From the IMG/VR virus record IMGVR_UViG_3300025913_000032, positions 5,381 through 69,380 of that record: 64,000 nucleotides of DNA, one strand, 5' to 3'. The notes beneath the pieces were generated by a model, which saw only the letters and a list, made by a program, of their open reading frames with translations, searched no databases and was not told the origin of the DNA. Shown one piece after another: positions 1 to 64,000 of this stretch (within the stretch, counting starts at the first letter, position 1; each line of letters begins with the position of its first letter). The translations under genes and the position numbers were made by a program. Source of the DNA: a virus.

Positions 1-19
1 CCAGTCCGATGATGCGCAT
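1..19 (-). CDS. 5' end of a gene running off the window (MRIIGL...)
   Basis: ATG at 19 on minus strand preceded by an AAGGAGA RBS-like sequence. Confidence 0.5.
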
Positions 20-31
20 AGGAGAATCTCC

Positions 32-109
32 TTACTGGACATTGACTAACACGGTTTTCGAGCCACATGGTCCGGCTACCACGATATTCGCCGCCTTGTC
101 ACGTAACAT
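32..109 (-). pseudogene. Displaced former C-terminus of the beta-helix protein gene
   Basis: Translates LRDKAANIVVAGPCGSKTVLVNVQ*, colinear with the current end [22 protein letters not shown] of 662..3442. Confidence 0.7.
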
Positions 110-578
110 GCTTCCAGTTCTGACGTTTACAAATACGCGCAGCGGTGATCTCGCTAATCCCGTAAAGTCGTCCAAGGTGTACAAACGTAAATCTACCCGT
201 TGCGTATTGTGCCCGCATGGTGATAACTTTCTGACTTGTCATCTTTGCGCCCCCGCCGTTGAGCTCTCCCTGTAAGCTTCGACCTCTACCTTTACTAATC
301 ATATCCCTTGAGTTGTCACGAGCCGTACCAAAGAACAAATGCGACGGACGTACGCAAGGTGGATTATCACAGCGGTGAAGTACCCACATACCCTCAGGTA
401 CGCCTCCGTAGGCGAATTCATAAGCCATTACGGACGCAGTAATAGTGCAGCCGTCTTTGGTAAACCGACCATATCCATCACGGTCACACGACCCTTGCCA
501 TAACCAGCATAGGTCGCCGCCCTGTACAAGAACCTTTGCCCAGAATCGCTCAAGTAGTGATATGCTGCATTTACCCAT
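99..578 (-). CDS. HNH homing endonuclease with C-terminal HTH
   Basis: ERFWAKV..CWLWQG..GYG..VLHRCDNPPCVRPSHLFFGTARDN motif. Confidence 0.9.
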   Translation of the reverse strand: MGKCSISLLERFWAKVLVQGGDLCWLWQGSCDRDGYGRFTKDGCTITASVMAYEFAYGGVPEGMWVLHRCDNPPCVRPSHLFFGTARDNSRDMISKGRGRSLQGELNGGGAKMTSQKVITMRAQYATGRFTFVHLGRLYGISEITAARICKRQNWKHVT

Positions 579-610
579 CCTCGAAACTCGTCCTTTCGGG
601 TGCTTGGTAG

Positions 611-644
611 GAGCGGGTACGTGCTAGAACCGCGTACCCCGCTT
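611..644 (-). promoter_or_regulatory. Stem-loop in the leader of the HNH gene, just after a TGAGATAAT extended -10-like box
   Basis: Inverted repeat GCGGG(G)TACG...CGTACCCGC. Confidence 0.45.
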
Positions 645-661
645 CGTTTATTATCTCACAA

Positions 662-3442
662 TCAGCGTATCAATACATTAGTAGTTTTTGTTCCGCAAGG
701 AGATTCAAACCGAACACTGGAAGAATTCTGTTTGGTTTTCAGAATAAACGATAACAGCGCGTTCGGGGTTACCGCATTCCGGCTTCTCGGCGATGCCGAT
801 ACCTGTCCAGTGGTCGGGATGGCTGTAATAGTAATCGGCAGCGGGGTTGAGCCTGCGGTTACTTCTATGAAGATTGTTGAGGATGAATTGCGCGACATCG
901 TTACACTTGAAGGCGCATTGATAGTACACGAAGGAATAGAAGGTGTCGGGGTTGCCACGGGTGTAGGTTCTATCGAGGGCGAAGGTTGAGGTGTGGGCTG
1001 TTGAGTCGGGCTGGCAACAGGTGAGGGCGACACGCTTGGCGAGGGCTGTGGCTGTCCCGGCGGGCATTCACCTCCACCTGGCACACAGTTATCCGCGCCA
1101 GTCTTAAACCATTCATCCGGCCCGAGCGTAAAGTTTAAGATTGTCAACCCGCCCATGGTTTCGGTCGCGTTGGTAACGTGAATCCGCCCCGGCGAAACGT
1201 TGTAGCCAGATTGCTCAACGTGAATCTGGTAACTCCCCGGTTCGACGATAAAGGCATACGAGTTGTCCTGTTCTTGTAGGCGTCGCAATTCTATACCGTT
1301 GACATCACTCAATACCACCGTTGTCCACGGAAACGCCCCGCCGTCCAATGCTGAGAACGTGTGCCCGCTGAGGATAATCTTACCGGCGGGCACCGAGGGG
1401 GTAGGTGTCGGCGCTGGGCTTACAACCGGCGAAGGCTGTGGCGTCGGCGTCACGGTAGGCGAAGGTGACGGGCTGGGCTGCGGGGTTGGTGTGGCGGATG
1501 GAACCGGTGTGGGCGTTGGCGCTGGCGTTGGGCTGATCGACGGCGGGGGTGTAGGCGACGGCAGCGGCGCACTGCTCTGTCCGCCAAGGTGCGCGGCTAA
1601 CTGCTGCGTGTCTACGCCAATATCCTTGCCGTCAGTCCCTTTGGCCTTGTACGGTGAATCCGCACGCAGGCCGTAGTTGCCGCTGGCCGGGTCGATGAAT
1701 CCTACTTCAGCAGTTGTCGCCGGGTTGAAGTTTCCCGGTGGAAAGTTCGCCATACTGCGCGCGTCCTGCAACGGCCCTGTTGGCGCTCCAACCATCACGC
1801 TGCGGGTCCAAACGTAGCCCGGCACACAGGGTTCATTGCTGCCGTTCGTCGAGTTCAGACAGGCAAATCCATGTTGCTCGCCAGTGCCCCAGTTGGTGAT
1901 GTTGTTTGTCCATCGCCAATTCGTCATCTGCTCTCTGGGAGCAAGCGATGGCACACCGCTGCCGGAGCGTGCAATCTCCCCGGACTGGAGTATCGTGTTG
2001 TGGTCAAACTCAATTATATCGCCGTGCTGGCCGGTAAATACCTTGGGCCGGATACCGAGCGCCGGGTCAGGACCAACGTCACCATAAGCAAGGTTGTTGA
2101 TGAAGCGGATGTTGGACGACGGCATGGACAACTGCTGGTTGTCGTCGAACAGCGTCGCTGCAAACACGCTGAACTTCGGGAACAGGTTGTTGCTGACGGT
2201 AAGGTTACGGATAATGGACCATGCTGCTGCGCCGCCCTGGTTACGCACGGTGATCGTCATCCCGGTACGTCCATCAAAGGTATTGCCGTCGATAAGACAC
2301 CTGTCGCACAGTTTGATCTCGTAAAACCCTTTGCCATCAGTGCCGACTGCGTCATACCAGCGCCTGGGCTTGAAGAAAGTGTTGCGGGTAACGCGGATGT
2401 CTGACGGTATCCAGCCGCGCCAGCGTGCGTTGCTGCCCGTGCCGACCAGCGCCGGAGGACCATTGCGCTTGTTGTCATTCGTCCCGATGACTTGTGTCGG
2501 GATTCTCAGTGTCACGTTCAGCCCGCTGACAGAGTCCACAATCGACGCACCCCACACCGCAGCACGCGGATTGTCGGGGTGGTCCAACGGCACGCGGTAG
2601 CTGATATAATCACCCGCTGCAAGGTTGGCGGTTTGGGAGAGGGTCAGCGAGGTGGCGGTGGAAGCTGTCACAGTGGCTTGGTTACTACTCCCCGGATCAC
2701 CGCCGCCTGTAAAGAACCCGACAAACCATGCCTCACAATGATTGTTGTCCATCGTGTACGGGCCGGGCGACGTACCAATCAACGCACAGCCCGAGTCAAG
2801 CAACTCATTACTGTTCATATACCGCGCGCCGAACCCGGTCATATATGAGTCACGCAGTATAATGTTGCTGCCGCCAATCTCTACCGCGTAGTTGACCGAC
2901 GCACGCAAGTTGGTGCCGCCCGTCTCGTCCCACTCCAGTGGATTAAAGAAGCAGTGGTCGATGTCGATGTGATGCGGGAAGTTATTGATGTCGCCGTTGA
3001 TTTCGCTGCCACCACCAATCAGGTAGCTGGTCCCGCTGTTGTCAGCCCGGCGCTGGTTCGTAAACCACAGGTGACTGAGACGATAGTGGTGCGCGCGATT
3101 AAGCACGTCGAAGAAGCCGGGGGAGCCGACGCGTGCAACGAGTTTCGGCATGTTGGTCCGATCTGCAAGACCCACCCGCACGCCATCCGCAGGCGCAGCC
3201 ACCGACGACGTGATGGTGATGTAGCTGGAATCAGTGCAGGGTTTGACGGGCAGAGTGTAAGCAACAAAGTCAGCGGGTGCGGTATAGGTTGCGCCTGCTT
3301 GCAGCATGATCTTGTCGCCGCACTTGGCAGTGTCGATCGCTGATTGCAGGTTGCCGCCTGCGGGAACGACGATGGTTGTTTGAGCGTTGATAGTAGCGCA
3401 AGTTGCAAAGAGGACGATTAGCAGGATTAGCCAGCGTGTCAT
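662..3442 (-). CDS. Secreted-type right-handed parallel beta-helix (pectin-lyase-like) protein with Pro/Thr linkers and C-terminal beta-sandwich-like domains
   Basis: AAAGGAG RBS before ATG 3442; signal-like [20 protein letters not shown]; [25 protein letters not shown]; Asn-ladder repeats; [28 protein letters not shown]; PTPTP linkers. Confidence 0.75.
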
Positions 3443-3617
3443 TGAACTCCTTTGCCGAACGGGAGGAAAGTGGAGGGTCGGCTTGTCCCTACCGGCCCTC
3501 CCAATCACAGGAGGAACTAGAGTGTCTATTCGCACCCTTGACTCAGCAGTTTATAGCAAAGTTGTCACGGAAACAATGAGGAATGTTACCACACTTAGCG
3601 GTCTGTCACTTTCCGTA

Positions 3618-3646
3618 TTGCACTTTCTGGGTTTCTGTATTACACT
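3618..3646 (+). promoter_or_regulatory. Sigma70-like promoter, probably leaderless transcript
   Basis: TTGCAC-17 bp-TACACT, with ATG 3653 7 nt after the -10 box. Confidence 0.6.
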
Positions 3647-3652
3647 TGCTGT

Positions 3653-3835
3653 ATGGCTGGTAAAAAACTGGGACGACCGAAGTTGCCGAGCGGCGTGGTG
3701 AAAGACGTCATCCGACCAGTGCGGTTCACGCAAGCTGAATTGCGACTATTCGAGAAAGCGGCAAAAGCCAGCGAGCATAAAACACTATCGGCGTGGATTC
3801 GGTCAGTACTGCGAGAGAAGGCGGAAAGTATATGA
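3653..3835 (+). CDS. Ribbon-helix-helix-like DNA-binding protein
   Basis: GRPK basic N-terminus and VRFTQAELRLFEKAAKASEHKTLSAWIRSVL pattern. Confidence 0.7.
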   Translation: MAGKKLGRPKLPSGVVKDVIRPVRFTQAELRLFEKAAKASEHKTLSAWIRSVLREKAESI

Positions 3836-4368
3836 AGTGTGAGGCGTGTGGTGGTGACGGGTTGATTGAGTATGACGGTTATAGAGGCGGTAATGGAACC
3901 GAGACGCGTACGTGCCAGCTTTGTGGCGGGACGGTAACGGTAGATGCAGCAACTACCGATACAGTGGACATGTTAACCACTACGAGCGGCGTTGCGTCAT
4001 CACCGAGTAACGCAATACGATCACCAACGAAGTCATCAAAGAAACCTACGAGCTTGCTGCGTAGAACGCAGCCTAAACCTCATCTGTATCATACATGGAG
4101 CGACGTAGAAGTAACTGGCGGAAGTAAGTGGGATTTAAGCTCTCGCCGTGTTGAGTTCAGTTGTAAGTGTGGTGAGACTTTGATCTTCAACACAGCGGGT
4201 CAACTAACACACGGCTCTGTTTCAGAACCTGAACTAGCAGGACTGTCCTACCGGGCACGCGTAGAGTCGCTGAAAGATAAAGCAAGGCGGCGCGGGGAAG
4301 AGATTGTAGGTATCAGTCCTCCCGAAGATACCAGCGGAGAAGTTAACGGTCCCGCACACGGATGGTGA
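3832..4368 (+). CDS. Hypothetical protein with DnaJ-type Zn-finger N-terminus
   Basis: ATGA overlap with upstream gene; CEACGGDG...CQLCGGT. Confidence 0.55.
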   Translation: MKCEACGGDGLIEYDGYRGGNGTETRTCQLCGGTVTVDAATTDTVDMLTTTSGVASSPSNAIRSPTKSSKKPTSLLRRTQPKPHLYHTWSDVEVTGGSKWDLSSRRVEFSCKCGETLIFNTAGQLTHGSVSEPELAGLSYRARVESLKDKARRRGEEIVGISPPEDTSGEVNGPAHGW

Positions 4369-4633
4369 TAGTCCGGTCGCGCTGGCGGTCGCCGGGCGTA
4401 GTGACGATGCGATTGGTGAGTTGGTAATCAGTGCCTGCGGTGCCGCCGCCAAGCTTGATAATTGCACGCATGCCGTCGTGGGTGTCGCTGAGCTTGGTGA
4501 TGCCAGATGGAACCACCGGCCACGTGCTGGTTAGAATCGTATCACCCACGCGGCTCAAGTAGCGCGACCAGTTAACCACGTAGTCCACCTTATCGTCAGG
4601 GTCTTTGGGTTCCAGTACATCAAGCTGACTCAT
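4343..4633 (-). CDS. Small tail-fibre adaptor-like protein
   Basis: KDPDDKVDYVVNWSRYL...GGTAGTDYQLTNRIVT motif common downstream of phage fibre genes. Confidence 0.65.
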   Translation of the reverse strand: MSQLDVLEPKDPDDKVDYVVNWSRYLSRVGDTILTSTWPVVPSGITKLSDTHDGMRAIIKLGGGTAGTDYQLTNRIVTTPGDRQRDRTITIRVRDR

Positions 4634-6975
4634 ACCAGTTGCAGCTCCGCTTCTTCCTCGTAATCGTAATTCCCAACCATGTACTCGTAGTTCCCTGCGC
4701 CCTCCACCACCTCGTAGTTGCCGGATTCTACTACAAAAGTGCGGTTGGCTGGTACGCGTCCTGCGAATAGCCAGACAGCGTAGGATGTCAGTGTAAGAGT
4801 GGCGGTTATCGGCGTGATAGTGACGTTGCCGCCTGCGATGACCGTCGGGGCAAAGACGCTGAGGATCAAGCCGGTTGTTGTCGGGGTTGCAGTCTCACGT
4901 AGCAGTGGCGCAAAGGTTGTGAGAGTGAGGGCCGTGGCGGGCGGTGTGACCACCGGCCGCATTATCGGCGCAAACCGCTGCAAGCTCAGTGTCGCAGGCG
5001 CTGGCGTGACTGTGACGTTGTTCGTCCCGGTAACAGTCGGCGCAAACGTTTGTAGCGTCAAGGACGCAGGCGATGGAGTGAATGTCTGGTCAGCGCTGAT
5101 TGTCAGTGATGGAGCAAACGTGGTGAGGGTCAGCGCGCTCACTGCTGGCGTCAGTTGCTCATGTAGCGCAGACGCAAACCCACTCAGCACCAACGTTGCC
5201 GTAGGTACCTCGACACGAATATCAGCGCTGATGGTGATAGTGGGCGCGAAGGTCGTGAGCGTCAGGCTGCTCGTGCTGAGGGTGACGATCAGCCGCAAGG
5301 TTGGCGCGAACGCTGCCAGTACCAGCGTCTGTGTCGTCGGTGTCACCGTCACGTCGGCAATTACATCCGGCACGAAGGTGGTCAGCGTGAGAGTCAGGGG
5401 TGTCGGAGTCGTTGTTGTGCGCAGCGCCGGGGCATGAGCCGCCAGCGTCAGCACAGCCGTCATCGGCGTCAGCACCGTGTTAGTGCGCAACGTCGGCGCG
5501 AAGGTGCTCAACGTCAAACTGGCGACAGTCGGCGTGACGGTTGTCTTCAGCGCAGGCGCAAACGTTGCCAACACCAGCGATTGACTTGCTGGAGTGATTA
5601 CTACACGCAGCGATGGAGCGAACGTTATTAGCGTGAGACTAGCCGTCGTCGGCGTAACCGTGACACCCGCTCCCGCTGTCACCGTTGGCGCGAAAGTCGT
5701 CAAGCTCAACGCGGTATTCAGCACTGTAACCACCACTGTTACAGAGGGCGCGAAGGTGGTAAGGGCCAGCGTGGTAGTTGTCGGCGTCAGTGCGACCTTC
5801 AGTGACGGGCTGAACGTGGTCGTGGTCAGTGAACGCGTGGGTGGCGTGATAGTCGTGCGCAGCGACGGCGCAAAGCGGGTGGTAGTGAGCGCCACGGTCG
5901 TTGGAGTGACGGTTAGCCGCAGTGTCGGAGCAAATCGCGCAGTCGTCAGCGACGCACTTGCAGGGGTGACGAACGTTGCAATTCGAACAGTTGGAGCGAA
6001 GGTGGTGAGCGTCAACGCTGCGCTCGCCGGTGTAACCACCACCTTCAGCACCACTGCAAACGCCGTCAGCGTCAGGCTGGCAGTTGCTGGCGTGACAGTA
6101 GTGACGCCGATTGTGCCACCGCCAAAGTCATCAAACCGCGCCGACGTGCCGCTCTCAGTGGCAATGCCAATCGCCCCGGCGCTGGAGTACGTTGCATCAA
6201 CTGCCTGTAGCTTGATTTCCCAGCCGCCGCCGGTATCGCCCCACAGGTAAATCGTGTCGCCGACGATCTGGATGCCGTACCTGTCGCCTGTTAGTGGGCC
6301 AACGCCCGTTTCGCCAATCGTGGCCAATGGGGTCAAGTTTCCGTCGTCGAGCCTGTAGACGGCATAGGCACGATCGTCGTCAGCAATGTTCGTCACCGTT
6401 ACAACGTATCCGTCAGAGGTAAAGAAACCGATGTCTGTAAGACGGGCTGCCAGACTAATAGTGCTCAACCCGGTCGCATCGACAACGGTCAGGTAAGCTT
6501 CACTGTTTGGCCCATACGTCGCCGCATCCCACCAGTTCTGCGCTACATCATCAATGAGGTTAGCCAACTGGTTTGAGACAACCTGATGGCCCTGACTCAG
6601 CCCGCCCAGCCCGTTAGCAAAGCCATTGGTCCAGTTGGCGGAGGGTGGTGGACCTTCATCAGCGCGATTGAAGTCGTCGAGGATACCCAGTTGCGGGAAG
6701 GGCAGGCTGACCCTCACGTAAGGGGCAAAGGTGGTGAGTGTGAGCGTGGTGATGGGGACGACAATAGCCGTCGCCAGCTTTGGCGCAAACCTCGTTGTCG
6801 TCAGCGCTTGCGAGGCCGGGGTGATACCAATTACCAACTTCGGCGCAAACGTTGAGAGAGTCAGCGAAGCAGTGGCCGGAGTAACGGTAGTCGTAACGGA
6901 GTCAGTCGTCGGCACCCAGCCTCGTAGAACCGATGGCGGGCGTCGATAGGGATGGCGATAGACTGAATCACTCAT
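4630..6975 (-). CDS. Putative tail fibre / virion protein with many Thr-rich ~21-aa repeats and an inserted beta-sandwich domain
   Basis: Repeats TPxTxxLTLTTFAPxL; LDDFNRAD...FDDFGGG domain; location in tail operon. Confidence 0.65.
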   Translation of the reverse strand: MSDSVYRHPYRRPPSVLRGWVPTTDSVTTTVTPATASLTLSTFAPKLVIGITPASQALTTTRFAPKLATAIVVPITTLTLTTFAPYVRVSLPFPQLGILDDFNRADEGPPPSANWTNGFANGLGGLSQGHQVVSNQLANLIDDVAQNWWDAATYGPNSEAYLTVVDATGLSTISLAARLTDIGFFTSDGYVVTVTNIADDDRAYAVYRLDDGNLTPLATIGETGVGPLTGDRYGIQIVGDTIYLWGDTGGGWEIKLQAVDATYSSAGAIGIATESGTSARFDDFGGGTIGVTTVTPATASLTLTAFAVVLKVVVTPASAALTLTTFAPTVRIATFVTPASASLTTARFAPTLRLTVTPTTVALTTTRFAPSLRTTITPPTRSLTTTTFSPSLKVALTPTTTTLALTTFAPSVTVVVTVLNTALSLTTFAPTVTAGAGVTVTPTTASLTLITFAPSLRVVITPASQSLVLATFAPALKTTVTPTVASLTLSTFAPTLRTNTVLTPMTAVLTLAAHAPALRTTTTPTPLTLTLTTFVPDVIADVTVTPTTQTLVLAAFAPTLRLIVTLSTSSLTLTTFAPTITISADIRVEVPTATLVLSGFASALHEQLTPAVSALTLTTFAPSLTISADQTFTPSPASLTLQTFAPTVTGTNNVTVTPAPATLSLQRFAPIMRPVVTPPATALTLTTFAPLLRETATPTTTGLILSVFAPTVIAGGNVTITPITATLTLTSYAVWLFAGRVPANRTFVVESGNYEVVEGAGNYEYMVGNYDYEEEAELQLV

Positions 6976-7004
6976 TTACAATTAGACTAACCTCAATCTA
7001 TAGT
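6975..7004 (+). promoter_or_regulatory. Sigma70-like promoter of the antisense HNH gene
   Basis: TTTACA-18 bp-TATAGT, in-frame GTG at 7012. Confidence 0.55.
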
Positions 7005-7011
7005 GTTCCCC

Positions 7012-7569
7012 GTGCCTAACAAGCTGATTTCTCACCATTGTCCTGTTTGCGGTGTTGTTTTCCCTGCTCGTAGAACAGCTAGATTCTGCTCGCGATCTTG
7101 TGCCAGAACACGCCCTGCCGAAGAGCGTTTTTGGAAGCGAGTTAATAAAGACGGGGAGTGCTGGGAGTGGACAGCCGCGAAAAGCCGTGATGGGTATGGA
7201 AACTTTTGTCTGAAGAAACCAAAGACAATGCTGGCACATCGCGTATCCTACCTATGGGCCTATGGTGAACTTCCAGCTAACCGTGAAGTCTGCCATACGT
7301 GTGATAATCCATCTTGTGTTAATCCCAATCACTTATTTCTTGCTACGCACCTTGAGAACATGCGTGACTGCGTAAACAAAGGTCGCATGAATCGCATCTC
7401 CCGCAAGGGAGAAAATAACGCTTATAACAAATACTCAACTGACACCATCCTGAGAATACGAGAACTCGCTGGAACAATGACGCTAAAAGCTATAGCCGCA
7501 ACGGTCGGTGTTTCCCAGTCATTGGTATGGCAGGTAGTAAACCGACACGCATGGAAGCACTTACCTTAA
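7012..7569 (+). CDS. HNH homing endonuclease, antisense to the tail operon
   Basis: CPVCG..FCSRSC Zn finger; ERFWKRV..CWEW..AHRVSY..VCHTCDNPSCVNPNHLFLATHLENM. Confidence 0.9.
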   Translation: MPNKLISHHCPVCGVVFPARRTARFCSRSCARTRPAEERFWKRVNKDGECWEWTAAKSRDGYGNFCLKKPKTMLAHRVSYLWAYGELPANREVCHTCDNPSCVNPNHLFLATHLENMRDCVNKGRMNRISRKGENNAYNKYSTDTILRIRELAGTMTLKAIAATVGVSQSLVWQVVNRHAWKHLP

Positions 7570-8039
7570 GAAAGTTCCTCAACCCAAACAGTCGCACGAA
7601 TCGTCACCGCGTCAGCAGGCGCGGCGCTTCTAATCACCAGTAGCACCCCGTTGATGCACTCCGGCGCTTCCTCTGGCGCGAAGGCCATGTCGTAACCCGC
7701 CCGAGTGTTCCATGCGTCTTCAACAAGGTTCACCGCTGTTCCAGCCGAGGCAATGGTCGTGTTCATCGTCTCTGCCGTGTACCCCGCCGCAGCATCGGAT
7801 GGAGAGAGCGCGCCGCCGTCCGGCGTCGTGTCGCCACCCGATCCCGATGTTGTATGGCCACGAACTACAGTGATCGCTAACTGTTCTTCCTCTGTGGTTG
7901 GCTCAGAGGTTTGAGCGATCCGAATCCGCCTGATCCGCACCGGCTTATTCGCGGCGGGACTAATCTCCACAAAGTCAAACGCCGCCGCCGGGCTGGCGAC
8001 ACCTGAGATTGTAATCGTGTAAACGCGTCCAGTTGACAT
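7566..8039 (-). CDS. Putative virion structural protein (157 aa)
   Basis: AAGGAG RBS before MSTGRVY; beta-rich; within tail cluster. Confidence 0.55.
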   Translation of the reverse strand: MSTGRVYTITISGVASPAAAFDFVEISPAANKPVRIRRIRIAQTSEPTTEEEQLAITVVRGHTTSGSGGDTTPDGGALSPSDAAAGYTAETMNTTIASAGTAVNLVEDAWNTRAGYDMAFAPEEAPECINGVLLVIRSAAPADAVTIRATVWVEELS

Positions 8040-8044
8040 ATCGG

Positions 8045-8749
8045 TTATCTCCTTAGTCGTGCGTCCTGCCCGAACGAGCCGCGACGCAGGTAAAGTTCCG
8101 CTGGCGGGGGCGGTACAGCCACCATCCCTGCCGCCCATCTTACGCCAGAGGTAGGGCTGGCATCCTGGTTGCTTAGCGACGTGCCTGATGCGGCAATGGT
8201 CCTACTTGCAGCGTTCCCTACCAGCGTGCCGCTGATTATCACCTCTTCATCCTGCGTGTAACTTGCCGGATCAGGCGCGTTGGTGGCTGCCCGTGAGAAG
8301 TACGTGTGCAGGATTAGCTGGTCGGGAGTGACGGTAGTGATAGTACTGGGGCGTACCGGGTTGGTGGTGCCAGTATTGTAGCCACGCGCCGACCACGCAG
8401 GCGCACTGAATACCCCTGTCTCGTACGCACCATCAATCGCGTAGGCGAATGCCAGCCGTGTGACGGTAGCACCGAGCGTAAACTGCGGGTTGGCTAGAGG
8501 GAGCGTATCCCCAGCCAGCACCAGCCGCCAGAACCATGTGCCGAGGATGCCATTGGCGGAAGTGCCGACTTGAACCTGTAGTATGCGGTTCCAGTTGGCA
8601 GGGTTGCCGGTCCAGAGAGTGTTGCCGGTGTTGCCGATAGGGATGTAGATTACATCACCGGCTGCGTGGGTGGGTAAGGTGACGGTAATCGTGCTGCCCG
8701 TGCCGCCGGGGTTGGTTGCAATTGAGTCTCTGATGGTCGGGACAGCCAC
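8045..8749 (-). CDS. Putative tail-associated beta-sandwich protein
   Basis: TVTLPTHAAGDVIYI-type domain, resembles the N-terminus of 8752..11739. Confidence 0.55.
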   Translation of the reverse strand: MAVPTIRDSIATNPGGTGSTITVTLPTHAAGDVIYIPIGNTGNTLWTGNPANWNRILQVQVGTSANGILGTWFWRLVLAGDTLPLANPQFTLGATVTRLAFAYAIDGAYETGVFSAPAWSARGYNTGTTNPVRPSTITTVTPDQLILHTYFSRAATNAPDPASYTQDEEVIISGTLVGNAASRTIAASGTSLSNQDASPTSGVRWAAGMVAVPPPPAELYLRRGSFGQDARLRR

Positions 8750-8751
8750 AT

Positions 8752-11739
8752 TTATTCAGGGTTCAGGAAACGTCTCAGTCCTACACTAGTTGCGCCGCCA
8801 GTAACTACGATATAAATCCTCAGTTCGATACCGGGAGAATTGATTATTACCTGTCCGTTGCCGCCGTTGGAGCCTGACGTTGAAACCAGTTGCGGCTCTG
8901 CGTCCTCCGAACTAATGGAGTAGATAATTATCACCACCTGTGCGCCTGCTTCGTCAACTCGATAACGCAGTTCGTAAGAACTCGGTAAATCAGTACGCAA
9001 GTCGTCAACCACCGGCGTCAGCGAGTTCTCTGTGAGGAGCTGAAACGGGAATAGTGAGTCGTCTTGGCTTGGCCCTTCGTAAGCGACGATTGACCCGCCC
9101 TCGTAAAAGTACGTATCGGCAATATCTCCATTGCTCACCATGCCGACGCCTGCCGGGTCCGACGGGTAGGAGACGCTGGCCGTTGCGGCGTAGTTCAGTG
9201 AAGGCGTTGTGCCGATGTTGAAGAAGTGATCCACTCCATTGAATACCGAGTACACAGCGTCAACATCGTTCGGCCCAACCTTGCCCCATGTCCATTCCAT
9301 GTGACCAACCAGCGTCTCGCCTGAAATGTCCAAGTCACCTGTCACCGCATCCTGCAACGTGTAGGTCTGTCGCACGGCGGAGAAAGCAGTGTGCTGCATG
9401 TAGTTGGTTTCACTCAGCGGGCGCTCGTCCACCGCGCCTGTCCCACCTGTCGTGTCCCAGTTGTTTTCATTGACTGAAGCAGGGAGTTTGGCCGTCAACA
9501 GTATATTGCCGGGGTCTTGCAAATCGTCGCCGTCGTCAATGTAGAGCTGATCGAACCAGCAGAGATGGTCCGTGCCGGGAACTCGGACCCAGCCGAAGTC
9601 GAGATGTAGAGGCCAGTTGATGGAGAGGGCGGCAATGCTGGCGATTATCGACAGTTCAGGGATGCCGTTGACGTAGAGGTTGATGCCGAGTTCGTCGTCG
9701 TTAAGCGGAGCGTAACAAAGGGCGATGCGGTTCTGAGTGTTAATAGCCAGCCGGGTGATGCCATCATAGGCGTTGTCCTCGATGTCAAGTAGCCGTAGCA
9801 CTGCGCCATCACCTTGGGGTCTGAGCGCCACTCGGAAGCCGAGATTATCTGACAACTTCCGCCCTTGCATGATGACCGTGGCTGCGTGGTACGTCACTTC
9901 GACCTTCACGTAATCCCATGACTGCGTGTGTGCGGTGTCAGTGTCGCCGCGCCGCGCTTCAGCGATGACTTCAAACCGACCATCAACGAGGTACTGGCGC
10001 TCCCACGCGCGATCAGCGGTGACATCAACCTCAACCACCGTATCCGTCAACGGCATGTCGGTGTTGTCGTGGTCCGGGCCTTCCTCACCATCGACTCGCC
10101 ATTTGACCCGGCTGATACCGATGCTCGTGTCAACGTCGTAGTGGCGTTCATAGATGATCCTTACCGAGTCGATGATGGCATCAAGCGGGAGAGTTACCGG
10201 GGACAAAGGAAGAGTCACCGTACCCTGCCCGGCGTTCTTGGCTGGCGTTGCGGTTGCGTAGTCCCCGCCATCGCTCTGCGTGTTTACAGAATCAGTAAAC
10301 CCACCGCCGGAGTAAGCGGTAGGGGCGCTGCCCGCAAAAAACTCAGCCTCAGTCTGTACATCATCGGGTACTGAGTCATAACGGAAGTAAGCACTAATCC
10401 GCCGTGACGAGCCAATCTCTCCGCCTAGTACATCCGGCACACTGAGCGCACTCAACTCTCCATCCTCAGAGTCAAACCTGTACGACCCGACCCCCACGGC
10501 CTTCTGCGCTGTGTCAAAGGTGATTGCACCGCTGGAACCGGCAATCGGCGTGTTGAAGTATCCCGGCGCTTGTACTGCATCACCACCAGGGTCAAGGAAG
10601 GCAAGGCGGAAGGGGAGGACATGGGGGCGGGTGGTGGTGATAGTCAGCGACGTAGTAGAGATGACAACGACCGTCGGCAGTGACGGAGCGAAGGACGCAA
10701 TCGTCAACGTCACAGCAGCAGGGGTCAGGCTGAGCGAGAGCGTTGGTGCGAGTCCGGTGATGCCCAATGCCACTGCCGTTGGCGTCAGCGCCAGTCGCAA
10801 CTGCGGCGTGAACCGCGTGGTTGTCAGTGTGGTGGCAGGTGGTGTGACAAGCAACCTGAGCGACGGAGCAAAGCGACTGGTGCCTAGCGCCGCCACCGCT
10901 GGGGTAATCGCCAGCCGCAACTGTGCGGCGAACTTCGTCGTCGTCACGCTGAGAGTCGCGGGGGTTAGGGCCAGCTTCAGTGTCGGCGCGAATCGACTGC
11001 TCGTAAGCGTCGCTGTTGTCGGTGTCACCTGCACCGAGACGCCTTGGACCACCCACAGCGCCGAGCCTGTCTCTGCCGCGCTGATGGTGCCCGTCAGTCG
11101 CAGGGTGACGCCCGCTGCGCCAGTGGCGACTAACCTGTAGCCGAGGTCTGCGGCACCATCGTCACCCGTCGTCGTCGAGTGATGAGTAGCAGGAGACTCA
11201 ACGTAGTTCCCGTTCCATGTAACCAACCCGCCAGAGTCGTCAATCCCGCTTGTCGGTCGCGTCATCGTGGCGGTGTCGTCACGAATGCCGATCAGTCCCA
11301 TCACCACACTGCTGGACGGCACCGTCACCGTGGCGCTTGCAGCAACCGACTGCGAACTCGTCGTCCAGTTCGTCATCGCTGCCGTACGCACCGCAGGCGT
11401 CTGCCACACGTCATCGGCACCTTTAGCCATGACCATGATGACGACGCTGGCGGTGGTTGGAGAAGTAGAGAAGTCGAGGGTTGGGTCAGCGTCACCAGCC
11501 TGCCAGTCACGCCACCAGCAGCCGACCTTTACTGAGCCAGTGCCGTTGCCGGACGCTACAGCACCATCGGCAAACTCCGTCAGCTCGGTCCAGTTGGCCA
11601 CCGTTGCGGTAATGGAGAAGTCTTTCCACCGCGCAAACAGAAACATCCGGTCGCCCGCCTGCGGAGTGGCAGGGATGGCAACCGTCCCGTCGGCTATTAG
11701 CTCAGCCCATGACCCGGTGACGCGGAGTGAAATGGCCAT
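8752..11739 (-). CDS. Putative tail fibre / receptor-binding protein with Thr-rich repeats and a lectin-like region
   Basis: Same TPxxxxLTxxRFAP repeats; LYVNG...WFDQLYIDD lectin-like segment. Confidence 0.6.
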   Translation of the reverse strand: MAISLRVTGSWAELIADGTVAIPATPQAGDRMFLFARWKDFSITATVANWTELTEFADGAVASGNGTGSVKVGCWWRDWQAGDADPTLDFSTSPTTASVVIMVMAKGADDVWQTPAVRTAAMTNWTTSSQSVAASATVTVPSSSVVMGLIGIRDDTATMTRPTSGIDDSGGLVTWNGNYVESPATHHSTTTGDDGAADLGYRLVATGAAGVTLRLTGTISAAETGSALWVVQGVSVQVTPTTATLTSSRFAPTLKLALTPATLSVTTTKFAAQLRLAITPAVAALGTSRFAPSLRLLVTPPATTLTTTRFTPQLRLALTPTAVALGITGLAPTLSLSLTPAAVTLTIASFAPSLPTVVVISTTSLTITTTRPHVLPFRLAFLDPGGDAVQAPGYFNTPIAGSSGAITFDTAQKAVGVGSYRFDSEDGELSALSVPDVLGGEIGSSRRISAYFRYDSVPDDVQTEAEFFAGSAPTAYSGGGFTDSVNTQSDGGDYATATPAKNAGQGTVTLPLSPVTLPLDAIIDSVRIIYERHYDVDTSIGISRVKWRVDGEEGPDHDNTDMPLTDTVVEVDVTADRAWERQYLVDGRFEVIAEARRGDTDTAHTQSWDYVKVEVTYHAATVIMQGRKLSDNLGFRVALRPQGDGAVLRLLDIEDNAYDGITRLAINTQNRIALCYAPLNDDELGINLYVNGIPELSIIASIAALSINWPLHLDFGWVRVPGTDHLCWFDQLYIDDGDDLQDPGNILLTAKLPASVNENNWDTTGGTGAVDERPLSETNYMQHTAFSAVRQTYTLQDAVTGDLDISGETLVGHMEWTWGKVGPNDVDAVYSVFNGVDHFFNIGTTPSLNYAATASVSYPSDPAGVGMVSNGDIADTYFYEGGSIVAYEGPSQDDSLFPFQLLTENSLTPVVDDLRTDLPSSYELRYRVDEAGAQVVIIIYSISSEDAEPQLVSTSGSNGGNGQVIINSPGIELRIYIVVTGGATSVGLRRFLNPE

Positions 11740-11806
11740 TGGTTAGTGTGCGTGGTAAGATATACGACGCTGCTACGAGGCGGATAAGCACCTCAAAGCA
11801 ATAAGG

Positions 11807-11835
11807 GGCTGACGGCGCGGGGCTGTCGGCCTTTT
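11807..11835. terminator. Intrinsic terminator-like hairpin
   Basis: GGCTGACGGC-GCGGG-GCTGTCGGCC followed by TTTT in an intergenic gap. Confidence 0.5.
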
Positions 11836-11848
11836 GGGTTTACGTCTT

Positions 11849-12391
11849 TTAAGCTAACGTGAACAGACCGGAAACATGAATTGCTACCGTTAGCTGGTTT
11901 CCATCCGTCACGGTAACATCCGCCGGAGTAGCGTCCAGCAGGCAATAGCACAGCACTCGCCCACCCACTTCGTAGATCACCGCGAACCTCGCAACAATCG
12001 AACCACCACTCGCAGTCCACGTTGCATCGGTCGAATCAACTGTTACGGTTGTCGTACCCGACAGCGAGATCGTGATCGACGTGCCGCCGGTGGTGTAGCC
12101 GTTTGCGTTGGCGTGCTCGTTGGTGACGCCAGCATACGTAGTCGACGCCGCACCGATGTTCGACGTGCTGAGAAACAGCGCCATCTTGAACGTGTCGCTG
12201 TCCAGATCGAATGTGCCGTTGATTAAGTCGGTGCGTGCCGAGTTTGGGAAGGTCCAGCTTCCAGCCGCTGATCCGGCCAGCAACGGGAACCCGTACTCGC
12301 GCTCGAATTCCGCCGCGCGTTGAATCATGCGCGCCTCGTGCAGCGCAATCTGGATGCTCTCAGCGAGAGGCCGTTGAATTATTGTGTTCAT
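11849..12391 (-). CDS. Virion structural protein (fibre-module beta protein)
   Basis: DLDSDTFKMAL...NGYTTGG...WTASGGSIVARFAVIY pattern typical of phage tail modules; AGGAG RBS. Confidence 0.65.
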   Translation of the reverse strand: MNTIIQRPLAESIQIALHEARMIQRAAEFEREYGFPLLAGSAAGSWTFPNSARTDLINGTFDLDSDTFKMALFLSTSNIGAASTTYAGVTNEHANANGYTTGGTSITISLSGTTTVTVDSTDATWTASGGSIVARFAVIYEVGGRVLCYCLLDATPADVTVTDGNQLTVAIHVSGLFTLA

Positions 12392-12436
12392 TACTGTCTC
12401 CTGAAAGGGTTGATAGGAAGCGCGGTTTCAGGCCAC

Positions 12437-12487
12437 GCGGGAATTGCAACTTTAGCACAAAACCGAGTTTAACCAGCGAGGAATGTT
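12437..12487 (-). promoter_or_regulatory. Internal late-promoter candidate
   Basis: AACATTCCTC-N20-TGCTAAAGT then TGCAATTCCCGC; motifs shared with 3550-3587 and 29943-29974. Confidence 0.5.
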
Positions 12488-12587
12488 GTAGCGGGCAACT
12501 GACTGCCGCCGAATGCTTATTTCGCCAAGAAGGTCAGCGAGGGCGAGAGTCGTGGGTGTTGCCCGTGGGGTGGAGTGTGACACTGCT

Positions 12588-13988
12588 TTAGAACTTCTCC
12601 ACGCGGAAGGTTGAGTTGACCAGCACTGAGCTGGTGCCATTCGCTGCGTTCTGCGCAAACTGCACTGTCAGCGTCCCGGCAGCGTTAACAACAATCGTTC
12701 CCTTGATGCGGCAGTAACCAGCGGTCGGACCAGCTGCGCCATCGCTTCCTGCCAGTGCGGTCTGACGGCTGTTGACCGTGTACGTATCAGCCGCGTTGTC
12801 GAGAAACTGGATCTGGTAGATGATTGACGTGGCGGTTGCAGTACCGCCGATCGCAAACTTGAACCCACCCGTTGCGTCTGCGTCGATGAAAAGATCAGCT
12901 TCAAAACTGTATGTGACGCCTGCCCGAACCTCTTCAGTTAGTCCGGTGATATTCGCCAGCGTCGTGTTGGTTTTATCGAATTGCGCTGTTACGACCTTAC
13001 GCCCAGCGTCTTTAAAAAACAGGTAAGTCGGCGCTCCGTCGTTCAGCGTTTTTACTTCCAAGGAGCCATCTGTGCGAATGATCTTTGGACTACTCGCGTT
13101 TGTGGCGCCATCGTTGAATATTACGCCGGTACGGACATGAAGTTGGATGTAGTTCTTCGCGTCGTTGCCGAGCGTGATTTGATTCGTGGTAGAAGGAATG
13201 AACTCGGTTGGATTAAGCTGCATCCGCTCAGTGAATGAGGATGTTCCAGTGTGGAAGAAAATGCTGTTACCCTGCAAGTGTAGCGTTTGGGCAGCACCGC
13301 CACCAGAACCTTGAAACGTGCCGACAACCATATTACCGCTGCCGCCGTCACCCAGTCGCAGGCCGTCATGATTGGTTGATGAGGTCCATGTCCTGAACAC
13401 ACGGAATTGTTGGATCGTTGTACTGTTGCGCTGCTCGACTACATCTGCGCTAAGCCGTTTAAGCGGCGAGCCGCCAAACGTCGAGGCGTCAACACGATAC
13501 TGAATATCACCGTCAGAGCCACCCGGCGATCCCCCGCCGCTCGGCGTATTACCAAGCTGACTCTGCATCTGCATGTTCGTGCCGTCATACACCAAATCAA
13601 CCCACTGCCCCGCACGGATGTCGTTGTCAGCAAGGTCGGTGGTGATTCCACCTGCGGCCTTTTTGATGGTTTTCGCACCGAGGGAATTGAAGTTGACCGT
13701 GCAGGCTCCAGTGTTCGCGGTGTTCGCCTTGAAGCGGTAATGTTCGCCGGTGACGTAGGCGGCTGGCGCAGGGGTAAGGGTGACGACGTAGGTGTCGTTG
13801 GACCCGGCATCAGCACCAAACCTTGTGGCAAACAACTCACGCAGGAAGTCCAGCCACTCCCAGCGCTTTGTCGTGCCGGTCGCCGCGTCGGTAGTGTCGG
13901 ACTTATCGACGACAACCAACTCGTCAGCAGCAGCGGGCGCAGTCGCACCCATCTCCGTGAATCCACTAATTGGACCATTGTCAGGCAT
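12588..13988 (-). CDS. Tail fibre protein
   Basis: RFKANTANTGACTVNFNSLGAKTIKK...AGQWVDLVYDGTN fibre domain; follows tail tip gene. Confidence 0.7.
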   Translation of the reverse strand: MPDNGPISGFTEMGATAPAAADELVVVDKSDTTDAATGTTKRWEWLDFLRELFATRFGADAGSNDTYVVTLTPAPAAYVTGEHYRFKANTANTGACTVNFNSLGAKTIKKAAGGITTDLADNDIRAGQWVDLVYDGTNMQMQSQLGNTPSGGGSPGGSDGDIQYRVDASTFGGSPLKRLSADVVEQRNSTTIQQFRVFRTWTSSTNHDGLRLGDGGSGNMVVGTFQGSGGGAAQTLHLQGNSIFFHTGTSSFTERMQLNPTEFIPSTTNQITLGNDAKNYIQLHVRTGVIFNDGATNASSPKIIRTDGSLEVKTLNDGAPTYLFFKDAGRKVVTAQFDKTNTTLANITGLTEEVRAGVTYSFEADLFIDADATGGFKFAIGGTATATSIIYQIQFLDNAADTYTVNSRQTALAGSDGAAGPTAGYCRIKGTIVVNAAGTLTVQFAQNAANGTSSVLVNSTFRVEKF

Positions 13989-16900
13989 GTTCTCTCTCCA
14001 TTATTCCGCCGCCTTCACGCAGCGTGAACCCGCCACCTTCGCGCATGATGCCGCTGAGTGTGCCAAAGCCGATGATGATAGTAGCTTCCGGCTTCGTTGT
14101 ATTGCACGCCCCACCCACAAAGCACACCTCCAGCCGCACGGTGTAGGGGCCTTCGGTGGAGGCAATGAACTCAAAAGTTGCTTGCAGGTTGGTGTCAGGG
14201 CGCTTGGTGTCGATTTGTGTAAACTCTGTCTCGCCGGGGCGCTTCAGCAGCACCTTTGCTTCCTGTGTGTAGATGGACGCGCCGAAAATCATTCCGCCTC
14301 GAATGCTGGTGACACCCTCGCTGGCCGTGGTTTGTATCAGCCCATCGGGTGGAAAGTCGGTGGTATTGAAGCTGACGGCTGGTGGGCCGGTGAACCTGAA
14401 CGCCGCGTCACCCGCGAGGGTCGTCGGCAGTGGCAAGTTGCGTGCTGGAGCGGCATCAGAGTACGCGCTAGTTGCATAGCGTCGCGCGGTGATGCGAATC
14501 GTGAAGCGGTCAAGGTCGATAACCACATCCTCCACTCGTAGTGCCACGTTGCGAAACCCGCCCGACGCATGAGTGTTGGCGATTAAGTCACCTTCCTCCA
14601 GCAGCAGCGCGCGTCTATCGGCAGTGTGCTGTGTGAAGAAGTCGAGGTCACGTAGCTCAGCCAGCTTGCTTGCTTGCAGTCGCTTGGCTTGGTTGAAACT
14701 GTCCACTGCTGTCAGCGTCAACTCCTCCGGCAGCTTCTTCTTCGTCTGCGCGATGTGTGTTGCGTCACGTGTGCGGAGGGGTTGCGCCTTGAAGTCCTGC
14801 GGCGAGTCGGTGAAGGTTGAGTCAATGCGGTTGACGGAGGATTGGCGACTGCCCAGTGGCCAGCTAAACGAGTGTTGCAGGATGTTGGCAGCGGCAAGAT
14901 CGTTGTGGTCTGCGCCGGTGTCGCCAAATGCCATTTGAATACGCAGGACTTCCTCGACGAGGGCATGTGACTCAGCCAGTGGGCGATCCAGTTCCAGCCA
15001 GCCGATTTTCGACTCGATTGCAATCACCGTCGGCGTGTCCTTGTCCCAGGTAAACTTTAGGTACGACTGGAAGGTGAGGTCGGCTTTGAGGTGTTGGGTA
15101 AGTTGAGCGGCGGCCGTGCTAGTGGTGTCGGTGGTGAAGGGTTCGTAGGTGACAGCATGACCATCGATGGTGACGGTGAGATTGCCGAGGCCGGTAACTG
15201 TGACTGAGCCAACCGCCGGGTTATCGTCATCGCCGCCTGTCAGCGTCGCACCTGACGCGGTGAGATTGCCTGTCACAGCCAGGGTGATGTCGTTGGCGAT
15301 GGCGGTGTAGCGAGTGCCGATGACGGTGCGTAGTTCCGACGTTAGCAAGTCCACACCCACCAGCACCTGTCCACTCAGGTCCGCCACCCACGGCAAAATG
15401 TTGTTGACGGCGACTTCGGTGTCATTGGCGGCGGCTATCGACCGCACCACCGTGTTATCCCCCGGCCTGCGCGCCTTGATGCCGATCTTCCCCTTGGCGT
15501 TGAAGGTGAGATAGCCGCGAAAGGTGCTGAGCAGCACCTTGTTCAGAAAGTCCACCGCCTTCATCTTGTCGGTGAGATAGATGTCGCTGACGAAGCGCTT
15601 GCGCACCAGCCGTTTGATGGCGATGGTGGGCACAGCGGCAGTGGGGTCGAAGAAGTGGACGAGGCCATCGGCCTCCAGCGGCAGCGTCAGTTCCGGCAGC
15701 GGGTCTTGCCCTTCGTCGAGAAAGTAATGCTTCCAGTACTCGGGGGTGAAGAGGCCGGTTGAATGGTAGCGGCGGAAGTGGACGCCGTAATGCGGCTCGT
15801 CGCTTTCCGGCAGTAGAATGAGTTCACCGTTTGTCAGGTCCAGCACCGGGCCATCGCAGTAGCAGGCGGTGCGAATGCACTGCGCGTCGTCAATAAACGC
15901 CGGGTCGATGTTGAAGGTGCGAGGGTGAGTCAGCAGCCAGCGGGTTTGGAATGCCGGGTTGTCGCTGCAGTCCTCCAGTACAAAGTCACCTGCGCCATCC
16001 GGCAGCGGGATAATCATACCGAGCAGCACGGCGACAATCTCTGCTGCGGGATCGTCCTGCGACACATCGGTGCCGTAAATCGCGGTGCTCATCATCGCCG
16101 ACATCGAGTAGTAGCCATTGGCCGGGATGCCGCCGGTGAGGTTGTTGAGGAATGGTTCTTGCCCATTGGTGCCGCCAGGATAGCCGTAGCGGAACTGGTC
16201 TACGTCAGGGTTGCTGTCGGCCTCGGACGCGAACCTGAACCCTTGCGTGATGACGCGCGGGTTGAAGATTGTCTTAATCGGCCCTTCGCTGATGTTGTAG
16301 ATGGCGTTGATCTGTCCGCCCACATCAATCCACGCGACTGGGAGAAACTGCACCTGCGCGCGACCTAGCACCACTGGCACGAACTTCTCAATTTCCACGC
16401 CTTGATGGTTGGTGAATTGCAGGGTGTTAGTCACCGTCTTCTTGAAGCCGAGCAGTCCAAGGAACCCGCCCCGGCGCACACGCTCGTTGAAGCTGACGAT
16501 GCCGGTCTTTGGGCTGAATAGAAACCCCTCGAACAGCGGGTCGTCAATCTCTCGGCCCTCTTCATCCTCCGGGTCAAACTGCCGCCACGGGACTTCCTCA
16601 TCCACGGTGCCGATGAGTTGCTTGGCGGAGATGGTTATCTGGTTGCCTTCAGCGTCGTATGGCTTCTCGCACTTCCCAGTGAACAGGACAAAGGAGTCGG
16701 CGAGGGTGGTGACGGTGATAGCACGCGACACCAGCCGGATGACGATGTACATACCTTCGATTGGGTTGTTGAGCAGAAACGCCGCGACGGGGCGCACTTT
16801 GCTGGCAGGTGGATCCTCAAAGTTGTCGAGGGTGAAGGAGACGGAGTTGAACTTCTCACCGATGGTGCGGTTGATGGTGGGCATGCGTCCGGTGAGCCAG

Positions 16901-17088
16901 CGTGCGTAAGTGTTGCCGAGAAAGGTGGTGGAGGTGTTGGAGATGCGCAAGGCAGCGTCGTCAGGGTCAAAGCCGTCGATGCCGGGTAACGTGTCAGGAT
17001 CGTACAGCTCAACCAGCACGTTGAGTCGTTGGGTGACGTCGTCAAGCGCGGCGTAAAGGGCAGTGCTGATGTCTGGTGGTCGTTGCAC
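13981..17088 (-). CDS. Tail tip / central hub protein
   Basis: 1035 aa downstream of TMP and Dit; SDNPAFQTRWLLT, VNRIDSTFTD, LEEGDLIANTH motifs. Confidence 0.7.
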   Translation of the reverse strand: MQRPPDISTALYAALDDVTQRLNVLVELYDPDTLPGIDGFDPDDAALRISNTSTTFLGNTYARWLTGRMPTINRTIGEKFNSVSFTLDNFEDPPASKVRPVAAFLLNNPIEGMYIVIRLVSRAITVTTLADSFVLFTGKCEKPYDAEGNQITISAKQLIGTVDEEVPWRQFDPEDEEGREIDDPLFEGFLFSPKTGIVSFNERVRRGGFLGLLGFKKTVTNTLQFTNHQGVEIEKFVPVVLGRAQVQFLPVAWIDVGGQINAIYNISEGPIKTIFNPRVITQGFRFASEADSNPDVDQFRYGYPGGTNGQEPFLNNLTGGIPANGYYSMSAMMSTAIYGTDVSQDDPAAEIVAVLLGMIIPLPDGAGDFVLEDCSDNPAFQTRWLLTHPRTFNIDPAFIDDAQCIRTACYCDGPVLDLTNGELILLPESDEPHYGVHFRRYHSTGLFTPEYWKHYFLDEGQDPLPELTLPLEADGLVHFFDPTAAVPTIAIKRLVRKRFVSDIYLTDKMKAVDFLNKVLLSTFRGYLTFNAKGKIGIKARRPGDNTVVRSIAAANDTEVAVNNILPWVADLSGQVLVGVDLLTSELRTVIGTRYTAIANDITLAVTGNLTASGATLTGGDDDNPAVGSVTVTGLGNLTVTIDGHAVTYEPFTTDTTSTAAAQLTQHLKADLTFQSYLKFTWDKDTPTVIAIESKIGWLELDRPLAESHALVEEVLRIQMAFGDTGADHNDLAAANILQHSFSWPLGSRQSSVNRIDSTFTDSPQDFKAQPLRTRDATHIAQTKKKLPEELTLTAVDSFNQAKRLQASKLAELRDLDFFTQHTADRRALLLEEGDLIANTHASGGFRNVALRVEDVVIDLDRFTIRITARRYATSAYSDAAPARNLPLPTTLAGDAAFRFTGPPAVSFNTTDFPPDGLIQTTASEGVTSIRGGMIFGASIYTQEAKVLLKRPGETEFTQIDTKRPDTNLQATFEFIASTEGPYTVRLEVCFVGGACNTTKPEATIIIGFGTLSGIMREGGGFTLREGGGIMEREHA

Positions 17089-17089
17089 G

Positions 17090-18196
17090 TCAGTTCACAT
17101 CCTCGTTAATCGACCCGCAATAATCACGCGATGCTCCCGACGCCAGACACTGGTCCGACTCCGCCGTCTTCACGTACACCTGCAAGCCGACCTGCGTGAC
17201 GCGTACGCCGGTAGCGAGGCAATGCACTCCCCACTCTGCCGCGTTAATTGCCGCGTCGGTCCATGCCTCACCCGTTGCCGGATTCACCGCCCACGCGTAC
17301 AGGAAGTGGCCACGAAAGATGCTGAGGGTGGAGAAGGTGGTGGTGCTCTCATAGTTCACGCCGTCAATGCGACAGACAAGCTTGCAGGTTGGAGCGCCGA
17401 CCGTGTGACGCGCGGCCACTGACAACATCACACCCAGTGGAGTACCAGACAGCGAGCGATTCTCAAACTGGTACGTGTCGGTCTGGTCGCCGTTGGATTC
17501 AACGTAGGTGGTGTTTGAGTCGTGCGGCTTCTCGTTGACGAGGGTGTAGTTGGCAACCAGCGCGCTGGGGGTTAGCTGCGTAATTTCACCTTCACCATTC
17601 GGCATCAATGTCTCAACTTCCCCGGTGCCAAGGTAGGTGCCGGAACGGTCCACCACGCAATCGTCAAAGTACGAATCCAGTACCTCGTTGCCGAGTATCC
17701 AGTGGTCCACCTGCCCCGTGCTGCTGGTCTGCGTGTCTTGTCCCGACGGCAGGCAGATGATTTGCGCGCCATTGCGGTTGACAGCCACTGAACCACTGCC
17801 GTTGCTAATCCTCGCCCGCACCTCCAGTTCATACCATGTGTCGACGTTGAACAGTCCAGTGGCGCTGGTGGCCAGTACGGTACTCTGACGCACTACCTGA
17901 ATCGCGCCGGTGGAGCGGTAGACGAAGCGGATTTGCTCAGTGGCCCCGTCGTAGAGATGGAGGAAGGGCTGGTTGTCGGACGACACACGGAAGCGCCAGC
18001 GACACTTGACGGTGACAAGCGCAGTCACAGGAAACGAGGTGTTGAGAATCCCCCAGATGGCGAGTTCATAGACCTTGCCATGTGCGCCTGCAACGCCTGA
18101 CACTGGAGCCTCTGAGTTCGTCAACGGAACGCTGAGCCATGTGTGCTCAGCAAGGTTCTCCAGCTCGCCGCCTGCGATAAATGCAATGTTAGCCAC
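17090..18196 (-). CDS. Minor tail protein with LamG-like domain
   Basis: GTG start overlapping upstream TAG; WYELEVRARI..YFDDCVV; NPATGEAWTDAAIN. Confidence 0.6.
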   Translation of the reverse strand: MANIAFIAGGELENLAEHTWLSVPLTNSEAPVSGVAGAHGKVYELAIWGILNTSFPVTALVTVKCRWRFRVSSDNQPFLHLYDGATEQIRFVYRSTGAIQVVRQSTVLATSATGLFNVDTWYELEVRARISNGSGSVAVNRNGAQIICLPSGQDTQTSSTGQVDHWILGNEVLDSYFDDCVVDRSGTYLGTGEVETLMPNGEGEITQLTPSALVANYTLVNEKPHDSNTTYVESNGDQTDTYQFENRSLSGTPLGVMLSVAARHTVGAPTCKLVCRIDGVNYESTTTFSTLSIFRGHFLYAWAVNPATGEAWTDAAINAAEWGVHCLATGVRVTQVGLQVYVKTAESDQCLASGASRDYCGSINEDVN

Positions 18197-18606
18197 TACA
18201 CCGGCCTCCAGATGAGCCGCACAACACGCTTGTTGATGGTCTGATAGAGTCGGTGGTCCTCTTCCCAATCGAGATAGCGCACGCCGGTGAACACCTGCCC
18301 GGTGCGTGGGTTGGTTAGCGTGAACGGGAAGGCTGCGCCAAACGCATCAGCCCGGTGATTGTCCAGTATCGCAGCCTCCTCCTCCAACAACCCGTCGTAC
18401 TCGAACAGGAAGATGATGGGTGCAGTGTCGTTGCTCAACACATAGCTCACTCCAGCATCCTCATAGACATGCTCGTCGGTGACGTCGGCGCAGGACGGCT
18501 GGTACTGGTGGAATTTCAGGTACTGTGGCCCACCCATCTCAGCGCCGCCGCTGGTGATGACGGTCACTGAAGGGATGGGGTACTCACCCGGACTACCGAA
18601 TGCCAT
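18196..18606 (-). CDS. Distal tail-like protein
   Basis: Immediately after tape measure; FPFTLTNPRTG motif; size. Confidence 0.55.
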   Translation of the reverse strand: MAFGSPGEYPIPSVTVITSGGAEMGGPQYLKFHQYQPSCADVTDEHVYEDAGVSYVLSNDTAPIIFLFEYDGLLEEEAAILDNHRADAFGAAFPFTLTNPRTGQVFTGVRYLDWEEDHRLYQTINKRVVRLIWRPV

Positions 18607-18608
18607 CT

Positions 18609-21600
18609 CTAGCCCTCCGCTACTTTCTTGAACACCGTGCGCATTGGCCCGTTGCTGCGAACGTCGTCAACGACGCCCACCACCACCTGCTCGTTAAACC
18701 TGCCGCCGGGTTCGGTGTGGACAAAGACGTGTAGCTCCTGGGTGAGCGACTCGCGGATGAGGTCGATGGGCCGCGGCTCGCTCGTGTCTCGCGCACTGCC
18801 GCCACCTCCTCCACGCCCGCCCGCTCCCCCACCACCAGCGGGCTGAAACAGATTGCCCGCCACCGCACGCCCCGCTAACGCCGACACCCCGCCAATTGCC
18901 GCCCACAGCCCAGCGGCAGTGAAGTGTGCGGCTGACTCAGCCGGGTTGAAGAAGAGAGTGGCGAAGCCGAGTGCCAGTTCCTTGATGGCGTTGACGGCGG
19001 CTTCGGCGGCGATTGACGCCAGCGCCTGCGCCAGAATCTTGCGCATCACCGCCGGGCCAGTGGTTCCGAGCAGCACCCAGTTGGCGACTGTCTGGCCTAT
19101 CGCATCGGCAACCTGCTGGAACATGCGGCTGAGAATCTCACCCAGCGGCACAACCGTTTGCTCAAGCTCGCGCGCAAACTGCTTGATATTCTCCGTGCCG
19201 ATCTTGATGCGTTCCAGCGGGTCGGCTTCCTTTTCATCCTTATCAGCATCAGTTTTGACTCGCCGCTTGCGAGTCTTGCTGCGCTCGTCTTCTGCTTCTT
19301 GCTGCCGCTCAAGTTCAGCCCGCTTCTGTCGCAACCGTTCCAGTGACGCGATTAATCTGTCATGTTCCTCAATCTCCTCGGTAGTGCCAACCTTCAGCCG
19401 TTCCAGCCGCTTTTCAAGGATGCGAATCTCTTCGTCGGTGGCACGCTTCTGCTCGTTAATACGCTCAGTTTCGCGGCGGTGCCGGTCGTCTTCCCGCAGT
19501 AGCTCAAGGTCACGCTCAGCGCGGATGATGTCGCGGCGACGGGCAAACGTCGCCTCCATCAGCCGGATGACTTCTTCGGCAGCGTCACGCTCGGCATCGA
19601 TGGTGTCCTGACGAATTTCCTCTAACTCTTCAGCGTAACGGCGCTCGTTCTCCAAATCACGCTGCCTGCTGGTTTCAATGTCACGCTCACCTTGCGTCTC
19701 GATTGACACGCGCTGCTCGCGGAGGATACGTAGGCGATTGTTGAGGTCCGCTTCGGCACGCAGGCGCTCGTCGGTGTCGGTAATGGTCGCAGCCGCTTTC
19801 AGCTTCGCCTTAGTCGCCTCAATCTCACTGTCGATAAGCCGCAGGCGAATAACAAGAATACGGCGGGCAGCGGCTTCCTCGCTCTGCACACGCGCCTCGG
19901 CTAATGCTTCACTTGCAGCAATGAGCCGCTCGGCACGAATGGCTTCAACCTCCAGCAACGCGTCAATCCCCGCCGACGCAATCTCCCTCTTCGTCGCAGC
20001 TTCAGCACGGGCTATCTGCTTGCGACGCTCGGCCTGCTGCTGCTCCAGTGCAGTACGGTCCGCTTCCAGTGCCTTGATTTTGTCGAGTACAACCTGACGA
20101 TCTGGGCCAATGCCAGCTAGTTGCAGTTCCTTCTTCAGTAGTTGGCCCCTTGCTACCAGCGCGGCATTCTCTATACGCTCAATTTCAGCAAGCCCCTCTT
20201 CACGTGCGCGAACACCTTCGGCAATCTCCTGTTCAATGATAGCGATCCGCGCCTGCCCGCCGCGTGTAAGGATTTCAAGCTGAGTTTGCTCATGGGTAAG
20301 CAAATCCTTCTGCTCATCGGCTCTCGACTTAGCCGTAAGTTCCTGCTGTGTCCGTCTTAGTTCCGCTTGTTTGTCAGCAATCTGCACGTCGATAGCCACG
20401 ACGGCATTGCTCAATTGCTGCTGCTTGTCGAGATCGTCCTTTGTGAGGGCCAGTTCATTTGCCCGAATGCCGCGTTCAATCTTAAGCGCGTCGATGTCAG
20501 CCTGTGTCTTCTTACGGTTGTTCAGGAGAACAGCTTGCAGTAGTTGCTCGCGGTTCGACTTACCCGCCGCAAACTCACGCTGGGCCTGCGCAATGGCGTC
20601 ATCCGCCAGCCGCTTGCGCTGAGCGAACTCAAAGATCAGCGCCCCTTGTAGCGCCTTACGCGCTCGGACTTCCTCTTCTATTTGCTGTGTGACACTCTTA
20701 CCGGGTGGAGTAATGGCAACAGGAATTTGCACGGGAGGGATTGCACCCGCCAAATCTTTGAGTAGCTGAAACGCCTTGATAATAGGCGTAATGGCAATGA
20801 GGTGGGCTTTCCATGCGACGATGATGTTGGCTACCGCAAACTTCAGAGGTACAGCGATAGATAGTGCCAGTCCTTTGACGCTTCCCTGTAAGACAGTGAA
20901 AACATCTCGGTTTTCCTCCAGCACCTTGGACATGTCCCGCAGCACGTCAAGCACCACCGGGATTGCCTTCGTGCCAAGCCCGCGCATCTGCACGTCAAGG
21001 ATGACAAGCTGGTCATTGAACTCATCAGCTATCTTCGCCTGCTCGGTTGTAACCAGTCCCAGCTTACCAAGCCGCCGGGTGATTTCATCGATGTCGCCGT
21101 TAGCCTCTTTGGCGATAGCTAGAAACGCCTTACCACCTCGCCCGAACACTTCCAGCGCCAAGGCCGTTTGCCTGAACCCGGCAGGCATCCGAGCAAGCGC
21201 GGCAATAGTCTGACGTAACGCCTGTTCTGTGTCGGCGGTTTCGACGCCAAGTTGGCGGAAGGTTTTGGCGGCTTTTGAGTTGGAGTCCTGCGCTTCTTCC
21301 AGGTGCCGCTGAAAGATACCAAGCGACTGCACCAGCCCGTCGATACTGCCGCCAGTGGTCCGCGCCACAACTTCCAGCGCACTCAATGTCTCAACACTTA
21401 CACCCGTCTGCTGGCTCAGGTCATACAACTTCCCCTGAAAGGCTGCCGCACTTTTGGCAAGGGCGAAGATTTCCTTTGCCAGCAATATGGAGCCAACTGC
21501 GAGAGCGGCAAACGCGGCAACAGCAATCCCCACCGGGCCGACCATTCCAGCAATGGCACTGGATGTCGTCGCGCTCTCAGCGGCAATAGCAGCGAGTCCT

Positions 21601-22085
21601 GCTTCTGCTTGTTGTAGTTCGGGTACAAACTTGGCAGTCCTGTTGCCAATCAGGTCTATCGACCCGCCGAAGAACTTAAACGCGGCGTCATTCTTTTTGG
21701 CTTGACCTTCGAGCTGGGTAAACTTCGCAAGGAACGCGGTGATTTGAGGGACCGACTTGCCTGATTGTGTAGCAATGGACTGGATAGACTGGGCGACGCT
21801 ATTAGCAGCCTTCTGTGCTTTGACGCTTTCGCCGCTAATCCCACGCAATCCCTCAGCAACACTGGCAAACACCCCGCCGCCGACGGGCAGTCGCCGCGTA
21901 ACGAAACTTGTGAGACTATCAGAGACACTGGCAAAGGCGCGATTAGCAACGTTAATGGTCTGCGTGAGTTCAGGGCCAAAGGACTGCTTGAGCTGGTTGA
22001 TCGCAGCGCGGCCCTCGGCAGTGGCAGTCTTCAGCCCGGAGGCGTCGCCACGTAGTCGGAACAGCAGTGAAAGGTCGTCAGCCAT
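18609..22085 (-). CDS. Tail tape measure protein
   Basis: 1158 aa, Ala/Glu/Arg-rich helical; LSQQTGVSVETLSAL and ALALEVFGRGG motifs; after tail chaperones. Confidence 0.9.
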   Translation of the reverse strand: MADDLSLLFRLRGDASGLKTATAEGRAAINQLKQSFGPELTQTINVANRAFASVSDSLTSFVTRRLPVGGGVFASVAEGLRGISGESVKAQKAANSVAQSIQSIATQSGKSVPQITAFLAKFTQLEGQAKKNDAAFKFFGGSIDLIGNRTAKFVPELQQAEAGLAAIAAESATTSSAIAGMVGPVGIAVAAFAALAVGSILLAKEIFALAKSAAAFQGKLYDLSQQTGVSVETLSALEVVARTTGGSIDGLVQSLGIFQRHLEEAQDSNSKAAKTFRQLGVETADTEQALRQTIAALARMPAGFRQTALALEVFGRGGKAFLAIAKEANGDIDEITRRLGKLGLVTTEQAKIADEFNDQLVILDVQMRGLGTKAIPVVLDVLRDMSKVLEENRDVFTVLQGSVKGLALSIAVPLKFAVANIIVAWKAHLIAITPIIKAFQLLKDLAGAIPPVQIPVAITPPGKSVTQQIEEEVRARKALQGALIFEFAQRKRLADDAIAQAQREFAAGKSNREQLLQAVLLNNRKKTQADIDALKIERGIRANELALTKDDLDKQQQLSNAVVAIDVQIADKQAELRRTQQELTAKSRADEQKDLLTHEQTQLEILTRGGQARIAIIEQEIAEGVRAREEGLAEIERIENAALVARGQLLKKELQLAGIGPDRQVVLDKIKALEADRTALEQQQAERRKQIARAEAATKREIASAGIDALLEVEAIRAERLIAASEALAEARVQSEEAAARRILVIRLRLIDSEIEATKAKLKAAATITDTDERLRAEADLNNRLRILREQRVSIETQGERDIETSRQRDLENERRYAEELEEIRQDTIDAERDAAEEVIRLMEATFARRRDIIRAERDLELLREDDRHRRETERINEQKRATDEEIRILEKRLERLKVGTTEEIEEHDRLIASLERLRQKRAELERQQEAEDERSKTRKRRVKTDADKDEKEADPLERIKIGTENIKQFARELEQTVVPLGEILSRMFQQVADAIGQTVANWVLLGTTGPAVMRKILAQALASIAAEAAVNAIKELALGFATLFFNPAESAAHFTAAGLWAAIGGVSALAGRAVAGNLFQPAGGGGAGGRGGGGGSARDTSEPRPIDLIRESLTQELHVFVHTEPGGRFNEQVVVGVVDDVRSNGPMRTVFKKVAEG

Positions 22086-22093
22086 AAACTAAC

Positions 22094-22144
22094 AATCCGC
22101 CACGATGACAGGTGCTCGTCAGCACCCACCCACCGCAGCGGATT
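22094..22144 (-). promoter_or_regulatory. Long RNA stem-loop just upstream of the TMP start
   Basis: AATCCGCTGCGGTG...CATCGTGGCGGATT enclosing GGTGCT-GACG-AGCACC; several G-U pairs form only on the minus strand. Confidence 0.6.
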
Positions 22145-22168
22145 TGCCCGCATTGGTCTAAGTTGTCT

Positions 22169-22381
22169 CTAGGACGTGGGCCTGATGCCCGACATCCAGT
22201 CCAGTAGATTAGCTAACGAACGCAAGTCATTCGCGGTCATCAGCAACTCGTGCCCCTTACGTGTGTGGGGCATGGTGAAAACCAGCTTACCATCACGGAT
22301 GTAGCCAAAGGGGAGACGGCAGCAGTCGCCGACCAGCGCCAGCCCCTTCGTACTCGATGCACGTTCTTCAACATGGGTCAT
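22169..22381 (-). CDS. Small Cys/His protein, possible Com-like translational regulator
   Basis: DCCRLPFGYIRDGKLVFTMPHTRKGH; ATGA coupling to upstream ORF. Confidence 0.45.
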   Translation of the reverse strand: MTHVEERASSTKGLALVGDCCRLPFGYIRDGKLVFTMPHTRKGHELLMTANDLRSLANLLDWMSGIRPTS

Positions 22382-22675
22382 TGCCGGACGAGGTTGCGTG
22401 GTGACTTCAGCGACGAGGATTGCGGAGATGGCGGCTTGCTCAACCCCTCGGCAATCGTGCTCAGCGCCGAGTTGGCCGACCCTGCAATCAACGCTTCAAT
22501 CAACCTTGCCTCCTTGTCTTCGTCGTAGAGCTTTAGTCGGGCAGTGGCAGCAATGTCCAGTGCCAGTGCCGCACTCTCATTGCGTACCTTCAGCAACTGC
22601 GACGTTCTCAGCCCCCCGTCCCTCGCCGTCATCGCCAGCAGCAGCAACTCCCCGTTCGTGTCCCTCGCAAAACCT
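22378..22675 (-). CDS. Tail assembly chaperone extension (GT-like), probably reached by frameshift
   Basis: Open +1 frame overlapping the chaperone 3' end at AGG TTT TGC. Confidence 0.6.
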
Positions 22676-23137
22676 ACTGAGGCCGGGAGCCTCTTTGCCC
22701 TCCTGCCGCGTGATCCACTTGAAGGCGTAACGGAAGTCACGCTCCTGCACCTTGGCGACGGGCTTGCCGTCGGCGTTCAGCAGCGACACCACCCCGGCAT
22801 CGCTATAACCGATGCGTGGTTGCAGCACATTATCCACGACAATCTGCCGGTAGAAGATGAGCAGCTCAACCGTCTCCTCCGGTGGCTGCTCCTGAATGGC
22901 TGTCTCAATCTCCTTGGTAAGGTCGCCCCCTTTCACCTTCCCCTGCTTCTGCCACGCTGCCAGCCCTTGGTTGACAAGTGACTGCGGCAGCACGCCGACA
23001 AGGGCCATCCCTTGGATGTCAGCGCGCCGCATCTTGAACCGCGCGCCGGAAGGCATTGGGACGATGGCGATTTCGTCGTCGGGTGATTCCAGCTGCGCGT
23101 AGGATTCAGCGCTGGTTACTTGTTCGATTTCACTCAT
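22577..23137 (-). CDS. Tail assembly chaperone (G-like)
   Basis: Between major tail and TMP genes; GGGAG RBS before MSEIEQ. Confidence 0.7.
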   Translation of the reverse strand: MSEIEQVTSAESYAQLESPDDEIAIVPMPSGARFKMRRADIQGMALVGVLPQSLVNQGLAAWQKQGKVKGGDLTKEIETAIQEQPPEETVELLIFYRQIVVDNVLQPRIGYSDAGVVSLLNADGKPVAKVQERDFRYAFKWITRQEGKEAPGLSRFCEGHERGVAAAGDDGEGRGAENVAVAEGTQ

Positions 23138-23141
23138 TGGT

Positions 23142-23750
23142 CTAGCTCCCCACTGCCAGTTGCTTGAACAGGATTCCGATCTGGTCCCCTGCCGGACGCG
23201 TGGTAATTGGCTCACCCTGGAACGCGAACGGTGAACCGGCCAGCGAGGTACGCGACACGCGGGCCGCAAGCCCCTGATCGTTGAACGCCTTGTACAGTTG
23301 CGCTACCCAGAACCGTGTCGGGTCTTCCTCCAGCGGCGCGATGATTGCCACTGAGGTGTAGTTCAGCACACCGGAGCCGCCAAAATGAATCCCGTCGATG
23401 CCGGGGATGGTCGAGCGCGTGGCAGTCGGCATCAGAATTTCCAGCAAGTCGAAGTCTGCGACCTGTAGAATCTCACCCGCGATTGCCACCACCTCCTGCT
23501 GCACCCGGCTAATCAACGGATACGGAGACTCATCACCGAAGAATCGTGTCACCTCCGGGCGCACCGTGACCTCCGTGCCCTCCCGCGTATAGCCGAGATG
23601 TTTAGCGTCAGGGTTCTGGGCCGAGTCCGGCGTTCCATCGGTATGGAGGATTAACCTCCCCCCAATGCCGGGAGGGGTCAAGTCCGCATAGGCTCTACCC
23701 GGACCAATAAGAACCTTAGTGTTGTCAAAGTTGTCAGGTGTTCCAGCCAA
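23142..23750 (-). CDS. Major tail tube protein
   Basis: VLIGPGRAY...HLGYTREGTEVTV motif; AGGAGG RBS, TTG start; synteny. Confidence 0.8.
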   Translation of the reverse strand: MAGTPDNFDNTKVLIGPGRAYADLTPPGIGGRLILHTDGTPDSAQNPDAKHLGYTREGTEVTVRPEVTRFFGDESPYPLISRVQQEVVAIAGEILQVADFDLLEILMPTATRSTIPGIDGIHFGGSGVLNYTSVAIIAPLEEDPTRFWVAQLYKAFNDQGLAARVSRTSLAGSPFAFQGEPITTRPAGDQIGILFKQLAVGS

Positions 23751-23762
23751 TTGCGTGTCCTC

Positions 23763-24281
23763 CTATCGTTGTTCGAAGCTGATGGTCAATTCGACGAATG
23801 ATGCCTTGAAAAATACTCCACCCTCTGAGCCAATCGGCCCATAGGCATGGTCAATCTTGATGCGCGGGCTGATGATACGTGCTGGATCGACTCCGGCAAA
23901 GTAGTCGCGCTTGATGACGCTGAATTCAGCTGCTGCCCTTAACACCGCGTCATAGGTCTTCGTGTAACGCATAATCGTTCGACTCACCGTGTCAGCGTCT
24001 GGTCCAATCACCCCAAGGTGACTTTCAATCCTCAGCGGCTGAAACACTCGCGAATCATCTGCATCCTGCTCAGTTAAGTTGCTACGCGGGTTGAGCACCA
24101 GCAGGGGAAACTCGTTACCGCGTCGTCGGCCCAGGGTTCGTTCGGCGAAATCGGGGTAGTTGTCATCGGGGTAAAAGTAGTCAAGCGCTTCCTTGAAGTC
24201 ACGAGTGACGAAGGCAAAGATGCTGTCAATGACCACCTCCTCCATGAGGGTGCCGCCTGATGGTGATGGCACCCATGTCAC
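23763..24281 (-). CDS. Tail terminator-like protein
   Basis: Synteny just before tube gene; EFPLLVL motif. Confidence 0.55.
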   Translation of the reverse strand: MTWVPSPSGGTLMEEVVIDSIFAFVTRDFKEALDYFYPDDNYPDFAERTLGRRRGNEFPLLVLNPRSNLTEQDADDSRVFQPLRIESHLGVIGPDADTVSRTIMRYTKTYDAVLRAAAEFSVIKRDYFAGVDPARIISPRIKIDHAYGPIGSEGGVFFKASFVELTISFEQR

Positions 24282-24412
24282 TCGGCTTCCTCCAATGCTC
24301 GTTGAAACACGTCAATAGCCAGCGCCAAGTCGCCAACGCTATCACCCGCCGAGCGTATCGCATCATTCAACTCGTCACTAAACGGCGTCCAGTTGGATTG
24401 CTCGTCACTCAT
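24278..24412 (-). CDS. 44-aa hypothetical protein (not in ORF track)
   Basis: MSDEQSNWTPFSDELNDAIRS..., ATGA and GTGA overlaps on both sides. Confidence 0.55.
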   Translation of the reverse strand: MSDEQSNWTPFSDELNDAIRSAGDSVGDLALAIDVFQRALEEAE

Positions 24413-24909
24413 GCTGCACGCTCCTCGACATTGAACCCGGCTTCACGCACAAACCTCACTAGCCCCGCCTGAATCGACTTCTGCAGCCTGCGCTTTTGCG
24501 TCTCGGCAAGGGAGATCGGCGGGCGGGCAGGCATCCGTCGCGTGCCACGCTGATGAGCAGTGGCGTATGGTACGCTCGTCCCGATAGTCAGCCCGTCAGC
24601 TTCAGGCCGCAGGATTGCACCGACAGCTTCAGGGTCGGTCAGCGACTGAACCAAATCGTCGTCAAACCGCAAAATAGGCTTATCAGGCCGCACTCTCTGT
24701 TTATACCTCGCATACACGTCGCTGAGTGCCGCCCACTTGCCGGACGCACCTGCCGCACCCTCACTCTCAAACTGCTCTGCTTCAATCAGGTAAAACTCGC
24801 GGATGACTTCGGGCCAAAGCGGGCGCAGGTCGCTGAGGGAGTCGATGCGGTTGAACGCACGGTTAAAGACTTCCTCGCCCAGTACCTCTGCTCGTAGTCG
24901 GAATGGCAT
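24409..24909 (-). CDS. Virion morphogenesis / tail completion protein
   Basis: KWAALS..Y...IGTSVPYATAHQRGTRRMPARP motif (Mu gpG / P2 gpS-like). Confidence 0.8.
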   Translation of the reverse strand: MPFRLRAEVLGEEVFNRAFNRIDSLSDLRPLWPEVIREFYLIEAEQFESEGAAGASGKWAALSDVYARYKQRVRPDKPILRFDDDLVQSLTDPEAVGAILRPEADGLTIGTSVPYATAHQRGTRRMPARPPISLAETQKRRLQKSIQAGLVRFVREAGFNVEERAA

Positions 24910-25520
24910 CAGACCAGCACTGCCTCCCTTCGTCGATAGAGTTCTACGATGGCCCAGACTCGTGGCGGCAGTTTCTCTCGGAGGACCAGTCCCTCGGTGT
25001 TAATCAACTTCACCGACGCCGGGTCAGTCTCCCGCAGCAGGTTGATGGTCAACTCGATGACGGCAAGCTTCACATCCGCCGGTGTTGCCGCATATCCCCA
25101 CTTCGCCATGACTGTAATCGGCACCCCCGCCCACCACCCTGCACCAATCCGCCACCATGACGGAAACGGAGGCCACTGGTGCAGTAGCGAGTTGTCGCTA
25201 GTCGTCAGCACCAGATAGCCATCACGCTCGATGAAGGTCGGGGCTGTGTAGCCGTCGGGTACGGTGATGGCCGCCACTAGCGTCCCAGCGACATATGCAT
25301 CCAGCCGCAGGAAGTTGGTGCCGTCGCCGTAGAAGGTGCGTGGCGTAGTCGTCGCTCCGGCTGGTTCAAAGAACTGCGGTGGTACGCCGACTGCTAAATC
25401 AAAGAATCTGCTCGCCCGCTCAATCAGCTTCGTCAGGTAGTCGGTGGTCGCGGCCACTGGGCCGGACGCTGAAATCTGCGTGCCCGCTTCGATGACTTCC
25501 GCTGGAGTGCAATAGACCAT
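24909..25520 (-). CDS. Head-tail adaptor protein
   Basis: YCTPAEV..LIERASRFFD..WGYAATPADVKLAVIEL. Confidence 0.8.
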   Translation of the reverse strand: MVYCTPAEVIEAGTQISASGPVAATTDYLTKLIERASRFFDLAVGVPPQFFEPAGATTTPRTFYGDGTNFLRLDAYVAGTLVAAITVPDGYTAPTFIERDGYLVLTTSDNSLLHQWPPFPSWWRIGAGWWAGVPITVMAKWGYAATPADVKLAVIELTINLLRETDPASVKLINTEGLVLREKLPPRVWAIVELYRRREAVLV

Positions 25521-25523
25521 TGG

Positions 25524-26900
25524 TTATGCGGCCCTTGCTTTGCCGCTTTTGTTCTCCTTCGGGCCGGTCAGCGCCTTGTTCTCCGCTGGTCCATCAACCA
25601 TCTTGCCGACTTCGACGATACGCGACTGCTCGCCTATCCAGCCCTGTTCGATGGCGAGGTCCATCGGCACCTTTGTGCCAACTCCGGCGAACTGGAATGC
25701 CGCACCGGGCGGAATACGCCCGCGCTCCAGCTCAGCCCTGTAGCTGCCATCTTTCATCTTCCAGATAACCCGATCACTAATCCAGATGTTCATGTCCTTT
25801 GCCTCATGGTCCATGTGCCACTTGTCAGCGGTGGCGATTAGCGCCGCTTCCAGCCGGTCGAACTCAACCTCCGGTTGCAGCGACTCAGCCAGCGCCAGCG
25901 CCGCGCCTGCCCGCTGCTGGTAGTAAACGTCATCGGTGTAGAGCCGATCAACTTCCTTCTCCCACGCATCCACATCATTACGGTCACAGAAGATTGCTGC
26001 GTTGCCGAATGCTTCACGCAGCCCCTCAGTCGGGTGCGCGATGGTGGGGATGCCTGCGCACGCGGCTTCTACACCCACCCGTCCATACGACTCATAATCC
26101 GACGGCATCAACAGCACACGCGTGCGGCGAAAGACGTTGCGGATATCAGGGTCACGACGCAAGTGCGTGACGTTGGGCAGCCCATAGCAGTTCTGCTCAT
26201 CACCTTTGTCGTCGTAAAACGGATGATGGCGGCGTTCGACTGGCACGGTCACCCGATGCGAGTCACGGCTGGGACAGCAGTCCTGATGGTTGTAGCCGCC
26301 TTGCGCGGTGATGAATTGCAAGTTAGGGAAGCGCTGAGCCAACTCGTAGAACACCGCTGACCCTTTCGTAGTAGTCGGGTTGACCAGCGTCACCCCACCC
26401 CCACGCTCGCAGGTGTAGCGATGCGGCTCAACGACTGGATGGACCACGATTGACGGCCCCGGCCATAGGGTTAACTCATCAGGATTGCGATAGGTCCAGT
26501 CCTTTTCAAGGTCGGCAATCCACTGGGAGTTGAAGACGACCAGCTGAGCCTTCAGCGGGATCACGCGCCAGAACTCTAACTGCGCGCCATTGTGGACGAA
26601 GTGGACGAGGGGTTTGTGTGTGTTAAGTGCCAGTTGCATAGCCAGGCTGGTTAGGTCAAGGTGCGTGACGAGCAGGTCGGCGTCAGCCACAAAGCTACGT
26701 AGCCAGTTCTGTTGATTGCGGCGCGGAGGCCGTACCACCTCAATACCACTGTCGGTGTACGGTGCAACAACACTGCGGTCACAAATCACCTGTACCTGAT
26801 GGCCACGCCGCACCATCGCAGCCAGCGCCGCATGGACTGTCGTCTCCGAACCAGCGCAATGCTCGGGAAAGAAAAGGTGAAAGTAGCCGACTATCTTCAT
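25524..26900 (-). CDS. GT4 (GT-B) glycosyltransferase with C-terminal fused small head-associated-like domain
   Basis: AGSE N-terminal motif; LLMPSDYESYGRVGVEAACAGIPTIA (EX7E); internal RBS-like sequence and ATG at 25793. Confidence 0.85.
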   Translation of the reverse strand: MKIVGYFHLFFPEHCAGSETTVHAALAAMVRRGHQVQVICDRSVVAPYTDSGIEVVRPPRRNQQNWLRSFVADADLLVTHLDLTSLAMQLALNTHKPLVHFVHNGAQLEFWRVIPLKAQLVVFNSQWIADLEKDWTYRNPDELTLWPGPSIVVHPVVEPHRYTCERGGGVTLVNPTTTKGSAVFYELAQRFPNLQFITAQGGYNHQDCCPSRDSHRVTVPVERRHHPFYDDKGDEQNCYGLPNVTHLRRDPDIRNVFRRTRVLLMPSDYESYGRVGVEAACAGIPTIAHPTEGLREAFGNAAIFCDRNDVDAWEKEVDRLYTDDVYYQQRAGAALALAESLQPEVEFDRLEAALIATADKWHMDHEAKDMNIWISDRVIWKMKDGSYRAELERGRIPPGAAFQFAGVGTKVPMDLAIEQGWIGEQSRIVEVGKMVDGPAENKALTGPKENKSGKARAA

Positions 26901-26914
26901 CGTCTATGCTTGGT

Positions 26915-26962
26915 GCGGCGGCTTCCCCGAAGAAAGGCAATTCCGGCAAGGAGAGCCGCCGC
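26915..26962. terminator. Stem-loop after the capsid gene
   Basis: GCGGCGGCT...AGCCGCCGC inverted repeat. Confidence 0.5.
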
Positions 26963-27000
26963 TTTCAATCGCGAACGTTGTGCGCCGCGAAAGGTGTCAA

Positions 27001-28341
27001 CTAGCTATTCGCCCCAGCGTGCAGGTCGATCTTCACCACTGCGGGCGGTCGCAACACTCCGAACGCCCAGCGACCCTCATAGAGAATGTCGATGATATTG
27101 CGTTCGAAGTGGTCACGGTTTGAGTCGGTGATGTAGACCGTCGGGTCCTGGCGGTCCCAGACGACCAACTGTTTCAAGTCGCCGGTGTAGCCGGTGCCCT
27201 GCGGGATGACCTCAGACTCGATCACCGGCAGACCCCAGAGCATCTTTGTGCCCATCTGCATTGGGCCACCGAAGTAGAATTGGCCCTGCGCTCCACGCGC
27301 TAGGTCAATGGTTTCCCAATCATACGGGTTGAGCAGGAAGCCGGTAGAGCGAGCGCGACCTACAATAAGCGCGGCGGTGCGGGCTTTGCGCGTCGTGGTC
27401 AACATCCCACCAGTGGTGTCCTCGGAGTCGGCAACAAACGGCTGCGGCGTCAGGTTGGGCGTGTTCTCCAGCCCGGTAAAGTGGTTCGCGCCACCCGGAC
27501 CGGCGATAATCTCCTCTTCCAGTTCAAGGTCGATGTCCTTACGCGTAAACTCGGTCATCATTGACTGGAGTTGCGGGAAGTCGGAGAGGATTGTGCGCGT
27601 CGCGTTCATGATGACGGCGATGGTCTTCACTGCCGTCTGTATCACCTCCAGCGCCATGCTGGCTTTCGGTTTGAGCGCGTTGTCGTCGGTGAGCGAAGTT
27701 GCCTCAGGGACGATTGCCGCCGCGCGATTCAGCGCGTTGACCCGGACATACTCGATGAGATTCGACCCTGTTTGCAGGATGGTAATCACGTCGCGGATGG
27801 ATGGTTGGCGCAACGGCAGGTCAATCGGCCACGGGCCGTAGTCGCGTCGCACCAGCGAGCCTCCTGCCGACCCCGGCACGGTCATCACTAGCGTGTCTTT
27901 GAACGAGAGATCGCCCAGTCCCACGTCCTTCAGCGCGATAGTCGGTGAACGCCCAAACCGCACCGACGCATTCATCTCCTTGCCTTCAGGGGCAATTTGT
28001 TCGCGCCACGACTTGAACTCCGGGGCGCTGAAAATCAGCTCACCGGTGGACTTCAACTCCGGCTGCACGCCGCTGTAGCCGTTGCCGCCGCCGGGAAAGT
28101 CAGGTCGATGGCCCGGTTGTTTAAGGAAGTCGTCAATAGCCTTCAGACGCTTGCCGCGATCCTCAGTCTTGGTTTCCTCGTCAACTTCGGCCTTCAGGTC
28201 TTCGATGGACTTCCAGCGGGTGTCAAGTTCCTTCTGCTGTTCAGCGGTAGGTTTCTCATCACCCTGCTTCTCCCAGAACGCTTTCTCTTCATCCGCCAGC
28301 GCTCTGAGCCGTTCCTTGGCGGTCTTCTCTTTTTCAGCCAT
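27001..28341 (-). CDS. Major capsid protein, HK97 fold
   Basis: Coiled-coil delta domain; EEEIIAGPG; LNPYDWETI; LWGLPVIESEVIP; FGVLRPPAVV. Confidence 0.95.
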   Translation of the reverse strand: MAEKEKTAKERLRALADEEKAFWEKQGDEKPTAEQQKELDTRWKSIEDLKAEVDEETKTEDRGKRLKAIDDFLKQPGHRPDFPGGGNGYSGVQPELKSTGELIFSAPEFKSWREQIAPEGKEMNASVRFGRSPTIALKDVGLGDLSFKDTLVMTVPGSAGGSLVRRDYGPWPIDLPLRQPSIRDVITILQTGSNLIEYVRVNALNRAAAIVPEATSLTDDNALKPKASMALEVIQTAVKTIAVIMNATRTILSDFPQLQSMMTEFTRKDIDLELEEEIIAGPGGANHFTGLENTPNLTPQPFVADSEDTTGGMLTTTRKARTAALIVGRARSTGFLLNPYDWETIDLARGAQGQFYFGGPMQMGTKMLWGLPVIESEVIPQGTGYTGDLKQLVVWDRQDPTVYITDSNRDHFERNIIDILYEGRWAFGVLRPPAVVKIDLHAGANS

Positions 28342-29455
28342 TTGCTGCTCCTTGTTTGTCTACCTGCGCCAGAAGCAGGGCGATCTCGCTTCTCAGGCGC
28401 AGTGATTGAGTCCTTAGCGCACCCGTATCAACCTCCTTCTCTTTCGGCGGTGGCTCAGAAGCAGCAAGGAGTTCGTCTAACGCGTCTCTTGCGGCCACCA
28501 CCTTCGCGCGATTTGAAGCAGAGAGAATCCGGCCCTCCTTGACCCGGTTCTCATGGTTGCGCTGCATGTTGTGCGTATGCTTCTCAACTGCGGATACCAC
28601 AGCATCGAAGGACTCAAAGGAGTCGGCTACCGTGCTGCCTTTGAGATAAAATTCGTCGTCAGAACTGTTCAAAAATTCTTCAATCTGCGCCGTCACCAGT
28701 GGAATCATCGTCGGCGGGTACTCGTTAAACGCCTCAGTTACCTTCGCCTTCCAGTCGATGACCACGCCGGTGGTGCCGGAGTCTTTGGCAGTCTCGGCAA
28801 TCTTGCGAACTACACGACGCAGGGCTGACTCCACCTCCCACGTCGAAGGCGTCGTCTGGGCCATCTCTTCAGCGAGCATGCCTTTGGCCCCATCAACCGA
28901 CTTCACGCCTGTGGCCATCGCCATCCGGTTCATCGGAGCAGTGACAATGGAGTCTTCCATAATCTCGCCCTGCTTCAGGATGCGGATGCGGTCGAACTTC
29001 TGCGCTTTGAGCAGGTTGGCTTGCAGGCGGTCGGCTTTGACGTAGAGCGGCAACTGGTCCTTGTAGTCTTTTGCTTCGATATAGGACTTGTCGCTGATGG
29101 AATAGCCAAAAGAGAAGCCGACGCGTTTACCAGCCTTGGCGCGCTCCAATGACTTGGTACGGACGGCCTGCGCGTCAGGAGTGGAGTGAAACTCCGACTC
29201 AACAAACAACCCGTGGTCGTCTTCCTTCGCCTCGACTGGATAGCCAACCAGCTTGTCATAATCCCAGTCGTGGGAGTGAGCGGTGAATCCAGCGGTGAGA
29301 TACTCAGCCAGCGAATCCTTGAAGAATCCCGGCACAATTAAGTCGCCACCTTCGTCAATTTCACTGAACACCGCACGATAGCCGGAGATTCGCCCCGGCC
29401 CCTCGTCCTTGACCGTCAGGTCTTTCAGGTCGATAAATTTGCGCTCAATGTTCAT
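28334..29455 (-). CDS. HK97-type prohead protease with C-terminal extension
   Basis: ISGYRAVFSEIDEGGDLIVPGFF, EDDHGLFV, GFSFGY, EDSIVTAPMN; KEGRILSASN. Confidence 0.9.
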   Translation of the reverse strand: MNIERKFIDLKDLTVKDEGPGRISGYRAVFSEIDEGGDLIVPGFFKDSLAEYLTAGFTAHSHDWDYDKLVGYPVEAKEDDHGLFVESEFHSTPDAQAVRTKSLERAKAGKRVGFSFGYSISDKSYIEAKDYKDQLPLYVKADRLQANLLKAQKFDRIRILKQGEIMEDSIVTAPMNRMAMATGVKSVDGAKGMLAEEMAQTTPSTWEVESALRRVVRKIAETAKDSGTTGVVIDWKAKVTEAFNEYPPTMIPLVTAQIEEFLNSSDDEFYLKGSTVADSFESFDAVVSAVEKHTHNMQRNHENRVKEGRILSASNRAKVVAARDALDELLAASEPPPKEKEVDTGALRTQSLRLRSEIALLLAQVDKQGAANG

Positions 29456-29473
29456 TGGCGGCGCTCCCAAACG

Positions 29474-29513
29474 AAAAGCCCGCCGCGACTCTCAGTTGAG
29501 AATCAGGGCGGGC
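29474..29513 (-). terminator. Hairpin plus U-tract upstream of the protease gene
   Basis: GCCCGCC...GGCGGGC followed by TTTT on the minus strand. Confidence 0.55.
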
Positions 29514-29563
29514 GGTTCCGGTCATCATTCGCCGGACTTGACTCGCGGTCGTTTAGTTCAAGC

Positions 29564-29743
29564 TCACGTGGCTGCTTTCAGCCGTTTAAGACTCTTGCTC
29601 AACCCATCAAGCTGACGGGCAATGCGGTCAATCTCCCTGCTGACAGTCGGGTTGCCCTGTCGCTGCGGTTTGACTAACGGGACGGTCTGCGAATTCAGCG
29701 GCGCAGGAGTGGGCGGTGACTGCTCAGGGGATTGCTGGCTCAT
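29564..29743 (-). CDS. Hypothetical protein (MSQQSPEQ...)
   Basis: ATGA overlap with upstream ORF. Confidence 0.45.
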   Translation of the reverse strand: MSQQSPEQSPPTPAPLNSQTVPLVKPQRQGNPTVSREIDRIARQLDGLSKSLKRLKAAT

Positions 29744-29933
29744 TGGTTGTCGTCGGTTTCTATTCCAGTGATGACGCCAAACTCCTTGCGCTTGGCGTCG
29801 AGATATACTTCCCATGAGCCGTACAACGCTAAATCGAACCAGTCGGCATAGGACCGAAAACAATAGTTCCTTTGGGCATAGCGTCCGTGACTACCACTGG
29901 AAAGCCCCACAGCGTTTGCGGTTGGTCGCTCAT
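29740..29933 (-). pseudogene. Capsid-like mini-protein with a 1-nt frameshift
   Basis: MSDQPQTLWGFPVVVTDAMPKGTIVFG, then a -1 frame WFDLALYGSWEVYLDAKRKEFGVITGI. Confidence 0.5.
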
Positions 29934-29992
29934 GTCGAGCACACTTTAGCACACCACTGTGCGGGAATTGCAACAAAGTTTTACGCTGACGG

Positions 29993-30268
29993 CTATCCGT
30001 GCAGCCATTTGGCGGCGAGTTCCCGCATCTTGGCAGGGCAGTGAGTGCGCGGTTCAAGGTTCCCGCACCACTCGCAGAGCATGAGGTTGTAGCTGATGTT
30101 GAAGGCGCGTCCACCGAGGAAACCGCCGGTGTCGGGGTGCCGACCACGCCCACTAGCTTGTTGTCGTGTCATGTGGCAGGCTAATAGCGACTCGTCCAGC
30201 TCGTTGTCCCGGATTAACTGGAGCAGGGCGAGGTAAGCGTGACGAGGTAGCGGTTGCAGCGCGTTCAT
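29993..30268 (-). CDS. Hypothetical protein with CxxC
   Basis: ATGA overlap with GT11 stop. Confidence 0.5.
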   Translation of the reverse strand: MNALQPLPRHAYLALLQLIRDNELDESLLACHMTRQQASGRGRHPDTGGFLGGRAFNISYNLMLCEWCGNLEPRTHCPAKMRELAAKWLHG

Positions 30269-31023
30269 TGCCAGTCGATTATCCTCCATGTCGGCCCATA
30301 GACGTCCTCACCAGTGATCTGCGCATAAGCTGGCCCAAACCACGGACGTGGTGCAACCACTTGCTTGTCGGGCGCATCGCTCAGCACGGCGGCAATGGCA
30401 CTGTAACTGCTGTTGCCGATGATGAATCGGGTGCAGGACTTCATCAGCTTGAAGTCATCAAGGTAATCACGTCCCTCGCTGTACTCCACTTCGTCGCCGA
30501 ACATCCGCTTGCACTCGTCAATGTCATCGCTGAACACAAGGTATGGACCAGCGACGTGACGCATAGCTTCGCGATAGTAGGACTCCGGCACGCGCGGATG
30601 GTAGCGGTCATCGTAATCACCCCGGCGCACGTGGATGGCGCAATAGTCGTTACGCTGATAATCACCCTTCATCCGCAAATACCAGCGACACTCGTCAATG
30701 GCGTGGGAGAAGTAACGCTCGCTCTGGAAATGCCCCGACAGACTGACACTGTGGGTCAGGTTTACTTCGTGGTAGCCCCACTCGACTGGATGGTCCGGCA
30801 GCGCTGGCCCATCGTAGAGCAGCAGTGGATTAATGAAGTGCTTGTACACGTCACAGTCCTCAGTACTACCGAAGCGCTCCTTATGGTCCCAGTTAACCAG
30901 CAGCGGGAAAGCGAAGTCGAAGTTGTTGCGCCGTGCGATGCCGATGACGCCGCAGACTTGGTACAACATGTTGGCCCAGCGACCGTAGCGCCCGATGGTG
31001 TTGCAGGTGACGATGTTGCTCAT
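30265..31023 (-). CDS. GT11 alpha-1,2-fucosyltransferase-like
   Basis: GRWANMLYQ, GHFQSERYF, AIHVRRGDY, LVFSDD, IIGNSSYS motifs. Confidence 0.92.
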   Translation of the reverse strand: MSNIVTCNTIGRYGRWANMLYQVCGVIGIARRNNFDFAFPLLVNWDHKERFGSTEDCDVYKHFINPLLLYDGPALPDHPVEWGYHEVNLTHSVSLSGHFQSERYFSHAIDECRWYLRMKGDYQRNDYCAIHVRRGDYDDRYHPRVPESYYREAMRHVAGPYLVFSDDIDECKRMFGDEVEYSEGRDYLDDFKLMKSCTRFIIGNSSYSAIAAVLSDAPDKQVVAPRPWFGPAYAQITGEDVYGPTWRIIDWQ

Positions 31024-31202
31024 CGATAACGCTCACACTCCCTGTGTTCAAAGCTGAGACGATAAAAGGCGAGTGCCAAATGGTAGATACAGATCTTTGT
31101 CCAGAATTCAGCCTCACGCAAATAGCCGAAATAGACGTGGCGTTGGATAACGCCGGCAAAGTACGCCGCACAATGCATGTGATATTTGGAGTCTGTCATC
31201 AC
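31020..31202 (-). CDS. Hypothetical protein
   Basis: Translationally coupled on both sides. Confidence 0.45.
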   Translation of the reverse strand: MMTDSKYHMHCAAYFAGVIQRHVYFGYLREAEFWTKICIYHLALAFYRLSFEHRECERYR

Positions 31203-31855
31203 ATTGTATCCGCTGGTGGTGGTAGCCAGCCTCGATTGAAATACTGTTGCCACTCCAACAGTGGATGTGCCGCACACTCAGGAAACAGTGGTTCGTACTC
31301 TTGGCGACAGAGGACCAAGTTGCCAGTGTGACAAACGACAAAGTAGCCCCGCTCCAGTGCCGCCGTCGTCATGGCCCAGTAACCGACACCGCCATCGGGG
31401 TTGATGTACTCGCTGGGTGGTTCGATGGAGGAGTCAATCTCGACGATGACGATTTTAGGCTGCGCTTGCATGCCGCAGAAGATGTCATAGTCGCCGCCGT
31501 CAGTGTCAAGGGACAGTACGTCGCACCGTTCGTCAACAAACGCGTTGATGTTGTGGCCGTCCACGCAGCAGCACTGCGCCCTCACACGCGGGTTGTTGGC
31601 CCAGTTGGTCCTGCATTGCTGGTAGAGGCTGTAGTTGGCTTCGACGTATAAGCCAGACCAGTATGAATCAATCAGCAATGCAATGTTAGAGCAGTACTTC
31701 CCATCATTTCCTCCTATCTCAACCGCATGGCCCGCGCCTTCATTAGCCAGCACGCCTGCGTCAACAAACCGTCGTACACACTGAATCAGTACCCCTTCCT
31801 CACCGTTTTGAGAATAGAAGAGATTGCGCGCGTACCTGTTCAGGAAGTCAAGCAT
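31199..31855 (-). CDS. FkbM-like SAM methyltransferase
   Basis: YSQNGEEGV, VEIGGNDG..SN, WSGLYVEA, VLSLDTDGGDY, PKIVIVEI. Confidence 0.8.
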   Translation of the reverse strand: MLDFLNRYARNLFYSQNGEEGVLIQCVRRFVDAGVLANEGAGHAVEIGGNDGKYCSNIALLIDSYWSGLYVEANYSLYQQCRTNWANNPRVRAQCCCVDGHNINAFVDERCDVLSLDTDGGDYDIFCGMQAQPKIVIVEIDSSIEPPSEYINPDGGVGYWAMTTAALERGYFVVCHTGNLVLCRQEYEPLFPECAAHPLLEWQQYFNRGWLPPPADTM

Positions 31856-32405
31856 CCCGCCTCCACGTCCCATAACAGCAATCCGCATCAAAGAAACCCG
31901 GTAGGCGGTCGGTGTAGCGGCGCACTACTCCACCGAACCAGCGAACAAAGTCGTCCTCAGTAAACGTGTGAGGATGATACACGCAAGTCGGGTAGTTCAC
32001 GGGTTCAAAGAAGCGCACCACAGGCGCGACTTCCTTCGCCCTAGCAACCACGCGCTCCGGGTCGCGGACGTGCTGGAGACAGTTGAATAGCCAGCACTCG
32101 TCGGACCTGATCATGTCGGCATCTTCAAAGGGTTCCCTCAGCCAGATCACGCCAACCAGCTTTTCAAGCTCAGCGAACCATAGTGGCTCAACGAGGACGG
32201 GTTGGACATCGGTAACGAACGAGGTCGCTGGATACGGCCCGCAGCCGACTTCAGTGATGGTCTTACCATACTGGTCAAATACCATGTTGAGATAGTCGAA
32301 CGTCAGCCGAGTTGCGCGATAGGCATTCGCCTCGGTGTAAGTAGCAACCGCCGCTTCAGCAACCTGCGCCTCTTGCCAGCGGGTGTGGGTGATGGGTTCG
32401 ATCAT
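31848..32405 (-). CDS. Class I SAM-dependent methyltransferase-like
   Basis: ITEVGCGP motif I; FNCLQHVRDP. Confidence 0.75.
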   Translation of the reverse strand: MIEPITHTRWQEAQVAEAAVATYTEANAYRATRLTFDYLNMVFDQYGKTITEVGCGPYPATSFVTDVQPVLVEPLWFAELEKLVGVIWLREPFEDADMIRSDECWLFNCLQHVRDPERVVARAKEVAPVVRFFEPVNYPTCVYHPHTFTEDDFVRWFGGVVRRYTDRLPGFFDADCCYGTWRRDA

Positions 32406-33238
32406 TGCTTCCACTCGTGATCGCGTCGTCGATGATGGTGAAACAACACCGGGTAATCGTCAGCCGCATACTCCGACAGCTTCCCGTAGATGAACTCCGG
32501 CGTGCCGCCACGATTATACACCGCTGGCCAGTAGTGCAAGCGGCATCCTTCCCTGTACGCCATCGTCGTCAGGATCGCCTGATCGTGGCGGTGTTCCTGA
32601 AACTCAGGGTGGTTGGGCAGGCGTGATGGGGAGTCATCGATGAGTCGCCCACCATCATGCAGGCACCACTTCAGCCATTCAGCAACGAAGGCACGGGACC
32701 AATCCGACACGCGGAAGAAGATGACGCTGGCTTGGACTTGTTTGCCAAAGCGCTCCCAGACCAGTTCCTCGTTGTAGTCCCCGGTGAACGCCTCTCGTAG
32801 CTCATTGTGCAGCCAACTCTCACCATAGACAGCCTCCACCGCATCCCGCTTGCACCAATGCGCGTGTTCCCAGTTGTTGCCGAATAGCCAGACGTCATGG
32901 TCCATGCGGGTGGTGATGTGGCTGACAGGGGCGATGAACTCGACGCCTGCGTCGGCGTAGATGAGGATATCGCCGTCAGTTAAGTGACCCAACTGAGTAT
33001 TAACGCCGTCAACTGAGTAACCCAACTGCGCGTTGATAATCATAGGCTTCCACGCCCATAGCCCGCAGCCTTTGGGGTTGTTCCAAATAGCCTCGTGGCC
33101 GATGAACGCACTCGCTACGCCTGACGGCTGGTATTCATGAACCTTATCTACGCCGTGATGGCGAGCGCTCAGCACACACAGCTCCCGCGCCCGGCTCATA
33201 CTCTCATCTGCGAAGGTGACGAGTTGGACTTGGCTCAC
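32402..33238 (-). CDS. GT-A-like sugar transferase
   Basis: GLWAWKPMII, ILIYADAG, EHRHDQAILT motifs. Confidence 0.7.
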   Translation of the reverse strand: MSQVQLVTFADESMSRARELCVLSARHHGVDKVHEYQPSGVASAFIGHEAIWNNPKGCGLWAWKPMIINAQLGYSVDGVNTQLGHLTDGDILIYADAGVEFIAPVSHITTRMDHDVWLFGNNWEHAHWCKRDAVEAVYGESWLHNELREAFTGDYNEELVWERFGKQVQASVIFFRVSDWSRAFVAEWLKWCLHDGGRLIDDSPSRLPNHPEFQEHRHDQAILTTMAYREGCRLHYWPAVYNRGGTPEFIYGKLSEYAADDYPVLFHHHRRRDHEWKQ

Positions 33239-33426
33239 TGCCGCACCTCGTAGTTGACACCTTCCTTATCCAGTTGCGCGGTGATTGCCTCCACCAGTTC
33301 ATCAGCAGGATAGGTCGTATAGGTGCGCTGTAGCAGCAACTTGTATCCGCTCTCACGGATTAGTTCTGCTTCAATCTCAATGGCGCGCAGATAATCATGC
33401 TCATTGGTAAACTTGATGCCGTTCAT
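33235..33426 (-). CDS. Hypothetical protein
   Basis: Coupled ORF within the cassette. Confidence 0.5.
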   Translation of the reverse strand: MNGIKFTNEHDYLRAIEIEAELIRESGYKLLLQRTYTTYPADELVEAITAQLDKEGVNYEVRQ

Positions 33427-33461
33427 CTTAACCTCGCCTCACTCGCCTCAAATATCGGCGA
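33423..33461 (-). pseudogene. Displaced former C-terminus of the GT25 gene
   Basis: SPIFEASEARLR* versus current TKVFELSDTKLIG*; its TGA overlaps the next ATG. Confidence 0.65.
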
Positions 33462-33462
33462 T

Positions 33463-34047
33463 TTACTTAACGTGAGTCCAAGCCTCCCCTTTTACTACGT
33501 TACAAATCAATCGGACGCTGACGCCGTGTTTACGCGCCAGCCCCTTAAAACCATACTCGGATGAGCCGCGCCTATATGTAGCACGAATAGACCGGACATT
33601 AGACTCTGTCAACTTGGCTAGCGGGTGTTTTTCACCCTGCACATCAGGGCGCGATAAGGCACGTACCACAGCGTGCGGCACTGTGCCACGACCACCACGC
33701 GAACAATTCATCATACGTGGCACGCTCGCCATGTTCTTGTGCATTTGAATAACGTATATCTCGTACCTGTCAAGCATCTCCTGAGGTACGTTAGGGGCCA
33801 TTGTGTGAAGCAAGTCGAGTCTGTGAGCATCAAATCCGTATCGCAATAAAGAACGCGCTAACAGCCGTTGGTGTCTGCCGTGACTGCCGCCCTTTCCCCT
33901 TGCTATCGAACGGTAGTTTGCCATACGTCCCTTAAGGTTTCGTGTCTGACCTATATAAACAGCACCCGATGGCGAAGTCAGCCGATACAGAACAGCGCTA
34001 CCCGATGAGCTTGGTATCACTAAGTTCAAAAACTTTGGTGTAGTCAT
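33463..34047 (-). CDS. GIY-YIG homing endonuclease with C-terminal HTH
   Basis: VLYRLTSPSGAVYIGQTRNLKGR; GEKHPLAKLTE...LARKHGVS. Confidence 0.85.
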   Translation of the reverse strand: MTTPKFLNLVIPSSSGSAVLYRLTSPSGAVYIGQTRNLKGRMANYRSIARGKGGSHGRHQRLLARSLLRYGFDAHRLDLLHTMAPNVPQEMLDRYEIYVIQMHKNMASVPRMMNCSRGGRGTVPHAVVRALSRPDVQGEKHPLAKLTESNVRSIRATYRRGSSEYGFKGLARKHGVSVRLICNVVKGEAWTHVK

Positions 34048-34609
34048 CAACACGTCCCCATATCATCGAATACCGAGGTCTTTGATATGCAACCATTGGT
34101 GCAACTATAAACGCCTGCAACTCCGGTAATAGGTCGCTCAATGCGTTGTCAAACATACGCTCATTCAGCGAGGGTTGCTTACCAAGAATGAACTCTACGC
34201 ACTTCTTATGATAAGCAACCGCATGCGTGGTCCACGCTGCACGTACTCGCCACAGGTGGTCACTAAATCGTTCCAGCTGTGGCTCACCATCATTCCAGCA
34301 AACAAGATTCGCGCCGAGGTACAGGATGTCCCAGTCGGCGGGTAACTCGCTCAACGCAGCAGGTAGATGGTCCAAGTTGCGGAATACAACATCATCCTCC
34401 AGATGCAACAGTACCTCGTCGGTGGAGTACAGAAACTCCAACAGAATGTTCCGCTCGCTGTGGCTGAACGACTGATGCGGGCCGATTTCCCGCACCGCGT
34501 GGTATGGTTGCACCACTAGCCCGACACGCTCGCACTCAGCTGCACCCAGCGCGTACTCGTTGCTGTTGGCGGTGAGCATGATGACGCGGTGGAAGAAGGA
34601 CCAGTCCAT
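33998..34609 (-). CDS. GT25-like glycosyltransferase
   Basis: SH..IL, LHLEDDVVF, DWDILYLG, TTHAVAY, PMVAYQ motifs. Confidence 0.85.
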   Translation of the reverse strand: MDWSFFHRVIMLTANSNEYALGAAECERVGLVVQPYHAVREIGPHQSFSHSERNILLEFLYSTDEVLLHLEDDVVFRNLDHLPAALSELPADWDILYLGANLVCWNDGEPQLERFSDHLWRVRAAWTTHAVAYHKKCVEFILGKQPSLNERMFDNALSDLLPELQAFIVAPMVAYQRPRYSMIWGRVDDYTKVFELSDTKLIG

Positions 34610-34884
34610 TAGTTCTCCGTACCAACCACATCCGGCCATTCTATATCAAGAAACTCAAAGCTGACGTTCTTCAGGTCCAGCGTCAGGGAGTTACCCTCGT
34701 CAACCGTCGTTGGCCTCGGTAGTGGCGACAACATCGATGGACCACCCACCCGCTCACAGACGCCGTAGTGCGTGACGGTCCAGTCGGTGTCAGCCTCGAA
34801 GGTGGCATGATGCCGCTCGTCAATCACCGCGTTGGCGAGGCGGGTCAGGGTGTTGCCGTCGTCGTGGTAGAGGGAGGCGATCAT
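34609..34884 (-). CDS. Small protein resembling a fibre-module structural domain
   Basis: TFEADTDWTVTHYGV...PTTVDEGNSLTL. Confidence 0.45.
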   Translation of the reverse strand: MIASLYHDDGNTLTRLANAVIDERHHATFEADTDWTVTHYGVCERVGGPSMLSPLPRPTTVDEGNSLTLDLKNVSFEFLDIEWPDVVGTEN

Positions 34885-34886
34885 TA

Positions 34887-35120
34887 CTAGTTGTTATCGT
34901 CCACGATAGTGCAGTTATCCCAATCCAAATCGGCGACATGTTCTGGGCCTAATTGCTCTCGGACGATACGCTCGGCAAACGCCTTCTTGCTTTCGGCCTG
35001 CATATCGGGATGATCAAAGACAAATTCCGTCCGCCCGCCCATCTCAATCTCATGGCCACAGCATCCAGTATCGCAACCATAACCACGGTGGTAAACAATA
35101 ACTTTCGTCATCACAACCAC
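34887..35120 (-). CDS. Hypothetical Cys-rich protein
   Basis: HRGYGCDTGCCGH. Confidence 0.55.
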   Translation of the reverse strand: MVVMTKVIVYHRGYGCDTGCCGHEIEMGGRTEFVFDHPDMQAESKKAFAERIVREQLGPEHVADLDWDNCTIVDDNN

Positions 35121-35214
35121 CTGTCAATCAGCCTGCGCCACAGGGGCTTGCGTAATCTGTAGAACAACTCAGCGTTGGCGTTCATTGGTGCATGTCTCCT
35201 TTCGACTGTCGCAG

Positions 35215-35251
35215 ATTCTACTTGACTTTTGTTTCGCGTGTCAACTATAAT
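35215..35251. promoter_or_regulatory. Overlapping divergent sigma70 promoters
   Basis: Plus: TTGACT-18-TATAAT; minus: TTGACA-18-TAGAAT. Confidence 0.75.
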
Positions 35252-35258
35252 CGCTTTC

Positions 35259-35471
35259 ATGAAACTTGGCGACGTAATCCGACGTTACCGCATTATGAGT
35301 GAGTTGACATTGCGCGAGGTAGGTAAGGACATTGGCATTGGGGCAGCGACGTTAATGCGGCTGGAGCACGGACTGGAGCCTGATGGTCGCACGTTGGCGA
35401 AGGTATTAATGTGGCTGATGCAGGCGCATAGCACCAACGGCACCCGCAGCAAGACGGAGGGACGACGATGA
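35259..35471 (+). CDS. Cro/C1-type HTH regulator
   Basis: LGDVIRRYRIMSELTLREVGKDIGIGAATLMRLEHG. Confidence 0.85.
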   Translation: MKLGDVIRRYRIMSELTLREVGKDIGIGAATLMRLEHGLEPDGRTLAKVLMWLMQAHSTNGTRSKTEGRR

Positions 35472-36734
35472 GCATCTATCTCTTTCACTCGTTACAGACA
35501 CTGAGCGCATCGTGCGAGGCGGCTACAGCGGCGACGAAGGCACTTGGTGATGTAATTCAGGCTCAATACCCAACGTGGCTGATAATCGAGGGTGGCAACT
35601 GGCCTGACAGGTTCTCATTGCTAAACCGCTACCTGCGCACGGGCGTGGAACCTGAGTACTTCTCAGACGAAAGGTGGACAGCAGATGGCAAAGGGTAAAT
35701 CGTGGAAGAAAGCAGCGCCGAAGAAGCGCAAGGCAACCAGTTCGCAGCGCAAGGGCAGGCCGCAGAGTTGAGACGGAGGGGCGACGGGGGTGAGTGACAA
35801 GACTAAGACTGTTGGTTGTATCGGTGCCTTAATCATTCTGCTGATGACCGGAGCCGTAGTCGGTTTGGTGGAACTTGCCCGCAGTGTCGGCGCGCAACAA
35901 TACTTTTGGGCTTTTCAGGCAGTGGTTACTATTATGGGCTTGGCAGGCGTAATCAGCGCGATCGAGCGGCACCCACCGCAGACTGAAAGCGAGGGACGGG
36001 ATGGCTGAGAAGGTAAAAGAACGCATCTTTTCCGGTAAGCCCAGCAAGTCCATGTGGGAGTACATTAACAAATTGCGGGATTACAGTGAGCCGACGCACA
36101 TGGCAATCTACGTCTTGGCCTGTCGCTATCAGGAACTGGAGGCGTTAGTACGTAAGCTACAACAGCGCGTGGAGTCTGAGCAATGAGTGAGCGGGATGAC
36201 GACACGCGATATTTGCTGCTGTGGGTTATCTATGTCGGTCTTTTCCTGTTTGCGTATCTTGAGGCCGACTCGTGGATTCAGCGCAGTCAGCTTCACGACG
36301 TCCAGCGCCGGGTCGCAGAACTGGAGAGTCGCAAGTGAGTGACGACAACGGTAACAGGCCAGCGATGCGCGACGACATTATCTACGCGGTGATCGTAATA
36401 ATCGTCGCCATGTCACTATGTAGCAACGTTGATAGTTGCAGCAGGCGATTGCAGATTAACAAGCTGCGGGAAGACTTGCAGCGACAACGCTGAAAGGAGC
36501 ACCCAACCTATGCCCACCATCTTCATCACCAGCGCCGACTACGGCCCGCTGCACTTTCCACCGTCGCCCAGCTGCCTGCCGCATACTATCCCGGCGGATG
36601 CAGTGCTGACCCCAGCGTCGGACTGCACCGTGCGAGTGCGTGTGAACGAAGCAACCCATGAAATCGGATACGAGAACGAAGGTGAGGACGGGGTGACGCT
36701 GGTGGTGAAGCCGAAGGGTCAGTCCTGCACGTAG
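35468..36734 (+). other. Run of small hypothetical ORFs, several hydrophobic (35468-35698, 35790-36008, 36001-36186, ~36510-36734)
   Basis: Coupled short ORFs downstream of the HTH gene. Confidence 0.5.
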
Positions 36735-36742
36735 ATCAAAGT
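36719..36742 (-). pseudogene. Displaced former C-terminus of the minor head protein gene
   Basis: TLIYVQD* versus current FHVFVSD*. Confidence 0.55.
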
Positions 36743-37619
36743 GCCTGAACTTTCTACCGCAATCTGGCATTACTCACCCAGCAAGCGCAAGGTTCTTTAC
36801 GCTCATGCCTGTCGAGACTGCGGGAAGATCCGTTTCTTCAATATGAAGCGCATTGCCGCGTTGCGCTGCAAGGACTGTCGAGTTGTATTCCTGAAGACCA
36901 ATCCAAAGCGAGAACCCTACACTTGTAGATTTTGCGGAATTAAGTTTCGCGCGATTTGGCGTAAGGCACGCGAGCCTCAATTCTGCTCGTTAAAATGCCA
37001 CAACGATGCGCAGGCGGCAAGTAACTTAAGTCGGCAAGCCTATCGCATCTGTAAACACTGCCACAAGTCATTCGCTCTTGATCCCAGTGATGCCCGCCGA
37101 AGACCCGCAGAGTCGTGCTCGAATACCTGTCGGCTTGCTCATCACATTTGGATAAACTGCGCCCATTGCAGTAAGAGGTTCAACGCTCGCCACAATACGA
37201 CACGGAGATACTGCTCGAAGCGGTGTTACCTCAGTTCGTGGACCGAAAGCCGTATTGAGAAGCGTGTCCGTATCGCACTCGAAGATTATCAAGTTAACTT
37301 TGAGACTCAGTTTCCGGTGAAAGGCGCGCATCACTTTGACTTCTACGTGCCATCCCTGAACTTGCTGATCGAAGCCGACGGAACCTACTGGCACTCACGA
37401 CCTTGGTCTAAGGAGCGAGATGCGAGGAAGACAGCCAAAGCGGAAGCGTTGGGTTACACTGTATTACGGTTTCCTGAATTATTGATAATGTCAGACCAAT
37501 GGACTACAACATTCAGTGAGGCAATTGCTAATCACTTACAAACACATGAAAGCAGCGGCACCAGTCCCCTCCGCTGCACGACGGTGAAGGCACCGGCTCA
37601 AGTTCCGATTCATCTGTAG
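36741..37619 (+). CDS. DUF559/Vsr-like PD-(D/E)XK endonuclease with multiple CxxC Zn fingers
   Basis: ESRIEKRV..FETQFPV..HFDFYVPSLNLLIEADGTYWH..RDARK..GYTVLRF. Confidence 0.85.
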   Translation: MPELSTAIWHYSPSKRKVLYAHACRDCGKIRFFNMKRIAALRCKDCRVVFLKTNPKREPYTCRFCGIKFRAIWRKAREPQFCSLKCHNDAQAASNLSRQAYRICKHCHKSFALDPSDARRRPAESCSNTCRLAHHIWINCAHCSKRFNARHNTTRRYCSKRCYLSSWTESRIEKRVRIALEDYQVNFETQFPVKGAHHFDFYVPSLNLLIEADGTYWHSRPWSKERDARKTAKAEALGYTVLRFPELLIMSDQWTTTFSEAIANHLQTHESSGTSPLRCTTVKAPAQVPIHL

Positions 37620-38406
37620 CCGTGTCTCCGTCGAACGATGCGCAGCTATCGCAAACGTTCTGGTCTAATAACGCACTATACTCCACCCGCTGCCACTCAT
37701 ACCTCGCCGCCTCCACGCTCCTGCCAAAGCTGATGGTCCTGTTCGCCAGCCCAGTGGCAATGCGATCCACGTAGGCGGTTGATGCGCTGTGTACGTCGCT
37801 GGTGACAGAGGTGATGAGTGTTGCGCCGGATTGGCCCAGTAGGGCGTAGCGCGAGGCCGCACCGGTGATACGGGCCTGTACGTCGTTGGCAAGACGGCTG
37901 GTGGTAATGGAGGTCAGCTGGTCCAGGTCGTCATCGAAGTCGTCATCGTCGGCAGCTTTGATACCACGCTGCGCAGCAATCAGCAGGCGTCCATCGTTGA
38001 AGGTGGTGGTGACGGCGTCGTGCAGGTGATCGTAGTCACTGGCGCTGACAGTGACAATCAGCTTGTGGTAGTTCGCTGCTGAGAGTCGGGCGAGCTTAGC
38101 CAGCGCATCGTCGGTGAGCGAGTTGCGTATAACCAGCAGCAGGTTCGTCAACCGCTCCTTTGCCGAGTCCTGTGCTGCGGCGATGGCTTTTACCTGAAGT
38201 GCTTCGTGCGGCTTCGGCTCCCGACTGAGTTGCAGCCCCTCCCACTCGACTGACTTGGCAGGCAGGTGGTTCAGGCCGAGGTGCTGGTAGAAGGCGGTGG
38301 CGCGATCTTCGCCGTAGAGGTCGATGAGACGTTGCCAGCCTTGCGCGTGACGGACGGCGAGGGCTGCTTGTAGTTTGAGATCCAGTAGTTTGCGTTGGAG
38401 GCTCAA
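37528..38406 (-). CDS. Minor head morphogenesis protein (gpF / SPP1 gp7-like)
   Basis: YSALLDQNVCDSCASFDG...CSGGDWCRC; TTGA overlap start; downstream of portal. Confidence 0.75.
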   Translation of the reverse strand: MSLQRKLLDLKLQAALAVRHAQGWQRLIDLYGEDRATAFYQHLGLNHLPAKSVEWEGLQLSREPKPHEALQVKAIAAAQDSAKERLTNLLLVIRNSLTDDALAKLARLSAANYHKLIVTVSASDYDHLHDAVTTTFNDGRLLIAAQRGIKAADDDDFDDDLDQLTSITTSRLANDVQARITGAASRYALLGQSGATLITSVTSDVHSASTAYVDRIATGLANRTISFGRSVEAARYEWQRVEYSALLDQNVCDSCASFDGDTATDESELEPVPSPSCSGGDWCRCFHVFVSD

Positions 38407-38822
38407 TTTGCTGTCCTGCCGTAGAAGTAGCAACCCATCTGGTGCCCGCCAGTAACCTCGTAGCATGAGCACTCAGGGCCCGGACAGTCGTCAACCGTAT
38501 GGCGCATGTCCGGAAACTCGTTGAAACTAATGCCGCAACCGCCCTTGCAATAGTCGTAAGGATTATCATAGACCATCTCAAATCCGACCAGTGGTAGCTC
38601 CGGTATCTTCTCGCCTTCAGGTACGTCGGCAAACGAGGCTGACTCAACCACCAGCTTTAGCGTCATAGGCCAATGGTTGGTGTTGGTGTGACAGCCGATA
38701 ATCTTCGCATCATCTGGCAGCGGATTCTCTTTGACAACAATGAAACGCGGTGGTCCATCTTTGCAGAATTTGCAGAACTCGACAAATAGTTCAGGGGTCA
38801 GATCAAGCGTTGCGATTCTCAT
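38403..38822 (-). CDS. Hypothetical protein
   Basis: ORF between portal and minor head gene. Confidence 0.55.
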   Translation of the reverse strand: MRIATLDLTPELFVEFCKFCKDGPPRFIVVKENPLPDDAKIIGCHTNTNHWPMTLKLVVESASFADVPEGEKIPELPLVGFEMVYDNPYDYCKGGCGISFNEFPDMRHTVDDCPGPECSCYEVTGGHQMGCYFYGRTAN

Positions 38823-40272
38823 TGACGAATCCCTTCATCTCCCGCTCCAGCCCCTCAAACCAGCGCTCCAACTCAGCGAACTTTGCCAGTGACGCCGGGT
38901 TGATTGGTGGTGGGGCAACAGGCTCCTGTGGCTCCTCAGCAGCCTTCTCAATCAGCCGCTCGGTGGTCATCGGTGTGGCTAGTGACGGTACGAAGTGGAT
39001 GTCCAGCCCCTCCATCGTCGGTTTGCCGAGGGATGTCAGAAACTGATTGATGGTGATGCCGCCGGACGAGAGCGCGCGAGTAGTGCGTTCGTAGAGCTTG
39101 TCGCGATCTTCCTGCAGCACCCGCACGGTGGAGGTGTCGAAGATTAACCTCGCACCCTGTGGCATCTCAAACTCCGGCAACAACTGCCACGTCAACTGCT
39201 CAGCCAGCGCCGTCTGCATCGGCACGATGACAGACTCGTAGCACTGCTGGCGGGCTTCGCGATAGGCGGCGTAACTCGTCCCGTTCTCTAACCCAACAAG
39301 GAATTGCAGCATGGCCGCTGGTATCCCCGTCACTGCTGCAATGCGCGACTCCGGCACCTTGCGCAGTTCCTTCAGGTCGAGTTCCTCCGGCGACCACGCG
39401 AACTTGATTGCTTCGATGGGGAGTGCGGAAACAATCGGCACGCCGATGTTGTCACCGGTGGTCTGCTGCACCCACTTCTCCTTGAGCGCCAGTGCCTGCG
39501 TCTCGTTGAGTGACACGCCCTCGCCTTTAGGACTGAGCATCGGCACCACGATGCCCATGTTGCGCAGGATGGTGGCGGTAAACAGCGCCGCCTTGTTATC
39601 GCCGTAGACCTCACTGATCACCGGGCCAAATGCACCGATGCCGCGACGGGGATTGTTCGGGTCTTTGCCGCGTTTGAGGTGGATGATGTCGCGTTGCGGG
39701 TAGAGGACCGGGGCTTTGCCGGGGATGGAGTACTGGTAGTGGGAGAGATAGTCATTCTTCGCGTCAGACGGCACCGCTGGACTCCCTCCATCCCCTGGCC
39801 AGCGTTCCTTGACGAGGAACCACGGCAGATACCACAGCGCAATCACCTTCCCGCTGTTATCCCGCTGCTTGTACCAGTGGAAGTTGCCGTCTACCCAGAG
39901 GCCGAGGCTGAGCACCGCACAGTCCTCTGCCCAGGTGGTGAAGGGGTTGGGGCGGCGGATGAGGTCGCAAGCCTCATGGCCCCAGATGGTTTCGTAGCCG
40001 TTGTTCTCACCGGGTTGCTGGACGACGGGTTGGGCTTCAGGGAGCTGGGTGGAGGTGAGATTCACCACGGCCATCACCAGCGATGAAGTATCGAGATTGC
40101 CGACTTCAGCGGCGTAGTCGATTGACGTAGCGCGGCGGCGGTTCCAGTAGGAATAGCGCAGAGGTTCAGGGTAGCCGTACTGAGAGTAGCTGTTGCCGTA
40201 GTCAGGCGCGGGAGTGGCGGCTTTCAGTTGCAGGCCGAGACGGTCGAGGATACGGGTGGCGAGTGACATCAA
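38803..40272 (-). CDS. Portal protein, HK97 family
   Basis: LIRRPNPF, DIIHLK..DP.NPRRGIG, IAAVTGIP, GGITINQ. Confidence 0.92.
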   Translation of the reverse strand: MMSLATRILDRLGLQLKAATPAPDYGNSYSQYGYPEPLRYSYWNRRRATSIDYAAEVGNLDTSSLVMAVVNLTSTQLPEAQPVVQQPGENNGYETIWGHEACDLIRRPNPFTTWAEDCAVLSLGLWVDGNFHWYKQRDNSGKVIALWYLPWFLVKERWPGDGGSPAVPSDAKNDYLSHYQYSIPGKAPVLYPQRDIIHLKRGKDPNNPRRGIGAFGPVISEVYGDNKAALFTATILRNMGIVVPMLSPKGEGVSLNETQALALKEKWVQQTTGDNIGVPIVSALPIEAIKFAWSPEELDLKELRKVPESRIAAVTGIPAAMLQFLVGLENGTSYAAYREARQQCYESVIVPMQTALAEQLTWQLLPEFEMPQGARLIFDTSTVRVLQEDRDKLYERTTRALSSGGITINQFLTSLGKPTMEGLDIHFVPSLATPMTTERLIEKAAEEPQEPVAPPPINPASLAKFAELERWFEGLEREMKGFVNENRNA

Positions 40273-40486
40273 CTACTCCCGACGACCACGATCAAGAACC
40301 TCTTTAGGGATTGCGGTAATGGCAGCAATGTTGATTTCCGGTAGCTCACGCAGGAAAGTCAGATCCAGCTCTCGTGGTTCAAACCGCAGAGGGTTGACCG
40401 TAATTATGTCCTTCTCGTCGTTGTCTGGTTTATCCATCCCATCTCCTCCATCAGCGCCGCATGTTATCACACGTTGTAACTGGTGG

Positions 40487-41911
40487 TTAGAAGAATTGCA
40501 TGTCTTTGGTTGATGAAGCGCGATAAGCCATCGCCCCAGCGACAAACGAATCCGGTGGATGGCCCTTGGTCCCGCCCATCAAATCCTCGTTGGTGCAGTA
40601 GCGGTGCTCAGACTCGCAGTAGCGAATCTTGGCGCTGACGATGGCTCGATCCTCAATCGCGGCAATGTACTTGGTGAACACGTCCGCGCGCGTCTGCCCC
40701 GCCAGCACCACCCCCCGTGCATCAGCTTCCTGATAGTCGTCAACCACGTCGCCCAGTCCGGTGGCGTCATGACACGCTGGACCGGGATACTTCGCCACCC
40801 GCGCGTCGAACTTGGCAATCATCATCGGCCACGACATGCGCTGGTAGCGGGACCATGCAACACGACGCATTGGTCGTACGTCGGTACGGAAGGTGTCAAT
40901 CACCGTGTGGTCGCGCTTCTTGGCCCAGTCGCCGCCGGTGGCATAGACCGCACCCGCTACAGGCTCCTCGATGATTAGCTCGTAACCCATAGGACCAGCA
41001 AGCTGCTGCGGGGTGAGCAGGCCATTGAACTCGTCACGGAAGCACGCATCGACAGCTTCAGGAAGAATTGCACGTCCCTCTGGCGACGGCTCCTGCAAGT
41101 CGTACTCAGCCGCCCACATAGATGCGGTAACCTCACCGCGCTTGGACTCAATCTCTTCCTGTGTGAGCCAGCCATCCGGCTGCACGCTCGTCTCCCGGTA
41201 GCACCACTCCTGCACCGGCCAGCCTTTCTCAGCTGCACGCTTCTTAATCTCGGTGAAGGTGCCAGCAGCGTAGTGGTGGGTAGATGACATCACCGTCTGT
41301 TTCGCCACCTTCGCCGTACCCATTGGTTGACCCATCGCGGCGTCGAGGATGGCCAGCTCCATCTCGTCGACCTCATCCAGTCGCATGCGTTGTGGATGTG
41401 GACCACGGGCGGATTTCGACGAGGCCATCAGCGCGGTGACTAACCCTCCCGACCGGTAGCGAGTCCGTCGCTGAATGTTCTCCTCACCTCCCGACCACTT
41501 TTGCAGGTATTCGATAACGCGCGTTGACTGCTCGCCTGAACCGCCGAGGATTGTCACCTCTGCGCCAAGCGTGTCGGCTTCAATGTGGCCCAGCAGCGCG
41601 AGTAGGTACGACTTGCCCGCAAACCCGCGTGAGCCTTCCCAGACGGTGACATTGTGACGCGCGAAGTAGGCGTCGGCAAAGGCGCGAAACGGCGTGCAGT
41701 GGTTGGGGCAGACAGGAGTGTCGGGGATGGTGATGCCGAGGGTGGTGAGCAGGTAGTGTTTGAGTTCGGTGTCGGTAGTCGGCGCGGTTCTAGTTAATGC
41801 GGTCTGTTGCTGTTGGCTCTGGATCTCCTGTAGACGATCCGCTACCGGCCACAGGTGCTTCAGCCGGAGCGAAGGAGGCAGCGAGTTTTCCAAGGTCAAG
41901 TTTGACGCCAT
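40487..41911 (-). CDS. Terminase large subunit
   Basis: GSRGFAGKS Walker A, RLDEVDEM Walker B, GGDWAKKRDHTV and DATGLGD nuclease motifs. Confidence 0.92.
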   Translation of the reverse strand: MASNLTLENSLPPSLRLKHLWPVADRLQEIQSQQQQTALTRTAPTTDTELKHYLLTTLGITIPDTPVCPNHCTPFRAFADAYFARHNVTVWEGSRGFAGKSYLLALLGHIEADTLGAEVTILGGSGEQSTRVIEYLQKWSGGEENIQRRTRYRSGGLVTALMASSKSARGPHPQRMRLDEVDEMELAILDAAMGQPMGTAKVAKQTVMSSTHHYAAGTFTEIKKRAAEKGWPVQEWCYRETSVQPDGWLTQEEIESKRGEVTASMWAAEYDLQEPSPEGRAILPEAVDACFRDEFNGLLTPQQLAGPMGYELIIEEPVAGAVYATGGDWAKKRDHTVIDTFRTDVRPMRRVAWSRYQRMSWPMMIAKFDARVAKYPGPACHDATGLGDVVDDYQEADARGVVLAGQTRADVFTKYIAAIEDRAIVSAKIRYCESEHRYCTNEDLMGGTKGHPPDSFVAGAMAYRASSTKDMQFF

Positions 41912-42599
41912 CGGTTTCAGACTGCGCGAACTTCAGCCATTCTAGCGCATCTTTGTCACTCTGAAGTACGCCGTCTTTCATCTTGGTCTTAATTACCCGC
42001 ATAGCGAGCCGCAACCGCTCAGCACGAGACGCTATTCCAATCATCAGCGACAGCCGGTCTATCTCCGCCGCGAAGTCCGGGTGGTGCAGCCAGTTGAAGA
42101 TCGTCTGTCGGTGTACTTGCACTTGCTCGGCGGCTTCATCACGAGTAGCGCCAGAAGCAAGTAGTACCGCCGCTTGTGAGCGTTGCTCATTCCAGCAGAA
42201 TCGCTCCGCAGGTCGAATGTTGGTAGAGAGATTCGTTTTGGCTCGAACTACCGTGTCGTCCTCATCCGACCAGTCGATCAACACTGTTGCAACGCCGGAT
42301 TCCCGTCTCTCGCCATCAGGGTTGCGAACCACGTTAACGAGATCCGGCAGCTTGTTTATCCAGTATGATTCTCGTTGAAACCGCTGGTCCTGGGCGCATT
42401 CTTCGAGCAGTTCAATGACGAGGTTGTCGATGCCGATTTCCTGGACGACGCGGGTGAACTCAGGATTACGATGCAGGCCGCTGGTGACGTGATTTTTATG
42501 CTTACCCAGCCGCCAGTCGAGGTTGCGCTTGGTGCTGCCGACATAGAAGTAGGTAGTTGAGTCCTTGGCGCGTAAGCCGTAGATGTAGCAGGTGGTCAT
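41790..42599 (-). CDS. Terminase small subunit-like HTH protein with N-terminal GIY-YIG domain
   Basis: YIYGL..FYVGST..RL..H..E.YWI N-terminus; AAVLLASGATRDEAAEQVQVHRQTIFNWL HTH; directly upstream of TerL. Confidence 0.75.
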   Translation of the reverse strand: MTTCYIYGLRAKDSTTYFYVGSTKRNLDWRLGKHKNHVTSGLHRNPEFTRVVQEIGIDNLVIELLEECAQDQRFQRESYWINKLPDLVNVVRNPDGERRESGVATVLIDWSDEDDTVVRAKTNLSTNIRPAERFCWNEQRSQAAVLLASGATRDEAAEQVQVHRQTIFNWLHHPDFAAEIDRLSLMIGIASRAERLRLAMRVIKTKMKDGVLQSDKDALEWLKFAQSETDGVKLDLGKLAASFAPAEAPVAGSGSSTGDPEPTATDRIN

Positions 42600-42961
42600 G
42601 GTACTACCTCTACTCGCGCCTCAGACGGAACGTTACACGAATCCCGGTGATGCGCGAGATGACAGGGACGACACATCCAGACAATCAGTAGAGGGCTATT
42701 GTAATCAGGATGGTGCATCTGCACGCCTTCCGTTATACCGCATGTCTTACACGGCTCCGGTTCGAGTAGTCCACGGCGTTTATACACGCCTGCATAGCTC
42801 CTGATATTGTCTTTATAGCGCTGTTCCGGCGTTAGTGAATGAGTCTTGCGCCAGTTGCGCATGTACTCGGCGTGGTGTTCTCTGCAATAGCGCTTAGTGA
42901 GCGGATTCACTGCTGGATTGAGACAGTTCGGTCTGGCGCAAGTTGTCTTACGTTCACTCAT
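42596..42961 (-). CDS. Small HNH-type nuclease
   Basis: PCKTCG..MHHPDYNSPLLIVWMCRPCH. Confidence 0.7.
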   Translation of the reverse strand: MSERKTTCARPNCLNPAVNPLTKRYCREHHAEYMRNWRKTHSLTPEQRYKDNIRSYAGVYKRRGLLEPEPCKTCGITEGVQMHHPDYNSPLLIVWMCRPCHLAHHRDSCNVPSEARVEVVP

Positions 42962-42985
42962 GTCAGTGTACCACAACCACGCAAC

Positions 42986-43201
42986 TCATTGCCGCTTATC
43001 TCCGTGCTTGCGTGGTCTGCCAGCGTTCTTCACACTACGCGGGTTTGGCTGAAACTTGTCAAGCTCTGAGCGCCGGATACCGACGACTGTAACCTTCGTG
43101 GTTGTCGTCTTGAGCTTGCCGGTTTCAATGGCCGTGTAAATCGCCTGCCGTGATACGCCTTTGATGTCCGCTGCTTCTGTGACTGTCAGTATCTCGCCCA
43201 T
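42986..43201 (-). CDS. Excisionase/MerR-like HTH DNA-binding protein
   Basis: LTVTEAADIKGVSRQAIYTAIETGKL. Confidence 0.8.
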   Translation of the reverse strand: MGEILTVTEAADIKGVSRQAIYTAIETGKLKTTTTKVTVVGIRRSELDKFQPNPRSVKNAGRPRKHGDKRQ

Positions 43202-43208
43202 GTGCGAC

Positions 43209-43281
43209 ATCCTACACCTGTGAAAATAATTTGTCAAGAGGCAAAATAGTAGTTGACAACTGTCAAATTATCAGATAGGAT
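43209..43281. promoter_or_regulatory. Divergent promoters at the late/early boundary with palindromic operator candidate
   Basis: TTGACA-17-TAGGAT on both strands; TTGACA-AC-TGTCAA inverted repeat at 43253-43266. Confidence 0.8.
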
Positions 43282-43313
43282 GCCTCCATCTTAGCAACGA
43301 GGAGCAAACGACG

Positions 43314-43575
43314 ATGACACCCGGCACGCCCACAATCACCAAAGGTTTCCGCTTCCTGCACGCGACATGGAAAAGTCCAGCCTTCTCGTTCGCTCAGTAC
43401 AAAGGAGCTTCCGGCTCGGGAAACGGCACAGGAGATGGTGGTGACGCGCGTCGCTAAAGGAACCTGCTACTACCGACCTATCTATCGCATCAACGGCGAG
43501 ATTCGCAACTATGGTTCACCGTTCTATCGCGAGCTGGCGAAGATGAACGAGATTGTGCTGGAGGTGTTGTCATGA
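43314..43575 (+). pseudogene. First early gene, with one extra base near 43401
   Basis: Strong RBS; 262 nt span is one base over frame; removing one A joins two halves. Confidence 0.5.
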
Positions 43576-46560
43576 GCGAGTACACGTACAAGGCACAAGG
43601 ACTGTCAGACGGCGAGCTGGTTGACGAAGTAGTCGCACGGGTCTGGGCTGAACTCGAAAGCATGACCTGGGAGGCCGTACTGATGGATGAACTAGTTCAG
43701 CGATTCATGCGGTACGGCGGGTTGACTGAAACACCGAAGGGCGTACTGCGCGACGATAGGAATCGCTGGTGACGCACTCACCCTTTGAACGACGGAGGTT
43801 ACGATGATGACGACAACCACACGGAGAAACAATTTGGATCGCATTTGCTGCTGATGGCAGCATTGGGCAGCTACTTGGCAGGCAAGGCTGACAGCACGCG
43901 AGTACCGGCTGAGAACGAGCGCGTTACCGCAGCTATTGCCCGCACCATGCGCTGCCAGACGGAAGTTGAATACGCCGCTGGTACCGACCATCAGTGTACG
44001 GCTAGTGAAATCCGGCAAGACGCTGGACTGGAGGTGAGATGACTGCACGAGAGATTTACAACGCGATACAACGTGGTGATAAGGAGAGTCAGCAGCAGGC
44101 GCTCTACGAGTTGCTAGCGCTCAATCAGGAACTTGCGACGGCAACACTGGAACTGGCCCATCACGTTAAGCAGCTGATCGGGTATGACCCGGTGGAACAA
44201 CGCCCGCGATTGTGGCTAAGCGAGTTCCTGGACTTACCGAAAGGAGAACGATAATGGCAACGGAGAGAACTGGTTACAAGGTAATCGATGAGCTACTGGA
44301 GACGATTGCGCCGCGCGTGGAGGGTAAGCAGTGGCCAGTGGTGGAAGCGACACCAAGACCGTGGCATCGGAATGTCTCGCCTGCATGGAAGTATCCGATT
44401 TACGCAGATCGTGACGGCGATCCGAATGGGCGGAACTGGATACATATTGCTGCGGTACTAGCCGGAAATCCAAACGCTGAAGCGGATCTGGATTTAATCA
44501 TCCATGCGGTGAACTCGTTCGATAGGCGCGACATTGCCCTACGTCAAGCTCAGACCATTATTCAGGATCACGTCAACGGCATCGAGCGCACTGCGTGGCA
44601 GGAAGTTTTGGACCGGATTAACGAGGCGCTAAAGGATAAATCAGACAATGGCTAAAGTAACGATGACCTACCCCCTCGCAATGGCCGCTGGGCGTGACGC
44701 CGGGAATCGGTCGATGCGGCGGGCGGGGAGAAACCAGTGGGATGAGGATGATTGGAATGCGGCGGCTGAGACGTTTGAGAGGTTGCGGGGCAAGGAAAAT
44801 GGCTTGCCGGAAGGTGAAAACGCCGTACAGGGCGATTCTGGCGCAGCAATGACTGCCACAGCAACCACCCAGCAACGAACAGGAGCGTGAAGGATGGACA
44901 TACAATCAACAACTACCGAAAGGACCAACACGATGAACGACGAACGTGAAGTGACTACTGCGACCACCACAACCGATGACGAGGACCGTTGCCCGGACTG
45001 CGGTTCAACTGAAGCGGGTAACTGCTTTTATTGCAAGATGGATTGAGGGATATATTATGACTGAATGTAATCACACAATTGTAACCAACGTTGACACCAA
45101 GGACGGTGGTCACTACTGCGAGGAATGTGGGCAGCGGTTTGTTGTCGCAGCGCCCACGCAACCCGCGCCGGAGACGGGCGGGGAGTGGTCGCTATCGTCG
45201 GCAATGGTCAACGACATCATGTATCGTGACCATTTCGCAGCAAGTGGCAAGAAGCCTGTGTGTATCGACATTCCCGAAGGTGACACTGGACGGACGCACT
45301 ATGCGGCGGTCGTCGTTTGCACGGGTAGGGAGCATGCAGCGCAGATTGTCGCGGACCACAACGCAGTGATGAAGCTAGTGGCTGCGCTCACTGACACGCT
45401 TAACGCAATGGAGATTCAGGAGCAGCGCGAGACTGAAGAGTTCCATTTGTCGATAACCGCATTCAGACCCATCTGGGACAAGGCAAAGAACGACGCTCGT
45501 GCCGCCCTCGCAGCCGCCACCGGGCAGGGAAAGGAGTGATGAAGTGAATCGACGACAATGGCTTGAATCAGAACAACGCGATAAGTTCTACGAGTCACAA
45601 CGACAAGGGACGGATGAGTTCGGGGCTTTATGGCTCAAAGTGAACAACGCCGTCGTGCAGAATCCGACGATCAGCGAGTTGTTTGACTTCAGTCAACAGC
45701 AAGTGCGGTCACTGGTATCGCTGACGATGCTTGAGACGTTGCGTATTGCGACCACCACCCACCCGGACGAGGGAGGACGGGGATGATGGACGCAACACAA
45801 CAACAGCCTACTAAGCGACGCGTTGTCCATATGCAGGCGTCGCTTTCAAAGCCGCTGTGCCTCGGATGGCGTACGAAGCATCTGACCCTGACGCTAAATC
45901 GCGCTGAAGTTACCTGTCGCAATTGTCTTGATAAATTGAAACTGGAAGTGCGTGGAAAGGTGGACTGGGAGGCGATAGCCAAGGAACTGGAAAAGCAATT
46001 TGACTCGCTGCGCAAATCAACGTTGGAGTTCCTGTTCGCTCATCCATGCTACAAAGGCGAAACTACGCTGGAAAACTATCCGCCGCGTGTCTGCTTCCAG
46101 TTTTACGCGCCAGTAACAAAGGGCTGGACTTACAGTTTAGATCTTGGCGGCGACATGGACTCAAACTTCATCCAGGTTGCCAAACTGGCGGCCAATGACC
46201 TCGATTGCATTGCTACGTTTGTCGGGCAGATTGCTGAGACTTACCACCTTCGCCCTTTTCGTACAGGAGATCGCACCCATGACCCGATTGTGCTCAACTA
46301 CGAACTCAGACCAAACTATCGCTGAGCCTATCAGACTCACCATCGACGACGCCGTATCCGCCAAAGGAGCTACGCCAACGCAGCGGCCCCTGGCGATGAC
46401 TATCGATGATATTACCGAGACTCGCTACGGCACCACCCAGCACATGCACTGGCCGGTGGATGAGGACACTCGACGCCGGTTAGCAGCGATCATCACCAGC
46501 GACATCAGACAGCAGCCGGAGAAGTCGCCAGCTCCACCGTCGAGGTGGTTGAGGTGGTAG
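43572..46560 (+). other. Cluster of small early hypothetical genes (43572-43772, 44039-44254, 44254-44655, 45057-45539, 45783-46325 and others)
   Basis: Coupled ORFs with GGAG RBSs; TPRPW motif common in phage early proteins. Confidence 0.55.
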
Positions 46561-47193
46561 TTAGACGGCGTTGCACTCTTTCTCAGTCAACTGCCTGATC
46601 AACTTCACCCTGAACCGCCAGTTAATGTCTTTGGCGGTCTGCTTCGTCGGCTGATATCCCGCTGCCAGCATCGCGCCTTTGAACGCGCCATTGGTCAAGT
46701 AGAACCCTGACTCACTACCTTCAAAACGATGTTTCCACGTGTAGCTCGTCAGAGGATGGGCACGGGTACCTGGAGCAAAGGTAGTTGTAATCCATGCTTG
46801 CAATGCCTCTCGCTGTTGCCTGGACAGCCGATGGTAAGCCTGTGGGTTGTTTGGCTGTGAAGCACGCCAGTCAACCGTACGGTCGTGTCCATGCGGACAA
46901 TATATCCCTTGAAGATTGGTTCCAAAGACTTCGTAAGCGGTGTCTTCCAGTGCGCAGATCAAATCACCTACAACCGCCGGAGAGAACTGCGGCACTCGCT
47001 TGAGCGCAACCTGCAAAATCCAGTCGAGCAGTTCAGCGGAATTACGAGCACGTTCCAGGTCGATTTCATAAAACCAGTTGCCATGCTTGTCGAACATGCC
47101 GACAGTGAGATTTGACGGGTCGAACCTGAACGTAACCCCTTGACTATTAACAGGTTGATAGGGCTGATAGGTCAATTCCGATGCGTGAATCAC
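46561..47193 (-). CDS. Hypothetical protein with SYxxKH...YLTNGAFKGAM domain
   Basis: AGGAGG RBS; motif often seen near mobile-element replication genes. Confidence 0.6.
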   Translation of the reverse strand: MIHASELTYQPYQPVNSQGVTFRFDPSNLTVGMFDKHGNWFYEIDLERARNSAELLDWILQVALKRVPQFSPAVVGDLICALEDTAYEVFGTNLQGIYCPHGHDRTVDWRASQPNNPQAYHRLSRQQREALQAWITTTFAPGTRAHPLTSYTWKHRFEGSESGFYLTNGAFKGAMLAAGYQPTKQTAKDINWRFRVKLIRQLTEKECNAV

Positions 47194-47212
47194 TTTTATG
47201 GTCGCCTCCTTT

Positions 47213-47454
47213 TGGACAGATATGGACAGGAGATCTGTCCACTATAATCCATTAAGGCTAAAGATAGTTAGACAATTTGGACAGATGTACACCCCTTTTC
47301 AACTCGCGCCCTTCATGCGCACACACGCGCGTATAGAGACGAGTAGTATCAACCCTGTCCAACCTGTCCAAAGTGAATATAAGGTAATAAACATCGGCAT
47401 TCTACGCGGACAGATAGCCAAAACCCGCTGTCCACGATCTGTCCAACCTGTCCA
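47213..47454. repeat. Iteron-like TGGACAG/CTGTCCA repeat array, candidate origin of replication
   Basis: Nine exact and two near copies in both orientations, immediately downstream of the D5-like helicase. Confidence 0.75.
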
Positions 47455-47457
47455 AAA

Positions 47458-48756
47458 TTAAACGAGGTTGAAACCTTCGTACCACGAGCCGTTAGAGCGA
47501 ACATAACGAAATCCCAGTCGCTCCATCTGTGGTCTAAGTGTAACTGAATTGAGGATGTTACGGATGCCATGCTGGTCGCACCATTGCTTGTAAGCAGTGA
47601 ATACTTCGATGGATTTTTCTCGATGGTCGGTCATTTTGACTACTGAGTCCTCAACGAACAGAAGGACATGATCGCTGTCGCGTTGAAAGTCGGAAGTGGC
47701 AGCACGAACAGAGGGTGGAATGTCGAACTTACCGCGCTCTCGTAGCCGCCTCAACCCAGCGACAAACACATTGACCAACGCTTGCCCGTCGGCAGCGATA
47801 GCGGGTTTTAGGGTGAGATCCTCGCTCTCCACTGGTTCCATGCGGACGACACACGCACGACGAAAGATACCGTTGTTTGCCTCGTTGACTATCGGCAGGT
47901 TATTCATGGCCCAAACGAGCTTGCAACGCGGGATTAGGTCATACGCTGGCTGACCCTTTTCCTCGACTTTGATTGGCTCGCCGCTGATGATGGTATTTAC
48001 GATGTCGGTATAGCGTCCATAGCGGATCGGCGGGGCTTCGGCGGAGATGGCGAGGGTTTTACCAGCGAGGCTGACTAGCCCAAAGCGTCCGGCTACGTCC
48101 TTAGCTGAGAGCGTTGTCCATCGCTGTGTGCCAAGCGCCGCACGTAGTGCTTCGATAAACGTACCCTTGCCGCATCCAGGCATACCAACTAGCCACAGGG
48201 TTAGTTCGTGCTTCATTTCAGTAGTCAGGCACAGCCCGCCGAACTCCTCAAGGAACGCCAACACGTCCGGCTGAATGTGCTGACCCCATTGTGTCCAGGC
48301 GTCTGACACCTTCTCCGGCGTGTAGTCGAATGGCAACTTGCTGGTTGCACGATACTCGGCTGAGTGCGGCTTGGGTTCAAACGTGTTCAGATCCAGCACG
48401 CAATTGCGAAACAACAGCACGTCATGACGGGAGTCAAACTTAGCATCAAGCTCTGACCGCGCATCTCGAATCAGGTCTACTACACTGCTGACAGCGTGGG
48501 ACGTAACTTCAAACCCGGTAACTTTCTCGCCTATCTCCGCCACTTCCCGCCGCACTTTATACTGTGGCACTTCACTGAAGATCCCGCCTGAATACTCTAG
48601 AAACCGTCCCCGCCCGAACAGTGTATTGCGATGCTTTCTGATGTAGTTGTTACGTGCCCAGAGGTGCGGTGAGAAAGACTTGGCTTGCGAGGTCTCCTCA
48701 GTGGCAGGCGGCGAATCACCAGCCTTACCCTTGCCGGATTTAGGGGATTTTGCCAT
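47458..48756 (-). CDS. P4/D5-family SF3 helicase with C-terminal winged helix, no obvious primase domain
   Basis: LLFRNCVLDL, GMPGCGKGT Walker A, ISGEPIKVEEKG, MNNLP, GIFRR, FTAYKQWC. Confidence 0.88.
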   Translation of the reverse strand: MAKSPKSGKGKAGDSPPATEETSQAKSFSPHLWARNNYIRKHRNTLFGRGRFLEYSGGIFSEVPQYKVRREVAEIGEKVTGFEVTSHAVSSVVDLIRDARSELDAKFDSRHDVLLFRNCVLDLNTFEPKPHSAEYRATSKLPFDYTPEKVSDAWTQWGQHIQPDVLAFLEEFGGLCLTTEMKHELTLWLVGMPGCGKGTFIEALRAALGTQRWTTLSAKDVAGRFGLVSLAGKTLAISAEAPPIRYGRYTDIVNTIISGEPIKVEEKGQPAYDLIPRCKLVWAMNNLPIVNEANNGIFRRACVVRMEPVESEDLTLKPAIAADGQALVNVFVAGLRRLRERGKFDIPPSVRAATSDFQRDSDHVLLFVEDSVVKMTDHREKSIEVFTAYKQWCDQHGIRNILNSVTLRPQMERLGFRYVRSNGSWYEGFNLV

Positions 48757-48768
48757 GTGTGGCGCGTG

Positions 48769-48969
48769 CTATTTACTGCCGTTGGTCTTAGTCTTTTGCT
48801 GCTGATCGCGCTGCTTCTTTTCCGCCTCAAGGACTGCCAGCGGGATGCCCATCTTACCCAGCAGGCGCACAGGCTGAAGCTCGCCCTTCCAGATGCGAAG
48901 GTAAAGCGTCTGACGATGAAGGCCCAGATAATCCGCTGCCTGTGCGATGGTTAGAAGCTCGGTTGACAT
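48769..48969 (-). CDS. Excisionase/AlpA-like HTH protein
   Basis: LLTIAQAADYLGLHRQTLYLRIWKGEL. Confidence 0.82.
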   Translation of the reverse strand: MSTELLTIAQAADYLGLHRQTLYLRIWKGELQPVRLLGKMGIPLAVLEAEKKQRDQQQKTKTNGSK

Positions 48970-48978
48970 CGGTTCCGC

Positions 48979-49047
48979 ACTGTAGCAATTTAATTCTGTA
49001 AAATCAAGCAGAAAGTGCTTGACAGTTGTAAAGTGCGATGCTAGACT
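48979..49047. promoter_or_regulatory. Divergent sigma70 promoters
   Basis: Plus: TTGACA-17-TAGACT; minus: TTGATT-17-TACAGT. Confidence 0.75.
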
Positions 49048-49077
49048 GCACTCACCTTGAGAACGGAGGACGGGACG

Positions 49078-51189
49078 ATGAGTAATAACAAACTTGAGCG
49101 CAAGTGGATAATTGGTATTGAGACGCGGTTTGGGCCAACCGAAGAGCTGGTCAGGTTAATACCTCGCATCTTTCCTGACGATGACGATTGGTACTTTGTA
49201 CGGTCGCTTAATGGAGCAGTGCCCGCAACCCGAGTGTTCGACACGGCAGAAGATGCCGCTATCGGTGCAATTAGAGCTAACGAAGTAAGGATTGGCTGGA
49301 TTGAGAAAGAGAATGCACGGCTGCGTCAGTGGCTACAAAATCTGAGGGCGACGCAGGAAGAAGCGGTACAAGCGACGGGCTAACCCGCACCCCTGCCCTT
49401 GAGACGGAGGATGGAGAGGATGGACGACACTGAAACGATGGACTGCCCACGCTGCAGCAAGCAATGTTGGCGCGACAGCGTTCACAACGGACTGGCAATG
49501 CTGTATGGGCCGTGGGGCTGTGAGTGCGGGTGGTCGGAGTACGAGGAGTACGACCAGTCGAAGGTACAGCAACCCGCTGACGGACACATAGACCAGTGGG
49601 GCGGGTTTACGCGACGGCCAGCACGCACCTAACGTTTGAGATGGAGGATGGGTAATGAACCACGAAGTCCTAGCGCTGCGAATGGCTTCAACTGGATTTG
49701 CGATGGCCCTTGCCGAGTTAAGAAAATATGACGGCAAGGCAGTAGTGCGTATTTTGCGTGTCGTCAACTCCAAAAAGCACTCTGGCTCCTGTACACCAAA
49801 GAGTAAACGATGAAGAGGATTAAGCTCCGCTATCGCTGTGACTGGTACGCTCGTAACGGCTGTATTAGGCAGGTATGGTTTCAGACGCTAAAAGAGGCGC
49901 AGGCCGAAGCCACAAAACACAAAGAAGCAACAGTTTGGAAAGAGACGCCGGGACGGGCGCGGCCCCAACCCCCGGCAGCAAAGGAGTGATGGATGATGAG
50001 CACAACTATTAACTTTCGAGAAGTGGCAATCCACGGCAGCAAGTCGGTCAAGTGTACTGGAGGCTGTGGGCGCACGTTAAAACGGCAGCGAAAGTTCTGG
50101 CAGACGCTGAATCCGTTTAATAAGAACGCAGCGGGTGAGGTTAAGCAACCTACGGAAATCCAAGCTGAACTACAGGCTGAGCTAGCTGCGTGGCAGGAAG
50201 AACCAGAGACGTGCAAGCACTGTGGTTGAACACAACGAAGGAACATAGCGATGACCACTCTCGCTGAACATCAGACCGCGAACCCTGCAACAGGCGAATG
50301 CTCCCTCCCCGACTGCTGTTGCCACACCTTCAGCCGACAGGACGCGCCGCTGGTCCAGGTGCCGCTTGAGCATGCCGGGTTGAAACCGTTAAAGGAAGCG
50401 CTGGTCGGCCCATTCGACGACGAGTGGCGACGTGCTCCAGAAGGTATCAGAGGCGAGTATGAGAACGATTACTATTGGTATCTGGTCGGGGTGCGGCACG
50501 GGCGGCAGGAGGCACTGGATGTGCAGGTGGAGGATTTGCGGGAAATTCAACGGCTGGTTGGTGGGAGGATGGAGTGATGGGAGATACTGAGTACGACGAA
50601 GAAGGCTCACTAACATCAGACTACAAAGCAATCGCCGATAGTGTCCTCATGGTTGAGATGGAGATTGCCGCTGCTCGTGGTGGCGATTACGACGACATAT
50701 TAAACGTTTGCCAGTCAATACTGCGGCTAATCGAGAAATTGAATGGAAGGCTAGGCCAATGACCACCACCCCCAACACCGACGCCATCCTGGAACGCCTG
50801 CGCGAACGTCAGGAGGACCGTGACTATTGCGCTGAGTGTCAGGCGTCGATTACCGAGACAGACATCGATAATGGTGCTTGTACACAGTGTGGCCATGCGC
50901 TGGGAGTGGATGAGGAAGACTTATACGAGGATTCGTTCAGCGACGACAACGCGCTGGTTGCTGATGATTACGAGGACGATGATTGCTAATGGCGAACAAT
51001 AGAAAGTATCTCGTCGTGGTTATCGAACACGAATACGGTAACGATGTCTACTGCTGGGGTATGGAGAGTGGTACTGAAATGGTGCGGTCATGTCTCACTG
51101 TTCATCCTGGAGAACCAATCTCCGTTAGGGTTATCAAGATGACCGAGAAGCAGTATGAGGCGCTGGATGACTACGAAGGAGACTGCTGA
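49078..51189 (+). other. Cluster of small hypothetical early genes, several with CxxC motifs
   Basis: Coupled ORFs at about 49078-49383, 49420-49632, 49993-50229, 50251-50577, 50759-50989, 50989-51189. Confidence 0.55.
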
Positions 51190-52016
51190 TGACCACTACT
51201 GAACGTGAGGCGCAGGGGATGAGTGAACAACAGCAAGCCACCGACTTTAATCGCCGTAGCGATGTGCTGGTACTTCCTTCGTCTGATGAGTCCGCGCTCG
51301 CCTCTTACTGCTACATCTGCGGCGCTTCGTCGGGAGAGCCGTGCAAGGTCAGAAAGACCGGGAGGCTGTTATCGAAGCCCCATGAAAGTCGCCGTCCGCG
51401 CAAGGTTGTAAATCGGTACGTATCTTCTGGTAGTAACCGTCTAACACCAGAGGCGATCGCCTTGGAGTGGACGGTTCATAGCCACAATGCGCGTGAGGTG
51501 CTTCGATACGATCCGCTAGAAACTCAAGTGATTGACGAGAGTGGCGCGTACGTGACTTTTGTCGGTAGCGTGCAGGCCGTGGAAGGCGCTCACGCAACAC
51601 TGCGCCCCGGCGAGACTTACTTTGCTAATTGGGCTCCCGACACGAAGGAGGGATGGACGCGATACGGACAGTTTCTGGTGATTATTCAGACTGAAAGAGG
51701 CCCGGCATGGTTGTTTCCTGATGAATACGTGGTCCTTGCGCCTGATCATCTTTGGTACTTGGTGCAGGATGGAACCTTACGTTTTACGCCGAATCAGGGC
51801 ATCGGTCGAATGGAATTTGGCGATCGCGTGCATTACGTTCGCAGTCGCGGGATACGTCTTGAGGATGCTGTTCTCATGTGCTTGGGCGACATTAAAACTG
51901 ACATTGGCTACTTCACGCCCGTATCACAGTTCGATGATATGTGGTGGAGGTTCCAATCTGCCGGACTAACGCCGATGCAGAAGGAGCAGATACTACGATC
52001 TACGTTGAAGGGATAG
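51189..52016 (+). CDS. Hypothetical protein with Zn finger and SufBD-like C-terminal motif
   Basis: CYICGASSGEPC..PHESR; HYVRSRGIRLEDAVLM. Confidence 0.55.
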   Translation: MTTTEREAQGMSEQQQATDFNRRSDVLVLPSSDESALASYCYICGASSGEPCKVRKTGRLLSKPHESRRPRKVVNRYVSSGSNRLTPEAIALEWTVHSHNAREVLRYDPLETQVIDESGAYVTFVGSVQAVEGAHATLRPGETYFANWAPDTKEGWTRYGQFLVIIQTERGPAWLFPDEYVVLAPDHLWYLVQDGTLRFTPNQGIGRMEFGDRVHYVRSRGIRLEDAVLMCLGDIKTDIGYFTPVSQFDDMWWRFQSAGLTPMQKEQILRSTLKG

Positions 52017-52019
52017 ACC

Positions 52020-52433
52020 ATGACCACCACTCAACCAGCACCAGCGACAGTAGAGACGGGGGAACGACATTGGACCGATGGCCTATGGGGTAGGCAGATA
52101 AGGGAGCAGGCGATGAAAAGGAATAGCCCGAAGACAACTCCGTTACCGTGGCGATGGTTGCCCAACGAGGGCCAGTTCATCGTTGGACCGGATTATCAGA
52201 TCGTCGCAGAGGTGCCTTGCCAAGGCGCTAATCCCGCAGACGGCAAGCTGATTGTCGAAGCTGTCAACTCTCACGCCGACCTGTTAAGAGAACGAGAGGC
52301 GCTGCGGGAGGCGCTTGCGCGGGCTTCGGCGGCGATGGCGCTGAGTCTAACCACTCCCGGCATGATCAGAGGCAGGGAGTCCCTTGAACGTGCAGTTGAA
52401 CACGCTCGTGCAGCACTCGGAGATGAGCAATGA
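52020..52433 (+). CDS. Hypothetical phage protein (TPLPW family)
   Basis: TPLPW...ADGKLIVEAVNSH. Confidence 0.55.
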   Translation: MTTTQPAPATVETGERHWTDGLWGRQIREQAMKRNSPKTTPLPWRWLPNEGQFIVGPDYQIVAEVPCQGANPADGKLIVEAVNSHADLLREREALREALARASAAMALSLTTPGMIRGRESLERAVEHARAALGDEQ

Positions 52434-52458
52434 GCAGCACAAGAGAAGTGGAGCAGCC

Positions 52459-52596
52459 TTGATTCAGTGCCAGCTAAAACTAAAGCTCACAAAACGACAG
52501 GAACGGACGTTAAGCAGTTGGTTGTTCCACCTGACCGCGGTCTGGAATTGGGCAACGCTTCGATCCTTTAGGCGGCAGTACATTTTCCAGTGGTGA
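52459..52596 (+). mobile_element. TnpB (IS200/IS605 OrfB) N-terminal remnant
   Basis: GGAG RBS then (M)IQCQLKLKLTKRQERTLSSWLFHLTAVWNWA, typical of a TnpB N-terminus; truncated. Confidence 0.6.
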
Positions 52597-52599
52597 GCA

Positions 52600-53139
52600 G
52601 GCTATAAGGATGCTATCCAACGAAGAGGCGCGCAGTTGTGGGTTAACCCGATTCTAAACTGGAGCAAGTTTGACGTTCATGCCTACAAAGCCCGTTACGA
52701 TCTTCCTGATAACTGGGTTGTCGAAGTGCTACACATGAGCGGGGAGTGTCTTTGTGGGGCGTATGCTCGCCGAAAGACTAAATCAGACGCAGGTGAGTTA
52801 GCGGAGATCCGAATGTGGTTTCCCGAAACGGCGGCTTATATTGATGCGCTCACTGTTAAGGTAAAAGCGGCAGGTCACAACTGGAACTGGGACGAATATC
52901 CGCCGAGTAAGCCGAAGACGCACTTAGCACACAATGGCATCTTAGATAGATCGGACTGGTCGGAGAGCACTACTAGCAACGATGGTCTACTGGCCCGGCA
53001 CACCGCCACTGAAGGAAGGGACGGACTAACTCAGCCAGGGGAACCAACCGAAGGGAGAGGGGATGTAATACATAATCAAGTACAAAGGGATTCTGACGGA
53101 GATGTACGTGACAGGGTTCTCGGAGCCGATGCTGGTTGA
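52600..53139 (+). pseudogene. C-terminal part of a PAPS-reductase-family protein
   Basis: QLWVNPILNWSKFDV..Y....LP...SGECLCGAYA; no N-terminal PP-loop in frame. Confidence 0.65.
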
Positions 53140-53816
53140 TGGTGACAACCTTGAGCGCTCCGTAAAAGCATCGACGCGCTTGCTCTAACCCGTCGTTGCC
53201 ATCCAGACGCGGCAGCGACGACCGCGCGGTGAAAGGGCGCACGATGAACGATAGAGTCGCACGGCTACTATTTCTGATTTGGCCCATGCGGCTTGTTCGT
53301 TTCCTTGCTTGGGTACGGCGGGAGTTTTCGTGGTTAGAGTTGGAGTGAAAGGAACGAGTGAGTGATGGCTAAATGTGACAGCTTGTTATGGTGGTCGGCG
53401 TTCTTTTACGGGATGGGATTTGGTGTTCTAACGTTGGCAGCCATCGCGTGGGTTCTCGTCAAGGTTAGCGGGAAAGGCAACGACAAATGAATGAACAACA
53501 ACCCTCTACCCTGAAAGACATCGCGCTTCTGATCGCATTGCTGGCAGGACTGATTCTATTACTTCCCCCAGTGGGGCGGCTGATGAACCTGTATGCGGAC
53601 TGGTGGTGGAGATTATGAGTGAACCGGAGACGCGGGTGGAGGAGCGACGAGTTGATTATTCGTGTCGGGTTTGCGGCGTTCAATGTGACATTGCGCCCGA
53701 CCCGCCGGATCGTGCCGTGTGTCCTAGCTGCTGCGAGGATCACGACTATCGGTACGAGAGAGAACTTCGCGGAACCTACTGTAACTACTGTGGCCAACAG
53801 GCACCGGAGGACTGGT

Positions 53817-54509
53817 ATGACGACTGAGCTACATAACGACACTATCGAATGGGCCGCACGGTGGATTGAGGATTCACTTAAAGGTGAGACCAGCGAACGC
53901 GTGGTTGAGTTTGGTAAGAACATGGCGATGACGTTTCGTGCTGCCCTGCTCCAGCAACCAACCGCAAGCGAACGCTGCGTGGAGTGCGGGCACTTAGACC
54001 TATCTGGCGGTGTCGGTGACGGTCGCTGTCGCGCGCTGGTTTGGAACAAAGACGGAAGCAGGACACGATGCTCATGCGCGTGCGTGCTTGCGACCACTGG
54101 GCCAACGGACGTTAAACTAAACTACGCCAATGCCATCAAACTACTGCGAGAACTACGGGAGACAACCGACCCTGATGAAATTGCCCGTCAAAAGAAATCA
54201 TGGGCTGCATTGGAAGCCGACCTACGAGGCGCAACCGCCAGCCGAGACGCTGGCGCGGGGCGACAGTGCCATATCTGCGGTGGTGTCAACGGAGAGCACG
54301 TCTACGAGATGCACCGCCCCGGCTTTACGACAAGCAGAGACGCGCAGCCGAGCACCGTCACTCCCGGAGGTGGAGCAGAGGACGGAGAAGGTCATGTCTG
54401 TCCGTTTTGTAATGAGGAGGGCTTTGATCTGATTGGCCTAAAGTCGCACTTACAACACGGTGATTGCGAAAAGTTTGAAAACCTAGAAAGACTATGGCGA
54501 CCTTGGTAA
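53817..54509 (+). CDS. Hypothetical protein with several Cys/His clusters
   Basis: GGAGG RBS; CVECGH, CHICGG, CPFC..LKSHL. Confidence 0.5.
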   Translation: MTTELHNDTIEWAARWIEDSLKGETSERVVEFGKNMAMTFRAALLQQPTASERCVECGHLDLSGGVGDGRCRALVWNKDGSRTRCSCACVLATTGPTDVKLNYANAIKLLRELRETTDPDEIARQKKSWAALEADLRGATASRDAGAGRQCHICGGVNGEHVYEMHRPGFTTSRDAQPSTVTPGGGAEDGEGHVCPFCNEEGFDLIGLKSHLQHGDCEKFENLERLWRPW

Positions 54510-54541
54510 GCACCGCAAGAAAGGTGCGATAAAGATTTCCG

Positions 54542-55036
54542 ATGTCTAGCTTATCTACGCGCAGGCAGTTATTCAACAAAGATCCGTACTGCTTCTGGTG
54601 CGGATGTCTCACTACGCTTGGGGTGGACAATCCCCGACTGAACACACTGGCAACCGTTGACCACCTGTATTCACGACAGCACCCGTTAAGAAGCCGAAGA
54701 AAGCACCTAAAAGTATTAGCCTGTTTTGGCTGTAATCAACGTCGGAACAACTGCGAGTCCAAGGGCATTTATTTCATGCCCAAACTACTTCATCGACTCG
54801 ACGTGGCCAGAGATTCGTGTGCGACGTTAGCGCGAGCTATCGTAATGGACCGAGAAGACACACGGAACGAGGAAACCAAAAAGTCTAGCGTAGCAACTTT
54901 GCGCGCAGTGTCTCCTGCGGAGATCGTCATACTGAAAGAAGAATACGAGCGTGAAGTCAAGCGTAAGCAGCCCATGCGTGTGATTCAGACGTTTGAAGCA
55001 GCCGTCGAGTTCGCAAAGGAGAATCCGGCACGATGA
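54542..55036 (+). CDS. HNH endonuclease
   Basis: CFWCG..ATVDHLYSR..VLACFGCN. Confidence 0.8.
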   Translation: MSSLSTRRQLFNKDPYCFWCGCLTTLGVDNPRLNTLATVDHLYSRQHPLRSRRKHLKVLACFGCNQRRNNCESKGIYFMPKLLHRLDVARDSCATLARAIVMDREDTRNEETKKSSVATLRAVSPAEIVILKEEYEREVKRKQPMRVIQTFEAAVEFAKENPAR

Positions 55037-55305
55037 TTGACAACGACGTGGCCCAACCAGCAGGAGCGGGGGTGGAGTTGAAGGTGTGTCCGTTTTGTGG
55101 CGGTGAAGCCGCGTGGGGCGAAGGCGAGCAGAAAACGAAGTACGGTAATGAGCAGGTTTACTGCTCCAACTGTTACGCAATGACCGCACCGGAAGCAACT
55201 AAGAAGAATGCTGCTCTTCGTTGGAACATACGCGGAGAAGCGCCGGAACTAAACTACGTCAGAGCTATCGAAGGCGACATTAATACCCTAAAGGAGCAGT
55301 TATGA
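55033..55305 (+). CDS. Lar-family (restriction alleviation-like) protein
   Basis: LKVCPFCGGEA..VYCSNC..WN.R. Confidence 0.7.
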   Translation: MIDNDVAQPAGAGVELKVCPFCGGEAAWGEGEQKTKYGNEQVYCSNCYAMTAPEATKKNAALRWNIRGEAPELNYVRAIEGDINTLKEQL

Positions 55306-55613
55306 CTGAGGCTGAACCGATCCCGTGTCCTTTCTGTGGTCACAGTGATAACGTAAGCGTCTTTGGGCTTCAGGATGATCAATGGTGGGTTGAATGCAGC
55401 GGCTACGATAGTGGGCTTTGTTGTAAGACTTTCAGATGGCGCACCAAAGACGAGGCCGTTCAGCACTGGAACACCCGCACTCCAGCCGATGTGCAGGAGC
55501 GAGCACGGCGGGCAGCTCAACAGATTGTTGACCTTTGGTACGAGAGCGACGGGAAGGTAATTCAATCGATGGCCGACATCATCGCGGCGGAGTTTGGTGG
55601 TGGTGGCGGGTAA
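55302..55613 (+). CDS. Lar-family protein, second copy
   Basis: PCPFCG..WVEC..EAVQHWNTR. Confidence 0.7.
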   Translation: MTEAEPIPCPFCGHSDNVSVFGLQDDQWWVECSGYDSGLCCKTFRWRTKDEAVQHWNTRTPADVQERARRAAQQIVDLWYESDGKVIQSMADIIAAEFGGGGG

Positions 55614-55657
55614 AGTTCTTCACCGTAACCTTGCGTTATGTGATAAACTTTAGGTAG

Positions 55658-56134
55658 ATGCTGAGAAGGTGTTCACGATGCAAACAAGAGAAGCCCGTAA
55701 GGGATTTTCACAGAAACCAGCACTATTGCAAGCTCTGCCAGAACGCGCATAACAAAGAATACAAGGCCACGCTGAGTGCCGAGAAAAAGCTCTGGTATCG
55801 CCGTACGGAAGACAGAATCGGACAACAAGATAGACGGAAAAATCGCGCTCAGTTACTAAGGCGAGAGATGATGGCTGCGTACGGTGGACGTTGTAGTTGC
55901 TGCGGTGAATCTGAGTTTATGTTTCTGACTTTAGAACACTTGAATGGCGGTGGAAACGCTCATCGAAAACGATACCACAAAGCGAATAGAACTTGGCTGG
56001 ATCTAAAACAGCAAGGATGGCCCAAGGAGGGTTACACGCTTCTGTGCTGGAACTGCCAGATGGCAAAAACTCATTATGGAAAATGTATTCACCAACAACG
56101 AGACACTGGACGGCACCGACGAAATCGACCTTAG
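55658..56134 (+). CDS. HNH-type endonuclease overlapping the helicase start
   Basis: CSRCK..F..YCKLC; YGGRCSCCGE..FLTLEH..LLCWNCQ. Confidence 0.8.
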   Translation: MLRRCSRCKQEKPVRDFHRNQHYCKLCQNAHNKEYKATLSAEKKLWYRRTEDRIGQQDRRKNRAQLLRREMMAAYGGRCSCCGESEFMFLTLEHLNGGGNAHRKRYHKANRTWLDLKQQGWPKEGYTLLCWNCQMAKTHYGKCIHQQRDTGRHRRNRP

Positions 56135-57407
56135 TTTCGACAATGAAAGCCGACCGCCACGTTGTGCTTTTCTGACTGGGGCGGCAGGTTGCGGCAAGAC
56201 CTACCAAGTCCGCGAACGAATCCGCAACGATCCGTCTGAGGGCGTGCTATGCGCCACAACCGGCATCGCCGGTGTCAATCTCGGCACCGTGACAATTAAC
56301 TCCCTTCTCCGCTACTTCGACACCGAGTCGCTGATCAACGCCTTCGTCAGTGGACGACTGGTCACTCGACTGGCGAAGCTCGCTACCTCTGCACGCAACC
56401 TCTATGTAGACGAAGTGTCGATGATGCCCGCTGAACAACTCGACACTCTTTACCAAGCGGTCCAAGAGGCGAATCAGCGCAAGTCGGTAACGAAGTCGAA
56501 GAATCCTGACGGGATCGGATTAGTGTTAGTAGGTGACCTATGCCAACTACCACCCATCAAGGCCCGATGGATCTTTGAGGCTGAGTGCTGGTCGGAGTTC
56601 GACACCGGGACCGAACGACTGGAGAAGAACTGGCGTCAAGGCGACGGCGACTTCCTGGCAGCAATTAACCACCTGCGGGCTGGGCGCGGAGTAGAAGGCG
56701 CTGAACTGCTACGTACCACCTCCACCGAGTTCTCATCTGCTCTCGACCTGCACTTTCCCGGCACCACCATCATGGCGAAGAACGACGAAGTGGACCGCTT
56801 CAACTGGCAGGCGCTGCAACGTGTACGCGGGGAGAAGTTCGCTGTTAACTCCCGCCGCTGGCACGTGGCACGACCACCGGGCGAGTGGCAACATATCCCA
56901 CCGAAGATCGAGTTAAAGATCGGTGCCTACGTGATGGTACTGGCGAACGACACAAAGGAGTTTACTTACGCGAATGGCGATTGCGGGTTGATCGTTGGCA
57001 GGGATTCAAGGGCGATTCAAGTTCGACTGGCAAGAAACGATGCCGTGGTCGATGTCGGGCTGGTCACACGAAAGGTTCACACGGTAGACCCTGACGAGTG
57101 CGGGTCAATCGCCGCTCAACCCACCTGGGGCCAGCCGCACTTCGACGAACAGGCAGAAAAGTACGTAATAGGGGCGGTCGAATACCTGCCCCTTCGACTG
57201 GCGTGGGCCTCCACTGTTCACAAGAGCCAGGGGTTGACGCTGGATCGAGTACAGCTGGACCTACGTAACTTCTTCTTCTCCCAGCCAGCGATGTGCTACG
57301 TCGCGGTAAGTAGATGTCGCACGCCAGAGGGTCTACGAATCGTCGGCGACGAACGTCTGCTGGCGAACCGCTGTAAGATTGACCCACGGGTAGAGAGGTG
57401 GATTTAA
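56076..57407 (+). CDS. PIF1/RecD-like SF1B DNA helicase
   Basis: TGAAGCGKT, VDEVSM, VGDLCQLPP, PLRLAWASTVHKSQGLT, YVAVSR. Confidence 0.92.
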   Translation: MENVFTNNETLDGTDEIDLSFDNESRPPRCAFLTGAAGCGKTYQVRERIRNDPSEGVLCATTGIAGVNLGTVTINSLLRYFDTESLINAFVSGRLVTRLAKLATSARNLYVDEVSMMPAEQLDTLYQAVQEANQRKSVTKSKNPDGIGLVLVGDLCQLPPIKARWIFEAECWSEFDTGTERLEKNWRQGDGDFLAAINHLRAGRGVEGAELLRTTSTEFSSALDLHFPGTTIMAKNDEVDRFNWQALQRVRGEKFAVNSRRWHVARPPGEWQHIPPKIELKIGAYVMVLANDTKEFTYANGDCGLIVGRDSRAIQVRLARNDAVVDVGLVTRKVHTVDPDECGSIAAQPTWGQPHFDEQAEKYVIGAVEYLPLRLAWASTVHKSQGLTLDRVQLDLRNFFFSQPAMCYVAVSRCRTPEGLRIVGDERLLANRCKIDPRVERWI

Positions 57408-57434
57408 TGCAACCGCCATCGGTCAACTTGACGC

Positions 57435-57467
57435 TTGCAATTATTCTCAACCTAGCATAAATTGCAA
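57435..57467 (+). promoter_or_regulatory. Promoter flanked by an inverted repeat
   Basis: TTGCAA-17-TAAATT; TTGCAATT...AATTGCAA. Confidence 0.55.
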
Positions 57468-57472
57468 AGCCC

Positions 57473-57667
57473 ATGACGACAGTAACTATAAAGGGAGCAG
57501 CCAAGCGGTTAGGTATTAGCCACTGGCGCGTGCGGCAGGTTTATAAAGCGATGTTGATTTCACCGGTTGGCTACTACCGGAACAGTCCGCTATTCAGTCT
57601 GGCGCAAGTTAGGCAGATGGAAAAGCGAAATACTAAGCCGGGACCACGAGGCAACAATGGCCGCTAG
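57473..57667 (+). CDS. MerR-like HTH DNA-binding protein
   Basis: TIKGAAKRLGISHWRVRQ. Confidence 0.7.
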   Translation: MTTVTIKGAAKRLGISHWRVRQVYKAMLISPVGYYRNSPLFSLAQVRQMEKRNTKPGPRGNNGR

Positions 57668-58592
57668 TTATTCACATAGCCAATTGGACAGTTACAAACT
57701 CTGTCCACTGCGCTACTTCTACGAGTACGAGGTCGGGTTGCGGAAACGGGGCGACGAGTCATCCGATCATCACCTCAGATTCGGCGAAGCGATTCACGAG
57801 GGGTTACGACATCTTTATCTAGGCGACAGCCTACGAGCCGCCCAGGACGCATTTCTCGCCACCTATCCGGTTCAACTGGACCCCACCGACTTAGCAAAGA
57901 CAAGAGAGAACGGTGTGGTGGCGCTTGCCGCCTACGCACGTCGGTGGGCTGATGAGGATCGAAAGTGGAAGGTCGTCTCCTGCGAGAAGGCTGACTCGCG
58001 TGACGACGGGCACGTGGTCCATCTTGACCTTGTAATGGAGAACCTTGACATCGGCGGGATCTACGGGTTCGACCACAAGACCACTGGGAAATATCTCAAC
58101 CCCGACTACTGGGTGCAGTTCAATCCGAATAGCCAAATCACCCAGTACGTAAAGTTCGTGAAGGAGCGGTACGGGGAGTGTGACGGTTTCTATGTCAACG
58201 CGCTGAGTTTTCGGTTTCGCCAACACGCCTATAAAGGTGAGCCAGCCGGATTCTGGTACGCGTTTGAGCGGCAGATGTTTAATCGCAATGAGGGGCAGCT
58301 GGCGATAGAACAGGAGTCGGAAAGGGATTGGATAGCGGATATTGAACGTAGTCGTCAAACTGGCGTGTGGCGTATCAACACCAACTCCTGCCGGTTCTGT
58401 TCCTACCGGGCCATCTGCGGTGCCGGGTGGAGTTACCCGACCGATGAAGAGTTAATCGAAGTTCAGTACCGGAGGGTTTGTAATCAGATGACCAGCGAAC
58501 TCCGTCGTTGTGTGCTGGACCGAGAGCACGATGGACCTTGCGATGACGTTGTTCTATACGATGCGCCGATGGTGGTGGAAGTAGAAGTTTAA
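57657..58592 (+). CDS. PD-(D/E)XK exonuclease (RecB/Cas4-like)
   Basis: SHSQLDSYKLCPLRY, FGEAIH, DHKTTG, QITQY, CRFCSYRAIC. Confidence 0.88.
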   Translation: MAASYSHSQLDSYKLCPLRYFYEYEVGLRKRGDESSDHHLRFGEAIHEGLRHLYLGDSLRAAQDAFLATYPVQLDPTDLAKTRENGVVALAAYARRWADEDRKWKVVSCEKADSRDDGHVVHLDLVMENLDIGGIYGFDHKTTGKYLNPDYWVQFNPNSQITQYVKFVKERYGECDGFYVNALSFRFRQHAYKGEPAGFWYAFERQMFNRNEGQLAIEQESERDWIADIERSRQTGVWRINTNSCRFCSYRAICGAGWSYPTDEELIEVQYRRVCNQMTSELRRCVLDREHDGPCDDVVLYDAPMVVEVEV

Positions 58593-58610
58593 CCGACAAC
58601 AGAGGAACCT

Positions 58611-59483
58611 ATGCCAACAGCCGCTGAATTCTTAAAAGCTGATCCGATCTACATCCTTCTGGTCAATGGACCACCGGACGCGGGTAAAACCGACCTTGCG
58701 CTGACCTTTCCCGATAACTATGTCATCGCCTGCGATCCAGTGGGGCTGGAGTTTCTAAAGCTACAACGAGCACGAAGCGTTCAACTAGCAAAGAACCTGG
58801 TACACGTGGAAGAGTTCAACAGTGAACAGTCCAGTGAGCTGAAAGATGCATTTCGTCGCACCAACAAGCCTGACGAACGGTCGTCAATCTACGGGATACT
58901 GGCGCACGCTAAGCAGCTAGCGACCGAGGGCAAGATTAAAACCATCACTCTCGACGGTCTAACCTTCTTTATGCAGATGAAGTGGGCGCAGATAAAGGCG
59001 AACCCGGCGAACGATGCGAACAAGTTTGCCGCGTTTGAGGCGTTATCAATCTTTCTCAATGAGTTCATTCGGGCCGACTTCCTGACGATGGCCACGAGGC
59101 TGCGACTCAATGTTGTGATGACGTGCCACATTCAGCGTGAGAGTGATGAGGCAATGGAGAAGAAAACGGTGAAGGACAGCGACATTGCGCCTCGGATTAT
59201 CGGCAGTTTTAGAAACACGATCGACGGGTTGCCGGGTGCGGTTATCTACCTTGAGCACAAGGTGGCGAAAGATGCTCAGGGGAACCAAACCCTCAACTAC
59301 TGGGCCTACTGCCAGAAGACACCGGCGATGCAGACGATCATCCAAGCAAAGAACAAGTACGGTTTGCCGCCGAAGATCGACATTACGAACAAGAGTTTTT
59401 ACGACATTCTTACGACGACCGCGCGCAACGGTGCCGCTAAAGCGCCAACGGCAGCCACCGCCCGGCCCGCCACGTCGTCGTAG
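58611..59483 (+). CDS. Sak4-like (AAA_24) single-strand annealing ATPase
   Basis: LVNGPPDAGKT, TITLDGLT, VVMTCH, AKNKYGLP; exonuclease-ATPase-SSB synteny. Confidence 0.8.
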   Translation: MPTAAEFLKADPIYILLVNGPPDAGKTDLALTFPDNYVIACDPVGLEFLKLQRARSVQLAKNLVHVEEFNSEQSSELKDAFRRTNKPDERSSIYGILAHAKQLATEGKIKTITLDGLTFFMQMKWAQIKANPANDANKFAAFEALSIFLNEFIRADFLTMATRLRLNVVMTCHIQRESDEAMEKKTVKDSDIAPRIIGSFRNTIDGLPGAVIYLEHKVAKDAQGNQTLNYWAYCQKTPAMQTIIQAKNKYGLPPKIDITNKSFYDILTTTARNGAAKAPTAATARPATSS

Positions 59484-59561
59484 TCACCGGTGCTCTAACT
59501 GAAGCCACCGTTGAGGGCTTCAATACTTTAACCAACAACCAACAGAAGCGAGGATACAACC

Positions 59562-60134
59562 ATGCCTGAACTAGATTATGGAACAGTGGACGACAGCGAG
59601 GTGCCGTTTGATGTAACGGACGAGGTGGAGGTCGGCGACCTTAGCGACCAGCAGGGAGGGGTACTGGAGCCGGTGGCGAAAGTTCACTTTACGGTGAAGA
59701 AAGCCAGTGTGAGAACCGCCGAGGACAAAGACACCAAGACCTGGATGGTGAAGCGTTTGGTCGTCGAGGCGCAGATCGGTCCCGAGGGAGTGGACGGGGA
59801 AGGGAAGTACGCGAAAAAGGTACTGTTCCCCGAGCTGGTGTTGACCTTTAACAGTCGCGACTTCCCCGAAGCATTCAAATCCCCCTGGTGGCAGAACGAG
59901 GCTCGTTATCCGACTAAGCAGTTTCTCAAGGCGATGGGCGAGGATGTAACGAACGTGAGGGTTAACGACGAGTTCCTCGGGTCGCTGATCGGTAGGGAGT
60001 TCGTTGCCGACATCAAACGACGGGAGATAAAGACCAAAGGTGGCGACGGTAAATACCACGGCACTGGGGATTTTAAGAACGAGCTGGGAAACTTCCGAGC
60101 GGTGGATTCAGGAGAAGCGGCAGCATCCGCGTAG
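59562..60134 (+). CDS. Putative single-stranded DNA-binding protein (DUF669-like)
   Basis: GKYAKKVLF, LIGREFVADIK, KNEL; position after recombinase. Confidence 0.6.
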   Translation: MPELDYGTVDDSEVPFDVTDEVEVGDLSDQQGGVLEPVAKVHFTVKKASVRTAEDKDTKTWMVKRLVVEAQIGPEGVDGEGKYAKKVLFPELVLTFNSRDFPEAFKSPWWQNEARYPTKQFLKAMGEDVTNVRVNDEFLGSLIGREFVADIKRREIKTKGGDGKYHGTGDFKNELGNFRAVDSGEAAASA

Positions 60135-60149
60135 AGGGGGACGTGGACA

Positions 60150-60587
60150 GTGGAGATGACGGCAGAGGTGAAGACATTGAACGAAGTGCGGTTCACCTTG
60201 CCGTCACTCCCGGTCACAGTGAACAGTCTCTACCAGATTCGGTGGGCCACAAAAGAGGTGTTTCTACGGCCTGAATGCTACCGGTGGAAGTCGGAATCGA
60301 AAGGTCATGTGCCGAGGTTCAAGGTTAGTGAAGGGTCATCGGTTGAAATCCATTTGACTTACTACTTTCCTTTCCACTACCGGAACGGCAAGCCGCGAGT
60401 GTTCGATGTTGCCAACTTGATTAAACTCACCTTGGATTGTATCGCTGAGAAATGTAACTTTAACGACTACATAGTGAGGTTTGGTGGATGGTCAAGCGTG
60501 GACTCGACAAACGAGAAAGTAGAAGTACTGCTAAGAGAGGTCGTTACGACGATTCCGGCGGTGAACGGGCTATCTGGCGAAACATGA
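60150..60587 (+). CDS. RusA-like Holliday junction resolvase
   Basis: LPVTVNSLY...FDVANLIKLTLDCI...NDYIV. Confidence 0.75.
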   Translation: MEMTAEVKTLNEVRFTLPSLPVTVNSLYQIRWATKEVFLRPECYRWKSESKGHVPRFKVSEGSSVEIHLTYYFPFHYRNGKPRVFDVANLIKLTLDCIAEKCNFNDYIVRFGGWSSVDSTNEKVEVLLREVVTTIPAVNGLSGET

Positions 60588-60998
60588 TTTATCGTTCTCG
60601 TAACCCGAATTCCGCTAACCGGAAATACTACAGCGAGCGAGGGGTAACTGTTTGCGATCGGTGGTTACAATCGTTCTTTAATTTCTTGGAGGACGTTGGT
60701 CCGCGACCGTCGAAAGAGCATTCATTGGATCGGTATCCCAATAAAGACGGTAATTACGAACCCCGGCAACGTTCGATGGGCCACGCCTGAACAGCAGATG
60801 TGGAATCGTCGTGATAACAGGATGATTACAATTGACGGGGAAACCAAATGCGTCGGAGAGTGGGAAAAGATTGCAGGGCTTAGACCAGACACAATTAGAG
60901 CACGACTAGCAGACGGGTGGACAGGTCGCGATCTAATTAGACCAACAAGACAGTGGAGACGTAACCGAATGGCCGCACTAACCAGGGAGGCAGGGTAA
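60488..60998 (+). pseudogene. Frameshifted HNH-like endonuclease
   Basis: RGVTVCDRW..FLEDVGPRPS..SLDR..DGNYEP | GNVRWAT..., split by an extra C at 60761-60764. Confidence 0.8.
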
Positions 60999-61003
60999 CG
61001 GGG

Positions 61004-63490
61004 GTGGTGATGGATGACGACGCAGTAACCAACGACGACCTGTACATCGTCAGCGTGCTGCTGCTCTGCGTCACCTGCCAGCAGCCAATCAAAGCGTGGA
61101 TTAACTCGCCGCAGTGGATTCGCGTCGAGTGGATCAGTCCGGCGGGGGAGTGTCAGGGGTGTCATGGTCAGCGGAAGGAGCAGGGAGATGGACGCAGTTG
61201 AGCGGGCGCGGTACAAGACGCTGGCGAATGACGCGATTATCGACACCTTTGGTACTGAGTGTCCTGAACAGCGACTGGCTGAAGCGTTAGAGAAGTGCGT
61301 GGAGGAGCTGGAGCGATTGGAAACATCACCACACTGCTCTACCTGCAACTGCGTAGATACTCGACAATCTTATCGAGCGTTTGGACTATGAGTCGACTCA
61401 ACTGGAACAACCGTCAGAACCCAACTGATTTTGATAACACTGCGCCTACGACGCCCGACTACAGCTTTGACCACCGTCGTAGTTCAGCGCCGGGGGTGCC
61501 AAGCTGGCCTGATAAGTTTGGGCCGTCCAACATCCGACGCGCGTGGAAAGCGGGACTGGTGGTAGTTGCTGAAATCGAAGGGTTCCCGCACCCGGTGGCG
61601 GTGAGTGAGGCGAGATGGACGGAGTTTGGCAAGATTCTCGAAGTGAAGACACTGGAAGGTTACCGTGTGGCCAACAGAATATGGACAAGAACCTCGGCCA
61701 AGAATCTGACCAGCAGTGGACTGCTGATCGAATAGCTGGATTGCGGTGCCAGCAGCGTGAGTCAGGCGCGTGGTGCCACGTGTTCGTTGATGGCGGGGAT
61801 GTTTGTCAGTGTGGCGCGGTGGACTTGAGAAAGGCGGGGATGCAATGACCGACACCCACTCCAGCACCGCTGCGGTGGGTGGGTGCGTGGCGCTGATTCT
61901 CGTCATCGTCGGCTACTTTGTCGGAGTAGTCACTGGCGTGTCGGTATGGCTGGTGGGGGGGGGGGTGCTGATGGATTCAGAGCGCAGCGAACGTGAACAA
62001 AAAGAGTTCCAGCGTCGTGTCGCTAACACGATGAACAAATGTGTCTACTTCAACGGTATTACGAATGAGACGTGTGATGCTGGCGTGGGCTATAAGCAGC
62101 TACTTGGCGACGGCGTCGGCTGGGCTGCTCACATGCCATGCTTCAACGATGACGGTGCAACGGTGGTTTGCCAGAAGAGACAGTTACCTACACGAGAGAC
62201 TGCTGTCGCAACCGAAGAAGACCACGACCGTCGTATTAAACAATTCATTGAAGAATTGAACAACAGTGTCTGTCCAATCTGTAAGCAGAAGGTTCAGCAG
62301 CGACAAGTTGGCCCATGCGTCTACGGTACCTGTGGACATAGGTTATATCAGGGCAAGGTCAATCCCGAATTCGCTGTCAGCGGCAAACGGATTCACTCGA
62401 CACGAAAGTTACGATGAGCACGAAACTAGCAATCGCAATCCACTGGCCCACGCTGCGCGACCGTATGAAGCAGTACCTTGATGAGCGCAATGGCAAGCTG
62501 GAGGACGAAGAACTGACACGCTCGCTGGTGTTGAGCGACTTCTTAATCTGGTTGCATGACCAGCAGCGACAACGGCGACGACAGGAGGCAACAGATGTCA
62601 GTCCACGTTAAAACTGGGCACCAGATTGACGTGCTTTACAGCGTCGGCAGCAATGGGCGCAAATACCTACAGGGAATCTTGCCACGCGGGGGCACCTTAT
62701 TGCCGTTACACGAACAGCAGGCGCAGGCGCTAGTCGATGTGTTACAGACGGTGTTGAATGAGATTGCGATACAGACGACGAAGGAGACAACCAATGACAC
62801 GACTGAGGGGTAAGACGCGACAGGTGATGGACGAGGCAGCGGCACGGGTCGCGGCAGCCGAGCAGGACGTGGAAGAGAAGACGCGCTGGCTAAGGGAAGC
62901 AGAGGCTGCGTTGAGTGCCCACAAAGACGCCTACGAGGCGTTACAGCGAGTATTCACCACCACCCCACGCCAGCCGTCCAAGCCGACGGTGACAGTGACT
63001 AAGAAGAAGCGCAGATGCGCCCGCGAGATTGGTGGCGTTGTCTGTGGTAACTTGGAGAAGTCGCAGATACATACACTGACCAGCCATCTTAGCTACCACC
63101 CTTTCGTCCCGCCTGCTCAACCTGCGGCACGCCCATCATCACCGAGCAACGGGGTGGGCACGTCTACTCCCAGTTTAGGGACGCCGCTGGCAGGTGCGCC
63201 GGATGCAGCCCACGCTTCGTCAGGAGGCGGCAGTGAGTAAGACGATTAATCAGTTCAGGGGTAAAGCAGGGACGATCTACATCCAGAAGGCGGACCCCGA
63301 TAAAATAGACGAGGGCGGTCGTGAGGTTGAGATTTGGTTTGAGAGCTTCTGCATCCTTGGCTTGGGCGGTACGGTACTGGATGCACTCAACGACGCATGG
63401 TCGCACACTGGCGACATCATGGTGCTGATTTCCGAGGCGCGGCTAAAGGTGGCCAACGACACTCAGGCCGCTGCGGGGAACGGACCGTGA
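61004..63490 (+). other. Cluster of hypothetical ORFs (61187-61391, 61388-61735, ~61971-62417, 62414-62611, 62794-63240, 63233-63490)
   Basis: Coupled ORFs with no recognised motifs. Confidence 0.5.
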
Positions 63491-64000
63491 AGAAGATTCC
63501 ATTAACGCAAGGCTATGTGGCTCTTGTCGATGACGACGATTACCCGCTGGTCTCGTCTTGTAAATGGTACGCCATGATAGACCGCCACGCGCTGAACACA
63601 AAACTGATTTACGTTCGGACCTGGATTCCCAACCCCGGCGGTAATCCGCGTGGTAGAGTTATCAGTCTGCATAGGTTGCTTATGAACGTCCTTGACCAGC
63701 CCTCGATAAAAGTTGACCATCGAAACGGTAACGGACTTGATAATCGCCGAGTGAATCTGCGCCTAGCCAGCGCAGAAGGCAACAGCAGGAACCGCCGCCA
63801 CATTCCTAACAAGAGCGGCTACAAGGGCGTAGTACGTCATGGCCCCGACACGTACGAAGCGCGTATTAGGGCTAACCACGATCGTTTGTATTTAGGGTGT
63901 TACCGAACAGCTAGAGACGCGGCTTTAGCGTACGACGACGCTGCACGCAAGTACCACGGAGAATTCGCGTGTTTAAACTTTCCACAGGAGCAACCCGATG
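63487..64000 (+). CDS. HNH-AP2 homing endonuclease (3' partial, not in ORF track)
   Basis: KIPLTQGYVALVDDDDY..LHRLLM..VDHRNGNGLDNRRVNLR..GYKGV..YLGCY..AALAYDDAARKYHGEFACLNF. Confidence 0.9.
   Translation, partial: MKKIPLTQGYVALVDDDDYPLVSSCKWYAMIDRHALNTKLIYVRTWIPNPGGNPRGRVISLHRLLMNVLDQPSIKVDHRNGNGLDNRRVNLRLASAEGNSRNRRHIPNKSGYKGVVRHGPDTYEARIRANHDRLYLGCYRTARDAALAYDDAARKYHGEFACLNFPQEQPD

Follow-up and report, generated by a model that had tools for sequence, protein, structure and literature searches.

What could a phage achieve by joining a glycosyltransferase to a small protein encoded among its head genes? The question is raised by a locus in the complete 69-kb genome of an uncultured soil phage (IMG/VR record IMGVR_UViG_3300025913_000032). 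The window, i. e. the whole stretch of 64,000 nucleotides analysed here, corresponds to positions 5,381 to 69,380 of that record. Its late head operon runs in the order protease, capsid, fused gene, adaptor. The original prediction had described the third of these genes as a GT4 glycosyltransferase fused in frame to an 89-aa C-terminal domain that starts at an internal ATG. This description is borne out: the gene is one open reading frame, the ATG lies at 25793-25791, and the C-terminal module is present in 118 of the 120 best homologues. The features to which we refer are the following.

25524..26900, minus strand: the fused gene, a single open reading frame of 458 aa with an ATG start and its stop codon at 25524-25526 (ORF list; 448 homologues at E<=1e-3)

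25794..26900, minus strand: GT4 glycosyltransferase part with a GT-B fold, residues 1-369, with the closing helix 343-370 included (Pfam, phrog_26352, AF2, Foldseek)

25794..25805, minus strand: purine-rich Shine-Dalgarno-like stretch GAGGCAAAGGAC just 5' of the internal ATG (sequence; duplex energy with the anti-SD -5.6 kcal/mol)

25791..25793, minus strand: in-frame ATG inside the gene (M370), three codons ahead of the invariant W373 (sequence; family column)

25641..25793, minus strand: residues 370-420, which fold into a small beta domain of five short strands plus a helix and close with G-W-I-G (AF2; standalone homologues)

25527..25640, minus strand: disordered tail, residues 421-458, basic towards its end and closing with Ala-Ala; its two P-x-E-N-K repeats lie at 25569-25589 and 25548-25562 (pLDDT, motif, conservation)

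27001..28341, minus strand: major capsid protein of the HK97 type with an N-terminal delta-like region; the directly upstream gene (PF05065 1.8e-28, phrog_10 1.5e-45)

24909..25520, minus strand: head-tail adaptor, its ATG 3 bases past the stop of the fused gene (phrog_442 4.8e-09)

28334..29470, minus strand: prohead protease (S78) with a long C-terminal extension (PF04586 3.2e-11, phrog_80 7.6e-22)

30265..31023, minus strand: second glycosyltransferase (GT11-like) in the head module (PF01531 4e-12, phrog_2644 5.7e-38)

31199..31891, minus strand: FkbM-type methyltransferase-like gene adjoining the GT11-like gene, a marginal match (PF05050 1.2e-4, 22.6 bits against a cut-off of 22.7)

The enzyme part is, as predicted from its sequence, a retaining-type GT4 glycosyltransferase. 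The GT4 models of Pfam span residues 17-325 and all score above their curated cut-offs (PF00534 51.7 bits, cut-off 26.4; PF13692 43.6, cut-off 27; PF13439 33.9, cut-off 28.5; PF20706 32, cut-off 26; PF13579 30.6, cut-off 29.7), and phrog_26352 matches at 3e-65. The AF2 model of the fused protein (mean pLDDT 86) has a GT-B fold with two Rossmann-like halves, which closes with the long helix 343-370; its top Foldseek matches are MshA (3c4q, E 2e-15), BshA, PglA and PimA. In the C-terminal half of this part two glutamates eight positions apart, E270 and E278, do not vary among 39 aligned sequences, and we take this pair to be the E-x7-E motif of GT4 enzymes. The enzyme had further been proposed to be an initiating glycosyltransferase, for which no support came from any of the tests made.

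From M370 to the stop the protein continues for 89 residues (MNIW...KARAA). In the AF2 model of the whole protein, residues 372-420 form a separate beta domain with a pLDDT of 83-92, and residues 428-458 are disordered, the pLDDT lying below 50 from residue 428 on. E-N-K occurs at residues 440 and 449 of this tail, and P438, E440, K442, P447 and K451 are invariant or nearly so. Elsewhere in the 12,688 residues of the window ORFs E-[NT]-K is found only once, in the N-terminal region of the capsid protein. We considered E-N-K as a prohead protease site or targeting signal and dropped the idea, the motif being restricted to the tail and this one capsid copy.

The module alone resembles nothing named. 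Foldseek against the PDB gave no match at E<=0.001 (best 0.8), a fold search of BFVD no match either (best 0.45), and a wide fold search (VIA-align 2) a best Z of only 2.5; faint MbtH-like rows in the latter were taken as chance. Neither Pfam nor PHROGs assigned the module to a family, none of 14 members of the module family matched Pfam at or above cut-off, and tblastn of the module against cultured phages returned no match. The ESM Atlas held only unnamed small viral clusters (0.88-0.89).

Where, then, does this module come from? It had been said to resemble the small protein with a basic tail that often lies between HK97-type capsid and adaptor genes, and homologues with E-N-K repeats are indeed standalone proteins encoded in that position. 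A profile search with the 89 residues alone gave 52 matches at E<=1e-3, most of them over profile positions 2-83, and 46 of the 52 are proteins of at most 175 aa; P0163 (2078 aa), a repeat protein with nine partial matches, was taken as spurious. The alignment with the standalone proteins covers both the beta domain and the tail. These proteins are encoded by separate genes of 75-145 aa in the same slot: a related capsid gene lies upstream in all three loci with enough upstream DNA, and a related adaptor gene directly downstream in four of five loci (L058, L059, L060 and L061). More standalone members were sought with a narrower alignment and a degenerate DNA pattern. Of 12 further loci that encode small proteins with E-N-K tails, 10 have a phrog_10 capsid gene upstream, and in 5 the next gene downstream is a phrog_442 adaptor gene. 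Some standalone members match phrog_20183 or phrog_16445, both without assigned function. When three of them were searched by tblastn against cultured phages, one query led to a single record that had come up before (MW202444.1), and two stayed blank.

The standalone proteins thus share with the module the beta domain, the K-A-[IV]-x-x-P-P-E-N-K-A repeats, the basic end and the gene slot. They differ in having genes of their own, and the tail of the fused clade ends in Ala-Ala or Val-Ala and not purely in basic residues.

The fusion itself is well conserved. The best 120 of the 448 homologues are mostly 420-465 aa long, and the 118 with the module are 50-89% identical to the window protein; the other two, P0104 and P0113, end early without it. 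An independent viral contig (L002) carries a fused copy that is 89% identical. In each of the 17 viral loci that hold a family member the gene is a single frame, a capsid gene lies upstream in 16, and none shows a split version; the same single frame recurs in further metagenome loci on separate contigs. In the GTDB species genomes searched, no relative of the fused protein is encoded. Two close short proteins, P0121 and P0122, begin exactly at the junction methionine; their contigs are about 1.2 kb long, and they may stem from unfused close relatives.

The junction is marked by a potential start codon. Among the 118 fused homologues the residue three before the invariant tryptophan is V in 55, M in 42, I in 1 and L in none, and a methionine lies within the four residues before this tryptophan in 112. 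The junction valine is encoded by GTG in all four lineages with available DNA, in genes where GTG makes up 0.24-0.33 of the valine codons. In standalone members whose N-terminus is longer, the residue at this position varies. A pattern search for more valine-type junctions retrieved four unrelated genes only.

For pairing with the anti-SD sequence, the junction start ranks first among the in-frame starts in 11 of the 17 genes and never lower than fifth. The full-length start comes second in two loci (L008 and L010) and 9th to 35th in 14; L011 is absent from that listing. In the window gene the junction has a duplex energy of -5.6 kcal/mol and comes third among 27 in-frame start codons. Compared with the base rate over the whole gene, the Shine-Dalgarno-like stretch lies in the top 7.6% (median). 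Resampling with synonymous codons found it no stronger than the amino acids of the linker would give (14 lineages, fractions 0.02-0.77, Fisher p = 0.084); for the window stretch the fraction was 0.73. A hydrophilic linker of Gly, Glu and Lys would resemble a Shine-Dalgarno sequence in any case. Judged from these codons, the locus could plausibly make two products, a free small protein and a form tagged with the glycosyltransferase.

Does the module dock on the capsid? A co-fold of capsid protein, adaptor and module reached a score of 0.43 (best of three controls 0.00), which dropped to 0.00 once another chain stood in for the capsid protein and the adaptor was kept. The runs share at least 78% of their contacts, with a partner pLDDT of at least 60. 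Of 157 solved complexes 116 attained this mark, against 2 of 215 mismatched pairs, but the range up to 0.60, where our score lies, held only 18 of the 157 solved complexes together with both passing mismatches. The verdict class is that of weak support, which according to the tool is wrong more often than right unless there is a strong prior. The original prediction of tethering to capsids, for which co-prediction with the capsid protein had been suggested, thus receives weak support from the score and its loss on replacement of the capsid chain; no interface was given.

We give about even chances to a nested gene which yields the free small protein and a minor enzyme-tagged form that docks on the capsid and serves virion glycosylation. 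The gene unites the GT4 enzyme with the phage's own post-capsid small protein, which consists of a beta domain of about 50 aa and a flexible tail that bears two P-x-E-N-K-A repeats and is basic at its end. From the full-length start, which has almost no Shine-Dalgarno sequence, little enzyme carrying the small-protein module would be made, whereas initiation at the conserved junction codon, an in-frame ATG or GTG, would supply the free small protein in larger amounts. During head assembly the module common to both forms would bind the capsid protein and thus bring a few enzyme copies beside their substrate. The GT4 enzyme, the nearby GT11-like enzyme and possibly the methyltransferase, the genes of the latter two lying in the same head module (the FkbM-like one by its marginal match), could then place a glycan on virion proteins, which we infer to be the substrate. 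Related GT4 genes that lack the module are likewise found behind capsid genes, in L019 and in Streptomyces phage TurkishDelight, and belong to the same glycan context. A wider reading is tentative and probably claims too much: that the post-capsid proteins with E-N-K tails are a widespread, unnamed class of head-docking proteins, one of which this phage clade has recruited, by way of a nested gene, as a handle for delivering a glycosyltransferase to capsids under assembly.

The alternative that survives best, though we consider it unlikely, is that the fusion has no role in targeting. A GT4 gene would have been inserted into a variable slot behind the capsid gene, lost its stop and joined the resident small gene; the small protein would keep its own job, either free from the retained start or tagged, and the enzyme would act elsewhere, e. 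g. on host envelope glycans or on another phage product. The slot is variable indeed, as between capsid and small gene other phages hold unrelated inserts (a 119-aa ORF; ORFs of 321 and 235 aa; phrog_5707 proteins), and the Shine-Dalgarno-like stretch is within the amino-acid expectation. Related GT4 enzymes also work without the module. That of L019 belongs to the same catalytic family (phrog_26352 at 1.6e-105 versus 3e-65 in the window) and its gene lies inside the structural module, but the protein stops at 349 aa, before any C-terminal module. Likewise gp20 of Streptomyces phage TurkishDelight, also encoded inside the structural module, is 31% identical over residues 2-335; however, this protein of 678 aa lacks the C-terminal module, and the matching part is its C-terminal half. 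An accidental joining is harder to reconcile with a fusion kept in 118 of 120 best homologues, down to about 50% identity, and never split in the 17 viral loci. Moreover, the gene sits in a late head operon with a second glycosyltransferase, whereas glycosyltransferases for seroconversion or DNA modification are usually found elsewhere in phage genomes. The weak co-fold pass, lost on replacement of the capsid chain, also speaks against it.

We give a smaller chance to a neck or packaging function, in which the small protein would act as a helper at the portal vertex, much like lambda FI, whose gene has the same place in the order. The enzyme would then be brought to the portal or adaptor by the fusion, or merely be co-regulated with the adaptor gene. 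Consistent with this, the stop of the small gene abuts the adaptor start both in the window (3-base gap) and in the standalone loci L058, L060, L132 and L094, and the adaptor gene directly follows the standalone gene in four of five loci, as described above. The likeness to lambda FI is one of gene position only: the fold searches with the module gave no PDB chain at E<=0.001 and a best Z of 2.5. In the L005-L010 group, however, the fused gene stays beside the capsid gene with the adaptor gene kilobases away, and the co-fold score of 0.00 with the capsid replaced and the adaptor kept argues, as weak evidence, in the same direction. In the standalone phages the small gene abuts the adaptor gene, which in many relatives is several kb away from the fused gene; the module's partner could therefore be the neck and not the capsid. 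An artefact of this one record, through a lost stop or an assembly error, can be dismissed as refuted, and so can an ordinary C-terminal extension of GT4 enzymes: nothing was found in favour of either beyond the early ends of P0104 and P0113, the same frame recurs in 17 viral loci and further metagenome loci on separate contigs, the GT4 models of Pfam, like the solved GT4 structures, end short of the module, and the module has standalone homologues of its own. The original prediction could have failed on just these grounds, and it stands on all three, the domain being no ordinary GT4 tail, having standalone post-capsid homologues and being kept in fusion across many independent contigs.

Nested in-frame genes in head assembly are known from the protease/scaffold pairs C/Nu3 of lambda and UL26/UL26.5 of herpesviruses, in which an internal start provides an excess of free assembly protein. 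By analogy, an enzyme and an abundant head-assembly protein would here be encoded in one frame with a common C-terminal part, which would carry the enzyme to the assembling capsid. Unlike in these systems, the enzyme is a glycosyltransferase and not a maturation protease, the common part is not a scaffold but combines a small beta domain with a tail of E-N-K repeats, and both the internal start and the binding to the capsid are putative.

Phage virion glycosylation is a recent finding, and Freeman et al. in 2023 reportedly described it in mycobacteriophages of the Che8 type. Passages of PMC11256854 and PMC12619734 report that it is carried out in mycobacteriophages by phage-encoded glycosyltransferases; as in our phage there is more than one per genome, and they are thought to glycosylate capsid and tail proteins. 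According to the same passages, the glycosyltransferases of Maravista differ in lying near the 3' end of the genome and not between capsid and adaptor, and a head-module fusion is not mentioned there (PMC11256854/PMC12619734). How such enzymes find their structural substrates is not addressed in these passages. Our search of titles and abstract openings in the literature found no account of a fusion between a glycosyltransferase and a post-capsid protein.

Here a glycosyltransferase and a head-module protein are joined in a conserved fusion with a likely internal start, which offers a concrete and testable targeting mechanism. It also points to a common, unannotated family of small proteins in many HK97-type phages, with P-E-N-K-A as a near-invariant linear motif. 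Should docking not be confirmed, the locus would still be a clear example of two fused genes of which the downstream one has kept its start codon. Confirmed docking would make the module a possible handle for attaching other cargo to phage heads. And if the enzyme is indeed delivered by this handle, it would be the first capsid-targeted glycosylation enzyme, following the same principle as the nested protease/scaffold genes.

The fused gene lies within the head module of a viral record of 69,380 bases, which CheckV rates as complete and which the window covers nearly entirely. The genes concerned are the following.

31199-31891 (-), marginal FkbM-type methyltransferase-like gene (22.6 bits; cut-off 22.7), adjoining the GT11-like gene
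30265-31023 (-), GT11-like glycosyltransferase (PF01531, 4e-12; phrog_2644, 5.7e-38)
28334-29470 (-), prohead protease, first of the head-gene neighbours
27001-28341 (-), HK97-type major capsid protein, directly upstream of the fused gene
25524..26900 (-), fused gene, a single ORF of 458 aa
24909-25520 (-), phrog_442 head-tail adaptor, starting 3 bases past the stop of the fused gene
downstream of the adaptor (-), neck, tube and tape-measure protein genes, in that order

The internal ATG (25793-25791) encodes M370, has GAGGCAAAGGAC just 5' of it and opens the 89 residues that precede the stop codon. The ORF list and the annotation bear out the original observation of an in-frame fusion with an internal ATG. 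HNH/homing endonuclease-like genes occur within the structural and packaging modules at 99-578, 33463-34053, 41790-42599 and 42596-42976 (all -); one of these ORFs joins a homing-endonuclease-like N-terminus to a small-terminase-like part. About 3 kb (~34640-37530), running from the head-module genes to a MuF-like gene, carry only short ORFs on both strands. No tRNA genes were found in the window.

A database search with the fused protein returned 448 homologues at E<=1e-3. Among the best 120 of these, most of them 420-465 aa long and with a coverage of 92-100%, the module was present in 118; the remaining two, P0104 and P0113, stop short of it. In IMG/VR, a family member was found in one frame in 17 loci, with a capsid gene just upstream in 16 of them; the 17th locus begins inside the family gene. 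Eight further metagenome loci with 40-51% identity (L029-L031, L033, L034, L037-L039) were examined by profile search. The module was in frame at the C-terminus in seven and absent from L038; in L033 the reading frame is interrupted after 93 aa and continues in a different one. The occurrence of same-frame fusions in 118 of 120 homologues and in many other loci excludes a lost stop codon or an assembly error peculiar to the window record. Judged by this conservation, the fusion is real and old.

Residues 17-325 exceed the cut-offs of five Pfam GT4 models, and the fused protein matches phrog_26352 (3e-65). In the AlphaFold2 model (mean pLDDT 86, 39-sequence alignment) the enzyme part is predicted to adopt a GT-B fold that ends with a long closing helix (343-370). 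The nearest structures, by structure search and by sequence too, were MshA, BshA, PglA and PimA, which are all retaining GT4 enzymes. E270 and E278 are invariant in the alignment and fit the E-x7-E motif of the GT4 family. Two more distant GT4 relatives have no module but are likewise encoded within structural modules: a 349-aa enzyme between capsid and head-closure genes (L019), and gp20 of Streptomyces phage TurkishDelight, whose gene is flanked by those for the capsid and the major tail protein. One contig (L020:1812-2708 and 3435-4337) carries two GT4 copies with 32-35% identity to the window enzyme, both without the module.

After the helix, residues 372-420 are modelled as a compact beta domain of five short strands and one helix (pLDDT 83-92 in the full-length model, 78-90 when folded alone), and from residue 428 on the chain is predicted to be disordered. 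The tail carries two P-x-E-N-K copies, then a run of basic residues, and ends in Ala-Ala; outside this tail, E-[NT]-K was seen just once among the 12,688 residues of the window's ORFs. The module matched no Pfam or PHROG family, and its fold had no match by Foldseek in the PDB (best E 0.8), in BFVD (best E 0.45) or in a wide PDB search (best Z 2.5, rmsd 4.2 Å over 60 residues). The tails of the fused clade (window 25524-25560 (-); P0001-P0120) have a basic cluster capped by Ala-Ala, Val-Ala or the like, whereas those of standalone members are basic to the very end. We take the Ala-ended tails to resemble the C-terminal recognition tags of ClpX substrates.

When 1.84 billion representative proteins were searched with the module profile (alignment A2), 52 matches were obtained at E<=1e-3, 46 of them with a length of at most 175 aa. 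Four short matches (P0123, P0126, P0129, P0134) are plainly fragments of fused genes, but most are complete small proteins with Met at the N-terminus. They share the pattern W-x-S-D-R-R-L-x-L-T-A-D-G-x-V-V-E...L-L-V-G-x-G-G-x-I-P...G-L in the domain and K-A-[IV]-x-x-P-P-E-N-K-A-[IV]-x-x-P-x-E-N-K, then a basic end, in the tail. No Pfam family reached its cut-off for any of 14 members. Among the variants, P0167 has a tandem duplication of the beta domain, P0147 a zinc-ribbon-like part added at the C-terminus, and P0159 an added coiled coil.

In the phage MW202444.1 (L058) the gene order is protease, capsid, 119-aa ORF, small protein and phrog_442 adaptor; in the near-identical phages L059 and L060 it is capsid, 321-aa ORF, 235-aa ORF, small protein and phrog_442 adaptor. 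With local profiles, a relative of the window adaptor was found directly downstream of the standalone gene in four of five loci (L058-L061, not L089), and a relative of the window capsid protein upstream in all three loci with enough upstream DNA. The search with the 89-aa module alone thus found standalone homologues after capsid genes, as had been predicted. The alternative that the module is an ordinary GT4 tail is rejected, since separate free-standing homologues exist. By its profile matches and its slot between capsid and adaptor genes, the module is a copy of a free-standing post-capsid protein, in a fusion that has been conserved.

The tail motif extends beyond the domain. In IMG/VR, at least 118 stretches fit a degenerate DNA pattern for E-N-K-A...E-N-K, and among the 118 matches listed the module profile matches ORFs in 28 loci. 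Seven of these are fused genes and L089 holds a full-length standalone member, while in most of the others the match, in a small protein of 49-145 aa, is confined to the last helix plus the tail. Of 12 such tail-only loci annotated from among the matches listed, 10 have a phrog_10 capsid gene upstream and five a phrog_442 adaptor gene directly downstream. Because it recurs in post-capsid small proteins that match the tail only, the P-E-N-K-A repeat behaves like a short linear motif of such proteins. In six of the 12 (L163, L132, L140, L098, L094, L152), a phrog_5707 protein of 130-158 aa is encoded between the capsid and small genes, the slot filled by the GT4 in the window. Another enzyme adjoins an E-N-K-tailed small protein in L161, where a 534-aa protein (2198-3799 (+)) with a C-terminal methyltransferase domain (phrog_6564, 2.3e-68) follows directly.

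Does one gene yield two products? A Met is found at most four residues before the invariant Trp in 112 of 118 homologues. The third residue before Trp (n=118, two of them anchored on the wrong Trp by the pattern) is V in 55, M in 42, A in 5, T and K in 3 each, P, N, E and S in 2 each, I and G in 1 each, and Leu in none. Standalone members with longer N-termini have varied residues at this position (E, P, A, I, G, K, Q), which indicates that the fold does not demand Met or Val there. The junction Val codon is GTG in all four Val lineages with DNA; GTG makes up 0.24-0.33 of the valine codons in these genes, and the four shares multiply to about 0.006. On the other side, two short proteins (P0121, P0122), encoded on contigs of 1.1-1.2 kb, have the junction Met as their very first residue and might come from unfused relatives.

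Predicted Shine-Dalgarno pairing is stronger at the junction than at any other in-frame start in 11 of 17 genes, many of them close relatives, and in none of the 17 does the junction fall below fifth place. For the annotated enzyme start the rank is second in L008 and L010 and 9th to 35th in 14 genes; that of L011 was not listed. Among the 27 in-frame starts of the window gene, the enzyme's own ATG ranks 19th and the junction ATG 3rd, and such a weak enzyme start against a stronger junction would agree with the fused form being made in small amounts. The enzyme ATG (region 26901-26930 (-)) sits just after an in-frame TAG, with almost no Shine-Dalgarno pairing. Compared with all codon positions of each gene, the junction falls in the top 0.5-22% (median 7.6%). 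Against an internal start, however, when the six upstream codons were resampled synonymously, 2-77% of trials paired at least as strongly (p = 0.084 for 14 lineages combined, leaving out the mis-anchored L039); a purine-rich stretch is expected there anyway, because the linker is hydrophilic (Gly/Glu/Lys). On balance, we slightly favour internal initiation at the junction.

The predicted tethering to capsids was addressed by co-folding the capsid protein, adaptor and module, each with its own alignment. The score of 0.43 (best of three controls 0.00) is classed as weak support: of 157 solved complexes 116 attain the mark, as do 2 of 215 mismatched pairs, but at 0.60 or under only 18 of the 157 do so, together with both of these mismatches. 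At least 78% of contacts agreed between runs, with a partner pLDDT of at least 60. Replacing the capsid chain while keeping the adaptor lowered the score to 0.00. Capsid dependence of the score thus speaks for the prediction, yet its class is weak and the output gave no interface. This modelling is in keeping with the capsid protein, and not the adaptor, as the docking site, but would not suffice by itself to establish it. Gene order can be read in either direction: in the window, as in the standalone phages, the small gene adjoins that of the adaptor, whereas in the L005-L010 group the fused gene lies beside the capsid gene with the adaptor gene several kb off.

The GT11-like and marginal FkbM-type genes (30265-31891 (-)) lie between the MuF-like and protease genes, so that, in addition to the GT4, the head module has two or more enzymes related to glycans. 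The late-operon position of the fused gene among head genes suggests virion proteins as the substrate. In cluster F mycobacteriophages, phage-encoded glycosyltransferases are reported to glycosylate virions, according to passages citing Freeman et al. 2023 in PMC11256854 and PMC12619734. A literature search, mainly at title and abstract level, found no description of such a glycosyltransferase/post-capsid fusion.

Phage lambda and herpesviruses have nested protease/scaffold genes, which by analogy would be a good precedent for the mechanism proposed here: one nested gene would give two products, the enzyme-module fusion and the free small protein, and the module would dock on the capsid protein. 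The start-codon pattern and the weak co-fold pass lend this mechanism some support. The locus may be likened both to the phage enzymes of virion glycosylation and to nested genes of head assembly, two kinds already known. As a by-product, the analysis points to a widespread, unannotated family of small proteins carrying the P-E-N-K-A motif.
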